A stretch of 64,000 nucleotides of DNA from an uncultured virus (IMG/VR IMGVR_UViG_3300030388_001635). Its lineage: Duplodnaviria; Heunggongvirae; Uroviricota; Caudoviricetes; Crassvirales. The stretch's first letter is position 1; the number at the start of each line of letters is the position of its first letter. Positions 1-64,000 of the stretch are shown here, one piece after another. The notes under the pieces are model-generated. The model searched no databases. It had not been told where the DNA came from and saw nothing but the letters and a program-made list of their open reading frames with translations. A program made the translations under genes and the position numbers. The stretch is taken from the IMG/VR virus record IMGVR_UViG_3300030388_001635; one strand, given 5' to 3'.

Positions 1-2859
1 GTTTAATGTTAATGTTCCACTTGTTACGTTACCACCTGTTACAAAATTATTAGAACCTTCTGAAGTAACATAACCTGCACCATTTGTAAGTTGATTATTA
101 TTAGTAATAACAGGTACAGTACAATTTAATGTAACTGTTCCACTTGTACCACCACCACTCATTCCTGTTCCGGCAGTTACTCCTGTGATATCACCTACAC
201 TTGTTGTGTATCCTGCTCCGTTAGTAAGTTGATTATTGTTAGTTATTGTGTTAGAAATAGTAAGAGTACCACCGCTTGACGTAGAAGTTAATTCTGTTTG
301 TATACCTGCGCCTTGTGCAAAAGTAACAGTCTCTCCATTGGTTACATTACTTGTTTCTGTACCATTACCTTCTTTTAAAGTCCAAGAAGACATAGAGCCT
401 CCTGATGAAGTTACATATCCACTATCATTAGTCCATTGACTAATATTACCTCCCTTATTGGTGAAAGTCTGTGAGTTGGATGCAGTTGTTGTTCCCGTAT
501 TTGTTGTATAACCTGCTCCGTTAGTTAATTGATTATTATTAGTTATGGAGTTGTTAAATGTTACAGTTTCGTTAGAAGCTTGATTTAATGTAATAGTACC
601 ACCTCCCGAAAGTCCTGTTCCTGCAGTTAATGTTATAGTTGCATTATTAACTGTTGGTAAAGAGCCTGCTGTTATATATCCTGAGTTATTAGTCCATTGA
701 GAAATGTTACCTCCTTTATTAGTAAAGGTTTGTGAATTACTTGCATTAGTAAATCCTGTAGCAGTTAATGTACTTAATCCTTGTCTAGTTAATGTTAATG
801 TTCCTCCTGATTGGGATGCGCCTGTAACGTAATAATTATCATTATTATCATTAGGATTAAATGTAATAGTATCTGTAGCGTTATTTGTAGTAATAGACAT
901 TCCTCCTGTTGCTACAAAAGTCATTGTATCATTATTGCTATCTGCTACTACAGTATTTTGTCCACTTACAGCAAAGTTTTTATATATGGCTTGTGATGAG
1001 CCTTTGTCTGCGTTAGTTAAAGTTACAGCTCCACTTGTTCCACCACCTGACATACCACTTCCTGCAGATACCGCTGTAATATCTCCTACATTTGTAGTAT
1101 ATCCTGCTCCGTTAGTTAACTGATTGTTATTGGTTATTGTATTATTTAATGTTACGCTACCTGAAGTTCCTCCTCCACTTAGTCCTGTACCTGCTACAAC
1201 AGCTGTTATATCTCCTACACTTGTAGTATATCCTGAATCATTTGTCCATTGACTAATATTACCTCCCTTATTAGTGAAAGTTTGTGCGTTAGAAGCGGTA
1301 GTTGTTCCTGTATTTGTTGTGTATCCACTATTGTTACTCCATTGAGATATGTTATTACTAGCTAATCCTAAAGTAACACTTCCTGAAGTTCCTCCACCTG
1401 TTAATTTATTACCTGCTACAACAGCTGTTATATCTCCTTGAGGTATACTTGGGAATGCAACTATATCACCCTCCCCATTTATATAGTCTTCTGTATCTCC
1501 TTGAAAATTAATGACTAATGTTCCTGAGCCACTTACAGGTGTTCCTGTAATTTGCAAAGCATCTCCTTGAGCTGACAACGCAACACTCGTAACAGTTCCT
1601 GTGTTGTTCGTATAGCCTGCACCGTTAGTTAGCTGATTATTGTTAGTAATAGAGTTATTAAATGTTACAGTCTCGTTAGAGGCTTGATTTAATGTTATAA
1701 CTCCTCCTCCGGTTAAATTTGTTCCTGCTGTGAAAGTAATTGTAGCGTTGTTTACAGTTGGTAAAGAACCCGATGTTATGTACCCTGAGTCATTACTCCA
1801 TTGTGATATGTTACCACTCTTATTTGTAAATGTCTGTGAGTTACTAGCTGTAGTTGTTCCTACGTTAGTTGTATAACCCGCACCATTAGTTATTTGACTT
1901 GTGTTTATTGCAAAAGTAACATTACCTAAACCTTGTCTATTTAATGTAACAGTACCTGAAGTAACATTTCCACCTGTTACATAGTAATTATCATTATTAT
2001 CATTAGGATTAAACGTAATAGTATCAGTAGTATTATTAGTAGTAATACTCATACCCCCTGTTGCGACAAAAGTTAATGTATCATTGTTACTGTCAGCAAT
2101 TACTGTGTTTTGTCCACTAACAGCTACATTTTTAAATATAGCCTGAGAACTACCCTTATCTGAATTAGTAATGGTTACTGAACCTGACGTTCCCCCTCCT
2201 GAAATACCTGAACCTGCAACAACTGCAGTAATATCGCCCTGTGGTATAGAAGGAAAAGTTGTTAAATTACCTGCACCATTTATATATTGAGCTGAAGAGC
2301 CTGCCATTGTAATAGCAAGAGTTCCTGAACTTGTTATAGGTGAACCACCTACTGTAAATGCGTTACCACCATGTGTTTGAGACACAGATGTTACCCCTTC
2401 GCCTGATTGAGTAGCATTTATAGTAATAGTATCACCACTTCTCACAGTAGTAACATTACTACCACCTGCGATATCTATTGTATCATTATTACTATTAGCT
2501 GTTGCAGTACCACCTGAGTCAGCTGTAAAGTTTTTAAATATACTTTGTTGTGAACCTCTGTCCGTATTAGTTAAGTCAACTATAAAACCATTGGAGCTAG
2601 TTGACATACCTGTTCCACCTTGAATAGTTACTAAGCTATTTTGTATTACAGATGCTGATGTTCCACTATCTCCTGTTAATCTCCATGAAGACATTGTTCC
2701 TGCATCTATGTATCCTCTCAACTGTGAGCCGGTTACATAGTCTATTCTACCGTTACCATTAACAGTTAAGAACTTATCAGAGTCAGCAGAAGCATTTAAT
2801 AAACTGCCAATGGTGATACTCCCTGATGATGTAAGACTGTTTAAAAAATCTATTGCCAT
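1..2859 (-). CDS. Long repetitive tail/head fibre protein (partial; runs off the left edge; missing from the ORF track)
   Basis: ATG at 2859 (MAIDFLNSLTSSGSITIG...), open to position 1. G/T/S/N-rich with reiterated modules GDITAVVAGxGxSGGGTSGxVT, ITNNNQLTNGAGY and SNSQTFTNKGGNISQWTNDSGY. Confidence 0.85.
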   Translation of the reverse strand, partial: MAIDFLNSLTSSGSITIGSLLNASADSDKFLTVNGNGRIDYVTGSQLRGYIDAGTMSSWRLTGDSGTSASVIQNSLVTIQGGTGMSTSSNGFIVDLTNTDRGSQQSIFKNFTADSGGTATANSNNDTIDIAGGSNVTTVRSGDTITINATQSGEGVTSVSQTHGGNAFTVGGSPITSSGTLAITMAGSSAQYINGAGNLTTFPSIPQGDITAVVAGSGISGGGTSGSVTITNSDKGSSQAIFKNVAVSGQNTVIADSNNDTLTFVATGGMSITTNNTTDTITFNPNDNNDNYYVTGGNVTSGTVTLNRQGLGNVTFAINTSQITNGAGYTTNVGTTTASNSQTFTNKSGNISQWSNDSGYITSGSLPTVNNATITFTAGTNLTGGGVITLNQASNETVTFNNSITNNNQLTNGAGYTNNTGTVTSVALSAQGDALQITGTPVSGSGTLVINFQGDTEDYINGEGDIVAFPSIPQGDITAVVAGNKLTGGGTSGSVTLGLASNNISQWSNNSGYTTNTGTTTASNAQTFTNKGGNISQWTNDSGYTTSVGDITAVVAGTGLSGGGTSGSVTLNNTITNNNQLTNGAGYTTNVGDITAVSAGSGMSGGGTSGAVTLTNADKGSSQAIYKNFAVSGQNTVVADSNNDTMTFVATGGMSITTNNATDTITFNPNDNNDNYYVTGASQSGGTLTLTRQGLSTLTATGFTNASNSQTFTNKGGNISQWTNNSGYITAGSLPTVNNATITLTAGTGLSGGGTITLNQASNETVTFNNSITNNNQLTNGAGYTTNTGTTTASNSQTFTNKGGNISQWTNDSGYVTSSGGSMSSWTLKEGNGTETSNVTNGETVTFAQGAGIQTELTSTSSGGTLTISNTITNNNQLTNGAGYTTSVGDITGVTAGTGMSGGGTSGTVTLNCTVPVITNNNQLTNGAGYVTSEGSNNFVTGGNVTSGTLTLN

Positions 2860-2882
2860 AAAAAGGTGTTAAATTAAATTAT

Positions 2883-5243
2883 TTACGCCACCTTAGTCAC
2901 TAAGACTCTTACTGCATTGCTTGCTAATGCTGCTGAAGATAGTAGGGTTAAAGCGTTCGTACTTGTTCTTTGAACCTCTAAAGTTACAGTATCATAAGGT
3001 GCTGCATTATCATATGCTTGCACCATTACATCTCTTGTTCCGAAATTGTGTGATACTGTATAAGATACAGCTGAACCGTTTCCAATGTTCTGAGCATAAA
3101 ATGCACTTGAACCTATACATGCTTCAACAGCCGCACAGAAGTTTGTAACTTGTGATGAAGTAATTGCTATCGTTTGTGCTGCCATTGCAGTTACAAGACC
3201 TTTAGCATTTACTGTAGCACTTAAAGAGCTTGATGCACTTCCAAAGCTTCCAACATTACTGTTAACAGTTGCTAGTGTTAAACCTGAAGTTACATTAGCA
3301 GAACCGTCAAAGGTTACTCCCCATGTTCCATCTCCTGTAAGAGATATAGTTCTTGCAGTTGCTAATTTAGTAGCTGTAGCTGCATTACCCGTAATCTCAC
3401 CTTCAATGTTTGCTATTAAAGTTCCTACGTTTGCTATTGTAGCTGTAGTAGTTGGCTTAGTAGTAGCATTACCTAATCTAAACTTAGGAGATGCTGCTGT
3501 AGCTGATGAAGATGCATCATAAAATAAAGTAGGGAAATAATTAGTAGCTGATATTACATAGTTACCAAAGAATCCTATATCAACTGAATTAGCACCACCG
3601 CCTGCAACGTCATTGCCATTAGCGTACTCCATCATATTATCTTCGATGGATACTGTTGTACTATTTATAGTTGTTGTTGTTCCATTAACTGTTAAGTTAC
3701 CTGCGATAGTTACTGTTGAACCGTCATCAGTAACAGACGAGTTAGTTAACTGATTGCTAGTATTATCCCATTTCATTAATGCATTTGCACTTAATGCTGC
3801 GAAATTCTTAAGACTTAAACTTCCTGTAGTAGTTATTGTACCTCCTGTTAAACCACCTGTTGCAGGTGTTGCTACTGAAGTAACTGTACCGGAATTATTT
3901 GAGTATGGTAAATCGCCTACTAAATGTTTAGCAGCTATTGTACTTCCGTCTTCCATTGCTATTATAACAGAATCAACATCTAAAGCAGTACCTTCTGAAT
4001 CTGTAGCTTGGTCAATAAATCCTCCTGAAGCTGCATAATTTAAAGCAACAGTTCTAACGACAGCACCATCGTATGAGCCACTAAATGTTAATGAAGTATT
4101 TGTTGCTGTAAGAGTTTTTAAAGTTCCTCCTAAAGCAACACCACTAATAGTAGAGTTTGCTAGTCTGTCGTTTGCTATACCTCCTGCAGATATTCCAAAT
4201 GCTAGAGTTCCGTTTGTAGTTATTGGTGAACCTGTTACTGTTAATCCATTTGCTCCTGTTGCTGCTACTGATGTTACAGTACCACCTCCAATCGCTGATT
4301 GTAATTGAGATACATTAATAAATCCTGCATCGCCTGATGCTGAAGTATCTGATAAAAATAATCTGTCTGTTGATGCAACCGTTTTAGCTGTAAAGTCTGC
4401 ACTTGCAAGTATAACGTTATCTGCACCTAAGTAATCAACAGCTACACTAGGAGAAGGACCTGTACTGTTTGTTACTGTAATACCTGCGCCACCTAATACT
4501 GAAGTAACATCTCCTACCGAAATAGTTTGTAATGCACCTGTACCATCTATAAATTGAGATGTTGTACCTGAACCTGATACTGTAAATGTTCCGTTAGCTG
4601 TTATTGGTGAACCTGCTACTGAAAATGCTGCAGGCATTGCTAATGCAACACTTGTTACCGTACCTTCATCTCGGTCAGCTAATGTACCATCACCTAATAC
4701 AATTTGGTCACTCTCGCCATCCCATTCAAAAGCTAGTGTTCCTGTGGTCGTAACCGGAGTACTTGCCGCTGTAATTTTTAAAGCATCACCTGCTGTATAA
4801 CCTGTAATTGCTAAACCTACTGATGTTACAGTACCTCCGCCAATAGCTGCACTAAGTTGTGATAAGTTTACAAACTTAGCATCACTATCTGTTGCATCAG
4901 ATATTAATACTTTATCTGTAGTTGCTAATGATAAAGCTGTTCCATCCGCTGCAGCTAATATTACGTTATCTGCGCCTGCATAGTCTACTCTAACTGTAAC
5001 ATTTCCTGAAGTTCCGCCTCCATCTAAACCTGCGCCTGCAGTAACTCCTGAGATATCTCCTGAGCCATCTAAAGAAACCCAAGCTGTACCTGTATTGTAA
5101 TTAAAAGTGCTTGTTGTTGTGTTAAAGATAAACTGACCTGCGTAAGAAACTCCTTGTGCCGGGTTAGCAGCAAGGTTCTGTGCTGACACATTTTGTATCT
5201 CGTTTGTAGTTAAGTCTATGTTGTTTAAAAATCTAATTGCCAT
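2883..5243 (-). CDS. Fibre/spike structural protein (786 aa)
   Basis: Repeated GTVTSV / GDVTSV modules; GNLTVNGTTTTINSTT beta-helix-like segment; C-terminal VSHNFGTRDVMVQAYD domain typical of fibre proteins. Confidence 0.75.
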   Translation of the reverse strand: MAIRFLNNIDLTTNEIQNVSAQNLAANPAQGVSYAGQFIFNTTTSTFNYNTGTAWVSLDGSGDISGVTAGAGLDGGGTSGNVTVRVDYAGADNVILAAADGTALSLATTDKVLISDATDSDAKFVNLSQLSAAIGGGTVTSVGLAITGYTAGDALKITAASTPVTTTGTLAFEWDGESDQIVLGDGTLADRDEGTVTSVALAMPAAFSVAGSPITANGTFTVSGSGTTSQFIDGTGALQTISVGDVTSVLGGAGITVTNSTGPSPSVAVDYLGADNVILASADFTAKTVASTDRLFLSDTSASGDAGFINVSQLQSAIGGGTVTSVAATGANGLTVTGSPITTNGTLAFGISAGGIANDRLANSTISGVALGGTLKTLTATNTSLTFSGSYDGAVVRTVALNYAASGGFIDQATDSEGTALDVDSVIIAMEDGSTIAAKHLVGDLPYSNNSGTVTSVATPATGGLTGGTITTTGSLSLKNFAALSANALMKWDNTSNQLTNSSVTDDGSTVTIAGNLTVNGTTTTINSTTVSIEDNMMEYANGNDVAGGGANSVDIGFFGNYVISATNYFPTLFYDASSSATAASPKFRLGNATTKPTTTATIANVGTLIANIEGEITGNAATATKLATARTISLTGDGTWGVTFDGSANVTSGLTLATVNSNVGSFGSASSSLSATVNAKGLVTAMAAQTIAITSSQVTNFCAAVEACIGSSAFYAQNIGNGSAVSYTVSHNFGTRDVMVQAYDNAAPYDTVTLEVQRTSTNALTLLSSAALASNAVRVLVTKVA

Positions 5244-5260
5244 GTCTTTTTTTTATTTTG

Positions 5261-5986
5261 TTAATTTAAAAATGCTTTTCCTGTGAATGCAGCTGAAAAT
5301 GTTATTGTCAACTTGTTCGCAGAGTTATATACTACTTGTCCAAATCCGGTTGCAAAAGGTGTGTTAGCTGAATCGGTAACCGTAACCGATGGGTACGAAT
5401 TCAAGTTATGTGTTATTACCCATATTGCTGATGCAACGTCTTGGGGATGTACATAAGTTGATGCAGTACTACCTTTATATGTCAGCAAAGATATAAAATA
5501 ATTAGTATTATTAATTAGGCTACCATTACCGGTTGAATATGTCACATCAATGTTCCAAAAGTTAGGTTCTGCAGCATCTACAACAGCTGCTGTCCATTCG
5601 TATAAACCGAAAACTGAAGGATTACCAACTTGAGAAATTAATACTGTAGATTGTAATAATGGATTTGTATAGTAAGAACTAACATCTACGTTATTATTGA
5701 TTTGAAACTTACTTAATACAAAAGTAGTTAAAGAACTAAATGGAATAATACCTGCATCAAAAGTATCAAAAGATATAGTTCCCGGTAATCTAACATCACC
5801 TGCCTCTCTATCTTGATACTTATAACGTAAAGATTGGTCTTCTATTTTATTAAATGTATTTAAGAATACCGCTACAGCATCAGCTGAAAAGTTTTTAGTC
5901 GCATTTGCGTTTGCTGAGTCTGTACCAATCCACTTATCTTGACCTATTACAGGACTAGCTAATGGATAACTATCAATTTTTGCCAT
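5261..5986 (-). CDS. Virion fibre-associated protein (241 aa)
   Basis: MAKIDSYP N-terminus resembles that of the 944-aa fibre; C-terminal WVITHNLNSYPSVTVTDS module. Confidence 0.6.
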   Translation of the reverse strand: MAKIDSYPLASPVIGQDKWIGTDSANANATKNFSADAVAVFLNTFNKIEDQSLRYKYQDREAGDVRLPGTISFDTFDAGIIPFSSLTTFVLSKFQINNNVDVSSYYTNPLLQSTVLISQVGNPSVFGLYEWTAAVVDAAEPNFWNIDVTYSTGNGSLINNTNYFISLLTYKGSTASTYVHPQDVASAIWVITHNLNSYPSVTVTDSANTPFATGFGQVVYNSANKLTITFSAAFTGKAFLN

Positions 5987-6393
5987 TATTTTCTTTTATT
6001 TCTATTTGCTTTTTCATATGAACGACCTCCAAAGTATGCTCCAATGCAAGTCATTAAAACAACTTTTAACAAATCTTTCCATTCATCGTCAACTACAAAG
6101 GTAATAAATCCTGAGTCAATAAATATTAACAACATTGTACAAGTTATAATAAAGATTAGCACCATAGGTCTTACTGATTTAGTAAGCTTATTATCACTAG
6201 CCATATCATGTTTCCATCTTTCAGTTACATTCTTTTGTTCAGCTGCTTCAGCATTAATAAGAATTTCTGTCATTTCTTTATGAAACGCATCTTTCTCTTC
6301 TTTTGTTTGTATAAACTTATCAGCAATATTGGTTATTTTGTCTGCAACTGCTCCGCCTGACAGACCAAAGATTTTACTTAGTATACTTAGCAT
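5986..6393 (-). CDS. Holin-like membrane protein (GTA 3TM-holin-like)
   Basis: RWKHDM.SD..L.KSVRP motif, hydrophobic helices and AYFGGRSYEK; adjacent to the amidase. Confidence 0.75.
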   Translation of the reverse strand: MLSILSKIFGLSGGAVADKITNIADKFIQTKEEKDAFHKEMTEILINAEAAEQKNVTERWKHDMASDNKLTKSVRPMVLIFIITCTMLLIFIDSGFITFVVDDEWKDLLKVVLMTCIGAYFGGRSYEKANRNKRK

Positions 6394-6803
6394 ATGTTTT
6401 TATATTCGTTTGTTGCATCAAAACTTGGACAAGCTTTAGTTGAGAAATCTCTATGTCCATGTATGGTAGATTCCGGATGAGCTCGTTTTAATACTTTCAA
6501 CAAAGATACTAAACTATCTGATTGTAGTTTTGTTCTTGTATCTACCCATTCATGCATGTCTTTATCCATGCCTCCTATATAACATATACCTATGCTGTCT
6601 CTGTTATGACCTTTTACATGAGCTCCTGATTTATCAACCATTCGTCCATATTCAATTTTTCCATCAAGTCTAACAACAAAATGATATCCTATATCATCCC
6701 ATCCGTTACCCTTAACATGCCAATCTCTTATATCTTCTGCACTAAAGTCTTTATTTCTAGGAGTTGCTGAACAATGAATAATTATTTTATTAATTTCTCT
6801 CAT
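6387..6803 (-). CDS. Endolysin, N-acetylmuramoyl-L-alanine amidase (T7 lysozyme-like, Amidase_2)
   Basis: IIIHCSAT, DIGYHFVV, GAHVKGHN, SIGICYIGG and GHRDFSTKACPSF zinc-amidase motifs. Confidence 0.95.
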   Translation of the reverse strand: MREINKIIIHCSATPRNKDFSAEDIRDWHVKGNGWDDIGYHFVVRLDGKIEYGRMVDKSGAHVKGHNRDSIGICYIGGMDKDMHEWVDTRTKLQSDSLVSLLKVLKRAHPESTIHGHRDFSTKACPSFDATNEYKNIC

Positions 6804-6945
6804 AGCATATAGTTTTAATTATTCTTATACTGTCACCATTTAAGGCATCACAAGCATATGCCGGACTATTTTTAGGTAACTTTTTAAAAGGTGAGCAAGA
6901 AACACCAAAGACTAAAACAATAATTAATAGTATTAATTTTTTCAT
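6790..6945 (-). CDS. Small lipoprotein (spanin candidate)
   Basis: Likely start MKKLILLIIVLVFGVS-C at 6945: a signal peptide with a lipobox Cys, inside the lysis cluster. Confidence 0.55.
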   Translation of the reverse strand: MKKLILLIIVLVFGVSCSPFKKLPKNSPAYACDALNGDSIRIIKTICYERN

Positions 6946-6982
6946 TTTAGCTTTTCTGTGTTGAAGTAAAAGCAATTTAATA

Positions 6983-7147
6983 TTACTTTTTTTTATGTTG
7001 CCACATATATAATCTAATGATTGAGTAAGAAATCGCTAATACAAGCGATATAAAAGTTAGATATTCATTACAGTCTGTTATAGAAAATCCTATAGCTCCT
7101 GCGTTAGGTATTACTACCTCCAATGTATCCTTCATGTCGCTATTCAT
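6983..7147 (-). CDS. Small membrane protein (second holin candidate), 54 aa
   Basis: Read by hand: MNSDMKDTLEVVIPNAGAIGFSITDCNEYLTFISLVLAISYSIIRLYMWQHKKK, a TM helix plus a basic tail, upstream of the amidase. Confidence 0.55.
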   Translation of the reverse strand: MNSDMKDTLEVVIPNAGAIGFSITDCNEYLTFISLVLAISYSIIRLYMWQHKKK

Positions 7148-7248
7148 TTTCAATTTAACTTTTTTTAGTTACATAAATGTAAGTGTAGGTCAGATTATTT
7201 GACCAAGAGTTGTGTTGAGTGTATTCCATAATTAGAATTTATTATTCA

Positions 7249-8142
7249 TTACCAAAGAGCTATTAAACTAGCATTAGTTATTGCCGGTGTTGCATAAACC
7301 TGTACAACCTGTACAGGCAATACTTCTCCAACAGGAAAATTATTAAATGTTATATCTTGCCCACCTGCAGTTTTTACTTTAATGTTTACATGTCTAGGGT
7401 CATTTGTTCCTTGTCCATATACAGGAACTCCCGGAGTTGTAGGGTCATTATTAATGTCTTGTACAAACTGTGTGCTTGTTCCAACATACACTAAACATCC
7501 CTGTGCTCCTGCTCCTGAACCTGCTGCTCCTGTTGCTGCTTGTGGAGGATTAGCTGAATAAATTTCGTAAACTTCGTTTGTTGCCATTATATTATTGGCA
7601 ACGCTTAAGTCTTGGTCATTATTTACAGCTGTTACTGATGTTGAAGTTTTATCAGTTCTGTTATATACAATATCTCCAACCGAAACTCCTAATCTACTAA
7701 CAAATCCATTTGAGTAAATCTCAACATTTTTTCCTGTAGGGAAATTATTATTATCTACTAAAAGAGTAGAAGAGGTTGGTTTGTTGTTACCTGCATCAGG
7801 TGGTCCTGTTAATGTTCCAACAGTACCGTCAGTCGTATTGTATGCTACATTACCTTTTTCTATAAATACTCCTGCACCTGCCTGAATATTATTAGCTTGA
7901 GCTAATGTAGAACTTAATAAAAAGTTTTCTGTAGAACAATTTATTTGACTTACTACAGAAGCACCGTCAGTAACAAATTGTCTTGTTCTAACAGTTACAC
8001 CGGCATCAAAAAGTTTATTTGCTACCGTTGATGTTGTTAAAGAGCTGACAATTAATAAAGATGGATTGGGTATATATAAAGTATCACTTGGAATAATTTC
8101 CACAGATGACATTACATTAACCATGTTTTTTAAATACGACAT
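7249..8142 (-). CDS. Head spike-base-like structural protein with internal insertion
   Basis: N-terminal EIIPSD and C-terminal GQDITFNNFPVGEVLPVQVVQVYAT...LIALW resemble the GTA Rcc01079 spike-base family. Confidence 0.55.
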   Translation of the reverse strand: MSYLKNMVNVMSSVEIIPSDTLYIPNPSLLIVSSLTTSTVANKLFDAGVTVRTRQFVTDGASVVSQINCSTENFLLSSTLAQANNIQAGAGVFIEKGNVAYNTTDGTVGTLTGPPDAGNNKPTSSTLLVDNNNFPTGKNVEIYSNGFVSRLGVSVGDIVYNRTDKTSTSVTAVNNDQDLSVANNIMATNEVYEIYSANPPQAATGAAGSGAGAQGCLVYVGTSTQFVQDINNDPTTPGVPVYGQGTNDPRHVNIKVKTAGGQDITFNNFPVGEVLPVQVVQVYATPAITNASLIALW

Positions 8143-8171
8143 ATTTTAATTATTATATTAGTTATTACTTT

Positions 8172-8900
8172 TTAGAAAGTTACTAAAGGTGCTTTTAACC
8201 ATTGGTTAACTCCAACTGCAACATAAATTCCGTCTAAAGCAATTATAACAGTTCCTAGTTCTCCCGCTGATGTTGGTGTTGCCGGTGCTGTTTCAAGTGT
8301 TATTACTGCTAACCTAGCTGCTAAAAGTTTTCCTGTAGTAGTAATTGCTGTAGCTCCTACTAGAGTACTCTGAAGAGTTAAAATACCTTGAATGTCTGCT
8401 ACTCCGTTTATATCTAAAGAACCTGCATCTATAAGTCCTGTTGCTGAAACTGCTGCACATCCTACGCCTCCTGCAGTTGTTACTGAAGCACCTGTTAAAA
8501 CTCCTGTAAATGTTCCTGCTACACCTGAAACATCTCCTGTAAATATTCCTGCTACACCTGCTAGATTTCCTGAAGCTGATAAATTAACACAAGATAAGTT
8601 TCCTGAGAATGTACCTATTACTCCTGTTATATTTCCTGAAGCTGATAACGAACCTGTTAAAGTTATTAATGCAGCTGTTTCAACCATGATAGAATCAGTT
8701 ACGGTATTAGTATCTAGCCATTTAACTATTGTACCTGCTGTTCCACTACCGTCAACCCCTCCGCCTACTACGACAGTATCAAGGATATCTTGCATTGTAA
8801 ATATTGTTCTTTGTGCATTCAATGATGCTGAACCTCTGTTTTCTGTATCAACAGTAGATTTTACTGTATGAAATTTTTGTCCTGTTGGAATTGTTGCCAT
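8172..8900 (-). CDS. Fibre/spike protein (242 aa)
   Basis: LSASGNITGV / GIFTGDVSGV repeats; C-terminal APATPTSAGELG...DGIYVAVGVNQW module. Confidence 0.6.
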   Translation of the reverse strand: MATIPTGQKFHTVKSTVDTENRGSASLNAQRTIFTMQDILDTVVVGGGVDGSGTAGTIVKWLDTNTVTDSIMVETAALITLTGSLSASGNITGVIGTFSGNLSCVNLSASGNLAGVAGIFTGDVSGVAGTFTGVLTGASVTTAGGVGCAAVSATGLIDAGSLDINGVADIQGILTLQSTLVGATAITTTGKLLAARLAVITLETAPATPTSAGELGTVIIALDGIYVAVGVNQWLKAPLVTF

Positions 8901-8926
8901 TTTGTTTGTTTTTTTTTAGTTTTTTA

Positions 8927-9091
8927 TTAATTTTTTTTATAAGGAAAAAGTCTATTCAATGAATCTCTTCTGTTTTTACATCCACAATCTTTAACTCCAA
9001 CTGATGCAGCTACTTTTTTTACAGCTGTATCAATCCCTGTCGCTTTAGTTAGTTTCTGTATCGAATCTCCTAGTCCTTTACTTTTTGCCAC
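8927..9091 (-). CDS. Small basic protein with CGC motif (54 aa, GTG start)
   Basis: Read by hand: (M)AKSKGLGDSIQKLTKATGIDTAVKKVAASVGVKDCGCKNRRDSLNRLFPYKKN. Confidence 0.65.
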   Translation of the reverse strand: MAKSKGLGDSIQKLTKATGIDTAVKKVAASVGVKDCGCKNRRDSLNRLFPYKKN

Positions 9092-9218
9092 TTTTTTTCT
9101 TTTTCACTTCTGTATTACAAGAACACAGTCTATAGGGACAGTTTTTTATATCAAACAAAAGTTTAGCCACTAACCAATTCCAACTACATTGTAATTTACA
9201 CCACATTGCTTTTATCAT
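9078..9218 (-). CDS. Small Cys/Trp-rich basic protein (46 aa)
   Basis: Read by hand: MIKAMWCKLQCSWNWLVAKLLFDIKNCPYRLCSCNTEVKKKKSGKK. Its start overlaps the upstream stop (TAATG). Confidence 0.5.
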   Translation of the reverse strand: MIKAMWCKLQCSWNWLVAKLLFDIKNCPYRLCSCNTEVKKKKSGKK

Positions 9219-9415
9219 TATTTAGATATATGTCTGCTATTAGAACCTAAATGTGCTTCATACTTCATACTATGGTCTCCACCGTATGCATGTCCACTAC
9301 TTTTTTTTGACATTGCTTTGCTTTCATTTCTACGAGATTTCATAGATTGTGTCTTCTTGCCATTTCTAGCTCCCATTGAATCGTCTAATCTTGCGTTATA
9401 ACCTTGATGTGCCAT
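9218..9415 (-). CDS. Small basic protein (65 aa)
   Basis: ORF track; K/R/S-rich; A-rich start context. Confidence 0.65.
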   Translation of the reverse strand: MAHQGYNARLDDSMGARNGKKTQSMKSRRNESKAMSKKSSGHAYGGDHSMKYEAHLGSNSRHISK

Positions 9416-9439
9416 TTTTTTTAATTTTTATATTTATAA

Positions 9440-9598
9440 TTATGCATTAGAGCTTCTTCGCCTTCCGGCTGCAGCTTTTCTTGCCATTCCTTTTTTACCG
9501 TACTTGTTTACCCCTATACTATAAGCAATAGCTTTAGCCGCTTTCTCAGACTTTCCTTGTCCCATTAACTTTTTAACCATTACTTTAAATTTACTCAT
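9440..9598 (-). CDS. Small Lys/Arg/Ala-rich protein (52 aa)
   Basis: Read by hand: MSKFKVMVKKLMGQGKSEKAAKAIAYSIGVNKYGKKGMARKAAAGRRRSSNA. Lies directly downstream of a promoter motif. Confidence 0.65.
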   Translation of the reverse strand: MSKFKVMVKKLMGQGKSEKAAKAIAYSIGVNKYGKKGMARKAAAGRRRSSNA

Positions 9599-9614
9599 AG
9601 CGATATTTATTTGA

Positions 9615-9622
9615 CAAAGATA
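9615..9622 (-). promoter_or_regulatory. Bacteroidota sigma-A -7 element (TATCTTTG)
   Basis: CAAAGATA on the top strand, intergenic, just upstream of the ORF starting at 9598. Confidence 0.65.
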
Positions 9623-9644
9623 CTAATATTTTATTTTAAATTTT

Positions 9645-9926
9645 TTAACACTTCCAACGTCTTCTTGCTTGTCTTATTCTAGAGTTAGGGTCGTTCCTTG
9701 TAGCTGCGCTACTGTTTTTTAATTGACCTGCGCTTCTTGCACAATAAGACTTTCTTCTTTTAGATGCTTTACTACCTTTCTTAACCGTTCCGGTTACAGC
9801 TGTTTTAAGTTTAGAGCCGGGATTAGCTTTTCTATAAGCTGCAACTCCTTTCTTAGTCATACCTGCGCCTTTCTTAGTTGCTCGATAGTTAGCGTTCTTT
9901 CCTTTAGTAGTCTTTCTTATTGCCAA
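9645..9926 (-). CDS. Highly basic phage protein (DUF6321-like)
   Basis: RRKSYCARS...DPNSRIRQARRRWKC motif. Confidence 0.65.
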   Translation of the reverse strand: MAIRKTTKGKNANYRATKKGAGMTKKGVAAYRKANPGSKLKTAVTGTVKKGSKASKRRKSYCARSAGQLKNSSAATRNDPNSRIRQARRRWKC

Positions 9927-9927
9927 T

Positions 9928-10050
9928 TTACTTTTTCTTCTTATGAGAGTAACCTCTTTTTTTTAAAGCTAAGTGTTGCTTCATTGTATTAGCAGTCTTT
10001 ACGAGACCTTTCTTGCTATACATTTTATGTACTTTAAATTTTGTTGCCAT
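9928..10050 (-). CDS. Small Lys/His-rich protein (40 aa)
   Basis: Read by hand: MATKFKVHKMYSKKGLVKTANTMKQHLALKKRGYSHKKKK. Confidence 0.6.
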   Translation of the reverse strand: MATKFKVHKMYSKKGLVKTANTMKQHLALKKRGYSHKKKK

Positions 10051-10163
10051 TATTTATTTTTTTTAGGAACACAGTTTGGCACAGGCTTTCCGCCTTTACC
10101 TTTTTTCATACCGTAAGCTATAAATCCTTTCCAACAAGGATTTTTCATTTTTTTCTTAGCCAT
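10050..10163 (-). CDS. Small basic protein with CWKG...VPNCVP motif (37 aa)
   Basis: Read by hand: MAKKKMKNPCWKGFIAYGMKKGKGGKPVPNCVPKKNK. TAATG coupling to both neighbours. Confidence 0.65.
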   Translation of the reverse strand: MAKKKMKNPCWKGFIAYGMKKGKGGKPVPNCVPKKNK

Positions 10164-10243
10164 TAGTAACTGCTTTTTGTTCTAGATTTAGGCTTTGTCT
10201 TTACCTTAACTTTCATTTTAGTCATTTTTTTCTTCTTCGCCAT
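10163..10243 (-). CDS. Very small Lys-rich peptide (26 aa)
   Basis: Read by hand: MAKKKKMTKMKVKVKTKPKSRTKSSY. Its stop overlaps the next ATG. Confidence 0.5.
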   Translation of the reverse strand: MAKKKKMTKMKVKVKTKPKSRTKSSY

Positions 10244-10324
10244 TTTATTCGTTTTGGTTATTTTGTAAAATTAATAATAAAAACATTAAAACATTTAAGC
10301 AAATTGCAATTATTATGTTCATGT

Positions 10325-10951
10325 TTATATAGAACTCATTTCTATAAGGAATGGACTAAAGTAATTAACAGGGTCTCTACTATTAGCTGACCATTTGTCG
10401 TTAATTAAGGTAGTGTATATCATTTCTCTAGGCAAATAGTTTATTTCCATATATGCCTTAGCTTCTTCGCTATGTTCTATTTCTATATAATTAGAGTTTC
10501 CTCTCAAATAATTGTTTACTCCAAAGTAAAACATACTAAGTAAACAATTTTCGTTTGCAATTGGTTTGCAAACGTCAAGAAATTTTTCATAATTTTCATC
10601 TTGAAAGGTATCGTGAAAGATTCCATCAAACTTTGCAGTTATAGTTGGTATAACATCTATCCAATCTCCAAGAAAAACAGTTACATTAGGCTTATCTTCT
10701 GCCCATTCAAGAGCTTTATTGTAATGGTTTATGTTTTTTTCTATTACAGTATAAGATTTTACTCCTTGACATACTATAGCATCAGCTGATATACCCATAC
10801 CAAATCCTACTTCTAAGATATCTCCACCATTTCTAGTAACCAATGAAGCAAAGTCTTGCATTAGTTTTGTTTCCGCATCATGCATTACAGGGAAATCTCC
10901 ATACCAAATGGCATTCTCTGTATACTCATAAATAGAATCAACAATTGTCAT
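10325..10951 (-). CDS. Class I SAM-dependent methyltransferase, GAMT/Rmt2-like
   Basis: VMHDAETKLM, GGDILEVGFGMGISA, YTVIE, GDWIDV and FDGIFHDTF follow the guanidinoacetate methyltransferase motif order. Confidence 0.8.
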   Translation of the reverse strand: MTIVDSIYEYTENAIWYGDFPVMHDAETKLMQDFASLVTRNGGDILEVGFGMGISADAIVCQGVKSYTVIEKNINHYNKALEWAEDKPNVTVFLGDWIDVIPTITAKFDGIFHDTFQDENYEKFLDVCKPIANENCLLSMFYFGVNNYLRGNSNYIEIEHSEEAKAYMEINYLPREMIYTTLINDKWSANSRDPVNYFSPFLIEMSSI

Positions 10952-10955
10952 TGTT

Positions 10956-11246
10956 TTATGCTCTAGAGTTTCGTGCTCTTCCGTATCTTTTAGCTTGCTT
11001 CATTCTTTGAACAGAATTATTACCTAAAGAAGCTAATCCTGTAACCCTCTGCTTTGTGGTTTTCTTTTTATTAAGAGCATTAAAATCTGATGGTTTTGTT
11101 CCCATATCCATTCCGTTACCGTCCTTAGCTCTCTGACCCTTTAAATAATCTGCTACTAGATTCTTGAAGTTATTGTTATTATTCTCTTCCTCATTTACCT
11201 TTGGCGTTTCTTCAGGTGGAATTATATTTTGTGATTCGTCTGACAT
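10956..11246 (-). CDS. Hypothetical protein (96 aa, basic C-terminus)
   Basis: ORF track; promoter motif at 11275-11282. Confidence 0.6.
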   Translation of the reverse strand: MSDESQNIIPPEETPKVNEEENNNNNFKNLVADYLKGQRAKDGNGMDMGTKPSDFNALNKKKTTKQRVTGLASLGNNSVQRMKQAKRYGRARNSRA

Positions 11247-11274
11247 AGTTGTAAGTTTTTATATTACTTTTAGG

Positions 11275-11282
11275 CAAAGATA
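11275..11282 (-). promoter_or_regulatory. Bacteroidota -7 element (TATCTTTG)
   Basis: CAAAGATA on the top strand in a divergent intergenic gap. Confidence 0.6.
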
Positions 11283-11295
11283 CAAATAAAATTAA

Positions 11296-11727
11296 ATGAA
11301 TTATAATTATTTAAAATATTGGAGAGTAGTTCGATATTTCATAAAATCTAAATACAATTTAAAAACTAGCGAGCTTGAGATGTTATTGTTTTTACATTCA
11401 GAAAAATATTTTGGAAAAGATAAGTTTAAAGAATTTGATGAACTTCTTAGTTGGAATGTAAATAGGTTTGACCAATTACTACAAAAAGGATGGATAGAAG
11501 TTTTTAGAAAACGATTAGGTAAACACAAAACATTATATTCTTTAAGCTTTAAGGCTAATAAAGTTGTTGACTCTGTTTATAAAAAACTTAACGGTGCGCC
11601 ATTGCCTGAATCTCCAACATCAAATCCTTTATTTAAAACTAATGTTTCCTTTACAGATAAAGTGTATCGTAATAAAATAAAAGAAATGAATAGCTTTATA
11701 CGACAACAACGACATCATTCTCCTTAA
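11296..11727 (+). CDS. Putative winged-helix (MarR-like) DNA-binding protein
   Basis: LKTSELEMLLFL...FDQLLQKGWIEVFRKR...LYSLSFKA pattern; the lone plus-strand gene in the late arm. Confidence 0.55.
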   Translation: MNYNYLKYWRVVRYFIKSKYNLKTSELEMLLFLHSEKYFGKDKFKEFDELLSWNVNRFDQLLQKGWIEVFRKRLGKHKTLYSLSFKANKVVDSVYKKLNGAPLPESPTSNPLFKTNVSFTDKVYRNKIKEMNSFIRQQRHHSP

Positions 11728-11953
11728 GAATAGAACAAGTCATTCCTTCAAGGACCATTTGATATCCTGCTCTTTTATCGTAATAAATTATATCATCTTT
11801 TTTAATAGAACTAACCTCAGTACCGGGAGTTATAACTTTAGCCTTTGCATATCTAAATTGTTCCGCATCATGTTCTGATAATAAAAGTCCTGATGAGGTT
11901 TTCATTTCTTCTTTAATATCCTCTGCTATTATGTATTTATTAATTGCTATCAT
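11696..11953 (-). CDS. groES: Co-chaperonin GroES (Cpn10)
   Basis: KTSSGLLL mobile loop, AKVITPG, IKKDDIIYY and ILKENDVVVV; overlaps the end of groEL. Confidence 0.85.
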   Translation of the reverse strand: MIAINKYIIAEDIKEEMKTSSGLLLSEHDAEQFRYAKAKVITPGTEVSSIKKDDIIYYDKRAGYQMVLEGMTCSILKENDVVVVV

Positions 11954-13568
11954 TAGACTCGTATGTTCTTGCCATTGTTATAATAGCGTTAGTAGATAAA
12001 ATAGTAACTGCAACGGATACCGCATTTTGTAATGCGTTCTTTGTAACCTTCATAGGGTCTATAATCCCCATGTCAATCATATCACCGTATGTCTCATTCT
12101 TTACATCGTAACCAACTCCATCCGCTTTTGATTCTTGATAGTGTTGTGAGATTGTACTCCCTGCATTCTCTAAAATTTGTGAGAGAGGCGAATACAATGA
12201 GTTGTATAAAATTGCGTCAGCAATTTTTTTTGAAGGACTTACCGGAGTATTGTATATTGGTTTAAAGTTTTGTACTATATCATATAGAGCAACTCCACCT
12301 CCCGGTAGTATTCCTTCTAACATAGCTGAACGAACTGCGCAAACAGCATCATCAACTCTATCAAACAATTCTTTTTGTTCAATATCTGTTTGTCCTCCTA
12401 CATATATAACGCCTATCCCTCCGCTTAAAGAAGCGATACGAGATAATATAAATTCTTTATCTGATTTATTAGTTGCAATTTCATGTGCATCCCATAGCTG
12501 AGTAACCCTCTCGCTTACATCAACGCCATCTTTAGAAGACTTAATAAGTATACTAGATTCTTTTCCTATAATACATTTATCTGCATGACCTAAATCATCA
12601 AATGAAATTAAGGATAAATCGTCACCTGTTTTTTCTGAAAAGTATTTTGCTCCAACCGACACAGCTATGTCTTGCATAAGCTCATGTTGTTTGTATCCAA
12701 ACTGTGGAGGTCCTATAACACAAATCTGTAAACCATTCTTCACAACATTAGCAGCTAAAGTGTTTACTACGTTAACCGACATAGGAGCAATGATTAATAA
12801 TTTTTTTTGTTCGTTGATTATTGGTTTTAGAATATTTTCAATTGCTAAGACATTAGATATCTCAGAATCACTTACTAATACCTCAACATTGTCAAGTATA
12901 CACTCGTCTTTCTTTTGGTTATTAATAAACAAAGGAGATGTCCATCCTCTTTCTATCTTAACACCATTTGTTGTTTCGCTGTATGTTTTACTAGACTCAG
13001 ATTTTTCTACAGTAACGATACCGTTCTTACCTACTTCTTTATATGTATCCGCAATAACCTTACCTATAACCTTGTCATTGTTTGCAGAAATAATAGCTAC
13101 GTCAAGTAATCTTTTATTGGTAATTTTTTTAGAAGCTTTTTTTAATTTACTTATTACTATCTCAGTTTCGCTAACAACTTCTTTAAGAACCTCTGCTCTG
13201 TTTGTAGTATCATCCATTAGCGTATCGCCTTGCTTAACTAATGCTTCTGTTAATACTATTGCTGTTGTTGTACCGTCTCCTGCTGAGGTAGCTGTGTTGT
13301 CCGCAGCTTGCTTCATCATGCGTACTGCAAGATTTTCTACAGGGTCAACTAAATCTACAGCTTTAGCTACGGTTACACCGTCCTTAGTAACTGTAAGTCC
13401 ACCCGTAACATATGCAGATTCTATTAGTACTGTATTACCTCTCGGTCCTAATGTACTTTTAACTGCGTTAGCGATTTTTGTAATTCCGGAGATTAATTTA
13501 TTTCTCCCCGTTTCCCCAAAAGATAAGTCCTTCGGATTGAAGCCTGATGGCATTTGCATTTGATTCAT
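11940..13568 (-). CDS. groEL: Group I chaperonin GroEL (phage-encoded)
   Basis: VKSTLGPRG, VTKDGVTVA, AGDGTTTA, EGILPGGG and GIIDPMKVT; no C-terminal GGM tail. Confidence 0.97.
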   Translation of the reverse strand: MNQMQMPSGFNPKDLSFGETGRNKLISGITKIANAVKSTLGPRGNTVLIESAYVTGGLTVTKDGVTVAKAVDLVDPVENLAVRMMKQAADNTATSAGDGTTTAIVLTEALVKQGDTLMDDTTNRAEVLKEVVSETEIVISKLKKASKKITNKRLLDVAIISANNDKVIGKVIADTYKEVGKNGIVTVEKSESSKTYSETTNGVKIERGWTSPLFINNQKKDECILDNVEVLVSDSEISNVLAIENILKPIINEQKKLLIIAPMSVNVVNTLAANVVKNGLQICVIGPPQFGYKQHELMQDIAVSVGAKYFSEKTGDDLSLISFDDLGHADKCIIGKESSILIKSSKDGVDVSERVTQLWDAHEIATNKSDKEFILSRIASLSGGIGVIYVGGQTDIEQKELFDRVDDAVCAVRSAMLEGILPGGGVALYDIVQNFKPIYNTPVSPSKKIADAILYNSLYSPLSQILENAGSTISQHYQESKADGVGYDVKNETYGDMIDMGIIDPMKVTKNALQNAVSVAVTILSTNAIITMARTYESNDSN

Positions 13569-13590
13569 AGTGTATTGGATTTAATTTATA

Positions 13591-13598
13591 CAAAGGTA
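13591..13598 (-). promoter_or_regulatory. Bacteroidota -7 element (TACCTTTG) for groEL-groES
   Basis: CAAAGGTA on the top strand, 22 nt upstream of the groEL ATG. Confidence 0.6.
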
Positions 13599-13705
13599 AT
13601 AAAACTAATTGGAATTGAGAAACTGTGTTAATTATTTATGTTCCTTACTCTCTCTCTCTCTTTTACTGTGGACTACTTTTTTATTTTGAATTTGTTTTTG
13701 GTTTC

Positions 13706-13787
13706 AAATCAACATTTCAACATTATATTTTATAGTAGATTGATTATTAATTAATTACAATTTTTAAAATCAACACAAAATCAACAT
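13706..13787. repeat. CAACA iteron-like block A (AT-rich intergenic)
   Basis: AAATCAACATTTCAACA ... AAATCAACACAAAATCAACAT; the same layout recurs at 22991-23062. Confidence 0.6.
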
Positions 13788-13807
13788 GTTAATGTTAAGT
13801 ATGTAGC

Positions 13808-13841
13808 AAAAAAAAAGAGGACTAACTAAAGTCCCCTCTTT
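13808..13841 (-). terminator. Intrinsic terminator
   Basis: AAAGAGG/CCTCTTT stem with an A-run (U-tract on minus), downstream of ORF 13867-14088. Confidence 0.6.
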
Positions 13842-13866
13842 CCCAATCAACACACATTTCTTTTTG

Positions 13867-14088
13867 CTAATATCCGAATACATTTCTGCCATCCATTCTC
13901 ATCTTAGCTCTTTCAATACCGTCTGCAATACAATCTATTTTATATTGTTTTTTCATTTGCTGTCTATACATAGCTGCTTGAGCAATTCCTGTTTGACTAT
14001 CTTGTCTGTCATTAATTTCCCTACCGTTTTTTATATACAGTCCTTCCATTACGTTTGACTTCTTTGGGTCTTTCTTTAATTGTTTCAT
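13867..14088 (-). CDS. Hypothetical protein (73 aa)
   Basis: ORF track; A-rich start context; followed by a terminator. Confidence 0.65.
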   Translation of the reverse strand: MKQLKKDPKKSNVMEGLYIKNGREINDRQDSQTGIAQAAMYRQQMKKQYKIDCIADGIERAKMRMDGRNVFGY

Positions 14089-14552
14089 GACTTTTATTTT
14101 TTGCTAAGTTACAAATTTTTTTGAGATATGTGTAGTGTTTATGTTCCCCCCCATAATGCGACTGATGGCTGAGAAATGAAAACACTTTTTTTTTAATAGG
14201 GGGGGTAGTTATTCTATTAATCCCTATCAGATTTTTTTCAAAATTCGCTGCTGCCTAGCTCCCTAGTCTTACCTCCTGCTCTAAGCTACAGCTCTGTCTA
14301 TTGTACGCATTCACTCCTCTGTCATGACATGCTCTTGCCCTGCATATCCTCATCATTATCTCTATACTGAATATATAATTCTATTAAATGACCTAGACAT
14401 TTAAGAGAGCCTATCCTCCATGTGTAATCTAGGTAAATATATCGTAGGGAAATCTTCATGCATAACTTCCTCAGCCTCAACAACTTACAATGTAAGAAAT
14501 ACAAGCAATAAAAAATAATACCAAAAACATTAGTTATTGTCATAAGTTAGAC

Positions 14553-14560
14553 TATCTTTG
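14553..14560 (+). promoter_or_regulatory. Early promoter -7 element (TATCTTTG)
   Basis: Matches TAnnTTTG, 32 nt upstream of the first plus-strand gene. Confidence 0.7.
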
Positions 14561-14592
14561 AACCATATTAATTAATTAAAAAATAACACATT

Positions 14593-15540
14593 ATGAGAAA
14601 ATTTACAAAAATCAATCCTTATCAGAAGATTAATCAGATAGTCATAGACGGGCTACAGAAATCAGGTTTACAATGGTTCAAAGCATGGACAAATGCTAAA
14701 GGTGATATAGAACATCCAATCAATAGAAATAGCAAGCGAGCATACTCAGGTGTTAATGTATTCTTTTTAAATGCATCATGTGTGCAGGCAGGTTATAAAT
14801 CTAATGAATGGTTAACTTATGTCGGAGCTAAGAAATTAGGAGGTTCAGTAAGAAGAGGAGAGAAATCAACTTGTGTAGTTAGACAGCTGATATCCTTTAA
14901 GATAGATGGGAAATGGTACTTAGAAGCACAAATTCCCGCAGGCAGAACAAAGAAAGATGCTACTCAACTAGCATTTAATATAGCGACAAACAATGTCTTC
15001 AATGTAGACCAAATTGATGGAGTTGAAGCATGCAGAGAAATCATAGAAGGAGCTACAGAAGACAACTTAGATGTTAAACCAATTGATACATGTGAGAAGA
15101 TAATTTCTGACTATGTGTTATCATCTAATGTAAAAATTAGAGAGGTAAATTCAAATGAAGCATTCTACTCACCTAATAGAGACATGATACAAATGCCGAC
15201 AAAAAAACAATTTGCTGAGAAGACATCAGTTGATGATTATTACAAGACATTGTTTCATGAGATGCTACATTCAACAGGACATGAGTCTAGACTAAACAGA
15301 TTCAAAAACGATGGTAATCAAGAGGATAAGGTTTCTTATTCAAAAGAAGAGCTTGTTGCTGAGATTGGAGCTATGTATCTTGTATCGATTGCTAAGATAA
15401 ATCCACAAGACAATGAGAGAAATTCACAAGCCTATATCAACGGATGGATTAAACACATCAAGACAAGCCATGAGAAATCACTTGTATCAGCAATGACCCA
15501 AGCTCAGAAAGGTGTTAAACTTATCTTGACAAATAGTTAA
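14593..15540 (+). CDS. ardC: ArdC-like antirestriction/ssDNA-binding protein with zincin-like domain
   Basis: PINRNSKRAYSGVN, WLTY..AKKLGGSVRRGEKS, VFNVDQ, AFYSP..D.IQMP, HEMLHSTGHESRLNR and YSKEELVAEIGA. Confidence 0.92.
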   Translation: MRKFTKINPYQKINQIVIDGLQKSGLQWFKAWTNAKGDIEHPINRNSKRAYSGVNVFFLNASCVQAGYKSNEWLTYVGAKKLGGSVRRGEKSTCVVRQLISFKIDGKWYLEAQIPAGRTKKDATQLAFNIATNNVFNVDQIDGVEACREIIEGATEDNLDVKPIDTCEKIISDYVLSSNVKIREVNSNEAFYSPNRDMIQMPTKKQFAEKTSVDDYYKTLFHEMLHSTGHESRLNRFKNDGNQEDKVSYSKEELVAEIGAMYLVSIAKINPQDNERNSQAYINGWIKHIKTSHEKSLVSAMTQAQKGVKLILTNS

Positions 15541-15589
15541 CTGACGATTCCTGAAGGATGAAACGTCTCCTGTCGGAGACGTATTAACT
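15535..15589 (+). ncRNA. Type I hammerhead ribozyme HH1 (predicted cleavage after GUA, 15583)
   Basis: Stem I AGTTAA/TTAACT; core CTGACGA; stem II TCC-TGAA-GGA; GAAA; stem III CGTCTCC-TGTC-GGAGACG; then TA. Confidence 0.92.
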
Positions 15590-15615
15590 TAATAAAAATT
15601 AAAACACAAAACATT

Positions 15616-15957
15616 ATGAAAACTTTACAAGATTTATTTACAATTCAAGGAATAGCAACTAAGGAGTCAATGGAAGGAAGAGCATTAAGAACTAGCGAAA
15701 CAGCTAGTTACTCAGGGAACACATGGTTCTTTACTTTCTCAGGTCATGTCAATTCAATGAGCTGTGATTATTATCCTCTTGGATGGAAAAAACAGGAAGA
15801 CGATAGAGGAAAGCCAACTGCTTCTAACTCAAATGCGATAGTATATTCTATGGATGTTTATCTTACTGATGCAGGCATTCAATTGATGTATTGGTTCATC
15901 TATAAGCATTTAACTCCATCAGGACAGGGAGATGCAATTGTAGGACCAACTAGTTAA
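15616..15957 (+). CDS. Early hypothetical protein (113 aa), bounded by HH1 and HH2
   Basis: ORF track; its stop TAA lies within HH2 stem I. Confidence 0.8.
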   Translation: MKTLQDLFTIQGIATKESMEGRALRTSETASYSGNTWFFTFSGHVNSMSCDYYPLGWKKQEDDRGKPTASNSNAIVYSMDVYLTDAGIQLMYWFIYKHLTPSGQGDAIVGPTS

Positions 15958-16006
15958 CTGACGATTCGGTAACGATGAAACGTCTCCTGACGGAGACGTA
16001 TTAACT
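15952..16006 (+). ncRNA. Type I hammerhead ribozyme HH2 (predicted cleavage after 16000)
   Basis: AGTTAA CTGACGA T-TCG-GTAA-CGA-T GAAA CGTCTCC-TGAC-GGAGACG TA TTAACT; compensatory C-G to G-C change in stem II. Confidence 0.92.
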
Positions 16007-16023
16007 TAATTAAAAATAATATT

Positions 16024-16389
16024 ATGAATTCACATACAATGAAAGACCTAAAAAATAACGATGCAAAACCAATCATGGTACTAAATGTTTTAACTGAAGA
16101 GTACCAAGTATTTATGAATGGTTATGACCTAGAAACCAATCTTGTCTCAGCTATCATTTTTGCAACAGGAGACAGCAAGAAAATTTTAGATGATGACTAC
16201 AGAAATAAGATTAAAAAAGAAGCAAGGATAGAATACATGGTTACTAAGCTTGGAGCAAAGAAAGTTTACTCTCCTGAATTCGACATGATATCTTACTATC
16301 AAGTACAACATGAATTCTTCAAAGATGAGTCTATCAAAAAGCTACAACAACTTTCAAGCACAGCTACACATGATTATCTAAATAGTTAA
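16024..16389 (+). CDS. Early hypothetical protein (121 aa), bounded by HH2 and HH3
   Basis: ORF track; its stop TAA lies within HH3 stem I. Confidence 0.8.
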   Translation: MNSHTMKDLKNNDAKPIMVLNVLTEEYQVFMNGYDLETNLVSAIIFATGDSKKILDDDYRNKIKKEARIEYMVTKLGAKKVYSPEFDMISYYQVQHEFFKDESIKKLQQLSSTATHDYLNS

Positions 16390-16438
16390 CTGACGATTCC
16401 ACAAGGATGAAACGTCTCCTGTCGGAGACGTATTAACT
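16384..16438 (+). ncRNA. Type I hammerhead ribozyme HH3 (predicted cleavage after 16432)
   Basis: AGTTAA CTGACGA T-TCC-ACAA-GGA-T GAAA CGTCTCC-TGTC-GGAGACG TA TTAACT. Confidence 0.92.
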
Positions 16439-16458
16439 TAAAATTAAAATAACACATT

Positions 16459-16713
16459 ATGAAAAAAAGTAAAATTTATTTAGAAGCAACAGCAAGTTTT
16501 GTTGCAACAGCTTTTGTCAGCATTCTTGCAGTCAAAGTTATGTTCCATGTCTTTATTGATATAGACGGAATTGGAGATTGGATGCTATGGATATTCATGC
16601 TAGGTTTTAATCTATTCTTGATAGTCATTGTAGCTAATCTATTTTATGTTCATTACAATGAAGAGCTTACATCATTAAGGCGTAGAGATAATGATACAAC
16701 AACAAATTTATAA
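16459..16713 (+). CDS. Early membrane protein (2 TM helices)
   Basis: Two long hydrophobic segments; AAAATAACACATTATG start context. Confidence 0.75.
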   Translation: MKKSKIYLEATASFVATAFVSILAVKVMFHVFIDIDGIGDWMLWIFMLGFNLFLIVIVANLFYVHYNEELTSLRRRDNDTTTNL

Positions 16714-16715
16714 AC

Positions 16716-17135
16716 ATGGAAAAGAAAATAACAAAATTCGGAAAAGACTATTGGTCAGAAACAGGAGCTTACAGTAAAGAAGCTAAGGCATTAATAGATG
16801 ACCTAGTACCAAATATGGGAAGGGCTAAAACCAATCATGGTGAGCTACTGAGATGTATCACTAATCTTATCTATGAGCATGGAAACAATGGCAATGGTAA
16901 TACCTTTGGTCAATGGGACAAGCTTGAGAGTCATTGGGAAAAACAACTTGAGTACTTGATTCAAAACATGGATGATACCATCTCTGCGAAAGGATTAAAA
17001 GCTTTTGTTTCATCACTTAACAGAGACGAACATCTTAAGAAGTATAATCATAGATACTCTATGGTTATGGATAGTATAATGCATCAAATAATCACAACAG
17101 AAGACAGGCAAGTTACATTGTTCGATAGTGAATAG
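16716..17135 (+). CDS. Early hypothetical protein (139 aa)
   Basis: ORF track; LVP..G...T.HGELLR....L.YE..NNGNGN motif. Confidence 0.8.
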   Translation: MEKKITKFGKDYWSETGAYSKEAKALIDDLVPNMGRAKTNHGELLRCITNLIYEHGNNGNGNTFGQWDKLESHWEKQLEYLIQNMDDTISAKGLKAFVSSLNRDEHLKKYNHRYSMVMDSIMHQIITTEDRQVTLFDSE

Positions 17136-17154
17136 TGTATGACAGGACCAATTC

Positions 17155-17185
17155 TTGTCTAATTCAAATATTATTATTATATTTG
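17155..17185 (+). promoter_or_regulatory. Bacteroidota sigma-A promoter (TTG-N20-TATATTTG)
   Basis: TTG at 17155-17157 and TATATTTG at 17178-17185. Confidence 0.75.
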
Positions 17186-17198
17186 TAATATCAATAAG

Positions 17199-17225
17199 GA
17201 TTCCTGAGCATGAATCAAACTGCTC
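17199..17225 (+). ncRNA. Compact H-type pseudoknot
   Basis: GATTC (17199-203) pairs with GAATC (17212-216); loop GAGCA (17206-210) pairs with TGCTC (17221-225). Confidence 0.6.
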
Positions 17226-17277
17226 GCTGTAACAGAATATATTGTTCTGTCTGACGATTCCAAAAGGATGAAACAGC
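17226..17277 (+). ncRNA. Type III hammerhead ribozyme HH4 (predicted cleavage after GUA, 17231)
   Basis: GCTGT-A, stem I hairpin ACAGAATA-TAT-TGTTCTGT, CTGACGA, T-TCC-AAAA-GGA-T, GAA-ACAGC; stem III GCTGT/ACAGC is the open stem. Confidence 0.9.
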
Positions 17278-17294
17278 AAATTAAAAATAACATT

Positions 17295-17696
17295 ATGAAC
17301 ACACATGAATCAACTTTAAAAAAAACAAACCTGTGGGTAATCTTAGATGAAGAGAAGCTTTCGATAGTTAAGGGGAATGGACAGGCAATGAAGTTTAAAA
17401 CTGAGGAAGAGGCAGATAGATTCGCTAGCTCACACCTCCACCTTTGGATAGTAGTTAACATTAATTTCTTAGACAAATGGTGGAAGCATGAAGCAAGCCA
17501 TGACAAAGAGGGAAGATTATATGGACCATCAAAATATGATTTACCGATAGAGTTGGATGACCCTGAATTTACACCTCCATCTATTGAAGATACTTTAGAG
17601 TTAGTAGAAGAACAAGAGATGGAAGTTGGAAACGTAAAAGAATGGATAAGTGACGATGAGAGAGCTAAACGTAATCCTAATAAATTTAAAAAATAA
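17295..17696 (+). CDS. Early hypothetical protein (start revised to MNTHES...)
   Basis: The track start at 17268 lies inside HH4; the ATG at 17295 has the AAAAATAACATTATG context shared by its neighbours. Confidence 0.7.
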   Translation: MNTHESTLKKTNLWVILDEEKLSIVKGNGQAMKFKTEEEADRFASSHLHLWIVVNINFLDKWWKHEASHDKEGRLYGPSKYDLPIELDDPEFTPPSIEDTLELVEEQEMEVGNVKEWISDDERAKRNPNKFKK

Positions 17697-17706
17697 AACT
17701 TAATAA

Positions 17707-18222
17707 ATGAAAACAGAACAAATATATATAATTAATTATGTTGATAATTATGGTAATTCAGAGATAATGGGAGCTACTAATAATCCAAAAAAATGGATTA
17801 AAAAACGTAATGAAATCAGAGAGGATGAATATAAAGAAAAATTATCTGATTTTAAAATTACTAGGATTACGTTTAGTCCATTTAATTTTGATGAACTTCA
17901 TGCATTTGGATTACTAGGTACTCATAAAAAAGATAATGCATTTAAAGAATTATTTAAATTGTATGAATCTGTATCGGATGGAGCTGAAAAGTTAGAAGGC
18001 GAAAACGCCATGTTAACTAACCGAGTTGAGATGTATGAATTAAAGGTCGCTAAACTTAGACGTACAATAAGTACTACGATGAATAGCATAGAGATACCTA
18101 AGTGCTATGCAGAGGAAGGAGATGATACGTTTTATGACTATGAATTAATGCAAGAGCTATTTGACCAAGCAATGTGCGAGCTGAAAAACAAAGTCGCTAG
18201 ACTAACTAAAACAATTAAATAA
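17707..18222 (+). CDS. Hypothetical protein (171 aa)
   Basis: ORF track; tightly packed operon. Confidence 0.7.
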   Translation: MKTEQIYIINYVDNYGNSEIMGATNNPKKWIKKRNEIREDEYKEKLSDFKITRITFSPFNFDELHAFGLLGTHKKDNAFKELFKLYESVSDGAEKLEGENAMLTNRVEMYELKVAKLRRTISTTMNSIEIPKCYAEEGDDTFYDYELMQELFDQAMCELKNKVARLTKTIK

Positions 18223-18223
18223 A

Positions 18224-18562
18224 ATGGAAAACATAGATTTTATACAGATAATAAATGACCTTCGTAACTTACGAGACCAAACGCCATGTGATAAAGATTC
18301 ACATGGGCATTGTGGATGTGAACAGTTTGACGTCATCATTGATAAGCTTGATGAAAAGCAAACGCTAATGCACATGCATCATGAACATGTAGCCCTAATG
18401 AGTGGAATGAACTCAATGATTCTTAAAATTTCTTTCCTCATAGATATGGTAGAAGACAAAAAACATTCAGAAGATGATACATCTGAACACTACCTTTCTG
18501 ACGGAGAGACATTAGATATAGTAATTGATAAACTAAAATTAATAATAAATAAAAATAAATAA
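18224..18562 (+). CDS. Hypothetical protein (112 aa)
   Basis: ORF track; tightly packed operon. Confidence 0.7.
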   Translation: MENIDFIQIINDLRNLRDQTPCDKDSHGHCGCEQFDVIIDKLDEKQTLMHMHHEHVALMSGMNSMILKISFLIDMVEDKKHSEDDTSEHYLSDGETLDIVIDKLKLIINKNK

Positions 18563-18563
18563 T

Positions 18564-18746
18564 ATGGACGTAAAAGAATTAATTCAGAAATTAAAAAACC
18601 TTCCACAAGATTTACCTATTAGGATTATAAATATAGAAGAAGATTCTAATTTTATAAATGAATGGGTATATGAATTAGAGTGTTCAAAGACAGGGGAATC
18701 AGGTTTTGAACATTGTGGAGAAGTTAGATTACTAACCACAGAGTAA
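18564..18746 (+). CDS. Hypothetical protein (60 aa; MxVKELIxKLxxLPQD family)
   Basis: N-terminal motif common in small phage proteins. Confidence 0.7.
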   Translation: MDVKELIQKLKNLPQDLPIRIINIEEDSNFINEWVYELECSKTGESGFEHCGEVRLLTTE

Positions 18747-18747
18747 A

Positions 18748-18788
18748 GGATAGCATGGTGCAAGGGAAGTTCGATTCTTCCCTATCCA
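18748..18788 (+). ncRNA. tRNA-top-half-like element (acceptor-like stem plus T-arm, no anticodon arm)
   Basis: GGATAG/CTATCC outer stem stacked on GGAAG-TTCGATT-CTTCC; intergenic. Confidence 0.55.
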
Positions 18789-18820
18789 CGACATAAGTCA
18801 CATAAATAAAATTAAATAAA

Positions 18821-19093
18821 ATGGTAAAAGTAAAAATTAGTTTAAGACAAGTGTATTTCAAAACAACATCAGTTGAGATTGATATACCAAAAGACATCAC
18901 AACTTGGTACAGCGACATAGGTACTTATCTTAATGAAAATCCTGAGCTTTATGCAGACAAGGTTATGAAGAATTTAAAAGAGGAAGATTATGAAGAAGGC
19001 ATCGGTATGGAAACGGGAGCTTGGACAGATTCAGACATGGATGCAGAATGGCGTTTTGATTGCAAAGAACTAAAAACAGGAGGTCATGTCTAA
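18821..19093 (+). CDS. Hypothetical protein (90 aa)
   Basis: ORF track. Confidence 0.7.
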   Translation: MVKVKISLRQVYFKTTSVEIDIPKDITTWYSDIGTYLNENPELYADKVMKNLKEEDYEEGIGMETGAWTDSDMDAEWRFDCKELKTGGHV

Positions 19094-19322
19094 GCAATCT
19101 TTAAGTGAGTACCTAATCCAACAAGTGAAAGAGGTTAGGGAGATGAATGAGATACAGAAACGAGGTCTCATTGAAATGGAGGATTGGTTTAGAATTAGCA
19201 ATAGAACTGAAATAGATTCTAAACTAACTGAACTAATTCCGGAATATCGTAAGCCTAAAAGACATAAAAACGACATGACCAAGTATAAACTTAGCGAGTA
19301 TTATGTTAAGAGAAAATTGTAA
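19086..19322 (+). CDS. Hypothetical protein (78 aa)
   Basis: ORF track; overlaps the upstream stop. Confidence 0.6.
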   Translation: MSKQSLSEYLIQQVKEVREMNEIQKRGLIEMEDWFRISNRTEIDSKLTELIPEYRKPKRHKNDMTKYKLSEYYVKRKL

Positions 19323-19362
19323 TTGTCATTTGTTTTATCTAAATTTACACTAAACTTAAACT

Positions 19363-19545
19363 ATGTACATGAAAGAAATATTTAGATTGTATGAAAAATA
19401 CAAGAAAGAAACCAAGCATCTTAGTAAATTGTTGCAAGAAAAAGGATTGCAAACAAAAGAACCTGTCAAGAAAAATTGGGCAGAAATAGAAAAAAAATTA
19501 ATAGACGGGCATTGGTGGGTAAAATCCTCTGATGCATTAAAATAA
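19363..19545 (+). CDS. Hypothetical protein (60 aa)
   Basis: ORF track; possible variant promoter TTG-N20-TAAATTTA at 19317-19347. Confidence 0.6.
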   Translation: MYMKEIFRLYEKYKKETKHLSKLLQEKGLQTKEPVKKNWAEIEKKLIDGHWWVKSSDALK

Positions 19546-19551
19546 AAAAAT

Positions 19552-19950
19552 ATGAATATATTAGACCATGAAGTTTTAACTGAAAAATTACAAAAGAAAC
19601 CAAACAAATCGTACATCCAAAAGGTGCAGCAGTTTGAAGGGAACAAGACAATGTCTTTAAAAAAATTTCAAGCTACAGGCAGGAAAATGAAAAGGAAAAT
19701 TTATTCAGACAATTATTACAAACAAGACATCTCTCTTATTGATATGGGATTGCATTTAGAATTAGATGCAGAGACAATCCATAGATATGTTGGAGGTATG
19801 TTGCTACAGCAAATTGGTAAGAAATACTACACAAGATATTACAATTCTTATCATAGCTTTATACACAAGGAAGATGGTGAAGAATTTTTATATTCATTGA
19901 TATCTGAACACATTGTTTCTGCGTACAATAAACATCAAGAGAATCAATGA
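19552..19950 (+). CDS. Hypothetical protein (132 aa)
   Basis: ORF track. Confidence 0.7.
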   Translation: MNILDHEVLTEKLQKKPNKSYIQKVQQFEGNKTMSLKKFQATGRKMKRKIYSDNYYKQDISLIDMGLHLELDAETIHRYVGGMLLQQIGKKYYTRYYNSYHSFIHKEDGEEFLYSLISEHIVSAYNKHQENQ

Positions 19951-20228
19951 AGAAGTTAAATCCAAATCAAAAGAAAATTCAAGAAGTATCAAAGAGAGTA
20001 TGTGATATGCTGATAGAGAAAAATCAAGCTTATGGTAATTCAGCTCTTACTCCTGTCAATATCTTTTCAAAGGCTAATGCTATAGACGGATTGTCAGCAA
20101 GAATTGACGATAAGCTGTCAAGAATAAAGAACAGAGGAATCTCTGACAGAACGGAAGATACACTATTTGACTTATGTGGTTATTTTATTTTATTAATAAT
20201 TGCTCAAGAAAATTTGCACAAGAAATAA
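19947..20228 (+). CDS. DUF1599-like (nucleotide-modification-associated) protein
   Basis: EKNQAYGNSA...RIDDKLSRIKN...EDTLFDLCGYFIL motif. Confidence 0.7.
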   Translation: MKKLNPNQKKIQEVSKRVCDMLIEKNQAYGNSALTPVNIFSKANAIDGLSARIDDKLSRIKNRGISDRTEDTLFDLCGYFILLIIAQENLHKK

Positions 20229-20244
20229 ACAAACCTTATATTTG
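20213..20244 (+). promoter_or_regulatory. Consensus Bacteroidota promoter (TTTG-N20-TATATTTG)
   Basis: TTTG at 20213-20216 and TATATTTG at 20237-20244. Confidence 0.8.
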
Positions 20245-20261
20245 CTATTCATAATGTTAGC

Positions 20262-20356
20262 AAGAACAGACGGGTAATGACAATTTTGTCAACTCAAAAT
20301 AACGGGTGTTTAAGAGCATCCAATTAATTTATTATTGTTTACCCGTCTGTTTTTTT
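20262..20356 (+). ncRNA. Putative multibranch structured RNA / leader
   Basis: 13-bp perfect outer stem AACAGACGGGTAA/TTACCCGTCTGTT enclosing hairpins TGACA/TGTCA and GGGTGTT/AGCATCC, followed by a T-run. Confidence 0.55.
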
Positions 20357-20380
20357 AATCTACTTAAATAAAAAAATTCA

Positions 20381-20689
20381 ATGAGCTATAAAGCTGAAGT
20401 ATTCAATAAATATGCTGACCATGTTGCAGAGGCACACAACATCACAAAAGAAAGTTTATTTTCTAAATCAAAAGAAAGACCAATGGTAGATGCAAGGCAT
20501 ATGTTATATTACCTATGCAAGACAAGACCAATGAGAATTAGATTCATACAAGACTTTATGGGAGAACAAGGATATCCAATAAACCATTCTTCTATTATAC
20601 ATGGAATTAACTATGTAGAAAAAAACAAATTACAAGACAGAGATTTTGTAGCTATATGTAATAGGATTGAAGGATGTGTTATTCTATAG
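20381..20689 (+). CDS. DnaA C-terminal-like HTH protein
   Basis: ITKESLFSKSKERPMVDARHMLYYL...INHSSIIHGI resembles Bac_DnaA_C. Confidence 0.75.
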   Translation: MSYKAEVFNKYADHVAEAHNITKESLFSKSKERPMVDARHMLYYLCKTRPMRIRFIQDFMGEQGYPINHSSIIHGINYVEKNKLQDRDFVAICNRIEGCVIL

Positions 20690-21078
20690 AGGAAGTACTA
20701 CAACAAGCCATAACAGACCACTATACGTCATCATTAGATAATGAAGGATGTATAGCTAAAATATTATATGGAATTAGAATAGAGCAATCTAAAACGTCAG
20801 GAGCTATAACAATACACAACACAACTAAAGGAGGTGATTATTATACTCTAGTAAGTGATACACAAACAGAACTTTTCTTAAAAAAGGGATGGAGGTTTGG
20901 AGTATTTTCCTTAGCTTTGTCTAACTATCGTTCAAAACTAGATATCATAGAGAGAAAGATAAGAGAGGAAGTGAACTCTCGTAAGAATGCTAAACATATT
21001 CAAAGTTTAAAAACTAACAGACAAAGAATATTAAATAGGTTCGCCAAAGTTTCACTAAAATTAAATAAAATAAAATAG
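20674..21078 (+). CDS. Hypothetical protein (134 aa)
   Basis: ORF track. Confidence 0.65.
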   Translation: MCYSIEEVLQQAITDHYTSSLDNEGCIAKILYGIRIEQSKTSGAITIHNTTKGGDYYTLVSDTQTELFLKKGWRFGVFSLALSNYRSKLDIIERKIREEVNSRKNAKHIQSLKTNRQRILNRFAKVSLKLNKIK

Positions 21079-21086
21079 CACACACT

Positions 21087-21665
21087 ATGAAATTAAAAAC
21101 AATCAACATCAAAGGTAAAAGTTATGTTCAAGTAAACGAAAGGCTTAAACATTTCAGAGAAATTTATCAACACAAGTTTGGATTAACAACTGAAATTCTA
21201 GAAATGACTGAAAAAGTTATTTTAATAAAGGCAACTATTACCTGTCAAGAAACAGGATTTGTTGTAGCAGAAGGAACAGCAATGGAATCTAAAGATGCAG
21301 GCTTTATCAATAAAGACTCACATATTGAGAACTGCGAAACATCAGCATGGGGTAGAGCTTTAGGGAATTTTGGAATAGGGCTAGACTCAAGTGTATCTTC
21401 TTATGAAGAATCTGCTAATTGGAATAAGCAACAAGACTTACAAGCAATCAAGATTCCTAAACCAACAAATACTTTAAAAGTAGAGAAGCCATCTGCGTTA
21501 CCTCTTTTAATTACTAAAGATATAGAAGCATTCATTCTTCCTTTTTTAGTTAAGAATCAAAAGAAAGGAATTAAATGGTGTGGAACAGAATTAAGAAAAT
21601 TGTATATTATTGATGCAGAACAAACACAAATAATATCAAAGGAATATCATAAACTAACTAAGTAA
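21087..21665 (+). CDS. Putative single-strand annealing recombinase (Rad52/Sak-like)
   Basis: IKGKSYVQVNERL, AEGTAME and ENCETSAWGRAL motifs; adjacent to an exonuclease. Confidence 0.65.
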   Translation: MKLKTINIKGKSYVQVNERLKHFREIYQHKFGLTTEILEMTEKVILIKATITCQETGFVVAEGTAMESKDAGFINKDSHIENCETSAWGRALGNFGIGLDSSVSSYEESANWNKQQDLQAIKIPKPTNTLKVEKPSALPLLITKDIEAFILPFLVKNQKKGIKWCGTELRKLYIIDAEQTQIISKEYHKLTK

Positions 21666-22390
21666 TGGATATTATAGCAATGCTTAAGGATGACAATGAA
21701 TATTACAATGGGATAGGTCAAGACTATTTATCCAATTCTAATATAGGTCAGTTATTAAAACATCCTGCATTATTTCAAAAATCAGAACCTGACAATAAAA
21801 ATTTCATGGTAGGTAGATATTTTCATCAACTAATTTTAGAACCTGAGAAAGCTCTAGAATTTCCTATTGTAGATGCATCATCTAGAAACACTAAAATATA
21901 CAAAGAGAATTGTGTTGATGGTGTTCCTCGTTTATTACAAAGAGAAGCTGATGAAGTTTTAGAATGGGTAAAAATTATATTTAAAAACAAAGACTTTAAA
22001 TCTCTTATTAATCATGCAAACAATCATTACGAAGTGCCTGCAATTGGAAAGATATTTGGAGCTATGTGGAAAGGTAAAGCTGATATAGTAACTGATGATT
22101 ATGTTATAGACTTAAAGACTACAAGTGATTTGCAAAAATTTACAGGTTATTCTTCAAGAGCTTATAACTATGATTCTCAAGCTTACATCTATCAGACTTT
22201 ATTTGGTAAACCAATGGTGTTCTTAGTAATAGATAAGACAACTAAACTAACAGGACTATATGGAGTATCTGAGGAGGCGTTAGCTAATGGAGAAGACAAA
22301 GTAAAAAGAGCTGTTGAGGTGTTTAATACATTTTATGGCGATGAACCTACAAAAAAAATTCAAGACTATTATGACACAGGCAATATCTAA
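21665..22390 (+). CDS. RecE-like PD-(D/E)XK exonuclease (DUF3799-like)
   Basis: LSNS, GRYFHQLILEP, KGKAD, VIDLKTT and YNYDSQAYIY. Confidence 0.88.
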   Translation: MDIIAMLKDDNEYYNGIGQDYLSNSNIGQLLKHPALFQKSEPDNKNFMVGRYFHQLILEPEKALEFPIVDASSRNTKIYKENCVDGVPRLLQREADEVLEWVKIIFKNKDFKSLINHANNHYEVPAIGKIFGAMWKGKADIVTDDYVIDLKTTSDLQKFTGYSSRAYNYDSQAYIYQTLFGKPMVFLVIDKTTKLTGLYGVSEEALANGEDKVKRAVEVFNTFYGDEPTKKIQDYYDTGNI

Positions 22391-22559
22391 AATATTTTCA
22401 ACATATCGGAAACGTATGATAGACAAGTACGAATTCAGATATACAAAAAACCTATTCTTTTGGACTAAACTTCCAATGGTCGTAAAAGATAGGGAAGCGA
22501 AGGAAGAAATTATCCTCGCAACTATTCAACATTTGGAAGACAACATTAAAATTAATTAA
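22371..22559 (+). CDS. Hypothetical protein (start uncertain)
   Basis: In-frame ATG at 22371 overlapping the end of the exonuclease gene. Confidence 0.5.
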   Translation: MTQAISKIFSTYRKRMIDKYEFRYTKNLFFWTKLPMVVKDREAKEEIILATIQHLEDNIKIN

Positions 22560-22561
22560 TT

Positions 22562-22843
22562 ATGCAAGACAAAGAAAAGTACAAACACAAAGATGGTTCA
22601 GGTAGTTTATTTAAAAATAAATACAAAGATACCGAGACCAAACCTGATTACAAAGGAACATGCACAGACCCGAGTGGTAAAATTTGGGAACTAGCAGGAT
22701 GGGCAAGCAAAACAAATGAAGGTGAATCATACCTTAGTATTAAACTACAAGAGGTATATGTTAAGCCTGACGAAAGCTCTCCTAAAAGAGATGGAAGGAA
22801 TGAAGCTGCTCCTGTAACAAATGATACAGGATTACCTTTCTAA
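22562..22843 (+). CDS. Putative phage ssDNA-binding protein
   Basis: GSLFKN..K....PDYKG...LAGW....G..YLSI motif and a C-terminal LPF tail. Confidence 0.7.
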   Translation: MQDKEKYKHKDGSGSLFKNKYKDTETKPDYKGTCTDPSGKIWELAGWASKTNEGESYLSIKLQEVYVKPDESSPKRDGRNEAAPVTNDTGLPF

Positions 22844-22866
22844 CTTGTTGATTTTAAGGTTGAATT

Positions 22867-22890
22867 AAGGAGGATTTATCCTCCTTTTTT
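22867..22890 (+). terminator. Intrinsic terminator
   Basis: AAGGAGGA-TTTA-TCCTCCTT followed by a T-run. Confidence 0.85.
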
Positions 22891-22990
22891 CTGCTTTTTT
22901 CTGTGTTGAAATGCTAAAAATTTAGCTTTCTATAGAGCTATAAGATATATATATTAATTTATATTATTTTTTTTACTCTTATATGAATAT

Positions 22991-23062
22991 AAATACAACA
23001 TTTCCAACACTATGACTGATAATCAACTATTTATAAAAATTAAATCAACACAAAACCAACAT
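22991..23062. repeat. CAACA iteron-like block B upstream of the primase-helicase (possible origin)
   Basis: AAATACAACATTTCCAACAC ... AAATCAACACAAAACCAACAT; AT-rich; inverted TGTTG copies at about 22846 and 22904. Confidence 0.6.
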
Positions 23063-23066
23063 AATT

Positions 23067-25487
23067 ATGACACATAAGGTAACAATCTTTAAAAATATTA
23101 AAGAAACCATAACTCCGTATCATGTAGAGCTAGATATAATACTCAATAGAATAAAAGATGGTTCAGATTCAAAAGTATTGGTACAGAAGATTAGAAAGGA
23201 GAAAAAGAAATCACAAAGAAACGAACTAAAGAAACAATTGCCTGCAATATGTTTCTCAGGTACATTTAACAAAAGAGCTGATAACTCTTTAATTGTACAC
23301 AGCGGAATCATCTGTCTTGACTTTGATGGTTACCCTAACTTTAAAGTATTAATGGAAGACAAGGAATCTATAAGCAATAATAAGTATGTTTATTCTGTGT
23401 TTGTATCACCATCAGGAAATGGATTAAAAGTTTTGGTAAAGATTCCACAGGATAGTGAAAATCATACAAAGTATTTTAATTCATTAGAAAACTATTTCAA
23501 TTCAGAATATTTTGACAAAACATCTAAAAATATAAGTAGAGTGTGTTATGAATCATTTGACCCAATTATTCATATAAATAAGAAATCTAGCATTTGGGAC
23601 AAGATAGAAGAGGAAGAGTATATTGAGGTTAGTAAACATAAAGACCCTTTAACAATACCAATTACAGATGAAAATAAAATTGTAGATATCCTGTTAAAAT
23701 GGTGGACAAAAAAGTTTCCAATGACAGATGGTCAAAGAAATCAAAACACATACGTTCTCGCCTCAGCTTTAAATGATTATGGAATTAATCAAAGTTTAGC
23801 ATCATATGTGTTAGGTCAATTTAGCAGTAAAGATTTTACAACTAATGAGATTGAAAGAACAATTAAATCAGCTTATGCTCATTCGCAAAACTTTGGAACA
23901 AAATACTATGAAGATGAGGAGAGAGTAAACCAAGTAAAGGGAAAGTTAAGAAGAGGAGTTTCTAAAAAAGAAATTAGAAATCAGTTAGAAGAAACAAAAT
24001 TAGATAAACAAATAATTGATTCAGTATTAAATAAAGCTGAAGAATCTAACAACAATCAGACTTTTTGGATTAAAAACGATAAGGGAACTATTAAAATAGT
24101 GCATGTTTTATTTAAAGAATACCTAGAAGATAATGGATTCTATAAATTTTGTCCTGAAGGTAGTAAGAACTATGTTTTTGTAAGAGTACAAAACAATCTA
24201 ATAGACCATACTACTGAAAAAGATATTAAAGATTTCATATTAAGTGGTCTTCTTACTATAGATGATTTAACTATATATAACTACTTCGCAGACAACACAA
24301 GATTTTTTAAAGATGAATTCTTAACTCTACTATCCTCTGTTAATATTTACTTTATTGCAGACAGCAAAAATACATCCTACTTATACTACAGGAATTGTGC
24401 TGTAAAAATTGAAAAAAACTCTTTAACTCTTATAGATTATATTGACTTAGGAGGATTCGTTTGGAAAGACCATGTGATTGACAGAGATTTTCATGAATGT
24501 AGCGTTAACGAATTTGACTATAAAGTTTTTATAAAAAATATATGCGCAAACAATGAAAGTAGAGTAAAATCTATGGAATCAACAATTGGATTCTTAATGC
24601 ATGGTTGGAAAAATTTATCTTATTGTCCTGCTGTTATTCTTAATGATGAGGTAATATCAGACAATCCTGAAGGAGGAACAGGTAAAGGTTTGTTTATGAA
24701 TGCATTAGGTCATATGAAAAAATGCGTTACAATAGATGGTAAAAGTTTTAATTTTGACAGAACGTTTGCATATCAACTTGTGAGTGCTGATACACAGATT
24801 TTATGTTTTGATGATGTAAAAAAATATTTTGACTTTGAAAGACTCTTTAGTGTGATAACGGAAGGATTAATTTTAGAGAAGAAAAACAAGGACTCAATCA
24901 AGATTCCTTTTACTAAATCACCAAAAATAGCCATTACAACTAATTACGCTATTAAGGGCGCAGGTAATTCTTTTGCTCGTAGAAAGTGGGAGCTAGAGCT
25001 TCATCAGTACTATAACAAAGCTTTTACTCCTTATGATGAATTTGATAAACTTATGTTTGGTGATTGGGATGACGAAATGTGGTGTGAATTTGATAACTAT
25101 ATGATACAATGTTTACAGCTTTATCTTGACAAAGGACTAATACAATCAGTATTTGTTAATCTAAAAGTAAGACAGCTATCTGCCGAAACTTCTCATGACT
25201 TTATTGAATGGTGTGGACTAATCACAGGACATCAGCCTAATGATTTACTAAAAAGAGGCATAAAGCTTTGGAAACAAGACCTTTACTTTAATTTTATAGA
25301 AGAAAATCCTGACTATGGACCAAAAGCTAAAATGACTATATCAAGAACTAGATTTTACAAATGGCTTTCAGCTTACGGAATGTTTAAAGAAGGTGTTTTA
25401 CCTGAAGAAGGCAGAGATGCACAAGGCAAGTGGATAAGATTTAGAAACAAACATGATATTGAATACAACTCTAAATTAGAAATATAA
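23067..25487 (+). CDS. Primase-helicase (BT4734/VirE-N primase, PriCT and SF3-like helicase)
   Basis: KKQLPAICFSGTF, HSGIICLDFD, FVSPSGNGLKV, GQRN, Walker A GGTGKG, Walker B LCFDD and ITTNY. Confidence 0.9.
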   Translation: MTHKVTIFKNIKETITPYHVELDIILNRIKDGSDSKVLVQKIRKEKKKSQRNELKKQLPAICFSGTFNKRADNSLIVHSGIICLDFDGYPNFKVLMEDKESISNNKYVYSVFVSPSGNGLKVLVKIPQDSENHTKYFNSLENYFNSEYFDKTSKNISRVCYESFDPIIHINKKSSIWDKIEEEEYIEVSKHKDPLTIPITDENKIVDILLKWWTKKFPMTDGQRNQNTYVLASALNDYGINQSLASYVLGQFSSKDFTTNEIERTIKSAYAHSQNFGTKYYEDEERVNQVKGKLRRGVSKKEIRNQLEETKLDKQIIDSVLNKAEESNNNQTFWIKNDKGTIKIVHVLFKEYLEDNGFYKFCPEGSKNYVFVRVQNNLIDHTTEKDIKDFILSGLLTIDDLTIYNYFADNTRFFKDEFLTLLSSVNIYFIADSKNTSYLYYRNCAVKIEKNSLTLIDYIDLGGFVWKDHVIDRDFHECSVNEFDYKVFIKNICANNESRVKSMESTIGFLMHGWKNLSYCPAVILNDEVISDNPEGGTGKGLFMNALGHMKKCVTIDGKSFNFDRTFAYQLVSADTQILCFDDVKKYFDFERLFSVITEGLILEKKNKDSIKIPFTKSPKIAITTNYAIKGAGNSFARRKWELELHQYYNKAFTPYDEFDKLMFGDWDDEMWCEFDNYMIQCLQLYLDKGLIQSVFVNLKVRQLSAETSHDFIEWCGLITGHQPNDLLKRGIKLWKQDLYFNFIEENPDYGPKAKMTISRTRFYKWLSAYGMFKEGVLPEEGRDAQGKWIRFRNKHDIEYNSKLEI

Positions 25488-25744
25488 TGAGCAAGACTTC
25501 AGATGATGATATGGTGTATTACGCCATGATAAATTCTTACAACATTATCATAGAAGAACATCTTGGAGATGATTTAATTGGAGTAGATAAAGGTTGGTTT
25601 GTACATGACTATCACGACCCTATCAATAAAAAAACTTTAATAAACATGTTAGATTATTTTGTTGAAATTGAGCATTACGAAAAATGTCATAAAATTAATG
25701 AAGTATTAAGAAATTGGGACAAAAATAAATTTAGAAAAATATGA
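25487..25744 (+). CDS. Hypothetical protein (85 aa)
   Basis: YF...E.YEKC motif; translationally coupled to the primase gene. Confidence 0.7.
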   Translation: MSKTSDDDMVYYAMINSYNIIIEEHLGDDLIGVDKGWFVHDYHDPINKKTLINMLDYFVEIEHYEKCHKINEVLRNWDKNKFRKI

Positions 25745-26970
25745 AGCTTAGACCATATCAAAAAACCATAATAGAACTTGGTAAGAAAACCCTTCTAACG
25801 AGGGGTTTTGTTTACCTTGCTATGGAGGTTAGGACAGGTAAAACTCTTACAAGTTTAGGAATAGCTGAGGAAGTAAAAGCCAAAAGTGTTTTGTTTATTA
25901 CCAAGAAAAAAGCAATCTCAAGTATAGAAGATGACTTTCATCTTCTGAAACCTAGTTATGATTTAACAACTATTAACTATGAAAGCTTACATAAAATACC
26001 TACAATAAAATGGGATGTCATTGTATGTGACGAAGCTCATTCAATGGGAGCTTTTCCAAAACCAAGCAAGAGAGCTAAACAAGTTAAACTATTAATTCAA
26101 GGATGCAATCCTTACATTATTTTATTATCAGGAACTCCTACTCCTGAATCTTTTAGTCAGATGTATCATCAGATTTATGGCATACCAACAAATCCTTTCG
26201 GCAGGTACAAAAACTTTTATAGATTTTGTGATGACTATGTAAATGTTAAAGTAAGACCTATCAATGGATTGAATATTAGAGATTATTCTGATGGAAGCGA
26301 AAGTATACTCACTAAAATGAGACCATACACAATCAACTTTACACAAAAAAATGCAGGGTTTAAAGTGGAAACAACCGAAGATATTTTGTATGTTCGCATG
26401 AAAGAAGAAACTTATTCTTTAGCAAAACGATTACAAAAACAATTAGTAATTGAAGGAAAGACAGAAGTAATTATGGGTGATACACCGGTAAAGCTTATGT
26501 CAAAGCTCCATCAAATTTATTCAGGAACTGTGAAGTTTGAAAGCGGAAACTCAATGGTTCTTGATTTGTCTAAAGCTGAATACATAAAAGAAAAGTTTCT
26601 TAACAAAAAGATTGCTATCTTTTATAAGTTTAAGGAAGAATTAAATGCCATTAAGGAGGTTTATGGGGAGACCATTTCAACTGAACTAAGCGTCTTCAAA
26701 GAGACAGACAAAAGTATAGCTCTTCAGATTGTTAGTGGGAGGGAAGGTATTAGTCTAAAGGAAGCCGATGCTTTAGTTTACTATAACATTGATTTTTCTG
26801 CCACCTCCTATTGGCAGTCTAGAGACAGAATGACTACTAAGGAAAGATTAAAAAACAAAGTATATTGGATTTTTGCAGAGAAAGGAATAGAAAACAAAAT
26901 ATATAAAGCTGTAACTAAAAAGAAAGATTATACTTTAAAACACTTCAAAAGAGATTTCTTAGATTTGTAG
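25741..26970 (+). CDS. SF2 (SNF2-like) helicase
   Basis: LRPYQ, MEVRTGKT, DEAH, LSGTP, SGREGISL and QSRDR. Confidence 0.92.
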   Translation: MKLRPYQKTIIELGKKTLLTRGFVYLAMEVRTGKTLTSLGIAEEVKAKSVLFITKKKAISSIEDDFHLLKPSYDLTTINYESLHKIPTIKWDVIVCDEAHSMGAFPKPSKRAKQVKLLIQGCNPYIILLSGTPTPESFSQMYHQIYGIPTNPFGRYKNFYRFCDDYVNVKVRPINGLNIRDYSDGSESILTKMRPYTINFTQKNAGFKVETTEDILYVRMKEETYSLAKRLQKQLVIEGKTEVIMGDTPVKLMSKLHQIYSGTVKFESGNSMVLDLSKAEYIKEKFLNKKIAIFYKFKEELNAIKEVYGETISTELSVFKETDKSIALQIVSGREGISLKEADALVYYNIDFSATSYWQSRDRMTTKERLKNKVYWIFAEKGIENKIYKAVTKKKDYTLKHFKRDFLDL

Positions 26971-26971
26971 T

Positions 26972-27154
26972 ATGAAGTTTATAAGTTTTTTAGTAATTTG
27001 GATAAGCGAAAACTTAGCCATTCCATTTTGGATAGTAGGTCACATACACCTTTCAATTCATAACTACCATGACTTCATAGAATTAATATCCTCTATAAGC
27101 ATGAACATAATTGTGTTCATTGGATTCTTAGAAGACTACAGAAAAAACGGATGA
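26972..27154 (+). CDS. Small membrane protein (60 aa)
   Basis: Hydrophobic ORF in the operon. Confidence 0.6.
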   Translation: MKFISFLVIWISENLAIPFWIVGHIHLSIHNYHDFIELISSISMNIIVFIGFLEDYRKNG

Positions 27155-27393
27155 CAGAACAACAGATTCAAAACAAAAGAATAAAACAATTAGAATCAAA
27201 AGGTTATTACGTTTTAAAATTAACAAAAACAAATAAAAACGGAATACCTGATTTAATAGCAATACCGCCAAATAGTATGGTTATATTTAGCGAAGTTAAA
27301 ACACCTAAAGGAGTTTTGTCTACATTACAAAAATACAGACTTAAAGAATTAGAAGAACATGGATGCATCACAGAGGTTTATAGAGGAGATTGA
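27151..27393 (+). CDS. VRR-NUC domain nuclease
   Basis: EQQIQ...GIPDLI...FSEVKTPKGVLSTLQ. Confidence 0.85.
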   Translation: MTEQQIQNKRIKQLESKGYYVLKLTKTNKNGIPDLIAIPPNSMVIFSEVKTPKGVLSTLQKYRLKELEEHGCITEVYRGD

Positions 27394-27742
27394 TAGAATA
27401 TTTGAAGATAAATATTTTCATTACGAGTTAGAGGAAACGCTTCTTCAACAATTAGAAGAGATGCCATCTATACATAGCATACCAATTGCTATATTGTTAG
27501 AACAGAATGTAAATTCACTACCAATGATGGATGACTATACTCAAATTTTAGGAGGAGTATTAAAGCTCAAAATACCATTCTTTTTTGAAGTAGAATTCAT
27601 ACACGAAACTAATGAATTTCCTATATTTATAGAAATAAACGAAATTGATAGTGATGCTTACCTAGATTATATGTTAGACAAACAAATACTCAAATCCAAT
27701 GAACCTATATTACAAAGAATTTACAAAAGCGAAACTTCTTAA
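27359..27742 (+). CDS. Acidic hypothetical protein
   Basis: ORF track; start uncertain. Confidence 0.6.
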   Translation: MDASQRFIEEIDRIFEDKYFHYELEETLLQQLEEMPSIHSIPIAILLEQNVNSLPMMDDYTQILGGVLKLKIPFFFEVEFIHETNEFPIFIEINEIDSDAYLDYMLDKQILKSNEPILQRIYKSETS

Positions 27743-28238
27743 AAAAGTTATTGACAGAGTTTTTAACATTGATGTAACGTCAAGAGGAAGACAAAGACAT
27801 TTGGTAAATGCTCGTATGATATTCTCTAAAATATTAAGAGATGACAATTGTTCTTACAAACAAATTGCGTTCTTTCTTAATCTAGAAAGCCATGCATCTA
27901 TAATGCATTATCTAAAGCAAATTGATTTTATATTAGAGCATGAAAAAGACCTTAAAGATATGTATGATAGATGTGTTGAATTATATAAAGATGTAGACCC
28001 AAGTATAGAAGATTTAGCTCCAAATGAACTTAAAAATAGAATTGAGTCTTTGGAAGATAAAAATAAATTATTATCTTTGGAAGTAGAGGCTTTAAAAAAC
28101 TTAATTAAAGACTTTAACAAAGAGGACAAAAGGTTCTTTCAACTATTCAGTTTGATTCGTTCTAGAACCAAACAAGGAAGTGAAAAGGAGGTTGCAAGAA
28201 GACTAAATACAATCTACAATGGATTAACACATGGATAA
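27699..28238 (+). CDS. Second DnaA C-terminal-like HTH protein with coiled coil
   Basis: SRGRQRHLVNARMIFSKIL....SYKQIA..L...HASIMHY. Confidence 0.65.
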   Translation: MNLYYKEFTKAKLLKKVIDRVFNIDVTSRGRQRHLVNARMIFSKILRDDNCSYKQIAFFLNLESHASIMHYLKQIDFILEHEKDLKDMYDRCVELYKDVDPSIEDLAPNELKNRIESLEDKNKLLSLEVEALKNLIKDFNKEDKRFFQLFSLIRSRTKQGSEKEVARRLNTIYNGLTHG

Positions 28239-28416
28239 TGGAGTAGAAAAAGAAAGAATTAAACACATCAATTTTACGATGAACGAAATTCATGACTCCA
28301 ACAATACCATTTATGAAATGTTAATGGACAGAGACAATATTAGTTTAAAAACTGAAGTTGTTGCTAACATTAAAAGATTGCGTTCTATCTTAGAAAACAT
28401 AGAAGATGAAATTTAA
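28231..28416 (+). CDS. Hypothetical protein (61 aa)
   Basis: ORF track. Confidence 0.6.
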   Translation: MDNGVEKERIKHINFTMNEIHDSNNTIYEMLMDRDNISLKTEVVANIKRLRSILENIEDEI

Positions 28417-29155
28417 TCAACCATCAGGAGATAAATACAATATAGATGAGATTAGACCACGATTAAGTGGTAACAAAAGATTATCATACGAAAATTTAAA
28501 TAAAGAAGAAAGAAGAATTCTTGTCATTGGAGATTTACATCTTCCGTTTACATTACCGGGTTATTTAGATTTTTGTAAAGAGGCTTATAGCAATTGGAAT
28601 TGTAATCAAGTAATTTACATAGGAGACATTTTGGATAATCACGCTTTTTCTTATCATGAGGCAGACCCGAATGGTTATTCAGCCGGCACAGAGCTGAGGT
28701 TAGCTATTGATATGTTAAAAGAATGGTATAAAGCTTTTCCTATAGCAGATGTTTTAATCGGAAACCACGATAGAATGGCTAGTAGGAAGGCAATGACAGG
28801 AGGCATACCTTCTGAATGGATTAAGTCTTATAACGAGGTTTTGGGTACGCCTGAATGGAATTGGTGTGAATCTATTGTCTATGACAATGTACTTTATGAG
28901 CATGGCGAAGGAGGTCAAGCATCTAGAAAAGCGCAGCAAAATATGATGTCAAGTGTTTGCGGTCACACACATACGAGTGCATACGTTATGTGGTTCGTTG
29001 GAAAAAGAAGCCGAACATTTGCTATGCAGGTTGGATGCGGTGTGGACAGCACAACTTTTGCAGCAGCTTATGCGAAAAATTTTAAAAAACAAGCCATATC
29101 ATGCGGTGTGGTACTTGGTGGTAACACAGCTATTAACTTAATGATGAAACTATGA
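28406..29155 (+). CDS. Calcineurin-like metallophosphoesterase
   Basis: GDLH, GDILD, GNHD, HG and GHTH motifs. Confidence 0.92.
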   Translation: MKFNQPSGDKYNIDEIRPRLSGNKRLSYENLNKEERRILVIGDLHLPFTLPGYLDFCKEAYSNWNCNQVIYIGDILDNHAFSYHEADPNGYSAGTELRLAIDMLKEWYKAFPIADVLIGNHDRMASRKAMTGGIPSEWIKSYNEVLGTPEWNWCESIVYDNVLYEHGEGGQASRKAQQNMMSSVCGHTHTSAYVMWFVGKRSRTFAMQVGCGVDSTTFAAAYAKNFKKQAISCGVVLGGNTAINLMMKL

Positions 29156-29313
29156 TATGTCCAAAATGTGAAAAAAGATTATTATGGGGAGGTGAACATG
29201 ACTATGATGATGAAGAATCAGGAGCAATAGTAGGGAACTATACTTGTACTAATAAAGAATGTGATGTTGATAGTGTATATATATACACTAAATCTGATAT
29301 AGATGAGGTTTGA
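29152..29313 (+). CDS. Small zinc-ribbon protein (53 aa)
   Basis: Read by hand: MICPKCEKRLLWGGEHDYDD...YTCTNKECDVDSVYIY; ATGA overlap with the upstream gene. Confidence 0.7.
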   Translation: MICPKCEKRLLWGGEHDYDDEESGAIVGNYTCTNKECDVDSVYIYTKSDIDEV

Positions 29314-29716
29314 AAACGAAAAAGACCTACATAGAGAACGCACAGCCATAAATAAATTCACAGAACTATTTAACGGTAGCTCTAAAAAACTTGACCCTAA
29401 CGATATAGACTATAAAGTTTATGATTCAGATGGTAATCATATAGCTTACGCTGAAGTTAAAGGAAGACTCAGAGCTATGAAAGATTGTTTTCCATTACCT
29501 GTAGCGGCAAGAAAATTAGTAAAATTAGCTGACAAAAGATTAAACCCTGTTATGATATGGGCATGTTTAGATGGTATTATATATTGTAAAGTAAAAAACA
29601 TTAAAGGAGCTATCCAATGGGGAGGAAGAAAGCCTCGACCCGGCTCATACAATGATGAAGAACTAATGATTTATCTTGAAAAAAACTCATCTCCATTTAA
29701 AAGTGTTAAGTATTAA
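29303..29716 (+). CDS. PD-(D/E)XK-like nuclease
   Basis: DIDY....AYAEVKGR catalytic-like motif. Confidence 0.6.
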   Translation: MRFENEKDLHRERTAINKFTELFNGSSKKLDPNDIDYKVYDSDGNHIAYAEVKGRLRAMKDCFPLPVAARKLVKLADKRLNPVMIWACLDGIIYCKVKNIKGAIQWGGRKPRPGSYNDEELMIYLEKNSSPFKSVKY

Positions 29717-32700
29717 TTATTTATTTCTTAACTTTTTCTTCAAATCATTTTTCGTTTTATTCACTTCTCTTTTTTTCCTATTTAATTCTTTTACTTTTTC
29801 TAACAAAACAGGATTGTTTAATGTTTCAATCATCCACATAGGAGGTAAAGAACTCTTTTTGGTTCTTCCGCCACCGGGACGTTGAGTTTTAGGAACGTTT
29901 AGAATGTCGTACAAATTTTTATCAATCTCACCTTCTCCTGTTAACATTCTTGCTGTTCCTTCTACAGGGTCAAATTGGAATCCCATTCTTAATTCTAGGA
30001 AAGGACGTATAGCTGCAATGTAATCTTCTTCATTTAAACCTTTAACAGACTCTTTTACTATTCTTAATAAAGGTTCTACAGCTCCTGATTCAGAATAACC
30101 TGAATTTCCTTTTTCACCCATCATATAATTTATACCTGATTCAGCTGCTGCTCCTAATATTGGAACTCTAGTAAGCTGAGTAAATCCTGTCATTTGTCTT
30201 TTAATAGTTTTAATAGCTTCTAATTTCTCATCCTCATCACCCTTAGTAAGCATTAACATGTTAGCAGTAGCTTGGAATGCCATGTTTGCTACAGCTCCTG
30301 ATATTATAAACCCTCTGATATCTGTTTTAGATGGCATCTTACCGTTTCTAATGCTACGCATAATGTTTCTCATATTAACAGCTGTGTTATTCATCTGTAA
30401 AAACATTGTACTACCAAACATTGTAAGCAATCTTAACAGACCTGCTCTTCTTTGTAGACCACCTTTATCCATATCTCTACGAGATTGCTGAGTAAGATTG
30501 TATTCTACAAATTCTAATGCAGCCTCTGTCTCTGTCATTCCATTTGCAATGTCTTGATTATAATTAGCCATGTAACCCATAACACCCATAACATCTCCAA
30601 TAGATGTTCCTGCTCCAATAAAAGATTTAACATAACCTTTTAATTCTGCTGTAGTATATGTTTTTCCGGCAATTGTAATTGTACCATCCGGATTTAAAAA
30701 TTTACCTACAGCTGCTCCTAATCCTTTTCCTGATTTATTTCCTGTCTCTAGTTCTACAAGGTTTTTACCTGACAAAGCCTCTAGCATTCTTTGTTCAAAT
30801 CCTGCCGATATTTTTTTAGCTGTTTTAATTCCACCTTCCATTCCTGCAAGTGTTAAAGCTAACGTTTGAGTATAACGACCAAGAAACATAATTGCATCAA
30901 CAGCTGTCGCAGGTATACCTAAAGTAGCCTTATCAACTGCTTGATAAGTTAAATTTCCTTTGTATCTAAACTTTTTAAACGCTTCAATAAACGAAGATGC
31001 TTGTTTAGGAATTTGCCATACTTTTAAACCTAAAACATAACTAACAAACGCACCTTGAATTGTGTTAACTAACTTAGAGTCTAACGAATTTGTTTCAAAA
31101 TTATCTCTCCCGTTAATTGCAAAATTTAACATTTCATTATTTAATGATGTTAATCCCGATTCTTTTAACAAAAGTTTTACAGATGGTATTTTTAATATTC
31201 TATTTAATTCAGGGACTAAATCTGCATAAGCTTTATATCTTTCTGTAGATTCTATGTGTGAGTCTAGCATATCAGTAAAAGATGTAGCAGGATTTATTAT
31301 AGAATTTCTGCTTCTCATTTTTAATGAGCTTGGAGACTCTGCAGTAAATGTACTAAACACATCAGATTGAAATCCTATAGATTTCTCTTCAGATGTTGGG
31401 TCTAGCTTAGTAGATAAAGGAAAATAGTTTTCTATCTTATCTAAATTTACGTCATTGTTTCTTACATAGACTTCATTAATAGAATCATAACTGTCATTAG
31501 TTAAATAGTCTACTACTATATCTGCAAAACCTATCACATCATTACCTAAATGTTCTTCTATAGCTTTAAATTTTTCCTCTGTAAATCCTTGCTGTATTAG
31601 TCTAGCACGAACTTCAGGATTTTTAGCTATAGCATATATATAAACCAATTGGTCATTAGTAGGATTGTTAAATGTTCCATCAGGATTGTTTTCCGTAACA
31701 TCAATACCTGAAAGAATCATTGGATTCTTTTTAAGTAATGCAAGTTTAAAGTTTTGATAAGCCTTGTTTACATCTAGATTACCCTTGTTTTTAAAACCTG
31801 CTCTTTCGGCAAGTTTATTTACATATCTGTTAACGTCTCTAACACCTTCTTCTCTTTTAAAGTTAGCTTTACTTAAAGGTTTCTGAAAGTATTTAGTAAA
31901 GAATTCGTTTTTTCTACCATCTAATATGTTAAATAAAGTTTGAGTATTAGAAATAATACTATCGAAATATCTAGAAAGCATTACACCCAAATTATTTGTT
32001 CCGCTTTCAGTTTTAATAAAAGGACTAAAAATACCATCTGCAAAATCCTTCATAAACTTTAAAAAACCTTTATCTATAAACTGTTGTATATTAGATTTTC
32101 TACTATCTTCTACTTCTCTATCAGTTTTTAAACCTTTTTCTCCATACAAAAATGGATAATTTGTTTCTATAGATTCGTCTGCTTCAGCTTTTATTTTTGC
32201 AGCTCTCTCTTTTCTCTTCAATCTTCTTTTTAATAGTTCTTGCCTAGACTGTTTAGCTTCTTGTTTTATTCCTTTAAATATATCATTAAGTTCTTCTATG
32301 GATTTCGTTTCTAAATTATCATAACGAGCATAGATTTCTGCTTCAGCCAAAAGTATAGAATCAGCTTTGTTTAAAGACTTGCCTTCTTTTAAATTAGCTT
32401 CTCTAGTTAGAGCTTCTTCTATCTCTACTTCAAGAGCTGCCAACTCTACTTTTTTCTGTATGAAAGCTTCTCTGCTTAAATTTAAAGCTTTATTTAAAAC
32501 TTTAAAATACTCTTGACCTCTATACTCTAAACTACCTGATTTAGGTTTTTTATTACTACGTTTAATCTTTGTTTTTTTCTTAACGTAATCTTTAATAGTT
32601 TGTAAAAAAGTTTGTTTGTCTTTTACTTTTATCTCATTAACTATTTCTTGAACCCTCAATACCTCAGCAACAAAATTCACATCATCAACTTCAGCAATAG

Positions 32701-35700
32701 TTTTTAATATACTTTTTAGTTCTGTTTTATTTACTTTGCTAACAGTTGTTAAAGCTTTTCTAATATAATTTGACAATCTTTTTCTTATATCTTTTGAAAC
32801 TTTTGTTGAGTCTTTACGACCTTTTAACTCAGCTAATATAACATCTATTTCTTGTTGAACAGCTTGATTTGCCTTAGTGCCTAACATAGCATCATACTCA
32901 GCTATCATTTGTTTTTGATTTACAAGAGGTTGTTCTTTAAACAACTTGTTGTCTTCTAAATCTTTTTTTCTAGCTGCTCTTTCTTCTTTTCTATATTTTA
33001 AAGCCTCCGCTTTAAGCTTTTCATTTTTAAACGTTTTACCACCATCTTCGGAAACTAATACTTTTCTATTGGCTTCAGGAAGTGTTTTTAATCTTTTTAA
33101 TCTTAACTCTTCTACTTGATTAAAAATCTGCTCACCCACATTAATACCACCTTTAGCATTTGTAAAAGCTGTTGGTATAGCTGTTTCCATTAATGCTAAA
33201 ATTTGTTCCTCATTTAATTTTAGTCTTTTTCTTAATACAGCCGCAACAACATCATCAGGCATAGCCATTTCTCTACCTCTAATAACCATTTGTTCGGCTG
33301 TTAATCCTTGCTTAAATGCTGCTTCAGGATTTTTTAATTGCTTTTGTTGTATGTTAGATAATTCTATTTCTTTGCCGCTAAAAATATCAGCCAATGCACT
33401 TCCAATAAACTCATCTAAAGTTATATCTTGAATTTCTGCCTCACTATAATCTTTAGACATTTTAAACTCATCCATGATTAACTTCCACATCCCTAACAAC
33501 CATTCTTTAAATTTAGCTTGTAATGATGCGTTAGCAATAGTTTCGCCTTTGTTTCCAATTAAAATAGCCATAGCTTCATCTACAGCTTTCTTCTGATTTC
33601 CATCAAACTTTTTTAATTGGTCTTTATATGTTTTAGTTTTCTTAACCAAAACAGAACCTCTTTCATATAATAATTTACCTTTCTTTGTTGTTTGTATATA
33701 GTCAGTCCAAACATGTCCCATCTCATGAATAGAAGTGTTAAACAGTTCACTTTCACTATTGTGAACATCAGGGTTTATATATATATCTCCATTTACTGTA
33801 ACACCGTATACGGTTTGATTTCCTTTTGAGTATTGCATAACACCCTCAGAATTCATTACAATTTTAAATGTTTCTGAATCAGTATAAATTGTTGTTCCGG
33901 GAAAAGATATATTTAAAAAGTTGTTTAACTTATTTATATTACTTTGAGAACCTGCTTTAGCTCCAATATAATCTTTAGATGGTATACCAATTCCTAATCC
34001 TGTTTGATTAGTTCTTAATTGTTTACCTGTAACTTTTTTACCTTGTGATTCTTTTTCAACTAAACTACCCATTGCTTTTTTATATGCTATAGGATAAGCT
34101 TTCTCCATAGACACAGGGTTTGTAAGGACACCCATAGATTTTCCTCTTACACCATATTTATAATTTGGATGTGTTGTTTCTACTACTCCCGGATTTAAAA
34201 CATCTACACCAACTATAGCAACGATACTTCCTTCAGGAACATCTTTCATTTGTTTGTCAGTAATTATTTCAGCAATACTTGCAATGTTAAGTAACTCTCT
34301 AGCACTTTCATCTTGGTTTTCTAGCAATGCTGTAGTAACAGATGAAAGTTCAGAAACAGCACCTGCTTTTTTAGTTTGTCCGGGTTTATTAGGTGTTCCG
34401 TATCCTATAATATTCATAAGATTAACTCTAGCTCCAAGTCCTAATTTTTTTACAAATTTAGGAGCAACTACATCATCTATAGATTGAATATCTTTTCCTT
34501 CTAACAATGAAATTATATCATTAAAAGGTTTCTTTTTATTCGCTTTATCTCTTCGGCTTATAATTTCTGTCTTCAAAGCTTCCAAAGCCTTTACTTTGTT
34601 TTCTTCAGGTATCTTTGTTAAATTATCAGCTAACACTCTAAACATAGCTTCATTAGAAATAATTCCGCTTTCAGCCATCTTAACAACATTAACAGGAACT
34701 AATCCATTGTACTCAGGATTGTTAGCCCAAAACTCATCTATTTTTGGTTTGTTAGCTTGATAAATAAATTCAGCATTTTGCAACATATTTTCTGCTTTGG
34801 CTTTTGTCGTTCCTGCCCAAGCTGCTTGTTCATTTCCTGTAGTACCATTAAAACCTATTGACCCTTTTAAATTATCAATAGTTGTACCTGTGTTTGGATT
34901 AACCACATTACCTGTAGTAAGTTGGTCAGATATTGTAAACGCTGCAGGTATACCATCAATAAGTTCTATAGAAGTTACTTGTAAGTCTGTATCTGTTCTA
35001 TTGTTTAACTCTTGTACATCTAACTTAACATTACTTTCTTCAGTCTCAATTTTAGTATTTACATTGTCGCTTTCTAAAAGATTTATTCTTTGTGTAATCG
35101 CCTCTATCTCATCTCTATCAGGTTCAACTTTGTTTTCATCTTTTAATCTAAAATCAACTTTATCATCCAAACCTTCTTCCATTTCTTTTACTTGTTGGTC
35201 GAAAATCTCTTTACTTTCAGCACTAACTTCTTCTGTAGTTGATTCTGTAGACTTCTTTTCTGTTATTGTTTCAGATGTCTTTTCTGTCAAATAAAGTCCT
35301 TGTGACATCATCAGCTCTTGATTCATTAGGGCTTGGCTAGACTTAAATATTTTACCTCCTACAACCGTAGAGTCTTCTATAATTTCAGTTACTGTAAAAG
35401 AAGTGCCTTGTTTATTCATTATAACATCACCAACTTTTATATCATCAATATTCTTTTTTGATACAAACTTACCTTTTTTAAAAATTTCAGTTTTAAAACT
35501 ATTATCATCTACAACTGTAACCTTACTACCTTTTTTCTTTCTATCTTTTTTTAATTTTGCTAAATATTCTTTCTCTTGAGAAGCTAATTCTTCTGTAGTT
35601 ACTTCTTCTGTAGTTGATTCAGTAGACTCAAGCATAGCATCATATTTTGCGTTGATTTTGTCTATTTCTGTCTCAACAAATACAAAAGGTCTTCTTCTGC

Positions 35701-38700
35701 TCTCTCCGTATCTTTTATTTAACGCATCAACTTTTTGTTGATGGCTTTTATCTGTTTTACCTAAAGCTACTAAGAATTTTTGTGCTTTTCCTTTTTCAGT
35801 TTGAGTCATGAATGTATCTGACAAAATTTGCTCTCTTAAACTTATAAAGATTGGGTCACTAACTTTTCCGTCAGTTTCATCAGTTGTAAAGTAATCATCT
35901 ATTTCAGCTTTTCTATCTGCTTCTATTTGCGTTTCACTTTGTTGGGTAACTTTTTTAGGTCCACCGGGTACTCCTTCTGCCACTTCTTCAGGAGTTTTGG
36001 TTTGAACTTCGCTAGGTATCTTAATTGAGCTTTGCTTTTGATTGGCATAATCTTCAAGTTTAAATGATTCTTGTTCTATTCCTAACATTTTCTTTACAAC
36101 GTAATCGTTTAGCGCAGTTGCTAAAGCATCGTTGTCCTTAATTGTAAATGCAGGATTGCTTTTTATTAATTTTTCTTTTGACATTTTGTCAACTGCTTTC
36201 AGAAAATCTTCAGGAGTTTCATAAGTGCTTGTTCCAATTTTAAATTGATTAAAAGACTTTACATCAAACTTACTTTCGTTTAATGGGTCTAATTTTATAT
36301 TATCAACCTTTGTTCCTGTTGGTCCTTGAATACCTTCTATAGTTTTTGTATTTTCATCAAACTTATCAGATAGCTTACCTGTTAAAATTAGTTCACTAAG
36401 CTCTGCATTAATACTTTTAATATTACTTTTAAATACCTCACGCCTATTTATAGTTGAACCAAGATTATTTTGAGCTTCTATTAACCTCATAGCTCTAGCA
36501 ACAACTGCAGGGTCAGCATTTTCTCCTAACAAATCTGTAGCAGATTTTAAAATACCTAAATTATCTGTTATAGCTTTTCCTTTAGATGCATCTATTTTCC
36601 CTAATTTAACGTTTTTATTTACAAAATTTAATATTTGTTCAGGAGTTGCATCTGTATAAGTTGCTAAAAAAGCAGGGTCTGTAAAGTCAGCTAATAATTT
36701 ATTTCTTCTTTTATTACTATTAAGTAATGTCATATTAATAACAGCATTACTTCCTTGATTTCCAAATGCACCACCCATTTCTGCAGCAATTTCTTTAAAG
36801 TCAAGTTCATTTCTTCCTGTTCCAAATAAGATTTCGTTTTCTTGTGCAAGTGTCTCACCTACACCTTCACCTATTGGGTCAAGAACTAATCTCTCAGCTG
36901 TTATTAAACCTGCTGTTTTTAACACACCTTTTGATGTTATTGCAAATTTTGCAGGCATAAATAATCTACCTGCTAAACCTGCAGTAAAATAATCAATTAT
37001 AGCAATTGGTATTCCTCTTGCATGACCTCTTGCTCCACCTACATCCCAAACTTTTTGGTCTTGTAAAGCTAAAGCTACTTCGTCAGGATTATATATATCA
37101 TAACCCGTTTCAGTAATAGCCTCAAGAATAGAATTGGTATATTCCATTGCGTATGTTGTAGCAGCAAAACCAACCCTTAAACCATAACCTAAACCTACTT
37201 TAGCACCTATTGCTATAGTTAGAGGATTAGCACCCAAAGCTCCGTAACCCGCACCTGTTCCTGCGCCAATAACTCCTGACATAGGAATTAATTGAGCTCC
37301 ATATGGTAACATCATTGCAATACTTTTACTTGCTAATTGAGTACTCCATTCAAGAGGGTCACTAGCAACAACATCCCAAGATTCTCTAAAGCCTTGTGAA
37401 TCCTCCCAATTGAGCATAGTTTTACTTTGATTGCCTGTTTTGTTATTCATTGCATCAACAATATGTAATGCTATATCCATAACATCATCATCATCACCAC
37501 CCCCAATTAAATCAACACCCATAGCGTATTGTAATATAGAATTAGCAGCATGACCTTGTTGTAAACCATTTGCAAACTCTTCCGTAAAACCCTCAAAATT
37601 ATCTACAAAATCGTTTTGAATTTTTTTATTCTCCATGCGATTTAAATACAGCTGTGAGTTTTCATAAATCATCGCTGCATTTTTTCTTTCAAAATTTAAA
37701 TTTAAAGTTTGAGTTTGTAATTGTTGCATTTCAACAAATTCTTGTCTTGTTGTGTTCTCATTTATGGCTTTAGCTAAATTCATTGGTTTTTCACCATACC
37801 TTATTAAAGCTTGTTCATCTATTACACTTTGCTCTTTTTTAACTGTATCGTTAATAAATACTGCTTCCGATACTTTTGCTTGTTCTTTTTTTCTTAAGTA
37901 TAAATCAAATTCATTTCTTGTATCTTTTACTTTATTGTTAAAAGCAGTCCCAAATAATGCAGTTTCTTGTGTTTTTAATCTAGCTAACTCTTCTTGTATA
38001 TCATCTCTTAACTCTCCATTGACATATAAATCCCCATATTGTGCTTGTCTTTTTAAAGACAAATCTTTAATACGATTAACATCATCACCCATTGTTGAAT
38101 CTTTGAAATCACCAAACTCATCTCTCTGTAATTCTCCATCTAAAAGGTCTTCAATAAAATCAATCCTATCTCTAGTTTCTTGATAAATATTAAATGATTG
38201 TGAAATTTGTTGATAATCTAATCCTCTTTCTTTATAAAATTGTTGAGCCTCAACATCTATTGTGTTTACACCTTTCCATGAACCGTCTGCAAATGCATTA
38301 GCCTCTTCTTGGGTATCAAAAGTAAATACTTCATTTCTTTCTTTAGCTAAATCTAAAGCCTTCTTACCTTTTAACTCTATCCAATTATTTGCATAACTAG
38401 CTTGATTTTCATCGTCTACAGGAAATAAAGTAGGAGCAACTAAAAATTTACCGTCTTCTTCAAATGTTCCCATTAAATGAGAAGATACAGTACCATTTTT
38501 ATTGACACGTCTTCCACTTCTCATGTTTTGAGCTTTTAATGAATTACCAATAAAATCCATGTTTTTATCAGAATCAACTATTTCGCTAGAATTAAGCATT
38601 AAAAAGTTTTTTAAATCAGCTACTTCGTCATCAGCACCAACGCCAAACAAAGGGTCTATATCTATAGTAATTTCTGCATTACCGTCTGAAGTACGAGCCA

Positions 38701-39649
38701 CCATAGAACCGTAAGCTTTTGTAAAAACAAATCCATATTTACTAAATTGGTCTGTTAATGTAGAAATTGTAGCTTTGTTGTTATCATCATTAATTAAATC
38801 TGAAGTAACAATATTTAATTCTTGTTCAAGTAATGCTTTATCTTTAAAAGGTTTTCTTTCTTCTTGGGAAAAAATATATTTTCTATTATTAACATCTAAT
38901 CTTTCTTCCGTATTAAAAAATGTTTTTTTATCATCATCTGATTCTATCTTTTTTTGTTCGAGAAAATCAGTCATTTGAGTATTTCTCTCTTGAACAGTTT
39001 CTGCTTGATTAGGATATTCTGCAGCTATTTCTTCTTGTATAAGTTTAGCTGTGTAAGCTCTATCAGCTGCGCTTTCTCTTCTTGCTTTATCTATTTGAAT
39101 AGTAACAGACTCTGCACTTACTCCGTCTCCGGCAGGGTACATTCCCATTGCTTTTACAGGGTCTTGATAACCGTCTAGTCTAGTATCTTTTGGAGGTAAA
39201 TCTCCTGCACCTATAACTGAATCATAATAATTTGGTTTTGATACATCATCGTTTTGAAACCCTTTAAATTCCTCTACATAATTTGGAGCATTTGGGTCTT
39301 TTGATTGAGGTGCTTGTGAATTGTCTACGTTTGTTTCACCAAAATTAAATGTAGCGGGCGGAGGGTTATCTGTAGTAGGAGGTTCTTCCAATTGTAATGG
39401 ACCACCTTCCAAAACTCCATCGCCATTTTCTTGTAAAATTTCTTTTTTTTTTTCAGGAACTGTTACGCCTAATAACTCAGCAAAATCAGTTTCATCACCA
39501 TTATAACCTGTAGATGTAAAAGATTTATAACCATCTTTAAAAGCATCTATGTTAGAACTCATCAGTCCTTTAAATTCATCTTTAGAACCTCTATATCCCG
39601 TTTTAACAAATTCTTTATATAAATCTTGTAATGCTTGTTCGTTAGCCAT
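29717..39649 (-). CDS. Giant internal virion/ejection protein (3310 aa) with zincin-like HEMGH motif
   Basis: Last gene of the ejectosome block; hydrophobic Gly/Ala segment; IYINP...IHEMGHVW...EAMA metallopeptidase-like motif at about 33713-33727; helical C-terminal region. Confidence 0.8.
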   Translation of the reverse strand: MANEQALQDLYKEFVKTGYRGSKDEFKGLMSSNIDAFKDGYKSFTSTGYNGDETDFAELLGVTVPEKKKEILQENGDGVLEGGPLQLEEPPTTDNPPPATFNFGETNVDNSQAPQSKDPNAPNYVEEFKGFQNDDVSKPNYYDSVIGAGDLPPKDTRLDGYQDPVKAMGMYPAGDGVSAESVTIQIDKARRESAADRAYTAKLIQEEIAAEYPNQAETVQERNTQMTDFLEQKKIESDDDKKTFFNTEERLDVNNRKYIFSQEERKPFKDKALLEQELNIVTSDLINDDNNKATISTLTDQFSKYGFVFTKAYGSMVARTSDGNAEITIDIDPLFGVGADDEVADLKNFLMLNSSEIVDSDKNMDFIGNSLKAQNMRSGRRVNKNGTVSSHLMGTFEEDGKFLVAPTLFPVDDENQASYANNWIELKGKKALDLAKERNEVFTFDTQEEANAFADGSWKGVNTIDVEAQQFYKERGLDYQQISQSFNIYQETRDRIDFIEDLLDGELQRDEFGDFKDSTMGDDVNRIKDLSLKRQAQYGDLYVNGELRDDIQEELARLKTQETALFGTAFNNKVKDTRNEFDLYLRKKEQAKVSEAVFINDTVKKEQSVIDEQALIRYGEKPMNLAKAINENTTRQEFVEMQQLQTQTLNLNFERKNAAMIYENSQLYLNRMENKKIQNDFVDNFEGFTEEFANGLQQGHAANSILQYAMGVDLIGGGDDDDVMDIALHIVDAMNNKTGNQSKTMLNWEDSQGFRESWDVVASDPLEWSTQLASKSIAMMLPYGAQLIPMSGVIGAGTGAGYGALGANPLTIAIGAKVGLGYGLRVGFAATTYAMEYTNSILEAITETGYDIYNPDEVALALQDQKVWDVGGARGHARGIPIAIIDYFTAGLAGRLFMPAKFAITSKGVLKTAGLITAERLVLDPIGEGVGETLAQENEILFGTGRNELDFKEIAAEMGGAFGNQGSNAVINMTLLNSNKRRNKLLADFTDPAFLATYTDATPEQILNFVNKNVKLGKIDASKGKAITDNLGILKSATDLLGENADPAVVARAMRLIEAQNNLGSTINRREVFKSNIKSINAELSELILTGKLSDKFDENTKTIEGIQGPTGTKVDNIKLDPLNESKFDVKSFNQFKIGTSTYETPEDFLKAVDKMSKEKLIKSNPAFTIKDNDALATALNDYVVKKMLGIEQESFKLEDYANQKQSSIKIPSEVQTKTPEEVAEGVPGGPKKVTQQSETQIEADRKAEIDDYFTTDETDGKVSDPIFISLREQILSDTFMTQTEKGKAQKFLVALGKTDKSHQQKVDALNKRYGESRRRPFVFVETEIDKINAKYDAMLESTESTTEEVTTEELASQEKEYLAKLKKDRKKKGSKVTVVDDNSFKTEIFKKGKFVSKKNIDDIKVGDVIMNKQGTSFTVTEIIEDSTVVGGKIFKSSQALMNQELMMSQGLYLTEKTSETITEKKSTESTTEEVSAESKEIFDQQVKEMEEGLDDKVDFRLKDENKVEPDRDEIEAITQRINLLESDNVNTKIETEESNVKLDVQELNNRTDTDLQVTSIELIDGIPAAFTISDQLTTGNVVNPNTGTTIDNLKGSIGFNGTTGNEQAAWAGTTKAKAENMLQNAEFIYQANKPKIDEFWANNPEYNGLVPVNVVKMAESGIISNEAMFRVLADNLTKIPEENKVKALEALKTEIISRRDKANKKKPFNDIISLLEGKDIQSIDDVVAPKFVKKLGLGARVNLMNIIGYGTPNKPGQTKKAGAVSELSSVTTALLENQDESARELLNIASIAEIITDKQMKDVPEGSIVAIVGVDVLNPGVVETTHPNYKYGVRGKSMGVLTNPVSMEKAYPIAYKKAMGSLVEKESQGKKVTGKQLRTNQTGLGIGIPSKDYIGAKAGSQSNINKLNNFLNISFPGTTIYTDSETFKIVMNSEGVMQYSKGNQTVYGVTVNGDIYINPDVHNSESELFNTSIHEMGHVWTDYIQTTKKGKLLYERGSVLVKKTKTYKDQLKKFDGNQKKAVDEAMAILIGNKGETIANASLQAKFKEWLLGMWKLIMDEFKMSKDYSEAEIQDITLDEFIGSALADIFSGKEIELSNIQQKQLKNPEAAFKQGLTAEQMVIRGREMAMPDDVVAAVLRKRLKLNEEQILALMETAIPTAFTNAKGGINVGEQIFNQVEELRLKRLKTLPEANRKVLVSEDGGKTFKNEKLKAEALKYRKEERAARKKDLEDNKLFKEQPLVNQKQMIAEYDAMLGTKANQAVQQEIDVILAELKGRKDSTKVSKDIRKRLSNYIRKALTTVSKVNKTELKSILKTIAEVDDVNFVAEVLRVQEIVNEIKVKDKQTFLQTIKDYVKKKTKIKRSNKKPKSGSLEYRGQEYFKVLNKALNLSREAFIQKKVELAALEVEIEEALTREANLKEGKSLNKADSILLAEAEIYARYDNLETKSIEELNDIFKGIKQEAKQSRQELLKRRLKRKERAAKIKAEADESIETNYPFLYGEKGLKTDREVEDSRKSNIQQFIDKGFLKFMKDFADGIFSPFIKTESGTNNLGVMLSRYFDSIISNTQTLFNILDGRKNEFFTKYFQKPLSKANFKREEGVRDVNRYVNKLAERAGFKNKGNLDVNKAYQNFKLALLKKNPMILSGIDVTENNPDGTFNNPTNDQLVYIYAIAKNPEVRARLIQQGFTEEKFKAIEEHLGNDVIGFADIVVDYLTNDSYDSINEVYVRNNDVNLDKIENYFPLSTKLDPTSEEKSIGFQSDVFSTFTAESPSSLKMRSRNSIINPATSFTDMLDSHIESTERYKAYADLVPELNRILKIPSVKLLLKESGLTSLNNEMLNFAINGRDNFETNSLDSKLVNTIQGAFVSYVLGLKVWQIPKQASSFIEAFKKFRYKGNLTYQAVDKATLGIPATAVDAIMFLGRYTQTLALTLAGMEGGIKTAKKISAGFEQRMLEALSGKNLVELETGNKSGKGLGAAVGKFLNPDGTITIAGKTYTTAELKGYVKSFIGAGTSIGDVMGVMGYMANYNQDIANGMTETEAALEFVEYNLTQQSRRDMDKGGLQRRAGLLRLLTMFGSTMFLQMNNTAVNMRNIMRSIRNGKMPSKTDIRGFIISGAVANMAFQATANMLMLTKGDEDEKLEAIKTIKRQMTGFTQLTRVPILGAAAESGINYMMGEKGNSGYSESGAVEPLLRIVKESVKGLNEEDYIAAIRPFLELRMGFQFDPVEGTARMLTGEGEIDKNLYDILNVPKTQRPGGGRTKKSSLPPMWMIETLNNPVLLEKVKELNRKKREVNKTKNDLKKKLRNK
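35226..35628. repeat. 28-bp direct repeat pair inside the giant gene
   Basis: ACTTCTTCTGTAGTTGATTC(T/A)GTAGACT at 35226-35253 and 35601-35628; encodes STESTTEEV. Confidence 0.8.
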
Positions 39650-39652
39650 TGC

Positions 39653-41599
39653 TTATTTCTTAATGTTATAATTACTTCCGTTTATACCTGAACTACTCCC
39701 GTCAGAACTTTCGTCTCCGGAACTAGGAACTCCATCACCACCGTTCCATTGCTGCTCTAGTTGGTCGGCTGCATCATAACCTAAAGCTTTTCCATAAGTA
39801 GTCTTAGTAACATTGTTTAATGAAATCATTTTATTAACTTGATTTTGAGTCAAAGGTTTTTTACCTAACTTTTTATTATTTTCTATTTTCTCAATAAGCT
39901 TAACCATTTGCGCATATGGAATATTTTGTTTCACTAATAATGGCATAGAAGTAGAACCGGGAATGTCAATCTTTATATAATCAACATATACACCGGTAAT
40001 ATCATCAATTAATTCTACATCACTATTATTAAATCCAAATGCAATAAATTCGTTTTCAATTGCCGAAATTCTATCTGCTTTAAATGCTTTTTGAAAAATA
40101 TCAATAGAATTAACCATGTTCTCACCGTCAAGCGTACTTCTCGTAGATAACGTAGAATCGAATGCTTTAGGAGTAACGTTAGAACCACCAAATGAAATTT
40201 CATCAGATACTAGACTAGGAGATGATAGAACACCATCAGTCATCTGCCAACCTTTAAATGCTTTAGAAGTTTTAGCTGATGCTAAATCAAAATTACCAAA
40301 CTGTTGTGATGCTTGTGTTAAGAATGAAGTAGGACTAATTCCCTTGCTTCTATCTATTGTAAACTCTCTTATATTTCCTTCACTATCTTGCTCTTGCATT
40401 ACCAACGTAGCTCCTGATGTTTTTAATAGATTATATTTAACTCCATTTTTACCTTCAAAGTAAACTAATGCATCTTTAATTTCTTGCTCAGTACCATTAA
40501 ATATTTTACCTGTTTGAATAATACTTTCGCTTTCAGATTTATTATCTTTAAAGTTCTTGTTCCTATTTGTTCTTTCAGCATCAGTAAAGTCTGTTTCTGT
40601 TCTATCCATCTTACCTCTGACTTGTTCTAAAATTTTATCTGCAACTATTTTTTTTAGAATTATCCCTTGTTCACTTTCTTGGTCAAACTCCCAAACACCT
40701 CTACTGTTTCTCCTTAATGGTATTTCATTCTTATCAATTACTTCAGCTTTTCCATCTAATGTAGTTTTATTGTCCGTACCTCCTATTTTTCCGTCTAAAT
40801 ATTGATATGTATATCCTGTTAAATATGTTCCTAGTATAGCTGATGTTGCATCAGGATTTACTAATTGTGCATTTATATAATCCGAAACAGAGTTTTGAAA
40901 GTTTTTATTTTGCCATGCATCATCAACAGTTTTTAAACCATCAACATTAGCTATTTTATATTCTTTAGCAGCAAAACCTATAGTAGTATCTACAATTTTT
41001 TTAACATCAGGCATTCCAATTAATCTAGAATTATTTACTACCATACTTCTAAGACCTAATGTATCATTAGGGTCAAACCCACCTGCGCCATCTTTCTTAG
41101 CCATAAAACCATTTCCAAACTCATCTACCTGTAAACCATAATTGTTTAAGTCTGAATATTTTTCATTCTGAGCTCTATCACTAGCACTTTGTGCTGATAA
41201 CTCTCCCTTGTTCCATTTTTCTGCAAAATTTTTGTCAAAGACAACTTTCTCTTTAGTAAACTGAGACATTAATTGTTGTGTGTTTCCTAAGTTTTGTCTT
41301 TCAACAGTATAATCTCTAAGGTTTAAACTTCCATCTGCTAACCTTCTATCTTGACTTAATCTTTGCTGCGATACTATGTTTGCAAAATTTAAAGCTTCTG
41401 TTTTTAATAAATCATTATCAGTTTCCGGTAAAGTAAAAATTTCTTCGTCAAACTTTTTTGATTCATCTTTAATACTTTGTTTTAAAGTATCTCTTCTGTT
41501 TATTTCGTCTGTTAGTTTATTACTTACGCTAGTACCAACTTTTGCCCAATTAATTCTATCTTCAGGGTCTCTTTTTACATATCCGTAATTTGTTGCCAT
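39653..41599 (-). CDS. Internal virion/ejected protein (648 aa)
   Basis: Position between the small ejection protein and the giant protein. Confidence 0.6.
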   Translation of the reverse strand: MATNYGYVKRDPEDRINWAKVGTSVSNKLTDEINRRDTLKQSIKDESKKFDEEIFTLPETDNDLLKTEALNFANIVSQQRLSQDRRLADGSLNLRDYTVERQNLGNTQQLMSQFTKEKVVFDKNFAEKWNKGELSAQSASDRAQNEKYSDLNNYGLQVDEFGNGFMAKKDGAGGFDPNDTLGLRSMVVNNSRLIGMPDVKKIVDTTIGFAAKEYKIANVDGLKTVDDAWQNKNFQNSVSDYINAQLVNPDATSAILGTYLTGYTYQYLDGKIGGTDNKTTLDGKAEVIDKNEIPLRRNSRGVWEFDQESEQGIILKKIVADKILEQVRGKMDRTETDFTDAERTNRNKNFKDNKSESESIIQTGKIFNGTEQEIKDALVYFEGKNGVKYNLLKTSGATLVMQEQDSEGNIREFTIDRSKGISPTSFLTQASQQFGNFDLASAKTSKAFKGWQMTDGVLSSPSLVSDEISFGGSNVTPKAFDSTLSTRSTLDGENMVNSIDIFQKAFKADRISAIENEFIAFGFNNSDVELIDDITGVYVDYIKIDIPGSTSMPLLVKQNIPYAQMVKLIEKIENNKKLGKKPLTQNQVNKMISLNNVTKTTYGKALGYDAADQLEQQWNGGDGVPSSGDESSDGSSSGINGSNYNIKK

Positions 41600-41603
41600 A
41601 TTA

Positions 41604-42497
41604 TTATCCCTTGATTAATGCTAAAATTTGTTCTATTTTGTCTGAAGATAATCCAAGTCCTTGAAGTGCACCTGCGTTTAAAGTGTTAGAATTATTAACT
41701 GCTTGCATAGCAGGTGGTGAGTATGCGTTAAAGTTTCCTTTAGTAGGGTCTAACATATATTGCATATTAGCTCCTGAAAACTTAGTCTTTAAAAATTCAT
41801 TTAATTCTGTTCCTTTCAAACCTGCTATCATTTGTTTGTCGGTTTCTGAAACCTGCATCTTTCCTATATTACCACCTGCAATATTTGTTTGGATATCTGC
41901 TGCTCCTGTTCCTTTTAATGCTTTAGTCTGTTGTGATTTTTTATATAAAGGCACACCAATCTCTACACCTTTCATGGCTGTATTTATTGCTCCTTCAATA
42001 AAATCTCCTTTAAAAGCTGTTGCTTTTGCTTCAGCATCAGCTGCTTTTTGTTGAGCACCCACAACTTCACCTAAGTCTAATTGAGTTCCAATATCAAGCA
42101 ATCTAGTTTCTTCATCAGCAACCTCAAGATTTAACCTATCTACTTCTTTAGCTTCTCGCATAGATATTTTTTCATTACCTGATTGAACAGCATTAAATAC
42201 ATTTTGTACATTACCTCCTGCTCTATCTTGATTTGCTGTCAATTCAACATATGACTCTCCTACTGCTGCAAGAGTATCTCTTTCTTTATCATATATATCT
42301 CTATTGATACTAAGCTCCTCATATGTATTAATATCTAATCTATCTCTTGCATCCTCCATATATTTCTCTGCTTCTCCTTCTGCACCTTCCATTATTTTTC
42401 TTTGCTTCGCTGCTTGTACACCTGAAACCACAGTAGTTCCGGCTGATAGTGCAAGTGACGCTGCTGCTAAAATAGCTGTTGTAGTTGCTAATGCCAT
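41604..42497 (-). CDS. Internal virion/ejection protein (297 aa)
   Basis: Ala-rich hydrophobic N-terminus followed by a coiled coil, typical of podophage small ejection proteins. Confidence 0.65.
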   Translation of the reverse strand: MALATTTAILAAASLALSAGTTVVSGVQAAKQRKIMEGAEGEAEKYMEDARDRLDINTYEELSINRDIYDKERDTLAAVGESYVELTANQDRAGGNVQNVFNAVQSGNEKISMREAKEVDRLNLEVADEETRLLDIGTQLDLGEVVGAQQKAADAEAKATAFKGDFIEGAINTAMKGVEIGVPLYKKSQQTKALKGTGAADIQTNIAGGNIGKMQVSETDKQMIAGLKGTELNEFLKTKFSGANMQYMLDPTKGNFNAYSPPAMQAVNNSNTLNAGALQGLGLSSDKIEQILALIKG

Positions 42498-42498
42498 A

Positions 42499-42909
42499 TT
42501 ATATTTTTTTTATCATCTCATTAATATTTTGTTCTGTTCCTAAATAACCATTATTTTTGTATATGTTTATTAAAGAAGGACTTTTAAGTATTGTATACGC
42601 ATATGTACTACCTGTTTTTTTAGCTACATCAGTTAATGTTTGTACTAATAAGTTTAAAGCATCTTTTCTATGAAGCTTTTCTTTAAAATTTTTATTAGAT
42701 ACAATCCATTCTATCCATGCTACTTTACTATTAGTTTGAATAATAAAACCTGCACAAACAGGTATATCATCCCACTCTACCATAATACCACCTACCCCGT
42801 CTAAAGGTAAAAAATCTTTAATAGGAGGAGTCCAACCCCAATCTTTCCACCATCCAACTAAAATATCATCATAGTCGTTTTTTTTAAGTACCCTTACATT
42901 AAATTTCAT
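42499..42909 (-). CDS. GNAT-fold acetyltransferase-like protein
   Basis: PVCAGF, AWIEWIVSN, ALNLLV and YKNNGY; usual position between the tail and ejection genes. Confidence 0.7.
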   Translation of the reverse strand: MKFNVRVLKKNDYDDILVGWWKDWGWTPPIKDFLPLDGVGGIMVEWDDIPVCAGFIIQTNSKVAWIEWIVSNKNFKEKLHRKDALNLLVQTLTDVAKKTGSTYAYTILKSPSLINIYKNNGYLGTEQNINEMIKKI

Positions 42910-42915
42910 TTAAAG

Positions 42916-42923
42916 CAAAGATA
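42916..42923 (-). promoter_or_regulatory. -7 element TATCTTTG
   Basis: CAAAGATA on the top strand, only 6 nt before the ATG, implying a very short or leaderless 5' UTR. Confidence 0.55.
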
Positions 42924-42929
42924 CTAATT

Positions 42930-43763
42930 TTAAGGATAACTTTTCATGACATCAGACTCAACAGCAAATAATTCTGTGGCTAAGATAGAGGAGTTTGTTA
43001 ATTTAAATCTTCCATAGTGCCCTAATATACCATATGACTCTGCAATTTGATTTTTTACAGCTGCAAAGTACAAAGTACCCGCAGGTATTACAGCAGCTCC
43101 TGTAGCATCTATTGTTATACTAACAACACCATTAATAGGTGAATAATTAATAGATTCAATTTTTCCTGCATAAGTTAATTCAGGTGGTGTGGCTGTTAAA
43201 TTACTATGATATAAAAAATCATTAATATTAATTTGAGGATTAATGTAAGAATCTAAATCACTATTTATTCCTATATTAAACTGAACAATAGGATTAGCGG
43301 TACTACCACCTCTTGCTGTACTATTAGTTATACCTAATATAGAACGTAAAGGATACTGACCGCTGTCTATTGGAGTTCCCACCCCTTCTGTAGCTCCTTC
43401 ATTTCGTAAGTAAGCAAACCATGCGCCTTCTTTTTTTATAAAAGATGAGGCATTAATAAATCCTGTTAATTGAATATCACTAAAGAAATCTACTGACCAT
43501 GCATCATCTGATTCTAAACTAATTGTTTTAAACACAAAATTTTCTAACGGAGACTCATTAAAAACACTTGTAATTTGAGAATTATAATCTATTCCATAAT
43601 ATGAATTTCTTCTCTCATTAGTATTATGTCTCCATAAATTTCCTTTGTTAAAAGAATAAAAATAATTATTCATACCAATCATAAAATCAGGATGATAAGA
43701 ATAAAAAGAAGGAAATCCTTGAACTCCTTCACTATAACTTAATGTGTAATTTATACAACTCAT
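42930..43763 (-). CDS. Tail stabilisation protein, C-terminal-part-like (277 aa)
   Basis: TLSYSE..QGFPSFYSY.P.....NNYFYSF..GNLWRH, FKTISLES, KKEGAWFA, GILGHY and ELFAV. Confidence 0.65.
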   Translation of the reverse strand: MSCINYTLSYSEGVQGFPSFYSYHPDFMIGMNNYFYSFNKGNLWRHNTNERRNSYYGIDYNSQITSVFNESPLENFVFKTISLESDDAWSVDFFSDIQLTGFINASSFIKKEGAWFAYLRNEGATEGVGTPIDSGQYPLRSILGITNSTARGGSTANPIVQFNIGINSDLDSYINPQININDFLYHSNLTATPPELTYAGKIESINYSPINGVVSITIDATGAAVIPAGTLYFAAVKNQIAESYGILGHYGRFKLTNSSILATELFAVESDVMKSYP

Positions 43764-43773
43764 AATTTATTTT

Positions 43774-44745
43774 TTAAGGTGGACATGTTCCAAGTGCTAT
43801 TACAACCCCGTTAACATCAACTTGCATAGTTTGATTAGTTGTTCCGTCATTTATTTTATAATATCCCGCTGCTAATGTACCACTTGATGCAAATTGATTT
43901 GTATAAGCAAACCCATTAATAGATACGGTTGTTGTAGAAACACTAGCACCACCACCAAAAAAGAATGAGTTAGGTGTAGTTGATAAATTACAAGCATCAA
44001 CAGGATTTGCCTGTACTGTTGAATTGAAAGATATTGCAGGTAGTAAAAAAGGACATTGTATAACAAGATTAAAACTAGCTAAAGGCGTACCCGGTGGTAT
44101 AAAAACTGTTATATCTACATCTTGTTGGTTTATATTGTTTACTGTTTTTGACACATTACCACACCAAGAATTAAAAGTAGTTGCAGCAGAATAGTTTGTA
44201 GGGTTATTTACACTATATCCCGCATTACCGCCCTGAACCCATTGAGTTCCATCCCATGTATATACAGGTTGATTTGTAAAAGAAGTACCTGCTGCAGGAG
44301 GAGTAGGAGTTCCTGAACCGTCACCTATCCAACAAGGATTATTACCTCCCGGAGATTGATATCCGCCATCATTAACCCAATCATTATATAGTACACCATT
44401 GTGAAGAACCTGAATACCAATTACTTCATTGTTTAATTGTGCGATATATGGTCTTATTAATCCTACAGCTGTACCTGTATTTATTTTTATACTATATATG
44501 CCTGCCGGTAAACTATTAAAAAAGAAACTTCCTTCTCCTGTTGAAGTTGGACTTGAAGCACATCCTTCATTACATGCAGGACATATGTTTTCTGATGCTA
44601 AAATACCTCCTGTTTGTTGACGATATTTTCCTCCAACAGAATAAAATCCATTAGGAGCTAGATTTGTCAAACCTGCATCTGTATATATTTTAGTTGCATT
44701 TGCAAAAGTTGTTCCGTCTAAATAATAATTTACTGTTATACCCAT
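43774..44745 (-). CDS. Tail-associated Cys-containing structural protein (323 aa)
   Basis: IYTDAGLTNLAPNGFYS module; G/T/N-rich composition. Confidence 0.55.
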   Translation of the reverse strand: MGITVNYYLDGTTFANATKIYTDAGLTNLAPNGFYSVGGKYRQQTGGILASENICPACNEGCASSPTSTGEGSFFFNSLPAGIYSIKINTGTAVGLIRPYIAQLNNEVIGIQVLHNGVLYNDWVNDGGYQSPGGNNPCWIGDGSGTPTPPAAGTSFTNQPVYTWDGTQWVQGGNAGYSVNNPTNYSAATTFNSWCGNVSKTVNNINQQDVDITVFIPPGTPLASFNLVIQCPFLLPAISFNSTVQANPVDACNLSTTPNSFFFGGGASVSTTTVSINGFAYTNQFASSGTLAAGYYKINDGTTNQTMQVDVNGVVIALGTCPP

Positions 44746-44755
44746 AATTTAAATT

Positions 44756-47700
44756 TTAACATCCACAACATGCATCAGATGCATCTGTAGATGAATAACA
44801 CATTTGTAGTTGCGTAGCTGTTCTCAAATCATATACTAAATATAAATATTCAGTTGTATCATTTGGCATTGTAAAAGTACTAAAATATTTTTGTGGTGCT
44901 AACGTTACATCAGTTGTTAAAAATTGACTTACTGATTGAATTTCATCAAATAATGCATTTATACTTGCAGGATTATTTTGATAATTTGTATCACTTCTTA
45001 AAAATCCAAATTTATCTTGAGCTACATTAAATACATAATCGTCATTTGGTTTTAGTACTGTTCCTAGTTGTACTATAGAACCATTAACAGGAATAGAAGC
45101 TGTTCCTTGTCCTCCTGTTGTTTCAATATAACTAGAAACTAATGGAACAAAACTTCCTGATACAAATGGTATTTGTTGTGAAATTAAAGGTCCACTATAA
45201 GAGCCTTGTGAATATCCATAATATCTTGTTATTAATGCATTTGCATTTGCAGAGCTAGTAACTACAATAGTTCTTACTTTTATAATTGGCGCAGCAGGAC
45301 AACTAACTGTTAAAGATAAACCACCGACATTTCCACCTTGTGCTGACACAGTTATAAAAGCAGTTGTAACAGTTAAACTATTTTTGTCAAATGTTAATGA
45401 AGATGAACTAGTTATTGGACCTGATGTAAATGTAGTTCCGTTATAAACAGCATCTATTGTAAATGTTGTGCCTCCACCTAATATAGGAGCTAACCATGCA
45501 AGTGTTACAATACCTACTTGTTCTCCTAATTCTACAGTAAATGATTGAGGTTCAGCCGGTTCTAGTAAATCATATTGAGTAGTTATGCCACATTTCTCTG
45601 TTTGAGCCTCTGCAGGTAACTTTATACAATTGCTTCCTAAAACATATTCATTCATGTAAGGGTCATAACCACCTAGTTTTTGTGTAGAAAAAGAATCAAT
45701 AAACAAATCTCTAAACCAACCTCTCATTCCGCTTTCTGAAATAACAGTTAGTTTTTCATTTTGAGCACTTGTTCCTTTAAGTTGTAACACAGCACCTCTT
45801 TTAGAATCAGTAAAATATTTGTCATAACCATAACACACAAAACTTTCAGGATTATTACTAATACCATAAACTTCTTCTCTTGCAATTTGAGTTCCTAAAA
45901 CTTGCGGATTAGTAGTTATAGCACCACCCCCTGCAGCATCAGAAATTAAATTCTTGCCCGCTAAAACATATGAAATTTTATCTTCTTGTAACACAAGTAT
46001 ATCAGTCTTACGACCAAATAATTTTTGTACAGGACCAAATGAGTCTTCTAAATTTTTAAAGTTTTGTGTACTAAAATTAAATTCATTTAATCTATTAACA
46101 TTAGCTTCATCACTATAACGCCCACTAAAAGTTAAATCAGAAAATCTATGTGCTTCTCTATAGTCTTGTTCTGCTACAGTTATAACTCTATTACCAATAA
46201 AAACTTCCGGACCTTGAATAGAATCTCTTATTTGTATACTTTCTGCTCCATTACCAAAAGCATAACAATTAAACAGCGTAGTTTTTATAATAGCTGAAAC
46301 AGTTGTAGTTTGAGTTCTATTACCTGCTAATATTTGCGCATTTGTTCCACCACCATGTAACCCTGTTGAAGGTATAATAGGATAACTTTGGTCTCCTTCA
46401 TACCACACATCTTGTATAGCAGGTTGTGGTTCAGTTTCAAATATCATTGTATCGTCAGTTCTGAATATTGTATATTCTACAGTTGCTGTAGACCTTCTCT
46501 TATCTCTTTGACCTACACCTGAACAAGATATTGTACCTGTACAAGCTAAAAATATTTCACCATTTGTTTGGTTAATTACAAAACGCCATTTATTATTATC
46601 TAAATCACCTGCATTAAACCCACTCATTTGAGCCTGAGCTCTTGTAGGACCTAACTCTGATACAGCGAACGTAGGTGTTGCTACAGTAGCTAAATAAGTA
46701 TTATTAGGAGGATTTGCTGCAGATGTAGAACCACCTGTCCATGAACCATCATTTAAATATTGAGCAATATTTTCACCAACCCAAAAATTTATAATATCTG
46801 TATAAGCCGCATTAGATACTACATTAATTTCTAATTTATATATACGTCTATTACAATTATTATTACCATCTCCCGTACCTCTTCTTTTAAACTCAAACTC
46901 AAATCTAACTTTTGAGCCTGCAGGAATATCTATATTTGTAGATGGACTAGCTTGATATAATTTTTCAGCAAATGACACCGTTACAAAAGAACTTGTGCCT
47001 GAGTTGTCAGTAAAATCACTTCTCTTTCTACTAAAAGACGATTTAGGGTCTACAACAGCATTAAAATCATTTGTATTCATTTTTACATAAACACCTGCAG
47101 GAATAGTTAATACATTGGGTAATTCAATAAAATCTTCTGCTTGAGCTTTTTTCTCTAATACAACAGTAGTTGCACATCTTAATAAAGGACCACTTGTATC
47201 TGATTTAACTGAAAGTCTTGTTCCTTCAGAAACTTTTTGAGCATTCTCTCCTTCTAATAAAAAATATGAAGCAACTGAAGCAGGGTCATTAAAAAACTGA
47301 TTACAATAAATAGTTTCATAACTTCCTGCTGATGGTTTTAAAACAAATTTATATCTTTTTGCCCAAAAAGGAGGTTTCATGTCCACAGGTATATTTGCTG
47401 TAATAGTGTTTTTTGTATCAGATAATCCACAAGAAACATGAACTGTAGAATTAGGAGCTAATATAGCTGTAGATGAACGATTAAATTCATCCATATAAAC
47501 AATACCAAGAGAATAATCTCTATCACTATGTAAACTTTCTGTTTCACTAATATCTTGCCATGTAGCAGATGCTATGGCTATAGTAAAAAACTCAAATACA
47601 GTATTAGTTGGTGTTGCTATATTATCAACCCAAACCATAGCAGGAAATTGAAAAGAAACAACATTACCAACAACAGTACTTTGTATAGCACCAACTCCCG

Positions 47701-49252
47701 GATATGGATTGCCTGTATTAATTCCGGAGGTATATGCAAATAATGTATCTAATGTATTAGGCATATCACAGTTCCATATGTCTGTCCATGTAGTGCCCAA
47801 TGTACAAGCGTTTGCTATAGCTTGATTTACTCCCACAGCTCCAATTAAAGCTTGAAATTCAACTGAGTTAATCATGTTGTTTACACTAGTATAGTTTGTT
47901 GCTAATGTAAAAACAAAACTCATGTCTACATTATTTACAGTTGAACCCGGAGCTGTACCACCGGTAAAACTATCATGATTAAATGTAAAATCTAGTGTAA
48001 ACTGAGCTCCTACTTTTAATAATAAATTTGATAAATCTATTGATGCAACAGTTTGTGCAATAGTTACTGAACTTCCACTAATAGTATAATCACCATCTGA
48101 AAGTGTTGGCGTTACGTCAGAAACACCAATTGATTGACTGACTAATGTAGGTGTGTAAGTAAAATTACAAACCTCTTTATTTACATCAACTAAATCATAT
48201 CCTTCATAATAATTTCCGTAAATTAAACGATTACCAATTAAAGTTTGTGCTTTTGCTAACAAAGGAACATTATCATATAAACGTCCTAATTGGTCTACAG
48301 GTAATATAGTAAATATTTGATTTGAATCAAATACTATACTTACCTCTTCATTATCATTATATCCTTCTTGTATTTTTACAAATTTATCTATAACATTTAT
48401 TAATGTACCACCTGATTCTTTAAATAATACTTCTATAGATTTTACTAAAGAACTACCTGTGTTAAAAGATACGTTTACAGTATTTCTATTGTTTAACATA
48501 CCGTCATTTAAGATATCACCGTTTAATAAAAAACCTTTAGGCAAAAAAGCAGGTTTAGACCATTGAGATGTTGCCGAAAAATCGTCATCAGAATATTCAT
48601 ATCTGTAAGCAAAACATAAAAACTTGTTTTCTAAATAATTATTACTAGCTTGACTTTGTATTAATGTTATAGGTGGACTAGCAATAGGTGGTTTTTTTAT
48701 AACCAATATTGATTCAGCTGTAAATACATCTATTAAGTTAAACGGGTTTTCATAATTTCTAGTTACGTTAAAAAATCTTGGAGGATTTATATTGTCTGTA
48801 AAAAATATTAAATTTTCTACTTTATTAATCCCTGTAATTAAATTAGCAGGATTAAAATTTAAAGTAGTGTTTACTCCTGATGCACCTTCTTTTAAAGATA
48901 TTAAATGGTATGTTGTTGTATTAGATTGTACATCAAAAGAAACTATCATATCAAGTTTTCCTGTTGTCCCTACAGTATAAGCAGGGTCATGTACAAAAAA
49001 GTAAATAGTTTCTTCTGCACCATCTTCAAAAGCTCCAATACATCTTGCCGATGCACTTAAAGCTGTTCCATTGAATGAAAGTGTAGTTATTTGAGTATTT
49101 CCTTTTGAGTTTTCTACTGAACCTATTTCTGATGCCTCTGTTGAGCCTAGCCTTACATTTAACGCATCTATATATTGTCCATTAGGAATTAAGCGTTCAT
49201 CAACGCTTTTATTCATTTTACCTTGTATAAAATTTCTTTGAGTAGTAGCCAT
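44756..49252 (-). CDS. Tail stabilisation / tubular protein B-like (1498 aa)
   Basis: FIQGKMNKSVDERLIPNGQYIDALNV, FFTDNINPPR, FAYRY, YDNVP..AKAQ, GNRLIYGNY, YGISNNPES and YFTD.KRGAVL. Confidence 0.85.
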   Translation of the reverse strand: MATTQRNFIQGKMNKSVDERLIPNGQYIDALNVRLGSTEASEIGSVENSKGNTQITTLSFNGTALSASARCIGAFEDGAEETIYFFVHDPAYTVGTTGKLDMIVSFDVQSNTTTYHLISLKEGASGVNTTLNFNPANLITGINKVENLIFFTDNINPPRFFNVTRNYENPFNLIDVFTAESILVIKKPPIASPPITLIQSQASNNYLENKFLCFAYRYEYSDDDFSATSQWSKPAFLPKGFLLNGDILNDGMLNNRNTVNVSFNTGSSLVKSIEVLFKESGGTLINVIDKFVKIQEGYNDNEEVSIVFDSNQIFTILPVDQLGRLYDNVPLLAKAQTLIGNRLIYGNYYEGYDLVDVNKEVCNFTYTPTLVSQSIGVSDVTPTLSDGDYTISGSSVTIAQTVASIDLSNLLLKVGAQFTLDFTFNHDSFTGGTAPGSTVNNVDMSFVFTLATNYTSVNNMINSVEFQALIGAVGVNQAIANACTLGTTWTDIWNCDMPNTLDTLFAYTSGINTGNPYPGVGAIQSTVVGNVVSFQFPAMVWVDNIATPTNTVFEFFTIAIASATWQDISETESLHSDRDYSLGIVYMDEFNRSSTAILAPNSTVHVSCGLSDTKNTITANIPVDMKPPFWAKRYKFVLKPSAGSYETIYCNQFFNDPASVASYFLLEGENAQKVSEGTRLSVKSDTSGPLLRCATTVVLEKKAQAEDFIELPNVLTIPAGVYVKMNTNDFNAVVDPKSSFSRKRSDFTDNSGTSSFVTVSFAEKLYQASPSTNIDIPAGSKVRFEFEFKRRGTGDGNNNCNRRIYKLEINVVSNAAYTDIINFWVGENIAQYLNDGSWTGGSTSAANPPNNTYLATVATPTFAVSELGPTRAQAQMSGFNAGDLDNNKWRFVINQTNGEIFLACTGTISCSGVGQRDKRRSTATVEYTIFRTDDTMIFETEPQPAIQDVWYEGDQSYPIIPSTGLHGGGTNAQILAGNRTQTTTVSAIIKTTLFNCYAFGNGAESIQIRDSIQGPEVFIGNRVITVAEQDYREAHRFSDLTFSGRYSDEANVNRLNEFNFSTQNFKNLEDSFGPVQKLFGRKTDILVLQEDKISYVLAGKNLISDAAGGGAITTNPQVLGTQIAREEVYGISNNPESFVCYGYDKYFTDSKRGAVLQLKGTSAQNEKLTVISESGMRGWFRDLFIDSFSTQKLGGYDPYMNEYVLGSNCIKLPAEAQTEKCGITTQYDLLEPAEPQSFTVELGEQVGIVTLAWLAPILGGGTTFTIDAVYNGTTFTSGPITSSSSLTFDKNSLTVTTAFITVSAQGGNVGGLSLTVSCPAAPIIKVRTIVVTSSANANALITRYYGYSQGSYSGPLISQQIPFVSGSFVPLVSSYIETTGGQGTASIPVNGSIVQLGTVLKPNDDYVFNVAQDKFGFLRSDTNYQNNPASINALFDEIQSVSQFLTTDVTLAPQKYFSTFTMPNDTTEYLYLVYDLRTATQLQMCYSSTDASDACCGC

Positions 49253-49255
49253 ATA

Positions 49256-50179
49256 TTACTTTATCCATTTATCTTGACCTCTCATATTTTGTATAAGACG
49301 ACCCGGATGAATATTACTTAATCTAATTTTAGCATTTCTTAATAAAGCACTTTTGTTTTTCTTAGCTCTATTAACAATATATTCTTGAACGCCTAATTTA
49401 CTATTTAATATTGCATATTGTATGTATGCATAAACATAATCTTCAAACATTTTATTAACTGTAACTAAACTGTCATCTCCATTTTCCATACCATCAGTAA
49501 TATATTCTAAAATACACAACTGATTATTCATAGCAGAACTAAAATTAATTACACCTGCTTTTTTATCTATACGAAATGTAGGATTGGAATTAGCTGTTTC
49601 TGTGTTTAATCCCCAAGATGCACCTATACTCATATCAAAAGCCCATGCACCATTTATATTATAACCCATTCGCCCATTAAAAGGTGAGTTTTGTTGTATA
49701 TACATTGTTCTTTGTGTGCTAGCTAATCTTTCTTTTGTAAACTCTGAATTTTCAGGTTTTAAAATATTGCCATTTTGGTCAAACAATATGTTTGCATTAT
49801 TATCTTGCAGATAAGCTGATGCACTATTAATTTGTATGTTTTCTTGCAATGGTCTTAAAACACCATTTATAGATAATGATATTCTCACCCAACTCACATA
49901 ATCAGCGGGTAAGGTAAATCTTAGTTGGTCTCCAACTTGTAGTTCTAATGCTTTTATTTCTTTAAATGCATCATAATTTAATTCCATTACAGCTCGTTTT
50001 GCATGAAATAATATTTTGTATCTTTCTTCGTTATTTACTAAAGAATGATTTCCATCATACATTAATAAAAAGTTAGTCACGATATCAGCTAAACTTACAT
50101 ACTGATACGAACCCCAATTAGCATCCTGTGGAGTTGTATTATCGTTTGTCCAATATTTATATTCTGATATATATGCCAT
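49256..50179 (-). CDS. Tail ring/adaptor structural protein (307 aa)
   Basis: LPADYVSWVRIS and LEYITDG motifs; synteny. Confidence 0.7.
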   Translation of the reverse strand: MAYISEYKYWTNDNTTPQDANWGSYQYVSLADIVTNFLLMYDGNHSLVNNEERYKILFHAKRAVMELNYDAFKEIKALELQVGDQLRFTLPADYVSWVRISLSINGVLRPLQENIQINSASAYLQDNNANILFDQNGNILKPENSEFTKERLASTQRTMYIQQNSPFNGRMGYNINGAWAFDMSIGASWGLNTETANSNPTFRIDKKAGVINFSSAMNNQLCILEYITDGMENGDDSLVTVNKMFEDYVYAYIQYAILNSKLGVQEYIVNRAKKNKSALLRNAKIRLSNIHPGRLIQNMRGQDKWIK

Positions 50180-50919
50180 TATTGTTCGTCTTGGTTTTCA
50201 ATTTGTTCTTGTCCTAAAGCGTATTGAACAACTTCAGTTTCTCTAATTTCCATTCCTGCAAATTGTAAAATTTTATTTACTAAATCTTGAAAGTAATCTA
50301 ATGGAAGCTCAAAATCTTGATAACTTGGAGTTATACTAAATTGCGGTTGTTGTGCAGCTCCTAATGATACATATGTCCATATAGGAGTAGCGGGATATCT
50401 TATGTATTGAGCTTGTAATTGATTTGCTGCGTTTATAGATGATGGAAAAATAGTTAATGTAGATGATTCGGTAGTGTACGCAGGGTATGTAATTGTTGGT
50501 GCTGTGTATAAAGAATTGTTCAACAAAGTTATTTTACTGTGACTAGCTCTTTCAGCCTCACCCGTAAAAGTAACACCATCAGCTTTAAATGCTAAAACTT
50601 TATTTATAAAATAAAAATCTGAACCCGTTGTTACTACTGAAGGAAGTTGATAGGTATTAATACCACCTATATTAGTCAATGCAGCTGTTACCGAAAACAT
50701 ATCAATAACTTCTACTAAACCTTTTTTTATGTCAGCATATCCTGTTCCTTGAGCTCTTGCATTTTCTTTATTTACCTGATTGTTATATTGATAGAACACA
50801 TCCTCAAATAAATCTAACTGAGCTTGTTGTGCATATAAGTTAAAATCAGTAGGTGTTAAGTATCCGTAATTATTCTTATTTAAGATAGCTAAAACAGCCT
50901 CATATACTTGTTGAATCAT
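50179..50919 (-). CDS. Tail tubular protein A-like / ring protein (246 aa)
   Basis: ILNKNNYGYLTP.DFN..A.QAQ, YIRYP..P.W and DFELP. Confidence 0.7.
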   Translation of the reverse strand: MIQQVYEAVLAILNKNNYGYLTPTDFNLYAQQAQLDLFEDVFYQYNNQVNKENARAQGTGYADIKKGLVEVIDMFSVTAALTNIGGINTYQLPSVVTTGSDFYFINKVLAFKADGVTFTGEAERASHSKITLLNNSLYTAPTITYPAYTTESSTLTIFPSSINAANQLQAQYIRYPATPIWTYVSLGAAQQPQFSITPSYQDFELPLDYFQDLVNKILQFAGMEIRETEVVQYALGQEQIENQDEQ

Positions 50920-50934
50920 TTGTAATCTTTTTTA

Positions 50935-50942
50935 CAAAGATA
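50935..50942 (-). promoter_or_regulatory. -7 element TATCTTTG for the tail operon
   Basis: CAAAGATA on the top strand, directly after a terminator. Confidence 0.65.
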
Positions 50943-50945
50943 ATC

Positions 50946-50977
50946 AAAAAAAAAAGAGGCTTAATTATTAGCCTCTT
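50946..50977 (-). terminator. Intrinsic terminator
   Basis: AAGAGGCT/AGCCTCTT stem plus A10. Confidence 0.8.
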
Positions 50978-50987
50978 CTTATATTAA

Positions 50988-51734
50988 TTAGTTTTCTAAT
51001 CGTTTTTCTAAAAGTTTTAAAGCTTCTATACCCTCGTCTGATTGAAGATATGATGCCATTATAAATAATGGGTCTTCACCAAATGGTATTGTAAGCATTC
51101 TTTTTTTATTAGAAGTAGTATTAAAATGTACATCCCTTTTATTGTTTTTAAATATCAACAATTTATTATCTACAAACAATTGAACTTTTGACTGCAATAT
51201 TAACATTGGGTCATTAGTCATGTTTAATAAATCTGCAGGGTATTTTCTTGCAAACACAAGCATATCTCTTTTTAATTCAGATGTTGAGATTTTACTTATA
51301 TCTCCAAACAATACTCTACCAATCATTTCTAATTGAGATAAAGACATTTGTCTTGCTAAAATTAATGCATCCACTTCTGAATTCATTATATCCACATCTT
51401 CTTGCGCATCTTTTGCTTGATTTATTACTTCAAACTGCACTCCGAAACCCGGATGCATATTTAAAAATAATTGTAACACTTGATTTGTTCTTGGTACTGC
51501 TAACATCCCATCTTCAAAAATAATAGGGTCTAAAACCACATTCCCATCTTGTTCATCTATAAATGGAGATTTTTGATTTTTAGCATAACGAAGAGGTCTA
51601 TTAATACCTTGTTCTTCATCAAAATGCATTAAGGGAAATCTTTTACTATGTTGGGAAGCCAACATGTATGATAAGGGAGTTTTATCTCCCGCTAGTCTGT
51701 AGACTTGGTCTACGAATTTGTTGCTTTTATTCAT
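50988..51734 (-). CDS. Conserved hypothetical protein downstream of MCP (248 aa)
   Basis: RYAKNQKSPFIDEQ and IIFEDGML motifs; synteny. Confidence 0.75.
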   Translation of the reverse strand: MNKSNKFVDQVYRLAGDKTPLSYMLASQHSKRFPLMHFDEEQGINRPLRYAKNQKSPFIDEQDGNVVLDPIIFEDGMLAVPRTNQVLQLFLNMHPGFGVQFEVINQAKDAQEDVDIMNSEVDALILARQMSLSQLEMIGRVLFGDISKISTSELKRDMLVFARKYPADLLNMTNDPMLILQSKVQLFVDNKLLIFKNNKRDVHFNTTSNKKRMLTIPFGEDPLFIMASYLQSDEGIEALKLLEKRLEN

Positions 51735-51757
51735 TTGATTATAATTTAATTAAAGTT

Positions 51758-51787
51758 AAAAAAAAGGGGAGAAATTAATCTCCCCTT
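51758..51787 (-). terminator. Intrinsic terminator after MCP
   Basis: AAGGGGAGA/TCTCCCCTT stem plus an A-run. Confidence 0.85.
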
Positions 51788-51801
51788 AATAATTGTTCTA
51801 C

Positions 51802-53256
51802 TTATGCTTGAAATAAGAAGAAATTGTTAGCACCTAAAGTACAAACACATCTTTCAGAAAGGTAGTTGACTGTCATAGCATCTAACTCTTGATTTTGTGC
51901 TCCACCTGCTGAACCTGTAATCCAAGACTTGTAACGTCTATCTTCAGTTTCAGAAGCTCTGTATCTAACATGTAAGAAAGGTCTCTTAGCGTTTTTACCA
52001 AGTATTTGGTCATAAACAGTAGTTGAACCTGCAGGAACTAAAAGTCCATTGATTGAACCACCTACTAATCCACCTCTCATTGTTGGGTCATTTAGATATT
52101 TCCACTCTGATTTGTAAAAGTCATAACCTCTTCTAAATCCTGTGAATCCTAAATTTAACGCCATTTCTTCATCGTTGTCAAATAATCCGTAAGACGAACC
52201 ACCTGCACCGTAAGAATTTTGAGCTGCTAACATATCATCTATATCAAATGAGAAGTTTCTATTAACGAATATTACGTTTTCTTCAATAGAACCTTGCTTA
52301 TCTAATCTTGAGATAATGCTATCAAAACCTGCTAAATCAACAGGATTTCCTGCACCCCAAATATTCCCTCTGTTTCCTACAACGTAGAATACACCTTCAG
52401 AACCTTTGTTACCTGCATCAGCATAAACAGCTTGTGTTGCCACACCTGAACCTGCTTCAGCCGGAACTGCTTCTACCATAGAAGTTTCTAAGTAATCATC
52501 AAAACGTAGTCTTGTTTCATGCTCAGACTTCATGTACCACATGTATCCTGATGCTCCGTCTTCAGTAGTAATTTCAATCCATCCAATTTGTGCCATATCA
52601 GAACCTGATACTTGGTACTTATCTTTTAAGATAATTGGAGAATTTTCAAAAATGAAATCAGAAGAAATTAATCCGCCTTCCATTCCTGTAACACCTTTTT
52701 TGAATTCAGAACCATAAATAAATACAGATACTGTTCCTGCATAAGCTGCAAGTCCTGCTGCTTCGTAAAAACTAACTGTAAAACTATCAGCTGTAACTGC
52801 AGTAATAATACCTTTGTTAGTTAATGTAGAAGCTGCAGTATCATCTGATACCATAACTGTTTGACCTTTTCTGAAACCAATCTGTCCTGCTGCTCCTGCG
52901 GGAGCTACTGAACCTGATGGTTGTCTTGCCGGGTCAATTTGAGCTACAGGAACTGTAAAAGTTTCATTAGGATTTCCTGCTGCTGCTCCACCTAATACAC
53001 ACGCTGTATATTTAATGTGAAGTCTTCCTTGTTCTGCCCATTTTATAAGGTCAGAATTTGAAGGCATTTCTGCACCAACCATTCTTAAGAATGATGATAC
53101 TGTTCTATTACCATATCTCTCAAACTCTTTTTCAAAAGTATCCGGTAGATACTGATTCAAATAGTTAAATTGAGTATTGCTAATGTAATTTGATGACAAC
53201 GCCACCTGTTGAGCACTTGGCTGCAACTGAAACGTTGGGTTTGCTAATACTGCCAT
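51802..53256 (-). CDS. Major capsid protein (484 aa)
   Basis: Follows the portal and scaffold-like genes; WAEQGRL, YQVSGSD, NLGFTGFRRGYDFY and YLSERC...GANNF; strong terminator downstream. Confidence 0.85.
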   Translation of the reverse strand: MAVLANPTFQLQPSAQQVALSSNYISNTQFNYLNQYLPDTFEKEFERYGNRTVSSFLRMVGAEMPSNSDLIKWAEQGRLHIKYTACVLGGAAAGNPNETFTVPVAQIDPARQPSGSVAPAGAAGQIGFRKGQTVMVSDDTAASTLTNKGIITAVTADSFTVSFYEAAGLAAYAGTVSVFIYGSEFKKGVTGMEGGLISSDFIFENSPIILKDKYQVSGSDMAQIGWIEITTEDGASGYMWYMKSEHETRLRFDDYLETSMVEAVPAEAGSGVATQAVYADAGNKGSEGVFYVVGNRGNIWGAGNPVDLAGFDSIISRLDKQGSIEENVIFVNRNFSFDIDDMLAAQNSYGAGGSSYGLFDNDEEMALNLGFTGFRRGYDFYKSEWKYLNDPTMRGGLVGGSINGLLVPAGSTTVYDQILGKNAKRPFLHVRYRASETEDRRYKSWITGSAGGAQNQELDAMTVNYLSERCVCTLGANNFFLFQA

Positions 53257-53283
53257 AATTTTTAATTTTTAATTTTTGTTAAA

Positions 53284-54384
53284 CTAATTTATTTTTCTTG
53301 TACTTTTAATCCTTAAACCCGAACCTGAATCCGAATTTAAAGCTCTAACTTTCATGCCTCCCTTTTGAGTTGAAACTTCAGGTGTTCTACGGACATTCAT
53401 ATTGACATTTTTTGTCTTACGAACTAATCCATCTACACCTTCAGATTTGCCTTGCTCATAAAAGAACTTAGCATACTTTTCGGGATTCATTGCAAGTGAT
53501 AAAGCTCTGTGGTAACCTTTGGCATCATCAATCATTCCTGTTTCTTGATTCATATATTTATTTATGAAATTTAAAACATTAGATTGTTTACTTTTTAACT
53601 CTGATGCATCACCGGGACTATAGGTAATTTTTTTATCGCCTAACTCAAACTCAAAACCTTTGAACTCGTTAGAAAAAACTTCATTAGTTTTTTGTCTAAA
53701 CCAATCTTGTTTTTTCTTAGTCACTTCCTCATTACTCTTTGCACTCTTCAACCTTTGCTCCTGCTCTTCTTTATATTTACTAGCTTCAGAATTTTCAACC
53801 GTTCTTGACTCAAGAGGTTGTTTATATTGTTCTTTCTGCTGTGTAAAATAATTTCTTGCTTTTACAACTGCTCTTTTCTTTGCTAACTTTTTCTTCTTTA
53901 TAGCTTTTTCATCATCTACATCTTCATCATATGTATAATCGTCTAATAACGCATCTACATCTTCAGAATCAATAGCTTCATCAGTAGCTAAAAAATACTC
54001 TGCTAACAAATTATCAGGCTGCATAGCTTCAAAATCTCTATTTAAAGAAACATAATCTGCTATACCTCTGCCTGTATCTTTTTTAAACTTTAAAAAAGCT
54101 GTAACATCTTCCGGTAAGTCAGGTGTTACTTCTTTTTCTTGCATTAACTCATCAAATGAATTAATTTCTTTATTATATCTTTTACCTAAAAAATTTAAAA
54201 CTGACTCATCAGTTAATTCTTCTTTAAGTTCGGTATTTTTTTCTTCAAGAACTACTTCTGCTGTCTCACCTTGTTCTTCTTTTAATTTGTGAGTATCTAA
54301 TAATTCTTGTTCTATTTCAGCTGTACCTTTTTCAGGTCCACTTACTTCTCTTACCTTAATGTTCTCTAGATTCATTTTATTCAT
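53284..54384 (-). CDS. Scaffold-like/head assembly protein (366 aa)
   Basis: Acidic and coiled-coil; FYEQGK motif; lies between portal and MCP. Confidence 0.7.
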   Translation of the reverse strand: MNKMNLENIKVREVSGPEKGTAEIEQELLDTHKLKEEQGETAEVVLEEKNTELKEELTDESVLNFLGKRYNKEINSFDELMQEKEVTPDLPEDVTAFLKFKKDTGRGIADYVSLNRDFEAMQPDNLLAEYFLATDEAIDSEDVDALLDDYTYDEDVDDEKAIKKKKLAKKRAVVKARNYFTQQKEQYKQPLESRTVENSEASKYKEEQEQRLKSAKSNEEVTKKKQDWFRQKTNEVFSNEFKGFEFELGDKKITYSPGDASELKSKQSNVLNFINKYMNQETGMIDDAKGYHRALSLAMNPEKYAKFFYEQGKSEGVDGLVRKTKNVNMNVRRTPEVSTQKGGMKVRALNSDSGSGLRIKSTRKIN

Positions 54385-54405
54385 TTGATTTTATTTTAAT
54401 TTATA

Positions 54406-54413
54406 CAAAGTTA
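54406..54413 (-). promoter_or_regulatory. -7 element TAACTTTG for scaffold/MCP
   Basis: CAAAGTTA on the top strand, intergenic. Confidence 0.65.
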
Positions 54414-54442
54414 CATAATATATTAGAAAAAATTTAACCCGT

Positions 54443-56878
54443 TTATCTAGGGTCAAATTCTGCCATATCAAAACCATCTAAGCTATCTTCATTAGACTCA
54501 AATGATTGAGGTGGTAAATTATTTTTCTTTTGATTTATAAGATTTGATTGTTGAGTATTTTGTTGGCTTATTCTTGCTGACTTAGATGTTTCTCTTTCTT
54601 TTTCTCTAGTTTGCATTAATTCTGCATCTACATTTCTAAGTTGCATGTTCATTTCAAATTCTTTATCCATTAAACCTGCTTTTAATTCAGCTTCAACTTT
54701 TAATTTTTCAATTTCAAAAGCAACATCAGCTTGACGATATTGCATTTTCGCTTGAGCTTCCATTTGAATTTTTTGTTGAGAAATTTGACCTGCCATTTGT
54801 TGAGACTTTAAATTTTGAGCTGCAGCCATAGCTTGCTTCATAGCTTCTTTTTTATCGTCTTCTTCTTGCTTTCGTCTTCTTTTTAATTTTAATAATTGAT
54901 TAGCTAATTTTAGATTTTTTAATTGTCTAATATCAATAGCATCTTCAAGGTTTATATCTCCTTTAGATAAAGCCATATTAATATTTTGCTCTAACAATTG
55001 TCTTTGTTCTTCATCAGGTGCTACTTCAATAAATATTCCAAAGTCATATATATATAAGTCTTGTATATCATTTAAAATAGAAACATTAAACTTGCCTATT
55101 TGATTTATAAACTCATCTTTGAAATCCGAATACTCTAAAACATCTGCAACCCTATAAGATAAAGCTTCTGCTAAAGTTCTATATACATATAAACTTGCAT
55201 CTAAAATATGTCTAGTTGCTGTGTTAGAATTTAAAGCTGCTAATTTCTGTACACCAACTAAAGCGTTAGGGTCAGGAGTAGAGCCATCTCTAGCTTCATT
55301 TAAACCTGTAACAGTTCTAATCATATCCATATAATGATTATAATTAGTAATTAACATTTGTGTTTTACTTGCACCACTACTAGATGTTAATTGTTGTATA
55401 GGAACTCTTGCTTGATTAAACTCTCCGTCTTGAGTATAACTTCTACCAACAACACTACCTGTTTGAAAATATAAACGTAAAGCATCTTCAGGATTATATG
55501 CTGCTCCCGTACCTAAATCTACTTCATTCAAACCATCAGCATCAATAAAGACTCCATCAGGAACAACTTTAGCTATTACTTGTTGGAGTTTTAAATGTGT
55601 AATTTGAATTAAATCTGCAAATGGTATCATTCTTCTAGTTAAAGATTCTATAGAACCTTTATACATTCTTGGAGCTACAGCTACATAATTAGGTATAGCA
55701 TGTTGTGAAGCGGATTTGGGACGTACCATGTTTTCTGATAACTTCCATTTTAAGATAAAATTAGTACCCATTACCATTACACCTTCATACCATACATCAA
55801 TACGTTTGCTAACTTTTTCAAAATTACCTTCTTCCATTACATCTTCAGGAGGATTAAATTGGTCATCTTTTTCAATTACCTTACTTCCTCCACCATCATA
55901 TTTTTTCTTTTTATATACAAATTCTTTAGTAGTTTTATAATTAAAATACATAAGTGTTGCTGTATCTCTATAAAAAATACTATTTTGAAAATATTGTGCA
56001 GTATTAAAATAATCATACCAACTTTGACTGTATTTACTTATTTCTTCTAAATCTTCTACAGTTAATGTTGGCTGTATTTTTATCAATTCTGTTATTGGAA
56101 CTGTTTTAATTTCGCCCCAATAAAAACAATCTTTAAAATGCTTATCTTCTGTATAACTATAAACTACGTTTGCAGGGTCTACATATGAAATCTCAACACC
56201 TGAACCTAATAAAAATTCATGTTTTGCAACTCCAATACCTAAAACAGTAATATCATAATCAATTTGTTTTCTAATATCTTCGTAATGATTATCTTGAAAC
56301 AAAGTATTAATAGCCTCTTCTTCAGCTATTTCAATAGCAGGCTTATAATTTAAATTCATATATAATGACAACTCTTCATCTGTAGTTGGCAAACTATCTG
56401 CATTAACTATAAACGGGTCTACATTAAAATCTTTTTGTATATCTTGTAATATATCTTTTGCAGCCATTTGACCTTCCACTACATCTTGATATTTGCTTCT
56501 TTTTTGTTGAGACATTGCATCTTGCGCATACGCCTGTACTTTAAATAATCTGTCAGACATTCCATTAACAACTATGTCTACAAACTTTGGTATAATTGGA
56601 ACAATAGACCAATCTAAGTTTAGATAACTTAAATCTCCATCAATTGCTAATTCGTTTTTATATTTTCCTATTGACTGTTCACCTCTTGCATAAAGTCTTA
56701 ATCGGTTGAACATTTGCCATTGACTATAATATCTACAACCAACTCCGTCTTTTCTAAACCACTCGTATTGAATAGCCTGTCCTATTTGTAACCCAAATGT
56801 TTCTGTTTCTTTTTCGGCATCTGTAACAAATTGACTAGGGAATCCTGCGGAAGTGATATCTATATTAATTTCTTTCAT
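54443..56878 (-). CDS. Portal protein (811 aa)
   Basis: Immediately after TerL; VPIIPKFVDIVVNG, TGLNEARDG and a long Gln-rich C-terminal barrel helix. Confidence 0.9.
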   Translation of the reverse strand: MKEINIDITSAGFPSQFVTDAEKETETFGLQIGQAIQYEWFRKDGVGCRYYSQWQMFNRLRLYARGEQSIGKYKNELAIDGDLSYLNLDWSIVPIIPKFVDIVVNGMSDRLFKVQAYAQDAMSQQKRSKYQDVVEGQMAAKDILQDIQKDFNVDPFIVNADSLPTTDEELSLYMNLNYKPAIEIAEEEAINTLFQDNHYEDIRKQIDYDITVLGIGVAKHEFLLGSGVEISYVDPANVVYSYTEDKHFKDCFYWGEIKTVPITELIKIQPTLTVEDLEEISKYSQSWYDYFNTAQYFQNSIFYRDTATLMYFNYKTTKEFVYKKKKYDGGGSKVIEKDDQFNPPEDVMEEGNFEKVSKRIDVWYEGVMVMGTNFILKWKLSENMVRPKSASQHAIPNYVAVAPRMYKGSIESLTRRMIPFADLIQITHLKLQQVIAKVVPDGVFIDADGLNEVDLGTGAAYNPEDALRLYFQTGSVVGRSYTQDGEFNQARVPIQQLTSSSGASKTQMLITNYNHYMDMIRTVTGLNEARDGSTPDPNALVGVQKLAALNSNTATRHILDASLYVYRTLAEALSYRVADVLEYSDFKDEFINQIGKFNVSILNDIQDLYIYDFGIFIEVAPDEEQRQLLEQNINMALSKGDINLEDAIDIRQLKNLKLANQLLKLKRRRKQEEDDKKEAMKQAMAAAQNLKSQQMAGQISQQKIQMEAQAKMQYRQADVAFEIEKLKVEAELKAGLMDKEFEMNMQLRNVDAELMQTREKERETSKSARISQQNTQQSNLINQKKNNLPPQSFESNEDSLDGFDMAEFDPR

Positions 56879-59122
56879 TTACAATATTTCGCTAATAGTT
56901 CCTGTGTTCGTGTATCTTGCAAAGTTAATGCTTATTTTTGACTCTTTTTTGATTGGTAAATATAAGTGTTTTTGATTTGCCATTATAGCTAACCCTGAAC
57001 TAATCGTAGCATCAAACTTTGTTCTGTTAGATATATCAAATTTTGCCCAATCTTCTAATGTTCTTGTAAAGTACATAGAGCCCATATCATCTAGCTCTCT
57101 AAAGGACTCATCTAAATCCAATCCTACATGTTTTTCTATGTATGATTCTACAGCTGATGCATGTGATTGTTTTACATCTTCACTAGAGTTTGGAATACCT
57201 CCTAGTTCTCTTTCAGTTTTTGATAATTTATTAAATACTTTATCAGGTCTATTCATACTAAACCCTCTATATCCTCTATTTTTAAAGTGATACAATAATC
57301 TTGGCTTATTGTTTTCACACAATATAGGCATGCCATAAAACACACAAGCCATCAAAACTTCTTCAAAAAATATTTCAGCTGTTTGTGGTCTAGCTACATA
57401 TTCTAAAAAAAATTCATTACTAGGTGCTTCGTCCATATTAAATTTAGTCATTCCATGCAAAGCTCCGTTAGAACCACCTCCACCAACAACTCCGGATATA
57501 TCATATGAATCACAACCAAAAGAACCTATGTGTTCATTAGCAGGATATTTAATTCCATTTTTTAAATAAAATCTATTTTGCATTTCTTTTTTAGGAGTCC
57601 ATCCTACATTAAATCTTCCTTTCTTGTCAGGTCTAAATATTACTTCTGTATCTTTAATACCGTCTTTCCAATAAAAACTTCCTCTTGTTGTATGATGTTC
57701 TATTATTAAAGAATCATTATAATCAATCTGTTGATATATCTTAGTTAAATTAAACAAAGACTGTTTACTTTCATCTCTAAATGCATGTGATTCTGTTCTA
57801 GGAAATTGTCTGTAGTATTCATTAAGAGCATCAGCATCATTTTTTAAAGAATCAACTTCGTTCTGCCAATACTCTATAGCACCGACTCTAATCTTCTGAT
57901 TATCAATGCCTAACACAGGAGTTGAAGGAGAATGTAAAACAGGCATACCGTATCTGTCAATAAACCCTTCCATATTCCATTCCATAGGAATAAACAAATT
58001 ATATAAACCACTTTTAGTTTGACCGTTGGCATTTCTTTTTGTAGGGTCAGAGTCTTCAAATAAATTTTTAAAATTATCTCCACCTTTACTTAATGCATTA
58101 GATGTTGAACCCATCATACATTTGCCAATTATTTTACTACCTAATCTTAAACAAGTTTTTGTAACTCTCCAATTATTTAAAATATTATTAGGCTTTAACC
58201 ATTTTCCACTTTCATCGTGAACTAATAATAAAAGTTTTTCACCATCATAGGAATTATCATCAGTATTTTTCCAATCTATTGTAGTATCTAATCCATCAAG
58301 CTCTTCGCTTTCAACTAGATACATATTTTTTTTTGTAATTTTAGATGCAGGAATTCTAAATGCTAATTCAGTTTTTGGCTTATCCATTCCATCTTGAATA
58401 GGTTTAAAAAAGAAAGGTAAATTATTCCCAATAGGAACAACTTTATCTGTAAACATTTTTTTTGCATCAGAACCTGTTTTAGATAAAATACCTACTCTAG
58501 CATCCTTAGCTAATGTTCCTGTATTTATACATTCAGATGAACCCATAAAAGAAAACCCTGAACGTCTTATTTTTAAATAACATAATCCAAAACTTCTTTT
58601 ATCAGCTTTGCATGCTTCCCAATAAATAAAAAACAACCTGTTTGCCTCTCTATAATCAGGAAAACCTATATCTATTTTAGTCCATTGTAAATACACATAA
58701 TGAGAACCTGTAATATATGTTGGTTTACCTTTATTATAAAACCAAAAACCTTCTTCTCTAAAATCAAATTCCTTTTCAATATAATCAATCCATTGATTTT
58801 TAAAAACTGAGTTTTGATTGTTCCATTGAAATATAGAAGGAATTCTTTTTAAAACTTTAGGATATTCATGTCTTTCCCAATACTGTTCGCTTGTCTTTTC
58901 CTTTCTTTTATTTATAAATTCAGGCTGTTTAGGAAGTGCAATATCTACACCATTCATTTGAATAATCTTACCTATAGTTCCATTAGTTGATATAACAACG
59001 ATTCCATATTTTTCGTCAAATCCATACTCCCAACTCTTTCTTTTGTTTTTATTAGTAAGAACAGATTTTGGAATTACATCATATAATTCTGTATATAGTT
59101 TACTTAGACCTTCTTTCTGCAA
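56879..59122 (-). CDS. terL: Terminase large subunit
   Basis: KIRRSGFS Walker A variant, LVHDESGKW Walker B, MGST, GCDSYD nuclease motif and ENNK. Confidence 0.92.
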   Translation of the reverse strand: MQKEGLSKLYTELYDVIPKSVLTNKNKRKSWEYGFDEKYGIVVISTNGTIGKIIQMNGVDIALPKQPEFINKRKEKTSEQYWERHEYPKVLKRIPSIFQWNNQNSVFKNQWIDYIEKEFDFREEGFWFYNKGKPTYITGSHYVYLQWTKIDIGFPDYREANRLFFIYWEACKADKRSFGLCYLKIRRSGFSFMGSSECINTGTLAKDARVGILSKTGSDAKKMFTDKVVPIGNNLPFFFKPIQDGMDKPKTELAFRIPASKITKKNMYLVESEELDGLDTTIDWKNTDDNSYDGEKLLLLVHDESGKWLKPNNILNNWRVTKTCLRLGSKIIGKCMMGSTSNALSKGGDNFKNLFEDSDPTKRNANGQTKSGLYNLFIPMEWNMEGFIDRYGMPVLHSPSTPVLGIDNQKIRVGAIEYWQNEVDSLKNDADALNEYYRQFPRTESHAFRDESKQSLFNLTKIYQQIDYNDSLIIEHHTTRGSFYWKDGIKDTEVIFRPDKKGRFNVGWTPKKEMQNRFYLKNGIKYPANEHIGSFGCDSYDISGVVGGGGSNGALHGMTKFNMDEAPSNEFFLEYVARPQTAEIFFEEVLMACVFYGMPILCENNKPRLLYHFKNRGYRGFSMNRPDKVFNKLSKTERELGGIPNSSEDVKQSHASAVESYIEKHVGLDLDESFRELDDMGSMYFTRTLEDWAKFDISNRTKFDATISSGLAIMANQKHLYLPIKKESKISINFARYTNTGTISEIL

Positions 59123-59378
59123 AACCTTGATTGGTGTTAGTTTTAGTTAGACCTTTACTCTCAATATTTATAACTTCTTGTTCTTGTTCTATTCTAGCTA
59201 ATATTTCAAACGCATCAAATATAGCAAGTTTTTTTGTTGCAGCTGCATTTTTTAATCTATCAGCTGACACATCATCTTCAGTTCCTGTAACAATTTTTTC
59301 TTTTGCAACATTAATTAATTCTTCTACAGCTTTTTTTGCTGCATCGATAATTTTTAATTTTACTTCGTTGCTATTCAT
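59100..59378 (-). CDS. Putative terminase small subunit
   Basis: Small helical protein overlapping the terL start; ends GFAERRSK. Confidence 0.55.
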   Translation of the reverse strand: MNSNEVKLKIIDAAKKAVEELINVAKEKIVTGTEDDVSADRLKNAAATKKLAIFDAFEILARIEQEQEVINIESKGLTKTNTNQGFAERRSK

Positions 59379-59938
59379 AATTTAACTGTTATGAATTGTG
59401 ACATAATACGATACATTAAAACTCCATCAACAGTAAATTCATATTCACTTTCGGGTTTAAAAACAACTTCATCTCCGGCTTTTATTCCATGATAAATTAA
59501 TTCTTTATTTGGATATCTAACAACACCAACTAATGGTTCGTATTTAACTATCTTATCTATATAATATTCTTTACTCAATATAGGTTCTACAAAACAATAT
59601 TTATCATGAGCATGCCATTCATTATTAGTCTTGTATAAAAAAAATTGGTCGTTTTCTATAAAAAATAAATTGTCTTTAAAATAACTTTTACCACTTTTTT
59701 CAACGCCTTTCATGTCATAATATATTTTAAAAACATTATGATGAACTAAAAGAGTATCTCCTATTTTTATAGGACCACAATAATTTAAAGGTAAATGTTT
59801 TACAACAGCATAACGGTTTGAAAATTTGTGGTCTTCCTGTGAAGTACTTACAATTAGTTCTACATCGCCATGTGTTCTTGTGTTATCGTATCGTTTTCCT
59901 TTTAAAGGTTCTACGATAAAGCTGAAAGGTGATTGCAT
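59375..59938 (-). CDS. Tandem GroES-like domain protein (187 aa)
   Basis: Two halves, each with FxVEP...(A/G)VV...IKxGDx; the second ends EFTVDGVLMYRIM...I, as GroES does. Confidence 0.6.
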   Translation of the reverse strand: MQSPFSFIVEPLKGKRYDNTRTHGDVELIVSTSQEDHKFSNRYAVVKHLPLNYCGPIKIGDTLLVHHNVFKIYYDMKGVEKSGKSYFKDNLFFIENDQFFLYKTNNEWHAHDKYCFVEPILSKEYYIDKIVKYEPLVGVVRYPNKELIYHGIKAGDEVVFKPESEYEFTVDGVLMYRIMSQFITVKL

Positions 59939-59947
59939 TTGATTTCA

Positions 59948-60175
59948 TTAATTAAAGTTTATATTAAATTCTATAGAAACAGGCATTGTTTCATTAAATT
60001 GTTTCCATAGTTTGATTTCGTTTTTTTGAATAACATAGATATTGTAACAAGAAATATCTGAGTCATATTTAATTAAATGAATAGAATAGCTTCCACCTAA
60101 AACTTCTTGTCCTACTAAGTAATGCATAGCACCTGACTTATAATCAGGACCAACTGAAATTTTTCTAATATCCAT
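59948..60175 (-). CDS. Conserved hypothetical protein (75 aa)
   Basis: IRKISVGPDYKSGAMHYLVGQ. Confidence 0.7.
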   Translation of the reverse strand: MDIRKISVGPDYKSGAMHYLVGQEVLGGSYSIHLIKYDSDISCYNIYVIQKNEIKLWKQFNETMPVSIEFNINFN

Positions 60176-60192
60176 TATATTAAATTTATAGA

Positions 60193-63027
60193 TTAGCTTA
60201 AGTTTTCTATTCTATATTGTATTTTTATTTTTACTGTACCACCACCTGTAGCTGTATTCGGTCCACCTAAGTCTAACGCTTCATTAACTCTACATTGTCC
60301 ATTATTATTATTGTCTGTATCAACTTTTGAGAGGTTTACATAAACATCAGCAGAACTATTTGCAATCGTACTGTTAATAGCAGCAAAGGGTCTGTATATA
60401 GTTGCAGACGAACCTGAATAGCTAATGAATAAATCTGATGGTAAATTAAAAGCAGGAGATACAAAGTCTAAATAAAACAAAGCACTATCAACTACAAGAA
60501 CTTGATTTGCACCCGGTGCAGCTACTAACTCTACCGGACTTGAACTTAAAGTTTTCATTGCTGCATTAGAAATACTAATTGTTTTTGTTAAAAGGTCACT
60601 TGAACTTGCTTGAGCTTGCCATTCTAAACCTGAGTTTGATGCATTTTTAGCTAGTACCTGATTGGCTGTACCTACACTATTTGCTTCATCATTGATTTGG
60701 TCAACAAAAATATTCAACCATTTTTTAGTTGTTGTTCCTAAATTAACAGCTGAGTCTGTAACAGGAATAATTGCTCCTGTTGAATTTAACTGACCATTTG
60801 TAGTAATGTTAGTAGGTAAAGCAATTGTTAATGCTTGACCACTACCTGAAGTTACTATTTCATTAGTTGTACCACTTATAGTGAATGATTGACTAGATAA
60901 ATTAACCGAAGGAGTTCCTGTATTAGAATCTCCTAAAAACTCTAATGAACCACTAACATAATTAGGAATATTTAATACTCCTGCAGATAATGTTGAGACT
61001 CCTGATGAACCTGTAGTTGTTAAACTTGTAAAATTTATAGCAGGAAAATCTAATAAATTACCTTGACCTGATATATATTCAGCTGCAGTACCTGCAAATG
61101 AAAACTCTAAAGAAGCAGCTACAGTAGGAGTTGTAACTGAAACATCTAATGCATCACCCGCTGTTGTTGCCGCTACACTTGTAACTGTTCCACTCCCCGA
61201 TGTTGCATTCACCCACTCTAAACCGGTGTTAGCTGCATTTTTAGCCAATACTTGAGCCGCTGTTCCTAATCCGTCATTAGCATCTGCAATATCTTTTGTC
61301 CATGTAGTTTTCCATCTATTTCCGTCACCACCTAAATCTATCAGTTGGTCAGTAACAGGAATTACATCACCCGTACTACTTAGTGTACCCGGTATTGTTA
61401 AAGCAGTAGGAATAGAAAATGTAACAGTACCACTTGCTTGTGTTGTTGTAATTTGGCTTGTAGTTCCTGCTAAAGTAACTACTTCACCATTAGCGATTGT
61501 TTGAGCTGTTGTACCATCAGTAATGTCCCATGAGGTCATTGAGCCTCCACCTGCTTGTGCTTGCCATTCTAATGCATTTGATGCATTTTTAGCTAGTACT
61601 TGATTTGCAGTACCTGAACTATTTGCACCATCCGCTATGTCTGTTGAAAATAATTTAGCCCATTTGTTACCCGTAGTACCTATGTTATATGTATCATTAG
61701 CTGTAGGCACTAATGCACCCCCACTATTGAATTGACCCGGAGTTGTTATGTTTGTAGGAAACGCAAATGTAACTTCTTGATTTAAAACAGTAGCTGTAAG
61801 TTGGTTTGTAGTTCCTGTAAATTTTAATTGTTCTGTTGGTAAATCTATAGCTCCTGTTGTAGTACCGTCAGATATAGTTAATGTTTTATCGTTAGTGTTA
61901 GCTTCTTGCCTCCATTCTAAACCGGTGTTACCTACGTTCTTAGCTAAAATTTGATTTGCAACTCCAAAATTCCCTGTAGCATCAGCAATTTCTTTAGTGA
62001 AAAAGTTTAGCCACCTGTTTACTGAACTACCTAAGTTTGCAGATATATTAGTTGTAGGAATTATTGCTCCTAATGAATTTAACTGACCTCTTGTAGTTAT
62101 GTTTAGAGGTAAACGAATTGCAACTGATTGACCTGCAGGATTTGAAGTATCTATCTCATTGGATGTTCCAACAACAGATAATGATTGTGTAGATAAGTCA
62201 ACAGTAAAACTTCCTGAATTACTTGTTAGTACATTTAATGAATTACCTATTCCAACTGATGACCACTCTAATGCATTTGCTGCACTTTTTCTTAAAAATT
62301 GATTTGCAGTACCTGAACTATTTGCATTATCTGCTATATCTGTTGAAAATAATTTAGCCCATTTCAATGCTGTTGTTCCTATATTAAAAGTTGTAGCTGT
62401 AGGAATTATTGGTCCTCCACTATTAAGTTGACCCGGAGTTGTTATGTTTGTTGGGAAAGCTATCTGCATTGTTTGTGCACCATCACCTGTTGTAGTGATT
62501 TGATTAGCTGTTCCTAAAATTCTTAAAGATTGTGTTGGTAAATTTACTGATGTAGTACTTGTATCATATGAACCACCTAAATCATCAACAGTTGCTATAG
62601 CTGTATCTACATAAGTTTTAATAGCTAAGGTGCTAGCAATATTTGTGTTACTAGCACCTGTTAAAGCTATACTTGTTATAAATGATGTCCCTGATATTGC
62701 TCCATTGAAAACAGTTGTTCCATTAGTTGTGAAACTTGTTGGAACAGTTAATGTTATTACAGAGCCAACATCAGCAGATAAACTATCTATATTAGCAATT
62801 CCATCTATATATAAATTTCTCCATTGTAATGTTGGACTACCAATATCATATGTATCATCAATTGTAGGAATTAGCGAACCTCCTATATTACCAAATAAAT
62901 AAACACTTAAAGCATCTACAGTAACTGTTTTAGTTGCTAAGGATGAATTGTAATCTGTTAATATTAAATAATCGTCAGCTACCGGTGCTATATTTGGGTA
63001 ACTTGTAGTATCGCTAATTTTTGCCAT
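60193..63027 (-). CDS. Repetitive fibre protein (944 aa)
   Basis: About 5 copies of a module PTNITTxGQLNSxGxIIP...W...DIADxxxSxGTANQVLAKNAxNxxLEW. Confidence 0.8.
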   Translation of the reverse strand: MAKISDTTSYPNIAPVADDYLILTDYNSSLATKTVTVDALSVYLFGNIGGSLIPTIDDTYDIGSPTLQWRNLYIDGIANIDSLSADVGSVITLTVPTSFTTNGTTVFNGAISGTSFITSIALTGASNTNIASTLAIKTYVDTAIATVDDLGGSYDTSTTSVNLPTQSLRILGTANQITTTGDGAQTMQIAFPTNITTPGQLNSGGPIIPTATTFNIGTTALKWAKLFSTDIADNANSSGTANQFLRKSAANALEWSSVGIGNSLNVLTSNSGSFTVDLSTQSLSVVGTSNEIDTSNPAGQSVAIRLPLNITTRGQLNSLGAIIPTTNISANLGSSVNRWLNFFTKEIADATGNFGVANQILAKNVGNTGLEWRQEANTNDKTLTISDGTTTGAIDLPTEQLKFTGTTNQLTATVLNQEVTFAFPTNITTPGQFNSGGALVPTANDTYNIGTTGNKWAKLFSTDIADGANSSGTANQVLAKNASNALEWQAQAGGGSMTSWDITDGTTAQTIANGEVVTLAGTTSQITTTQASGTVTFSIPTALTIPGTLSSTGDVIPVTDQLIDLGGDGNRWKTTWTKDIADANDGLGTAAQVLAKNAANTGLEWVNATSGSGTVTSVAATTAGDALDVSVTTPTVAASLEFSFAGTAAEYISGQGNLLDFPAINFTSLTTTGSSGVSTLSAGVLNIPNYVSGSLEFLGDSNTGTPSVNLSSQSFTISGTTNEIVTSGSGQALTIALPTNITTNGQLNSTGAIIPVTDSAVNLGTTTKKWLNIFVDQINDEANSVGTANQVLAKNASNSGLEWQAQASSSDLLTKTISISNAAMKTLSSSPVELVAAPGANQVLVVDSALFYLDFVSPAFNLPSDLFISYSGSSATIYRPFAAINSTIANSSADVYVNLSKVDTDNNNNGQCRVNEALDLGGPNTATGGGTVKIKIQYRIENLS

Positions 63028-63297
63028 TTATTCTACTTTTTCTAAAGGTTTAGTCTCGGATTCTGCAGCTACATCTTCAGCAGATTTTACTTCTCCTGTT
63101 TGCATATTAATACTGCTATCTTTTCCGTATTTCTTAATCATACTGTTTTCAATAACTGCAAACTCTTCTTTAATAGTATCTATTCCTTTACATAACTGAT
63201 ATTGCATTAATATGCCATCAGCTATTTGAATTTTAGCTTTGTTAAATTCTGTTTGTTTGTCTTGAATTGATTTTAATTCTTGGTCTGTTAATTTCAT
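63028..63297 (-). CDS. Small coiled-coil protein (89 aa)
   Basis: KYG...IN..TGE motif; promoter upstream. Confidence 0.65.
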   Translation of the reverse strand: MKLTDQELKSIQDKQTEFNKAKIQIADGILMQYQLCKGIDTIKEEFAVIENSMIKKYGKDSSINMQTGEVKSAEDVAAESETKPLEKVE

Positions 63298-63335
63298 AAT
63301 TGATTTAATTTTATTTGTTATACATTAATTTGCAA

Positions 63336-63343
63336 CAAAGATA
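63336..63343 (-). promoter_or_regulatory. -7 element TATCTTTG
   Basis: CAAAGATA on the top strand, intergenic. Confidence 0.65.
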
Positions 63344-63366
63344 AGAAAAAATAAATTAGAAATAAT

Positions 63367-63852
63367 CTAACAGCTAGTCAAAGCTGAAGTCCATGAAGAC
63401 CCGTTCCAACGTCTTGCGGATATGCCATTAGAATACCAACCACCACTAGCGTTTAAAGTACCTGCGGAGTTAGCGTAAAGATTTGTTTGAGACATAAAAT
63501 TAGCGAAAGTTCCCGAAGTATATACTGTTGTATTAAATCCTTCTTGTTCACATACAGAACTAGCACTTGCACCTCTACCACCGTCATATTTAACATTTAT
63601 AGCTACTATTGATGAAGCATCTTTATCATATTCATAAAATGAATCAACTGTTACCGGTGTTGTGTTAGGGGGGAATGATGGACTTGATGTATTAATAGCG
63701 GGATAACTTTGTCCTGAACCAAATGAATTACCACCTGCGACTAAATCTCTTATTGATATAGCTCCTGTTATATTTCCTGACCCCCATGTACCATAAGCAC
63801 ATTCTCTAGCCATATTTTGAAAATCTAAAGCTCCTGAAGCAGGTATTGCCAT
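63367..63852 (-). CDS. Fibre-tip/adhesin-like protein (161 aa)
   Basis: [10 protein letters not shown]-terminus; translationally coupled to the S74-ended fibre. Confidence 0.6.
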   Translation of the reverse strand: MAIPASGALDFQNMARECAYGTWGSGNITGAISIRDLVAGGNSFGSGQSYPAINTSSPSFPPNTTPVTVDSFYEYDKDASSIVAINVKYDGGRGASASSVCEQEGFNTTVYTSGTFANFMSQTNLYANSAGTLNASGGWYSNGISARRWNGSSWTSALTSC

Positions 63853-64000
63853 TATTTATTTTTTAATAAATCAACCTCAGCTTTAAGCTCTTTAATTGAC
63901 TCAATTAATAAAGGTACTAATTTAGCATAATCTACTGTTAAATATTCTACACCATCTGCTTCTTCATTATAAGATATAGGTGCTATTTCTACAACTTCAG
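63852..64000 (-). CDS. C-terminus of a fibre with a peptidase S74 intramolecular chaperone (partial)
   Basis: Read by hand: ...[30 protein letters not shown]. Confidence 0.85.

What the first reader, a model, noticed from the sequence alone, without database searches (positions are those of the whole stretch)
15535..16438. Array of three type I hammerhead ribozymes punctuating the first early genes
Seen: a 55-nt element occurs three times (15535-15589, 15952-16006, 16384-16438), each exactly at a gene junction. Each folds as a complete hammerhead: stem I AGUUAA/UUAACU, CUGACGA core, stem II, GAAA, a 7-bp stem III and a GUA cleavage triplet. Differences between copies are confined to loops plus one compensatory pair in stem II (UCC/GGA vs UCG/CGA), which is what selection on RNA structure would produce. 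In all three, the upstream ORF ends in AGT-TAA inside stem I, so the ribozyme supplies the stop codon. Known: hammerheads cleave after NUH, leaving a 5'-OH and a 2',3'-cyclic phosphate, and some occur in phages. Inference: the early transcript starting near 14560 cuts itself, without protein, into gene-sized mRNAs beginning with ardC. This would be analogous to RNase III processing of the T7 early region. A terminating ribosome sitting on stem I could couple translation to cleavage.
Basis: partly seen in the sequence, partly recalled or inferred. Interest (0 to 1): 0.93.

Follow-up and report, generated by a model that had tools for sequence, protein, structure and literature searches.

The report
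Four hammerhead ribozymes between phage genes
A marine phage carries four small self-cutting RNA motifs (hammerhead ribozymes) between its first genes, a convincing example of an arrangement already described in other phages rather than a new kind of element.

Summary
The 55-nt element stands at 15535-15589, 15952-16006 and 16384-16438 (+). Each copy has the full hammerhead core, three stems and a GUA cleavage triplet in type I order. Each upstream ORF, the first being ardC, ends at a TAA inside stem I.

It has the same core and stem II but is circularly permuted to type III.

All four copies carry a U10.1-U11.1 mismatch instead of the usual G-C pair. Among 95 viral-contig matches to the core plus stem II, only G-C (67) or U-U (28) occurs at that position. 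Of 82 non-redundant matches, 78 have stems I and III, against 7 of 4100 with shuffled flanks. A structure-guided alignment of 36 type I relatives is 99.6% paired, with two-sided changes in 14 of 17 pairs.

Rfam models match only below their gathering scores.

Self-cleavage was not tested, and the RNA data found were too sparse to judge.

Perreault et al. 2011 already described clustered hammerheads flanking single phage genes (including ardA), their cleavage in vitro, and natural U-U variants. This is therefore a new member of a known kind. It has three minor new features: mixed topologies in one array, stop codons in all three frames at the 5' edge, and hammerheads at the borders of homology blocks between related phages.

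The parts
14553..14560 (+). Possible -7 promoter motif TATCTTTG (a Bacteroidota-type TAnnTTTG; the consensus is recalled) in the divergent intergenic region, 33 nt upstream of the ardC ATG
   Evidence: The motif is not enriched in the window (98 matches against 105 expected), so support is weak. The ORFs just upstream lie on the - strand, so + strand transcription must start in this gap. L150 keeps 77% identity over 14553-14618.
14593..15540 (+). ardC-like anti-restriction gene (315 aa). Its TAA stop at 15538-15540 lies in the stem I 5' strand of HH1.
   Evidence: Pfam ArdcN E 7.8e-21 and MPTase-PolyVal E 3.3e-29; phrog_7245 anti-restriction protein, E 1.6e-63. ORF.
15535..15589 (+). Hammerhead 1, type I. 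Stem I AGUUAA/UUAACU, core CUGACGA, stem II U-U plus UCC/GGA with loop UGAA, GAAA, 8-bp stem III, GUA. Predicted cut between 15583 and 15584.
   Evidence: the MFE is the hammerhead fold, -15.1 kcal/mol; 88.0 bits with model R1, which was built from these copies. Best Rfam match is RAGATH-1-hammerhead at 19 bits, below its gathering score.
15616..15957 (+). ORF of 113 aa with no known family. Its stop TAA at 15955-15957 lies in stem I of HH2.
   Evidence: No Pfam or PHROG family. No tblastn match in the phage collection.
15952..16006 (+). Hammerhead 2, type I. Stem II UCG/CGA with loop GUAA (a compensatory swap relative to copies 1 and 3). Predicted cut between 16000 and 16001.
   Evidence: The hammerhead fold is 2.5 kcal/mol above an alternative MFE fold.
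16024..16389 (+). ORF of 121 aa with no known family. Its stop TAA at 16387-16389 lies in stem I of HH3.
16384..16438 (+). Hammerhead 3, type I, loop II ACAA. Predicted cut between 16432 and 16433.
   Evidence: (the MFE is the hammerhead fold, -15.6 kcal/mol).
16459..17135 (+). Two adjacent ORFs (16459-16713, 84 aa; 16716-17135, 139 aa) with no ribozyme between them
   Evidence: One search gives only a sub-threshold DUF6899 match for the second ORF. The 16688-17338 region is 84% identical to L150.
17178..17185 (+). Possible -7 promoter motif TATATTTG in the 159-nt intergenic gap upstream of the type III hammerhead
   Evidence: Weak: the motif is not enriched. Inference only.
17226..17277 (+). 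Stem III GCUGU/ACAGC is open-ended, GUA, stem I is a hairpin ACAGAAUA-UAU-UGUUCUGU, and the core CUGACGA plus stem II (UUCC AAAA GGAU) is the same as in the type I copies. Predicted cut between 17231 and 17232.
   Evidence: (the MFE is the hammerhead fold, -13.5 kcal/mol). Rfam Hammerhead_3 full-length alignment at 30.1 bits, E 3.4e-05 in a 101-nt search, below the gathering score of 48.5.
17295..17696 (+). ORF of 133 aa. The likely start is ATG 17295, in the same AACAUUAUG context as the other genes. The ORF list starts it at an ATG inside the ribozyme (17268).

Best explanation
The region holds an array of four hammerhead self-cleaving ribozymes on the + strand: three type I and one type III. 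All four are the natural U10.1-U11.1 variant with a GUA cleavage triplet. They sit in the first + strand gene block of a marine phage whose relatives infect Flavobacteriia.

Most likely mechanism (inferred, not shown):
- One transcript starts in the divergent gap upstream of ardC.
- It cuts itself after A15583, A16000 and A16432, giving single-gene mRNAs for ardC, the 113-aa ORF and the 121-aa ORF.
- The type III copy cuts after A17231 and separates or trims the leader of the next block.

Each cut lies about 44 nt 3' of the upstream stop codon, so the upstream mRNA keeps its stop. Its 3' end is the stem III hairpin carrying a 2',3'-cyclic phosphate. The downstream mRNA starts with a 5'-OH and a short, unstructured, A/U-rich leader of 23-32 nt.

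The 5' edge of each type I copy reads UAG-U-UAA-C-UGA, which gives a stop codon in all three frames. Any upstream ORF therefore ends at the ribozyme.
For: Shown:
- All conserved hammerhead positions (C3 U4 G5 A6 G8 A9, G12 A13 A14, A15.1-U16.1, H17=A) are present in all four copies.
- The same 24-nt core plus stem II module occurs in two topologies within one array. This is hard to explain except by a hammerhead.
- The hammerhead fold is the MFE of 3 of 4 copies.
- Rfam Hammerhead_3 aligns the type III copy end to end (30.1 bits).
- In IMG/VR, 31 of 32 matches to the U-U core pattern have stems I and III: 30 type III, 1 type I, 1 none.
- Of 95 matches with positions 10.1 and 11.1 left free, 67 are G-C, 28 are U-U and none is any other combination.
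- Of 82 non-redundant matches, 78 have both unspecified stems, against 7 of 4100 with shuffled flanks.
- A model-guided alignment of 36 type I sequences is 99.6% paired over 560 cells, 14 of 17 pairs have two-sided changes, 0 of 500 shuffles reach this, and slid controls give 29-46% paired.
- Related marine contigs carry arrays of 1 to 4 such ribozymes, with stem III covarying.
- In L036, a 40%-identical ardC is also followed directly by a type I hammerhead, with its stop in stem I.
- No terminator-like site lies at the elements.
- No TAnnTTTG motif lies on the + strand between 14561 and 16900, which fits co-transcription.

From the literature:
- Clustered hammerheads flank single genes in prophages, including a triple array around ardA.
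- About 2-kb fragments with tandem hammerheads from three species cleaved in vitro, and the A. tumefaciens array also cleaved in vivo.
- Natural U10.1-U11.1 variants exist, and U-U is the most active mispair.
(PMC3088659, passages and section 8.)
Against: - No cleavage was observed. The RNA runs found hold only a few low-depth contigs.
- Rfam gives no match at gathering score for the whole window. It gives no hammerhead match at E up to 10 in a 2.1-kb search. The type I copy reaches only 19 bits (E 0.24) against RAGATH-1-hammerhead in a 96-nt search.
- G10.1-C11.1, the most conserved stem pair, is replaced by U-U. G10.1 is recalled to take part in a metal site, so activity may be lower or may depend differently on ions.
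- Stem I is only 6 bp, five of them A-U. No bulge or loop is evident for the stem I/loop II tertiary contact that gives fast cleavage at physiological Mg2+.
- In +/-40-nt context, other folds are 4-8 kcal/mol more stable than the bare hammerhead secondary structure, and for copy 2 this is so even in isolation.
- The three type I copies are 88-89% identical. Their conservation within the window could reflect recent duplication.
- The promoter assignment rests on a motif that is not enriched.
Confidence: 0.78

Rival explanations
1. The elements are mainly recombination joints, that is, portable cassette borders. The conserved ~50-nt sequence, its three-frame stop and the following leader let co-infecting phages swap early (anti-defence) genes. 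Ribozyme activity would then be secondary, weak or lost.
For: - In L143, L145, L149 and L150, similarity to the window's early region is confined to the hammerheads and 10-25 nt of leader. The genes between them do not match by blastn or tblastx.
- Homology blocks between relatives begin or end at the hammerheads. L143 450-662 matches L145 2496-2710 and stops 17 nt after the ribozyme. L143 593-684 matches L145 2025-2113 and starts at its 5' edge. L145 1435-2095 matches L149 1924-2562 and ends 18 nt after it.
- The stem I sequence RGUUAA/UUAACY is kept while stem III varies.
- The sequence TAG-T-TAA-C-TGA closes all three frames.
Against: - Sequence conservation for recombination does not explain strict retention of every catalytic nucleotide, compensatory changes in stems II and III, or the restriction of 10.1/11.1 to G-C or U-U.
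- The two roles are compatible, so this is an added role rather than an exclusive rival.
- Only four related contigs were compared.
Confidence: 0.25
2. The ribozymes are conditional rather than constitutive. Cleavage would be gated by translation of the upstream ORF, because a terminating ribosome on the stop codon in stem I unfolds stem I and the core. Alternatively it would be gated by ion conditions, because of the U-U pair at the 10.1 position.
For: - The stop codon lies in the 5' strand of stem I in all three window copies. It also does so in relatives, which use either the TAA or the overlapping TAG frame, and in L036.
- Stem I is weak and competes with other folds.
- Perreault et al. 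suggest that slower phage variants may become active under particular conditions (PMC3088659, discussion passage).
Against: No data bear on kinetics. Placing the stop in stem I may simply reflect gene packing or the three-frame stop. U-U is reported as the best-tolerated mispair.
Confidence: 0.2
3. The repeats are not ribozymes but hairpin signals: intrinsic terminators or attenuators, RNase III sites, or protein-binding sites that merely resemble a hammerhead.
For: Each type I copy contains a stable G+C-rich 8-bp hairpin (stem III) at a gene end. Rfam models do not reach threshold.
Against: - No terminator-like site was called at any copy, and the hairpins are not followed by a T run.
- The hairpin sequence is the part that varies among relatives, while the single-stranded core is invariant. 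This is the reverse of what a hairpin signal predicts.
- The type III copy has no such hairpin but keeps the core.
Confidence: 0.03

Closest known systems
Clustered hammerhead ribozymes flanking genes in prophages (Perreault et al. 2011, PMC3088659; passages and section 8 read, supplements not seen)
   Same: Several hammerheads lie within a few kb on one strand and flank single genes or short blocks in phage DNA. One published triple array flanks the anti-restriction gene ardA, and here the first gene is ardC. The same functional proposal was made there: cutting long phage transcripts into gene-length mRNAs. Mixed types (I, II, III) are drawn in their Figure 3 legend.
   Different: Here the host range is marine and Flavobacteriia-like, all four copies are the U10.1-U11.1 variant with GUA, and type I and type III copies share an identical core plus stem II module. 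The upstream stop codon, as part of a three-frame stop, is built into stem I. Cleavage of these copies is untested.
Natural U10.1-U11.1 hammerhead variants (Perreault et al. 2011, section 8 and Figure 5 legend)
   Same: Stem II opens with a U-U mismatch in place of G10.1-C11.1. The paper reports this as a natural variant and as the mispair best tolerated in earlier mutagenesis.
   Different: The paper's search rules rejected hits with a 10.1-11.1 mispair unless activity was measured. This may be why the variant scores low with Rfam. Here it is the only form in the array and is common in viral contigs (28 of 95 matches). I could not see their supplementary alignment to check whether these sequences are already listed.
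Rfam Hammerhead_3 (RF00008), RAGATH-1-hammerhead (RF03152) and Hammerhead_1 (RF00163; this accession is recalled)
   Same: Full-length alignments to the consensus core and stems were obtained: the type III copy to RF00008 (30.1 bits) and a type I copy to RF03152 (19 bits).
   Different: All scores are below the gathering thresholds (48.5 and 56.3). No match to the type I model was listed at E up to 10. Even the canonical G-C type I hammerhead after ardC in L036 reaches only 36.2 bits, so the models are insensitive to these short phage forms.
HHphage of haloviruses HF1/HF2 (Perreault et al. 2011, discussion passage)
   Same: A hammerhead lies just upstream of the start codon of an early gene in a polycistronic phage transcript, and a mapped 5' end falls near the cleavage site.
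   Different: It is a single ribozyme, an archaeal virus and a different structural variant that needs high salt.
RNase III processing of the phage T7 early transcript (recalled, not tested here)
   Same: A polycistronic early transcript is cut between genes into stable single-gene mRNAs.
   Different: That mechanism uses a host protein enzyme on long hairpins. Here the RNA would cut itself, leaving 5'-OH and cyclic phosphate ends.

Membership tests
Hammerhead ribozyme | Three helices around a junction, in the order stem I 5' strand, CUGANGA, stem II hairpin, GAAA, stem III, cleavage site, stem I 3' strand (type I), or the type III permutation of this order | tested here: met
   The descriptor scan finds 3 type I sites and 1 type III site on the + strand, 0 on the - strand, and a mean of 0.01 in 100 shuffles. 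The MFE folds of copies 1, 3 and 4 are the three-way junction.
Hammerhead ribozyme | Invariant core nucleotides C3 U4 G5 A6 G8 A9 and G12 A13 A14 | tested here: met
   All four copies read CUGACGA ... GAAA. These columns are invariant across the relatives in alignment A1.
Hammerhead ribozyme | An A15.1-U16.1 pair and a cleavage-site nucleotide 17 that is not G | tested here: met
   A-U and GUA in all four copies. A15.1-U16.1 is present in 36 of 36 aligned type I sequences.
Hammerhead ribozyme | A G10.1-C11.1 pair closing stem II (quasi-conserved, not strictly defining) | tested here: not met
   All four copies have U-U. This is a documented natural and active exception (PMC3088659 section 8). 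Among 95 viral matches, only G-C (67) and U-U (28) occur.
Hammerhead ribozyme | Stems supported by compensatory change among relatives | tested here: met
   99.6% of 560 cells are paired, 14 of 17 pairs have changes on both sides, and 0 of 500 shuffles reach this. The alignment was fitted to the model. The independent check is 78 of 82 non-redundant core matches with both stems, against 7 of 4100 with shuffled flanks.
Hammerhead ribozyme | A tertiary contact between stem I and loop II, needed for fast cleavage at low Mg2+ | tested here: inconclusive
   The type I copies have a 6-bp stem I with no bulge or loop. Loop II reads NNAA in all four copies, and a UAA follows stem I in nearly all of the U-U type I relatives. 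No contact can be assigned from sequence.
Hammerhead ribozyme | Site-specific self-cleavage giving 5'-OH and 2',3'-cyclic phosphate ends | not testable with these tools
   Only sparse RNA contigs were available. This needs in vitro transcription or end-specific RNA-seq.
Hammerhead ribozyme | A match to an Rfam hammerhead covariance model at its gathering score (an operational criterion) | tested here: not met
   0 matches at gathering score. The best scores are 30.1 bits against 48.5 for the type III copy and 19 bits against 56.3 for a type I copy.
Clustered phage hammerheads (Perreault 2011) | Two or more hammerheads within a few kb on the same strand, flanking single genes or short gene blocks in phage DNA | tested here: met
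   Four sites lie within 1.75 kb and flank one or two ORFs each. The phage context is shown by ArdC and a phage-type GroEL.
Intrinsic terminator | A G+C-rich hairpin followed directly by a run of U | tested here: not met
   No terminator-like site was called at any of the four elements. The only hit in 13500-19500 is on the - strand at 18306.

The most novel reading that the evidence does not exclude
The hammerheads are the punctuation of a cassette system for early, probably anti-defence, genes in marine Flavobacteriia phages. Each unit would be ribozyme, three-frame stop (UAG-U-UAA-C-UGA), then an A/U-rich leader without a Shine-Dalgarno sequence. The unit would insulate each gene's mRNA by self-cleavage and would also supply the conserved ~50-nt homology through which co-infecting phages exchange genes. 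Ribozyme topology would be chosen by context. Type I leaves the ribozyme body as a protective 3' hairpin on the upstream mRNA. Type III follows a separate hairpin and stays on the downstream RNA.
Probability: 0.25. Interest if true: 0.6.

Novelty: new member of a known kind. Interest (0 to 1): 0.4.

Why it matters
The biological role of the many hammerheads found in phage and prophage DNA is still described as unsettled (review PMC6765202, passage read).

This array is compact and clean. Four ribozymes in two topologies lie in 1.75 kb, beginning with a recognisable anti-restriction gene. Near-identical DNA recurs in marine metagenomes of several studies.

If a host can be grown, the processing hypothesis could be tested directly on this region. 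So could the effect of the U10.1-U11.1 pair, and the idea that ribozymes mark exchangeable gene cassettes.

For annotation, it also shows that Rfam's hammerhead models miss this common phage variant at their gathering scores.

Tried and rejected
- Rfam at gathering score: nothing on the whole window or on 17 related loci. In E-value mode on 15400-17500 there was no hammerhead hit, only chance matches.
- blastn of 14400-17700 against GenBank phages: no match.
- The window's own assembly is not held. The nearest record, G001, is a 35-kb fragment. It holds only the core-like string that matches window 46434-46458 (-), which has no stem II and which I take as chance.
- RNA evidence: three RNA runs hold 5-7% of the sampled words. 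When laid, they give 6 short contigs at depth 2-23 inside ardC, inside the 113-aa ORF and at 17251-17432 (a relative with 12 differences). Contigs cannot show ends, and DNA carry-over is possible. The DNA-run contigs break at the repeats for assembly reasons. No verdict on expression or cleavage.
- The nearest GenBank phage by GroEL (MW202828.1, 58% identity) has no hammerhead in 15.6 kb around groEL.
- The TAnnTTTG motif is not enriched (98 matches against 105 expected), so it cannot by itself locate promoters.
- The sigma-70 scan is at chance level (32 against 28.3).
- The 113-aa and 121-aa ORFs have no Pfam, PHROG or phage tblastn match.
- The MAFFT alignment A1 misaligned stem III, so I replaced it with a model-guided alignment.
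- A first model-guided alignment, A3, with 50 matches at E up to 0.01, also pulled in type III elements through the shared core. I did not use it for the pair counts.
- A literature search for 'U10.1' found no paper using that term. The variant is nevertheless described in PMC3088659 section 8.
- PMC7151607 concerns A6C and is not relevant. PMC5737381 does not mention RAGATH-1 in its main text.
- Type II topology was not scanned with my descriptor.
Full report
**Observation**

The sequence and the repeat finder show three direct copies of a 73-nt repeat at 15530-15602, 15947-16019 and 16379-16451. They are 88-89% identical, with spacings of 417 and 432 nt.

Aligned, the three elements differ at five columns only. 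Two lie in loop II and one in the loop of stem III. The other two are the two sides of one stem II pair (C-G in copies 1 and 3, G-C in copy 2).

The ORFs 14593-15540, 15616-15957 and 16024-16389 each end with the TAA at positions 4-6 of the element, which is the 5' strand of stem I. The first ORF is ArdC-like: Pfam ArdcN E 7.8e-21 and MPTase-PolyVal E 3.3e-29, and PHROG anti-restriction protein E 1.6e-63.

**A fourth copy**

The repeat finder also reported a fourth copy of the 24-nt core plus stem II segment at 17251-17274. Read in context, it is a hammerhead in the type III arrangement:
- an open stem III (GCUGU/ACAGC);
- GUA, then a stem I hairpin;
- the same CUGACGA and stem II (UUCC AAAA GGAU);
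- GAAA.

Its minimum-energy fold is the three-way junction. Rfam Hammerhead_3 aligns it from end to end at 30.1 bits (E 3.4e-05 in a 101-nt search), below the gathering score of 48.5.

My descriptor requires the core, a stem II of at least 3 pairs opened by a pair or by U-U, GAAA, stems I and III of at least 4 pairs, U16.1 and a non-G at position 17. It finds exactly these four sites on the + strand, none on the - strand, and a mean of 0.01 per shuffled window. A fifth core-like string at 46434-46458 (-) has no stem II and lies in what looks like coding sequence. I take it as chance.

A covariance model built from the three copies and run over the whole window without filters finds the three copies (87-88 bits) and the type III copy through its core (24.8 bits). 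The next match scores 16.3 bits at E 0.13.

**Are they hammerheads?**

Every position that defines the class is present in all four copies: C3 U4 G5 A6 (C7) G8 A9, G12 A13 A14, A15.1-U16.1 and A17.

The exception is the closing pair of stem II, which is U10.1-U11.1 instead of G-C. To learn whether this is tolerated in nature, I scanned IMG/VR with the core plus stem II only, leaving stems I and III unspecified.

With U-U fixed, 32 loci matched. Of these, 30 are type III hammerheads, 1 is type I (L023) and 1 has no stems (L025).

With 10.1 and 11.1 left free, 95 loci matched. 67 have G-C, 28 have U-U, and none has any of the other 14 combinations. Of 82 non-redundant matches, 78 have both stems with U16.1 and H17. 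Only 7 of 4100 pass when the flanks are shuffled. Pair types at each stem position vary widely.

Using model R1, I aligned 36 type I sequences (3 from the window, 33 from 26 loci, E up to 1e-4). 99.6% of 560 cells are paired, 14 of 17 pairs show changes on both sides, 0 of 500 shuffles reach the observed values, and slid controls give 29-46% paired. That alignment is fitted to the model. Stem II was partly fixed by my search pattern, so only stems I and III count as independent.

Together with the occurrence of one catalytic module in two topologies in one array, I regard class membership as secure on sequence and structure.

**What counts against**

- Rfam reports nothing at gathering score.
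- It reports no hammerhead at E up to 10 in a 2.1-kb search.
- In a 96-nt search, the best match of a type I copy is RAGATH-1-hammerhead at 19 bits, E 0.24.
- The same models also miss the related type III elements at gathering score: 0 hits in 17 loci, and 26.5 bits for L001.
- They give only 36.2 bits to a canonical G-C type I hammerhead in L036. The failure therefore reflects model sensitivity as much as the U-U pair.
- Stem I of the type I copies is 6 bp, five of them A-U. It has no bulge or loop that could make the usual contact with loop II.
- For copy 2, an alternative fold is 2.5 kcal/mol better. With 40-nt flanks, alternative folds are 4-8 kcal/mol better than the bare hammerhead secondary structure for all three copies. 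Nearest-neighbour energies ignore the tertiary core.

**Cleavage was not observed**

The stretch is nearly identical (0.97-0.98 of sampled words) in 17 of 24 listed runs, labelled seawater, marine, sponge or invertebrate metagenomes. Fourteen of them are flagged as possible sources. The three not flagged come from two studies.

Three RNA runs hold 5-7% of the words. Laid on the stretch, they give only short low-depth contigs, which is no verdict.

**Context and relatives**

The ORFs just upstream of 14593 are on the - strand, so + strand transcription must begin in the 14544-14592 gap. A TATCTTTG at 14553 and a TATATTTG at 17178 fit the Bacteroidota -7 consensus as I recall it. The motif is not enriched in the window, however (98 matches against 105 expected).

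No such motif lies on the + strand between 14561 and 16900, and no terminator-like site lies at the elements. Both points fit one transcript through the three type I copies.

The genes lack Shine-Dalgarno sequences and share an AACA(C)AUUAUG start context.

The 542-aa ORF on the - strand (11940-13568) is a phage GroEL. Its relatives in GenBank are mostly Vibrio (78 records) and Flavobacterium (73) phages, with 9 Cellulophaga; the best hit is an uncultured Caudoviricetes record (58%), followed by Flavobacterium phages (37%).

One metagenome scan found L141, which is the same sequence as the window, and these related contigs with arrays:
- L143: 2 type I.
- L145: 4 type I, two with U-U and two with G-C.
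- L149: 1 type I.
- L150: 2 type I and 2 type III.

In these relatives stem I stays RGUUAA/UUAACY, N7 is C or U, and stem III changes freely (ACGC/GCGU, ACUCUGA/UCAGAGU, ACCGC/GCGGU).

In L036, an ArdC of 40% identity is followed at once by a type I hammerhead, with the ardC stop inside stem I.

**Two features I did not find described in what I read**

First, the 5' edge of the type I copies reads TAG-T-TAA-C-TGA (15534-15544 and its equivalents). This gives stops in all three frames. Relatives use either the TAA or the TAG frame for the upstream ORF.

Second, similarity between the window and L143, L145, L149 and L150 in this region is confined to the ribozymes and their leaders. Homology blocks among the relatives begin or end at the ribozymes. 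This suggests that the ribozymes also act as joints for gene exchange. It rests on four contigs only.

**Mechanism (inferred)**

- Self-cleavage after A17 would leave each upstream mRNA with its stop codon intact and with stem III as a 3' hairpin bearing a cyclic phosphate.
- Each downstream mRNA would start with a 5'-OH and a 23-32-nt A/U-rich leader.
- The type III copy would leave its body on the downstream RNA.
- A ribosome terminating at the stop in stem I would cover stem I and the core. Translation and folding may therefore compete. This is speculation.

**Comparison with what is known**

Perreault et al. 2011 (PMC3088659; passages, section 8; supplements not seen) report the following:
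- Multiple hammerheads are arranged to flank single genes or short blocks in prophages.
- The authors propose processing of long phage transcripts into operon-length or single-gene-length mRNAs.
- About 2-kb fragments with tandem hammerheads from three species cleaved in vitro.
- One triple array flanks ardA, and it was active in vivo.
- Natural U10.1-U11.1 variants exist, and U-U is the most active mispair in earlier mutagenesis.
- Their search rules rejected 10.1-11.1 mispairs unless activity was measured.

A 2019 review still calls the role of bacterial and phage hammerheads unsettled (PMC6765202, passage).

**Verdict**

This is a real and well-supported hammerhead array, with four members rather than three. 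It is a new member of a known kind. It has minor new features and some value as a test system. Interest 0.4.

Noticed in passing
window 11940-13568 (-): A 542-aa ORF is a phage-encoded GroEL chaperonin. tblastn finds 224 phage records; the commonest organism names are Vibrio (78) and Flavobacterium (73) phages, with 9 Cellulophaga. The best match is 58% identity, to an uncultured Caudoviricetes record where a GroES-like gene follows.
   Followed up: partly
window 15534-15544, 15951-15961, 16383-16393 (+): The 5' edge of each type I hammerhead reads TAG-T-TAA-C-TGA, giving a stop codon in each of the three frames. In related contigs the upstream ORF uses either the TAG or the TAA frame.
   Followed up: partly
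L143, L145, L149, L150 against each other and the window: Homology blocks between related marine phage contigs begin or end at the hammerheads or within about 18 nt after them. The genes between the ribozymes are unrelated. This suggests gene-cassette exchange at the ribozymes.
   Followed up: partly
L145 (oriented 2029-3518): One array of four type I hammerheads mixes two U10.1-U11.1/GUA copies with two G10.1-C11.1/GUC copies. Across viral contigs, U-U goes with A17 (22 of 22 type III) and G-C mostly with C17 (47 of 55). The exceptions are L023 and L149, which combine U-U with GUC.
   Followed up: no
related loci L001-L032, L140-L150: Of 49 non-redundant type III hammerheads, 29 have a strong hairpin directly abutting their 5' side, with an MFE within the lowest 5% of local 40-nt controls. 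This hairpin would become the 3' end of the upstream cleavage product. The window's own type III copy has only a weak 5-bp hairpin there (GAGCA...UGCUC, 17207-17226). That hairpin appears as AAGCA...UGCUU in L009, a compensatory change.
   Followed up: partly
window 17665-17691 and 17850-17876: A 27-nt inverted repeat, 93% complementary with 158 nt between the arms, spans the end of the 133-aa ORF and the start of the next ORF. Its function is unknown.
   Followed up: no
window 46434-46458 (-), also G001:C1:13553-13577: A string fits CTGANGA-N-GAAAC but has no stem II. It lies in apparent coding sequence and is conserved in the nearest record, so I take it as a chance match.
   Followed up: partly
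window 14500-17700 in DNA run X15: Contigs of a marine DNA run match the window up to 15981/15982 inside hammerhead 2. They then continue with a different stem III before rejoining the stem I sequence. This shows co-occurring relatives with covarying stem III (table 7).
   Followed up: no

Follow-up and report, generated by a model that had tools for sequence, protein, structure and literature searches.

Clustered hammerhead ribozymes that flank single genes or short gene blocks were described in phages and prophages in 2011 (Perreault et al., 2011; PMC3088659). Three tandem arrays were shown to cleave in that work, one of them beside ardA, and a triple array beside ardA was reported from Agrobacterium tumefaciens (PMC3088659). 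The function of such clusters in phages has been called unresolved (PMC6765202; PMC10085705). At the DNA level, the PeSL cassettes of the T4-type phages RB49 and phi1 provide a second point of comparison. These consist of a promoter plus a terminator in about 100 bp; DNA mini-circles were shown for them, and a crossover in the AT-rich part was proposed (Arbiol et al., 2010; PMC2839356). Hammerheads are also used by retrozymes and by viroid-like and Zetavirus-like circular RNAs (PMC13725137; PMC6765202).

The array described here lies in an uncultured virus (IMG/VR record IMGVR_UViG_3300030388_001635), of which a stretch of 64,000 nucleotides, the window, was analysed. Judged by its sequence, it belongs with the clustered phage hammerheads of 2011: several hammerheads stand between small genes of varying identity, an antirestriction gene is adjacent, and the natural U10.1-U11.1 mismatch is present. 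It differs from those clusters in belonging to a marine phage of putative flavobacterial hosts, in adjoining ardC instead of ardA, and in having near-identical type I copies, a stop codon inside stem I and a pseudoknot-like element before a type III ribozyme. In addition, no unit-precise indels are reported in the part of the 2011 paper available to us (PMC3088659), although the window motifs may already be listed in its Dataset S1. The layout has thus been known since 2011; what is added here is a unit-precise indel, the stop-in-stem layout and the pseudoknot.

Pfam and PHROG searches identified the window as DNA of a tailed dsDNA phage, with a portal, a terminase, a crAss-type muzzle protein and GroEL/ES. 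GroES and GroEL are encoded by the phage itself, within 11696-13568, and a 3310-aa protein (29717-39649) at the end of the structural block matched no Pfam or PHROG family. Phages of Flavobacterium, Cellulophaga, Tenacibaculum or Maribacter accounted for 86 of the 87 terminase matches, at identities of at most 46%; the best match, at 76% identity, was an uncultured phage. Since the sequencing runs that matched the window were marine, these terminase matches suggest flavobacteria as the host. The window DNA can be regarded as real, because 17 DNA runs contained 96-98% of its words (11 of the 17 were flagged as possible sources). Looking up the locus by sequence and by place gave no match.

The array is located 3' of an ardC-like antirestriction gene (14593..15540, plus strand; 315 aa), which matched ArdcN (E 8e-21) and MPTase-PolyVal (E 3e-29) in Pfam, as well as phrog_7245 (E 2e-63). 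This gene is the first in a plus-strand block of small ORFs that continues into recombination and replication genes, and the operon carrying the array is probably early. The earlier note on this DNA had attributed an annealase/exonuclease pair to the phage, and both members were identified 4-5 kb downstream of the array. The first (21087..21665, plus strand; 192 aa) is, by its predicted structure (pLDDT 78), a single-strand annealing protein of Rad52/Sak-like fold. Its model gave Z values of 8.1 with RAD52, 7.4 with Mgm101 and 7.2 with Sak of phage 80a, and Foldseek E values of 3e-4 to 8e-4; the Z values are middling, yet annealases head both structural match lists. Its sequence profile matched no solved structure by sequence. 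The second gene (21665..22390, plus strand) encodes an exonuclease VIII-like PD-(D/E)XK exonuclease (DUF3799) according to Pfam and PHROG. An inverted repeat of 27 nt (17665-17691 and 17850-17876; 93% complementary, 158 nt apart) lies across the junction of two ORFs.

A motif scan of the plus strand found three type I hammerheads of 55 nt each, HH1 (15535..15589), HH2 (15952..16006) and HH3 (16384..16438), with predicted cuts after 15583, 16000 and 16432 respectively. All follow the scheme AGTTAA-CTGACGA-T(stem II)T-GAAA-CGTCTCC(4)GGAGACG-TA^TTAACT. The fourth motif, HH4 (17226..17277, plus strand; predicted cut after 17231), is of type III and has the same U-U core. The core CUGANGA, GAAA and the UH cleavage site are intact in all four copies, which also have in common a GUA triplet, a U-U mismatch at 10.1/11.1 and a 3-bp stem II. 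The type I copies are identical to one another at 50, 50 and 53 of 55 nt (longest exact matches 20, 19 and 39 nt) and show a compensatory change in stem II, TCC/GGA vs TCG/CGA; the stem II allele of HH2 is common to many relatives. By their core and covarying helices, the four motifs can be assigned to hammerhead ribozymes of types I and III, and the array is predicted to cleave. The descriptor scan gave 4 motifs in the window vs none in each of 30 dinucleotide shuffles, which bears out the earlier description of near-identical 55-bp hammerhead repeats that bound units of 417 and 432 nt. The motif scan found no minus-strand hammerhead in the window.

The Rfam models gave no match in the window at the gathering score and no hammerhead at E<=10 in 13500-19500. 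When applied to 18 ribozyme-rich loci, the same models returned 2 hammerheads only, both of the G-C type, and therefore miss the U-U subclass. The motif scan in turn misses ribozymes with a stem II mismatch, such as the one seen by eye after the ORF1 homologue in locus L077. Thus, all motif counts given here are lower bounds.

Across viral loci, these ribozymes appear to be under selection. A core pattern without any pairing requirement matched in 43 viral loci; the stem II arms were complementary in 28/28 distinct matches, and stems I and III were present as well in 27 of them. With another pattern that likewise did not require stem II pairing, the arms were complementary in 15/15 distinct matches. 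Among 124 distinct motifs in a wider set (loci L001-L099 and the window), 73 were of the U-U type. These had U at position 1.7 in 70 cases and a UA cleavage site in 66, and the non-U-U motifs had a UC site in 39 of 51. In the U-U motifs, 70 of 71 tetraloops II ended in A. The U located seven nt after the cut contacts the loop II adenine (PMC9217987), and the joint pattern of U1.7 and loop II A fits selection on this tertiary contact. Between L079 and L087, core mismatch type and cleavage site switch together. The U10.1-U11.1 mismatch is a reported natural variant, with Pseudomonas phage PaP3 among the active variants (PMC3088659). The PaP3 motif has the same U-U core and, as read off the primer label, was presumably the RNA tested in that study.

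These regularities bear on whether the motifs could be weakly active or inactive and be retained as repeats that are selfish or neutral, or solely as recombination joints made up of a stop and a leader. A U-U mismatch at the most conserved pair is compatible with such decay, and so is a weak stem I, which is a 6-bp AU-rich helix next to a GC-rich 7-bp stem III hairpin. At 37 C, the pairing of stem I was predicted at 0.26-0.57 for HH1 and HH3 and at <=0.04 for HH2 in 69-nt windows, and at <=0.01 in a 241-nt context, by an energy model that leaves out the core and tertiary contacts. In HH2 (15953-15973), the 5' strand of stem I has an alternative partner in the widespread stem II allele, whose loop is GTAA; the competing hairpin formed in this way is predicted to lie 3.6 kcal/mol below the ribozyme fold. 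The motifs are also patchily distributed. The nearest annotated relative by terminase (L099) has no hammerhead in the matching region, and among 9 ardC loci that were retrieved through protein homology and had a full ORF, only 1 had an adjacent hammerhead, so that the array is dispensable. Every core residue is nevertheless intact, and the U1.7, UA-site and loop II preferences of the U-U motifs are what selection on the U1.7-loop II contact would leave (PMC9217987); this reading is accordingly rated as improbable.

Cleavage at the predicted sites would release three units. Unit 1 (15584..16000, plus strand; 417 nt) comprises a leader, ORF1 and the body of HH2, and unit 2 (16001..16432, plus strand; 432 nt) a leader, ORF2 and the body of HH3. 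Each has a single ORF behind an A-rich leader, as had been stated before: ORF1 (15616..15957, plus strand; 113 aa) follows a leader of 32 nt, and ORF2 (16024..16389, plus strand; 121 aa) one of 23 nt. Unit 3 (16433..17231, plus strand; 799 nt) extends from a type I cut to a type III cut and contains two ORFs (16459-16713 and 16716-17135); joining its ends rebuilds no ribozyme. ORF1 belongs to a small phage family, with 3 database matches and distant homologues in L076 and L077. ORF2 had 6 database matches, itself included, and no homologous locus was found for it in viral contigs. Neither protein matched a Pfam or PHROG family, and nothing usable on their function was obtained from Atlas.

The type I ribozymes coincide with gene ends. 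In all three window copies, the gene upstream (ardC, ORF1 and ORF2 in turn) stops at a TAA that makes up the final 3 nt of the stem I 5' strand. The sequence TAGTTAACTGA at 15534-15544, 15951-15961 and 16383-16393 provides stops in all three frames; it includes the 8-bp palindrome AGTTAACT. Related motifs start with TAGTTAA in 22 of 31 cases. In a pattern-selected, not independent set of 30 GTTAA-type motifs whose upstream gene could be seen, the stop was TAA in 13, TAG in 9, the core TGA in none and an earlier codon in 8; in 22/30, a TAA or TAG ends the gene no more than 7 nt from the core. An upstream stop lies within 18 nt of the core in 40 of 49 distinct type I motifs, and an ATG follows 13-38 nt past the ribozyme in 37 of the 49; type III motifs lie at least 34 nt from the stop. 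The layout also occurs in a cultured virus, Cellulophaga phage phi19:3 (L096:9005), in which gp051 ends at 9004 and an unannotated type I core starts at 9005. The literature within reach, which excluded most subscription papers, contained no report on hammerheads in flavobacterial phages or on stops in stem I.

One possible consequence is a translation-coupled switch, in which a ribosome terminating at the stem I stop melts the ribozyme and cleavage comes to depend on upstream ribosome traffic. The stop positions in the window, the failure of any of the 30 genes to read on to the core TGA, the weakness of stem I and the identical arrangement in phi19:3 are all in line with such coupling. However, the search patterns themselves selected for TAA before the core, compact gene packing would look alike, and type III motifs occupy equivalent slots at their greater distance from the stop. 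Coupling is thus judged unlikely, and the same applies to any resulting effect of upstream ribosome traffic on how stable the message of the next gene is or how well it is translated. The phi19:3 layout would make translation-coupled cleavage testable in a laboratory system.

Bacteroidetes leaders are reported to have adenines at -3 and -6 (PMC6847099), and the window leaders have A at -3 in 3/3 and at -6 in 2/3. A TANNTTTG -7 element at the head of the plus-strand block (14553..14560, plus strand) follows the consensus given in PMC6847099 and is a candidate Bacteroidetes-type promoter; it is weak by itself, because the window contains 98 such octamers. Inside the three repeats, no plus-strand sigma-70 promoter, terminator or TANNTTTG was detected. 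The sigma-70 promoter count in the window equals the shuffled mean.

The type III ribozyme is adjoined by an H-type pseudoknot-like element (17199..17225, plus strand), recognized by pattern and covariation. All 10 distinct matches to this pattern (window, L012, L041, L043, L066, L084 twice, L090, L093 and L095) directly adjoin a type III hammerhead. In their alignment, 79/79 cells are paired and 3 pairs are doubly changed, the five-base helix 2 being partly fixed by the search pattern. The motif had no Rfam match. An AT-rich stretch of about 55 nt before the pseudoknot (17148-17198) contains a full TTG-N20-TATATTTG match to a Bacteroidetes-type promoter and is missing in the close relatives L084 and L093. 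The promoter-like site itself (17155-17185) was rejected, as it is absent from 9/9 relatives. Following a type I cut, the upstream piece ends in a GC-rich hairpin. Type III cleavage by itself would give no such end, and here the pseudoknot may shield the upstream product at its 3' terminus. Structured 3' ends would suit linear messages.

The hammerheads probably serve to process mRNA and, at the same time, as recombination joints comparable to PeSLs. They would punctuate a plus-strand, probably early, operon, and each would cut the long transcript in cis to give separate linear messages. Every downstream piece would start with a 5'-OH on an unstructured A-rich leader of 23-32 nt and Bacteroidetes type, and every upstream piece would end in a cyclic phosphate and a structure, namely the stem III hairpin (type I) or the pseudoknot before type III. 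Comparable processing is known from the T7 early transcript, which is cut by RNase III, and from RiboJ insulators. In these systems too, site-specific cuts just upstream of translation starts yield messages with defined 5' ends, whereas the cuts proposed here would be protein-free, would leave 5'-OH and cyclic phosphate ends, and would be natural instead of engineered. In DNA, the 55-bp element would be a ready-made gene boundary, since it brings both a leader and a stop codon. The copies would then recombine over their short homology, probably through the Sak-like annealase and exonuclease of the phage, and accessory genes would be added, removed and swapped over evolutionary time. We infer the co-transcription of the units, the effects on stability and the choice of recombining enzymes from this arrangement.

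Comparison with relatives supports exchange of cassettes at the ribozymes. A metagenome scan for the stem I type of the window gave 18 loci, one of which (L080) is identical to the window and not independent. Relative to L067 and L088, locus L091 has one extra ribozyme-bounded unit of 387 nt, and it aligns to them up to the end of ribozyme 2 and again from the start of ribozyme 3. The single ribozyme of L088 is chimeric, with the body of L091 copy 2 and the leader of L091 copy 3, and the indel junction therefore falls within 13 shared nt around the cut. Neighbouring genes also change at ribozymes between L083 and L086, L082 and L083, L086 and L092, and L078 and L090. Similarly, L084 and L093 share with the window the region from the ORF at 16716 to HH4 (84% identity) and have other units upstream. 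The expectation of the earlier note that relatives would have different ORFs between the ribozymes was thus confirmed, with genes gained, lost and swapped there. Its suggestion of exchangeable cassettes holds for these relatives but not for the units it had singled out, as no relative of the window phage that has gained or lost unit 1 or unit 2 came to light. Nor are these genes obligate cassettes, since the ORF1 homologues have a 3' ribozyme only (L077) or none (L076). The intergenic stretch before the homologue in L076 (3890-3960) is GC-richer and hairpin-like, with no hammerhead or Rfam match.

As in PeSLs, a conserved intergenic repeat flanks ORFans, and one-gene indels, here in relatives, leave a single chimeric element. 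The repeat differs from a PeSL in being a 55-bp ribozyme with neither promoter nor terminator inside it. By analogy, the array works like a PeSL at the DNA level but is not one. The array adds comparative evidence for ribozymes as gene-exchange joints of a PeSL-like kind. Integron cassettes were also considered; their attC cores read RYYYAAC and GTTRRRY and are associated with the IntI integrase. This assignment was rejected, as the repeats end in AGTTAAC and ATTAACT and no tyrosine recombinase was present among the ORFs scanned.

The ribozyme alleles form a patchwork. In nine pairs of loci (four gene families) in which the downstream gene had changed, stem III was kept with the upstream gene in 7, both exceptions involving a distant homologue; in the background of unrelated pairs, stem III reached at least 90% identity in 54 of 406. 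Of 3 pairs, 2 kept stem III together with the downstream gene, each of them with the commonest allele, and alleles of stem II are exchanged without regard to either flank. Between L079 and L087, about 3465 positions contain 14 differences, and a ribozyme stretch of 35 nt accounts for 5 of these. The three window copies share one stem III that was found in no other locus, and their upstream genes are unrelated, which suggests homogenisation at the DNA level. Such a patchwork would be the expected trace of short-homology DNA recombination and conversion.

Units might instead move via an RNA intermediate: the cut-to-cut RNA would be ligated again or copied by a reverse transcriptase and would then enter the cut site of a different ribozyme. 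The one clean indel does have its junction in 13 nt spanning the cut, stem III follows the upstream gene well above background, and two ORF2 homologues with different tails also end in NS. Against this, no reverse transcriptase was found in the ORFs scanned, stem II alleles move on their own, stem III stayed with the downstream gene in two of three pairs, and the private stem III of the window points to DNA. In addition, homology continues past the cut on its 3' side through the AT-rich leader, which would attract ordinary crossovers, as proposed for PeSLs. An RNA route is therefore considered extremely unlikely. A broader version treats the cut-to-cut unit as a mobile module of marine flavobacterial phages, which is released as RNA, can form a coding circle and, itself or as a DNA counterpart, re-enters genomes at cut sites, with the ribozymes setting both message boundaries and exchange points. 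The position of the indel junction on the cut site would fit such a module, as would the link of stem III to the upstream gene, but this version is regarded as very unlikely. Linear messages and DNA-level exchange remain the preferred explanation.

The earlier note had also proposed circular RNAs that code for protein. A back-reaction of the ribozyme, or RtcB of the host, would close the released units into stable circular mRNAs, and the 5'-OH and cyclic phosphate ends left by hammerheads can indeed be ligated. When either unit is joined to itself, an intact ribozyme is formally rebuilt, as had been claimed, with 6/6 stem I pairs. This re-formable junction is automatic, however, because any two copies with the same stem I give it. 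A re-formed hammerhead would also tend to reopen the circle. Tandem ribozymes do yield circles in retrozymes (PMC13725137). RtcB was detected in Bacteroides thetaiotaomicron, the search control, and could possibly be provided by the host; none was found in 6 related virus records, and no RNA ligase or reverse transcriptase was seen among 61 distinct ORFs scanned.

The junction is not kept in relatives. In all loci, 24 of 75 adjacent ribozyme pairs, some of them near-duplicates, are of mixed type. Among 29 type I-type I units, full stem I cross-pairing was retained in 15, one pair was lost in 4, and at most 4 pairs were kept in 10. Circular folds of units 1 and 2 are 59% and 51% paired (z -2.1 and -0.5), and the probability of stem I forming across the circle junction was 0.00 and <=0.09 respectively. 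The longest stop-free run on the circle is 127 and 136 codons, and the ORFs end at ordinary stops. The length of both units is a multiple of three, a candidate signal that was discarded because 26 of 75 units, as expected by chance, share it.

Retrozymes are highly self-paired non-coding circles, dispersed in many copies, with a reverse transcriptase partner. The window array resembles them and viroid-like RNAs in its tandem hammerheads about 400 nt apart, its ligatable ends and its unit lengths. In contrast, its units are mostly ORF and only partly paired, and they occupy one locus in 64 kb with no reverse transcriptase in the ORFs scanned, in a window that may lack part of the genome. Unlike viroid-like and Zetavirus-like RNAs, it has no rod-like fold, no stop-free ORF and no antisense ribozyme. 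An assignment to retrozymes or viroid-like RNAs was rejected on fold, coding content and the polarity of the ribozymes. Circular or spliced products were considered for the 2011 phage arrays and none was detected, according to a statement given there as data not shown (PMC3088659). Natural RtcB-made circles in bacteria were not found among the literature matches listed.

Sequencing runs provided a further view of the array. Three RNA runs contained 5-7% of the window words, in scattered pieces of 151-244 nt. Unit 1 was represented among the pieces listed by one contig of about 177 nt (15788-15962), and depth was zero over 16012-16512. No joints at the ribozyme repeats were present among 15 of 37 listed (contigs only; one DNA run). 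In a relative, an RNA contig stops at position 17251, which is 19 nt beyond the cut of HH4; this was rejected as a sign of cleavage, as contigs cannot show ends. DNA run X12, which was not among the flagged runs, gave exact contigs over 13940-15583 and 15952-16432. Their ends at 15583 and 16432 match predicted cuts but come from the assembly graph, which breaks there at k=31: HH1 and HH3 last differ at base 15553, and 30 further nt lead to 15583. Protein-coding circular RNAs are thus not supported by the relatives, the folds or the 2011 arrays, and they are held to be highly improbable. A DNA phage that naturally makes coding circles would be an important finding if true, but the present evidence does not lead there.

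Three details lend themselves to testing, namely the stop inside stem I, the U-U core tied to the UA site and U1.7, and the pseudoknot tied to type III. Much larger arrays also occur in other phages, with about 12 hammerheads in L058 (164-6467) and about 5 in L075 (4771-6127), mostly with one gene per unit and with AGGAGG-type leaders.

What the first reader, a model, noticed from the sequence alone, without database searches (positions are those of the whole stretch)
17226..17277. Fourth hammerhead is a circular permutation (type III) of the same core
Seen: the same CUGACGA-UUCC-NNAA-GGAU-GAAAC core, but stem I is a closed hairpin (ACAGAAUA-UAU-UGUUCUGU) and stem III (GCUGU/ACAGC) is open, with GUA at 17229-17231. 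The stems are unrelated in sequence to HH1-3 yet still pair. Inference: two topologies with one core in a single operon argue for function. Here most of the ribozyme would stay as a structured 5'-OH cap on the downstream mRNA (ATG 17295), whereas HH1-3 stay on the upstream 3' ends.
Basis: partly seen in the sequence, partly recalled or inferred. Interest (0 to 1): 0.75.

Follow-up and report, generated by a model that had tools for sequence, protein, structure and literature searches.

The report
Type III hammerhead ribozyme in phage operon
This is a genuine-looking self-cutting hammerhead RNA in front of a phage early gene, one of a large family in uncultured aquatic phages, and its layout (several hammerheads of mixed topology between phage genes) has been known since 2011.

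Summary
17226-17277 (+) has every hammerhead core residue, a closed stem I, a closed stem II, an open 5-bp stem III and a GUA cut site (cut after A17231). Its 24-nt core plus stem II occurs four times in the window and 0 times in shuffles.

It belongs to a large type III family. A model built from 85 relatives, excluding the window, scores it 67.9 bits. That family shows 90.9% pairing, with changes on both sides in 15 of 16 pairs. A syntenic relative keeps 55 of 56 bases where the flanks are 61-77% identical.

- In that relative, the type I neighbours carry a canonical stem II, so the shared core is lineage-specific.
- Mixed type I and III neighbourhoods are common: 30 of 109 related loci.

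The U10.1-U11.1 mismatch and mixed-type clusters in prophages were described by Perreault et al. 2011.

Most likely role: co-transcriptional cutting of the early message of a Flavobacteriia-type phage. This would leave the ribozyme body and a 17-nt leader on the downstream gene. Cleavage itself is untested here.

Verdict: a new member of a known kind, of modest interest.

The parts
17226..17277 (+). HH4: type III hammerhead ribozyme. Open 5-bp stem III, GUA cut site, closed stem I, CUGACGA core, U10.1-U11.1 with a 3-bp stem II and AAAA loop, then GAAA.
   Evidence: Sequence; fold; Rfam Hammerhead_3 30.1 bits in a 141-nt search; independent family model R2 67.9 bits, E = 1.6e-16.
17231..17232 (+). 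Predicted self-cleavage site, between A17231 (left with a 2',3'-cyclic phosphate) and A17232 (left with a 5'-OH).
   Evidence: Position of H17 in the hammerhead consensus. The end chemistry follows from established hammerhead chemistry and was not tested here.
17206..17225 (+). Small hairpin abutting stem III (GAGCA / 10-nt loop / UGCUC). It would become the 3'-terminal structure of the upstream fragment, or it may stack on stem III.
   Evidence: Fold of 17190-17300. In L068 the base pair G17206-C17225 is replaced by A-U. Family-wide, the 36 nt upstream of type III copies fold to a mean of -11.2 kcal/mol against -4.4 and -4.5 in the controls (77 sequences).
17155..17185 (+). Candidate promoter (TTG, 20 nt, TAnnTTTG). 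It also gives a weak sigma-70-like match, TTGTCT-17-TATATT.
   Evidence: Motif scan (13 on the + strand against 4.3 in shuffles, so weakly specific); sigma-70 scan 9 of 12; the block is conserved in L068 next to a 12-nt deletion. The Bacteroidota consensus is recalled, not taken from a call.
17278..17294 (+). 17-nt A/U-rich leader between the ribozyme and the start codon, with no Shine-Dalgarno sequence.
   Evidence: Sequence. ACAUUAUG is shared by the starts at 15616, 16459 and 17295; the start at 16024 has AUAUUAUG.
17295..17696 (+). Downstream gene, 133 aa, no family match. Its true start is ATG 17295, not the ATG at 17268 inside the ribozyme core.
   Evidence: ORF list; no Pfam or PHROG hit. 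In L068 the 17295 ATG is conserved and the core ATG is out of frame.
15535..15589 (+). HH1: type I hammerhead with the same core. Stem I AGUUAA/UUAACU contains the stop codon of the ArdC gene. Cut after A15583.
   Evidence: weak RAGATH-1 hammerhead match of 19 bits.
15952..16006 (+). HH2: type I hammerhead. Stem II carries a compensating C-G to G-C swap. Cut after A16000.
   Evidence: The orthologue in L068 has the same stem I but a different stem II and stem III.
16384..16438 (+). HH3: type I hammerhead. Cut after A16432.
14593..15540 (+). ArdC-like anti-restriction gene, the first long gene of the + strand early block. It ends inside stem I of HH1.
   Evidence: Pfam ArdcN 7.8e-21 and MPTase-PolyVal 3.3e-29; phrog_7245 anti-restriction protein 1.6e-63.

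Best explanation
17226-17277 encodes an active type III hammerhead ribozyme of the U10.1-U11.1 stem II variant. As the + strand early transcript of this tailed phage is made, the RNA folds into the three-way junction. Loop II (AAAA) docks on the closed loop of stem I, and the chain cuts itself after A17231.

The upstream piece would end in a small hairpin plus GCUGUA with a 2',3'-cyclic phosphate. The downstream piece would begin with a 5'-OH, the folded ribozyme body (46 nt) and a 17-nt unstructured A/U-rich leader before ATG 17295.

Together with the three type I copies at 15.5-16.4 kb, this cuts the message into single-gene or two-gene pieces whose ends are set by the ribozymes. At this site it also uncouples the downstream gene from whatever lies upstream.

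Shown here: the motif, its family membership, covariation, and conservation above the flanks.
Inferred: cleavage itself, the loop-loop contact, and any effect on mRNA stability or translation.
For: 1. All core residues are present, and the fold is the minimum-energy structure in both 56-nt and 111-nt contexts.

2. Family membership. An exact-pattern scan of viral contigs gave 32 loci. Of 118 core matches in these loci, 95 classify as type III, 14 as type I and 9 as neither. Eight of the 14 type I matches are outside the window's own contig.

3. Covariation.
- Alignment A1 (the window plus 23 relatives): 91.9% of cells paired against 35-44% when partners are slid. Ten of 16 pairs change on both sides, including all 6 pairs of stem I.
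- Alignment A2 (85 relatives, no window): 90.9% paired against 27-50% when slid. Fifteen of 16 pairs change on both sides, and 0 of 500 shuffles reach any of the five measures.

4. Model R2, built from A2, scores the window copy 67.9 bits (E = 1.6e-16) with filters off. The next non-hammerhead hit scores 13.3 bits.

5. The syntenic relatives L068 and L106 keep 55 of 56 nt of 17224-17279. Identity elsewhere is 64% in the upstream gene, 61% in the upstream spacer and 77% in the downstream gene. The single change (C17225 to U) adds a pair.

6. Tertiary-contact features. Loop I starts with U in 83 of 85 relatives. Loop II is AAAA, GAAA or UAAA in 68 of 85. This matches the class in which a stem II tetraloop docks on a closed stem I loop through a conserved A-U Hoogsteen pair (Chi et al. 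2008, PMC2553840, passages read).

7. No + strand intrinsic terminator lies between 13.5 and 19.5 kb, which fits long transcripts.

8. Literature. Clusters of type I, II and III hammerheads flank genes in prophages, and three such arrangements cleaved in vitro. The U10.1-U11.1 mismatch is a natural variant reported to support more cleavage than other mispairs (Perreault et al. 2011, PMC3088659, passages and section 8 read).
Against: - No cleavage data exist for this RNA or for any member of its subfamily in my calls.
- The U10.1-U11.1 mispair and a 3-bp stem II weaken the usual closing pair. Stem III has only 5 bp here, against 7 in L068.
- Loop I (UAUAUUG, 7 nt) departs from the family's UGUGUA or UGUGUG. 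Seventy-one of 85 relatives have 6-nt loops and only 2 have 7-nt loops.
- Rfam's Hammerhead_3 score is below gathering (30.1 against 48.5), and the hit was lost by the filters in larger searches. However, 12 related loci that also hold canonical-core hammerheads gave no gathering-level hit either, so this is weak evidence.
- The relatives were collected with an exact core and stem II pattern. Positions 10.1-10.3 and 11.1-11.3 could therefore not vary in A1.
- The viral and metagenome collections share contigs, so loci are not independent phages.
- The effect on mRNA fate is inference. A 5'-OH end can protect or destabilise an RNA depending on the host's RNases (recalled knowledge).
Confidence: 0.8

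Rival explanations
1. Promoter-proximal leader trimmer. HH4 acts mainly on transcripts that start at a promoter at 17155-17185. It removes about 40 nt of 5'-triphosphate leader, so the gene always has the same ribozyme-defined 5' end whatever the promoter or read-through. This would be a natural counterpart of engineered ribozyme insulators. It is a refinement of the best explanation, not exclusive with it.
For: - The 88-nt spacer holds TTG-N20-TATATTTG and a 9 of 12 sigma-70-like match at 17155-17183/17185. The block is conserved in L068 next to a 12-nt deletion.
- Terminase relatives all come from Flavobacteriia phages: 86 of 87 records are named for such hosts and 1 is uncultured. A Bacteroidota-type promoter is therefore plausible.
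- In the cultured Flavobacterium phage vB_FspP_elemoB_14-3B, a family member (R2 41.4 bits) sits in a divergent intergenic region. It lies 16 nt before the first gene of a long operon, with no same-strand gene upstream.
- Perreault et al. 2011 report a halovirus hammerhead 13 nt before the first ORF of an early transcript. The mapped 5' end of that transcript lies within 3 nt of the cut site.
Against: - The promoter motif is only weakly specific: 13 on the + strand against 4.3 expected. Sigma-70-like sites are not enriched: 32 against 28.3.
- Most family members sit only about 30 nt after the upstream gene's stop codon, behind a strong hairpin. That leaves little room for a promoter.
- The promoter consensus is recalled, not tested.
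Confidence: 0.3
2. Conditional ribozyme. The weakened stem II (U-U) and short stem III make cleavage slow or dependent on Mg2+, temperature, a protein or translation state. Cutting would then be regulated during infection rather than constitutive.
For: - Perreault et al. [quoted passage not shown]
- U-U and canonical G-C stem II versions coexist on one stem I framework in the same contigs (L111, L068).
Against: - The U-U form is the majority in this family: 60 of 85 in A2 and 110 of 128 type III copies. It looks like a normal working form rather than a special switch. These counts are biased by how the loci were collected.
- No ligand-like or protein-site extra domain is present.
- The minimum-energy fold is already the active secondary structure.
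Confidence: 0.15
3. Inactive relic or purely structural element. This would be a hammerhead-shaped remnant kept as a hairpin cluster, a protein-binding site or a transcription pause, with no cleavage.
For: No cleavage data; sub-threshold Rfam score; atypical loop I.
Against: - Every catalytic residue is intact.
- 55 of 56 nt are conserved against 61-77% identity in the flanks.
- Family-wide covariation keeps exactly the hammerhead helices.
Confidence: 0.05
4. End-joining role. HH3 (cut after 16432) and HH4 (cut after 17231) release a two-gene RNA with a 5'-OH and a cyclic-phosphate end. That RNA would then be circularised or ligated.
For: The two ends produced are the substrates of RtcB-type ligases (recalled). 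Perreault et al. 2011 raise spliced or circular products as a possibility.
Against: - Perreault et al. 2011 state that they were unable to detect either spliced or circular products.
- Stems of HH3 and HH4 are unrelated, so nothing brings the ends together.
- No joints were seen in the few laid contigs, but cover there was too thin to count.
Confidence: 0.03

Closest known systems
Clustered hammerhead ribozymes flanking genes in prophages and phages (Perreault et al. 2011, PMC3088659)
   Same: Several hammerheads of different topologies (I, II, III) lie in one orientation between single genes or short gene blocks of phage DNA. An anti-restriction gene is among the flanked genes (ardA there, an ArdC-like gene here). 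The proposed role is processing of long phage transcripts. The U10.1-U11.1 stem II variant is already noted there.
   Different: Theirs were found mostly in bacterial prophages. Their search rejected 10.1-11.1 mispairs by default, with exceptions that were tested. This copy is in an uncultured lytic-type Flavobacteriia-like phage and belongs to a subfamily in which U-U is the majority form. I could not find this core in their supplementary text, but the alignments were not searchable as plain strings.
Type III hammerheads of the satellite tobacco ringspot virus class (Chi et al. 2008, PMC2553840), and the engineered insulators derived from them (recalled)
   Same: Type III topology. A 6-bp stem I is closed by a loop that starts with U. 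A short stem II is capped by a tetraloop ending in A. This is the arrangement in which a stem II tetraloop docks on a closed stem I loop through an A-U Hoogsteen pair. The ribozyme body stays on the 5' end of the downstream RNA.
   Different: Those ribozymes process rolling-circle RNA replicons, not DNA-phage mRNAs. They have a G10.1-C11.1 pair. The resemblance in loop sequence to that satellite ribozyme is recalled, not tested here.
HHphage of haloviruses HF1 and HF2 (Perreault et al. 2011, discussion)
   Same: A hammerhead lies a few nucleotides (13 there, 17 here) before the start codon of an early gene. The mapped 5' end of that transcript is within 3 nt of the cut site.
   Different: HHphage is a structurally unusual variant tied to high salt and an archaeal virus. 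HH4 has an ordinary three-helix layout.
Unannotated hammerheads of the cultured Flavobacterium phage vB_FspP_elemoB_14-3B (MT497068.1)
   Same: Terminase 45.6% identical to the window's. One type III copy (R2 41.4 bits) lies 16 nt before the first gene of the early operon, and one type I copy lies further in, on the same strand. Stem I also has 6 bp, its loop also starts with U, and the leader is also A/U-rich.
   Different: Canonical G10.1-C11.1 stem II with a 5-nt loop, and a CUGAAGA core. The record carries no ribozyme annotation.

Membership tests
Hammerhead ribozyme class, type III topology | Conserved core: C3 U4 G5 A6 N7 G8 A9, G12 A13 A14, A15.1-U16.1, and H17 not G | tested here: met
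   CUGACGA 17251-17257, GAAA 17270-17273, U17230-A17273, H17 = A17231.
Hammerhead ribozyme class, type III topology | Three helices around the core, with stems I and II closed by loops and stem III open | tested here: met
   Minimum-energy fold and descriptor scan (stem I 8 pairs, stem III 5 pairs).
Hammerhead ribozyme class, type III topology | Helices supported by compensating changes in relatives | tested here: met
   A1: 10 of 16 pairs change on both sides, 91.9% paired. A2: 15 of 16 pairs, 90.9% paired against 27-50% when slid.
Hammerhead ribozyme class, type III topology | Watson-Crick pair at 10.1-11.1 closing stem II (usual, but not obligatory: the U-U mismatch is reported as a natural variant by Perreault et al. 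2011, section 8) | tested here: not met
   U17258 lies opposite U17269. The same holds in 60 of 85 relatives. The source paper treats this as a tolerated variation, not as an exclusion.
Hammerhead ribozyme class, type III topology | Loop I and loop II elements for the tertiary contact (stem II tetraloop with A; closed stem I loop with U) | tested here: inconclusive
   Loop II is AAAA and loop I is UAUAUUG, starting with U. The family has U first in 83 of 85. The contact class is described by Chi et al. 2008.
Hammerhead ribozyme class, type III topology | Site-specific self-cleavage giving 2',3'-cyclic phosphate and 5'-OH ends | not testable with these tools
   RNA runs held only sparse assembled contigs.
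Rfam RF00008 Hammerhead_3 (operational membership) | Score at or above the gathering threshold of 48.5 bits | tested here: not met
   30.1 bits over the full model, E = 4.8e-5, in a 141-nt search; not reported in larger searches. Twelve related loci holding canonical-core copies also gave 0 gathering-level hits. I therefore do not file it under the Rfam threshold, only under the ribozyme class.
Aquatic-phage type III hammerhead subfamily (defined here by model R2) | High score to a covariance model built without the window | tested here: met
   67.9 bits, E = 1.6e-16, model positions 1-64 of 64. Family members score 25-87 bits with R1.
Clustered phage and prophage hammerheads (Perreault et al. 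2011) | Two or more hammerheads in one orientation, in intergenic positions, flanking single genes or short blocks of phage genes | tested here: met
   Four copies on the + strand between the ORFs ending or starting at 15540/15616, 15957/16024, 16389/16459 and 17135/17295. Phage context: terminase, portal, primase.

The most novel reading that the evidence does not exclude
In Flavobacteriia-type phages the two topologies may be position-specific parts of one system for defining transcript ends.
- Type I copies are fused to the stop codon of the gene they follow, and stay on that gene's 3' end.
- 'Hairpin + type III ribozyme + short A/U leader' cassettes sit at the head of a gene or transcription unit. 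They act as natural 5'-UTR insulators, giving Shine-Dalgarno-less mRNAs a fixed, structured 5'-OH end.

The cultured phage vB_FspP_elemoB_14-3B, with its host, carries both kinds. It would let the long-open question of what phage hammerheads are for be tested directly.
Probability: 0.25. Interest if true: 0.55.

Novelty: new member of a known kind. Interest (0 to 1): 0.3.

Why it matters
The biological purpose of hammerheads encoded in bacterial and phage DNA is still described as unsettled. The 2019 review PMC6765202 says processing of polycistronic transcripts has only been 'suggested'.

This copy adds no new principle. It does show three things:
- A large, covarying type III subfamily exists, with a U-U stem II, usually preceded by a strong hairpin and followed by a short leader.
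- Rfam thresholds miss it entirely.
- A cultured Flavobacterium phage carries related type III and type I copies in its early operon, which gives a tractable system for testing function.

It also warns annotators that the ATG inside the ribozyme core (17268) is a false gene start.

Tried and rejected
- **Rfam at gathering score** on the window and on 12 related loci: 0 hits each. At E <= 10 on 15 kb, only chance-level hits to other families.
- **blastn (distant mode)** of 15400-17400 against GenBank phages: no match.
- **The window's own assembly is not held**. The nearest virus record, G001, has no match to the loosened core pattern. It is only 57% complete, so this says little.
- **Viral-contig scan for HH1-3's own stem III**: 0 hits.
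- **Genome-contig scan with the core pattern**: 15 loci. The other 13 look like coding-sequence coincidences. No host could be inferred this way.
- **RNA evidence**: 8 runs were listed and 5 hold small shares (0.06-0.10) of the stretch's sampled words. Laying 4 of them gave 11 short contig pieces. None bridges or clearly ends at a predicted cut site. One relative's contig stops at 17251 and two stop at 15962/15963, which are inside the ribozymes and not at the cut sites. These are assembled contigs, which cannot show RNA ends. No conclusion was drawn.
- **Supplements of Perreault et al. 2011**: the core string was not found in the text held, but the alignments appear not to be stored as plain strings. 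I cannot say whether this subfamily is in their dataset.
- **N4-like hairpin-promoter idea** for the upstream motif: the 3310-aa ORF has no PHROG match at 1e-5, so I dropped it.
- **Literature search** for hammerheads in marine phage genomics papers: the 15 papers listed out of 1,237 hold no occurrence of 'hammerhead ribozyme'.
- **Earlier notes of this scan**: none for this genome or sequence.

Full report
**1. What is there.**
On the + strand, 17226-17277 reads GCUGUA / ACAGAA-UAUAUUG-UUCUGU / CUGACGA / U-UCC-AAAA-GGA-U / GAAA-CAGC. This is a complete hammerhead in type III order:
- the 5' strand of stem III (17226-17230), whose last base U17230 pairs with A17273 (the A15.1-U16.1 pair);
- the cleavage nucleotide A17231;
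- a closed stem I, then the CUGANGA box, a closed stem II, GAAA, and the 3' strand of stem III.

The 24-nt core plus stem II occurs four times on the + strand (15541, 15958, 16390, 17251). It occurs 0 times in 100 shuffles. The looser pattern gives 4 matches against a mean of 0.17. My own descriptor scan of both strands finds exactly four hammerheads in the 64 kb: three type I (cuts after 15583, 16000, 16432) and this type III. The minimum-energy fold of both the 56-nt and the 111-nt context is the three-way junction.

**2. Database models.**
Rfam gives nothing at gathering score and nothing for hammerheads at E <= 10 in a 15-kb search. In a 141-nt search, Hammerhead_3 aligns over its whole length at 30.1 bits, below the gathering score of 48.5. 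HH1 gets only a 19-bit match to the RAGATH-1 hammerhead.

This is a property of the thresholds, not of the RNA. Twelve related loci, several with canonical-core hammerheads, gave 0 gathering-level hits.

**3. Relatives.**
- An exact scan for the core (CTGACGATTC-N6-GATGAAAC) found 32 loci in viral contigs.
Eighty loci were fetched.
- Of the 118 matches in these loci, my classifier type III, 14 type I and 9 neither.
- Six of the type I calls and two of the type III calls are the window's own contig, fetched twice (L075 and L076, 100% identical).
- The two collections share contigs, so these are loci, not independent phages.
- In species-representative bacterial genomes the pattern gave 15 loci. 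By eye only 2, both in Paceibacterota MAG contigs, are hammerheads. The family is essentially one of uncultured viral DNA.

**4. Covariation.**
In A1 (the window plus 23 distinct viral relatives; I left out L023 as type I and L025 as a coding coincidence):
- 91.9% of cells pair, against 35-44% when partners are slid;
- 10 of 16 pairs change on both sides, including all 6 pairs of stem I;
- one row (L020, with a longer stem I) is misaligned and counts against the structure.

In A2 (85 matches of model R1 in 48 loci; the window and its near twins were not among the sources):
- 90.9% pair, against 27-50% when slid;
- 15 of 16 pairs change on both sides;
- none of 500 shuffles reaches any of the five measures.

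A2 was fitted to the model's structure, which favours it. The slid controls and the size of the effect make that a minor concern. Stems I and III lay outside the search pattern, so their covariation is free of collection bias.

**5. Independent membership test.**
Model R2, built from A2, scores 17218-17282 at 67.9 bits (E = 1.6e-16) with filters off. The three type I copies score 21-25 bits through the shared core, and the best unrelated hit scores 13.3 bits.

**6. Orthologous conservation.**
Contigs L068 and L106 are syntenic relatives at 71-78% nucleotide identity. Across 17224-17279 they match 55 of 56 bases. This compares with 87 of 136 in the upstream gene, 54 of 88 in the upstream spacer and 159 of 206 in the downstream gene. 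The one change, C17225 to U, can lengthen stem III to 7 bp. It also compensates G17206 to A in a small hairpin (17206-17225) that abuts the ribozyme.

The topology at each site is conserved. L068 has type I copies at the places of HH2 and HH3, and the type III copy at the place of HH4.

**7.
In L068 the two type I copies keep stem I (AGUUAA/UUAACU). They differ in the rest:
- a canonical stem II closed by G10.1-C11.1;
- a different stem III;
- a GUC cut site.

L111 mixes U-U and canonical stem II versions on the same stem I. So 'one core in two topologies' is a feature of this lineage, perhaps from exchange between copies, and is not the basis for function.

Mixed topologies are also not unusual. 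With a stricter descriptor that found 0 hits in reversed-sequence controls, 55 of 109 related loci hold two or more hammerheads, and 30 hold both type I and type III.

Perreault et al. 2011 (PMC3088659; passages and section 8 read) already describe clusters of type I, II and III hammerheads flanking genes in prophages. Three of those arrangements cleaved in vitro, one of them flanking the anti-restriction gene ardA. They also note the U10.1-U11.1 mismatch as a natural variant. Earlier notes of this scan report the same layout in many other genomes.

**8. Context.**
The window is a tailed phage:
- large terminase, portal and virion proteins on the minus strand;
- GroEL and GroES;
- exonuclease, primase and helicase on the + strand.

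All 87 records with a terminase match are phages of Flavobacteriia, apart from one uncultured record. The host is therefore probably a member of Flavobacteriia.

The four ribozymes lie at the head of the + strand early block. The order is: ArdC-like anti-restriction gene, HH1, a 113-aa gene, HH2, a 121-aa gene, HH3, 84-aa and 139-aa genes, an 88-nt spacer, HH4, then a 133-aa gene. None of the small proteins has a significant family match; one (16716-17135) has only a sub-threshold DUF6899 hit. No + strand terminator is predicted between 13.5 and 19.5 kb.

Hammerheads recur next to ArdC genes elsewhere:
- a type III copy directly before one in L024;
- a canonical type I copy directly after one in L035;
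- copies within the flanks in L034 and L040. That makes 3 of the 10 ArdC loci, scanned.

**9. Mechanism.**
Shown: the motif and its conservation. The following is inferred from established hammerhead chemistry.
- Self-cleavage after A17231 gives a 2',3'-cyclic phosphate on the upstream piece and a 5'-OH on the downstream piece.
- Because stem III is the open helix, the downstream RNA keeps stems I and II and the core (46 nt).
- A 17-nt A/U-rich leader then follows before ATG 17295. That ATG, not the one at 17268 inside the core, is the conserved start.
- In the type I copies the body stays on the upstream RNA, and the downstream gene gets a bare leader of about 25-32 nt.

The family's loops fit the contact class in which a stem II tetraloop docks on a closed stem I loop through an A-U Hoogsteen pair (Chi et al. 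2008, passages read). Loop I begins with U in 83 of 85, and loop II is NAAA in 68 of 85. The window's loop I is an atypical 7-nt UAUAUUG, but it is conserved in L068.

**10. A family-wide companion.**
The 36 nt just upstream of type III copies fold far better (mean -11.2 kcal/mol) than a control stretch 100 nt further up (-4.4) or shuffles (-4.5). This covers 77 distinct sequences (Wilcoxon p about 5e-10 and 1.5e-13). The usual unit is therefore 'strong hairpin + type III hammerhead + short leader'. After cutting, the hairpin would sit at the 3' end of the upstream RNA.

In the window the hairpin is weak: 5 bp with a 10-nt loop.

**11. Operon-internal or leader?**
The spacer before HH4 holds a conserved TTG-N20-TATATTTG stretch at 17155-17185. 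This is a Bacteroidota-type promoter shape (the consensus is recalled). The scan is only weakly specific, with 13 hits against 4.3 expected.

In the cultured Flavobacterium phage vB_FspP_elemoB_14-3B:
- a type III family member (41.4 bits) lies in a divergent intergenic region, 16 nt before the first gene of the early operon;
- a type I copy lies further inside the same operon;
- neither is annotated.

HH4 may therefore trim a promoter-proximal leader as well as cut read-through RNA. I rate this refinement at about 0.3.

**12. Verdict.**
This is a real, well-supported type III hammerhead and a new member of a known kind. The points of modest added value are:
- the size and coherence of the U-U type III subfamily;
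- its hairpin companion;
- its invisibility to Rfam thresholds;
- a cultured phage-host pair carrying related copies.

Direct evidence of cleavage could not be obtained. The RNA runs held only sparse assembled contigs.

Noticed in passing
window 15535-15540, 15952-15957, 16384-16389: The 5' strand of stem I of each type I hammerhead (AGUUAA) supplies the last serine codon and the UAA stop of the upstream gene. All three genes end in N-S or T-S followed by the stop. A ribosome reaching the stop codon would unwind stem I.
   Followed up: partly
L001-L130 (type III copies); window 17206-17225: Type III family members are usually preceded directly by a strong G+C-rich hairpin of about 10 bp. The mean fold energy of the upstream 36 nt is -11.2 kcal/mol, against about -4.4 in the controls (77 sequences). 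The window's own upstream hairpin is weak.
   Followed up: partly
window 17203-17225; L068, L106, L031, L083, L009: A conserved sequence block (CCUGAGCAUGA..AAACUGCU-like) sits just upstream of the type III hammerhead in several otherwise different contigs. It may be a protein site, a promoter part or a conserved-loop hairpin.
   Followed up: no
window 15609-15618, 16017-16026, 16452-16461, 17288-17297: The four genes after the ribozymes start in a near-identical context (A/U-rich, then AUUAUGAA). None has a Shine-Dalgarno sequence. This fits a Bacteroidota host.
   Followed up: no
window 17268-17270: The ATG formed by the core (GGAUGAAAC) is in frame with the downstream gene, and the ORF lister takes it as the start (17268..17696). 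In L068 it is out of frame, so automatic annotation would probably mis-start this gene.
   Followed up: yes
L068 361-420 and 757-820; L111; L092: Relatives carry type I hammerheads with the same stem I (AGUUAA/UUAACU) but interchangeable stem II (U-U or canonical G-C) and different stem III. This suggests modular exchange or repeated spread of a cassette within these genomes.
   Followed up: partly
L190 (MT497068.1 10000-26000): record about 19021-19086 and about 17264, minus strand: The cultured Flavobacterium phage vB_FspP_elemoB_14-3B has an unannotated type III hammerhead before the first gene of its early operon. It also has an unannotated type I hammerhead in the gap between CDS 17341-17796 and CDS 16936-17232.
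   Followed up: partly
L024, L034, L035, L040; window 14593-15589: Hammerheads recur next to ArdC-like anti-restriction genes in unrelated phage contigs. This echoes the ardA-flanking hammerheads of Agrobacterium in Perreault et al. 2011.
   Followed up: partly
window 29717-39649 (-): A 3310-aa ORF among the structural genes has no PHROG match at 1e-5.
   Followed up: no
window 11940-13568 (-) and 59375-59938 (-): The phage encodes its own GroEL (phrog_5725, 1.7e-127) and GroES (phrog_13932, 2.9e-23), as do the Elemovirus relatives.
   Followed up: no
window 22852-22920 (-): Weak match to the type-P3 twister ribozyme (20.2 bits, gathering score 39.9, E = 5.1 in 15 kb). It is most likely chance.
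   Followed up: no
window 15564-15589 with 15952-15981, and likewise HH2 with HH3: HH1-3 share identical stems I and nearly identical stems III. The 3' half of one copy and the 5' half of the next could therefore pair into an alternative hammerhead that loops out the whole gene between them.
   Followed up: no
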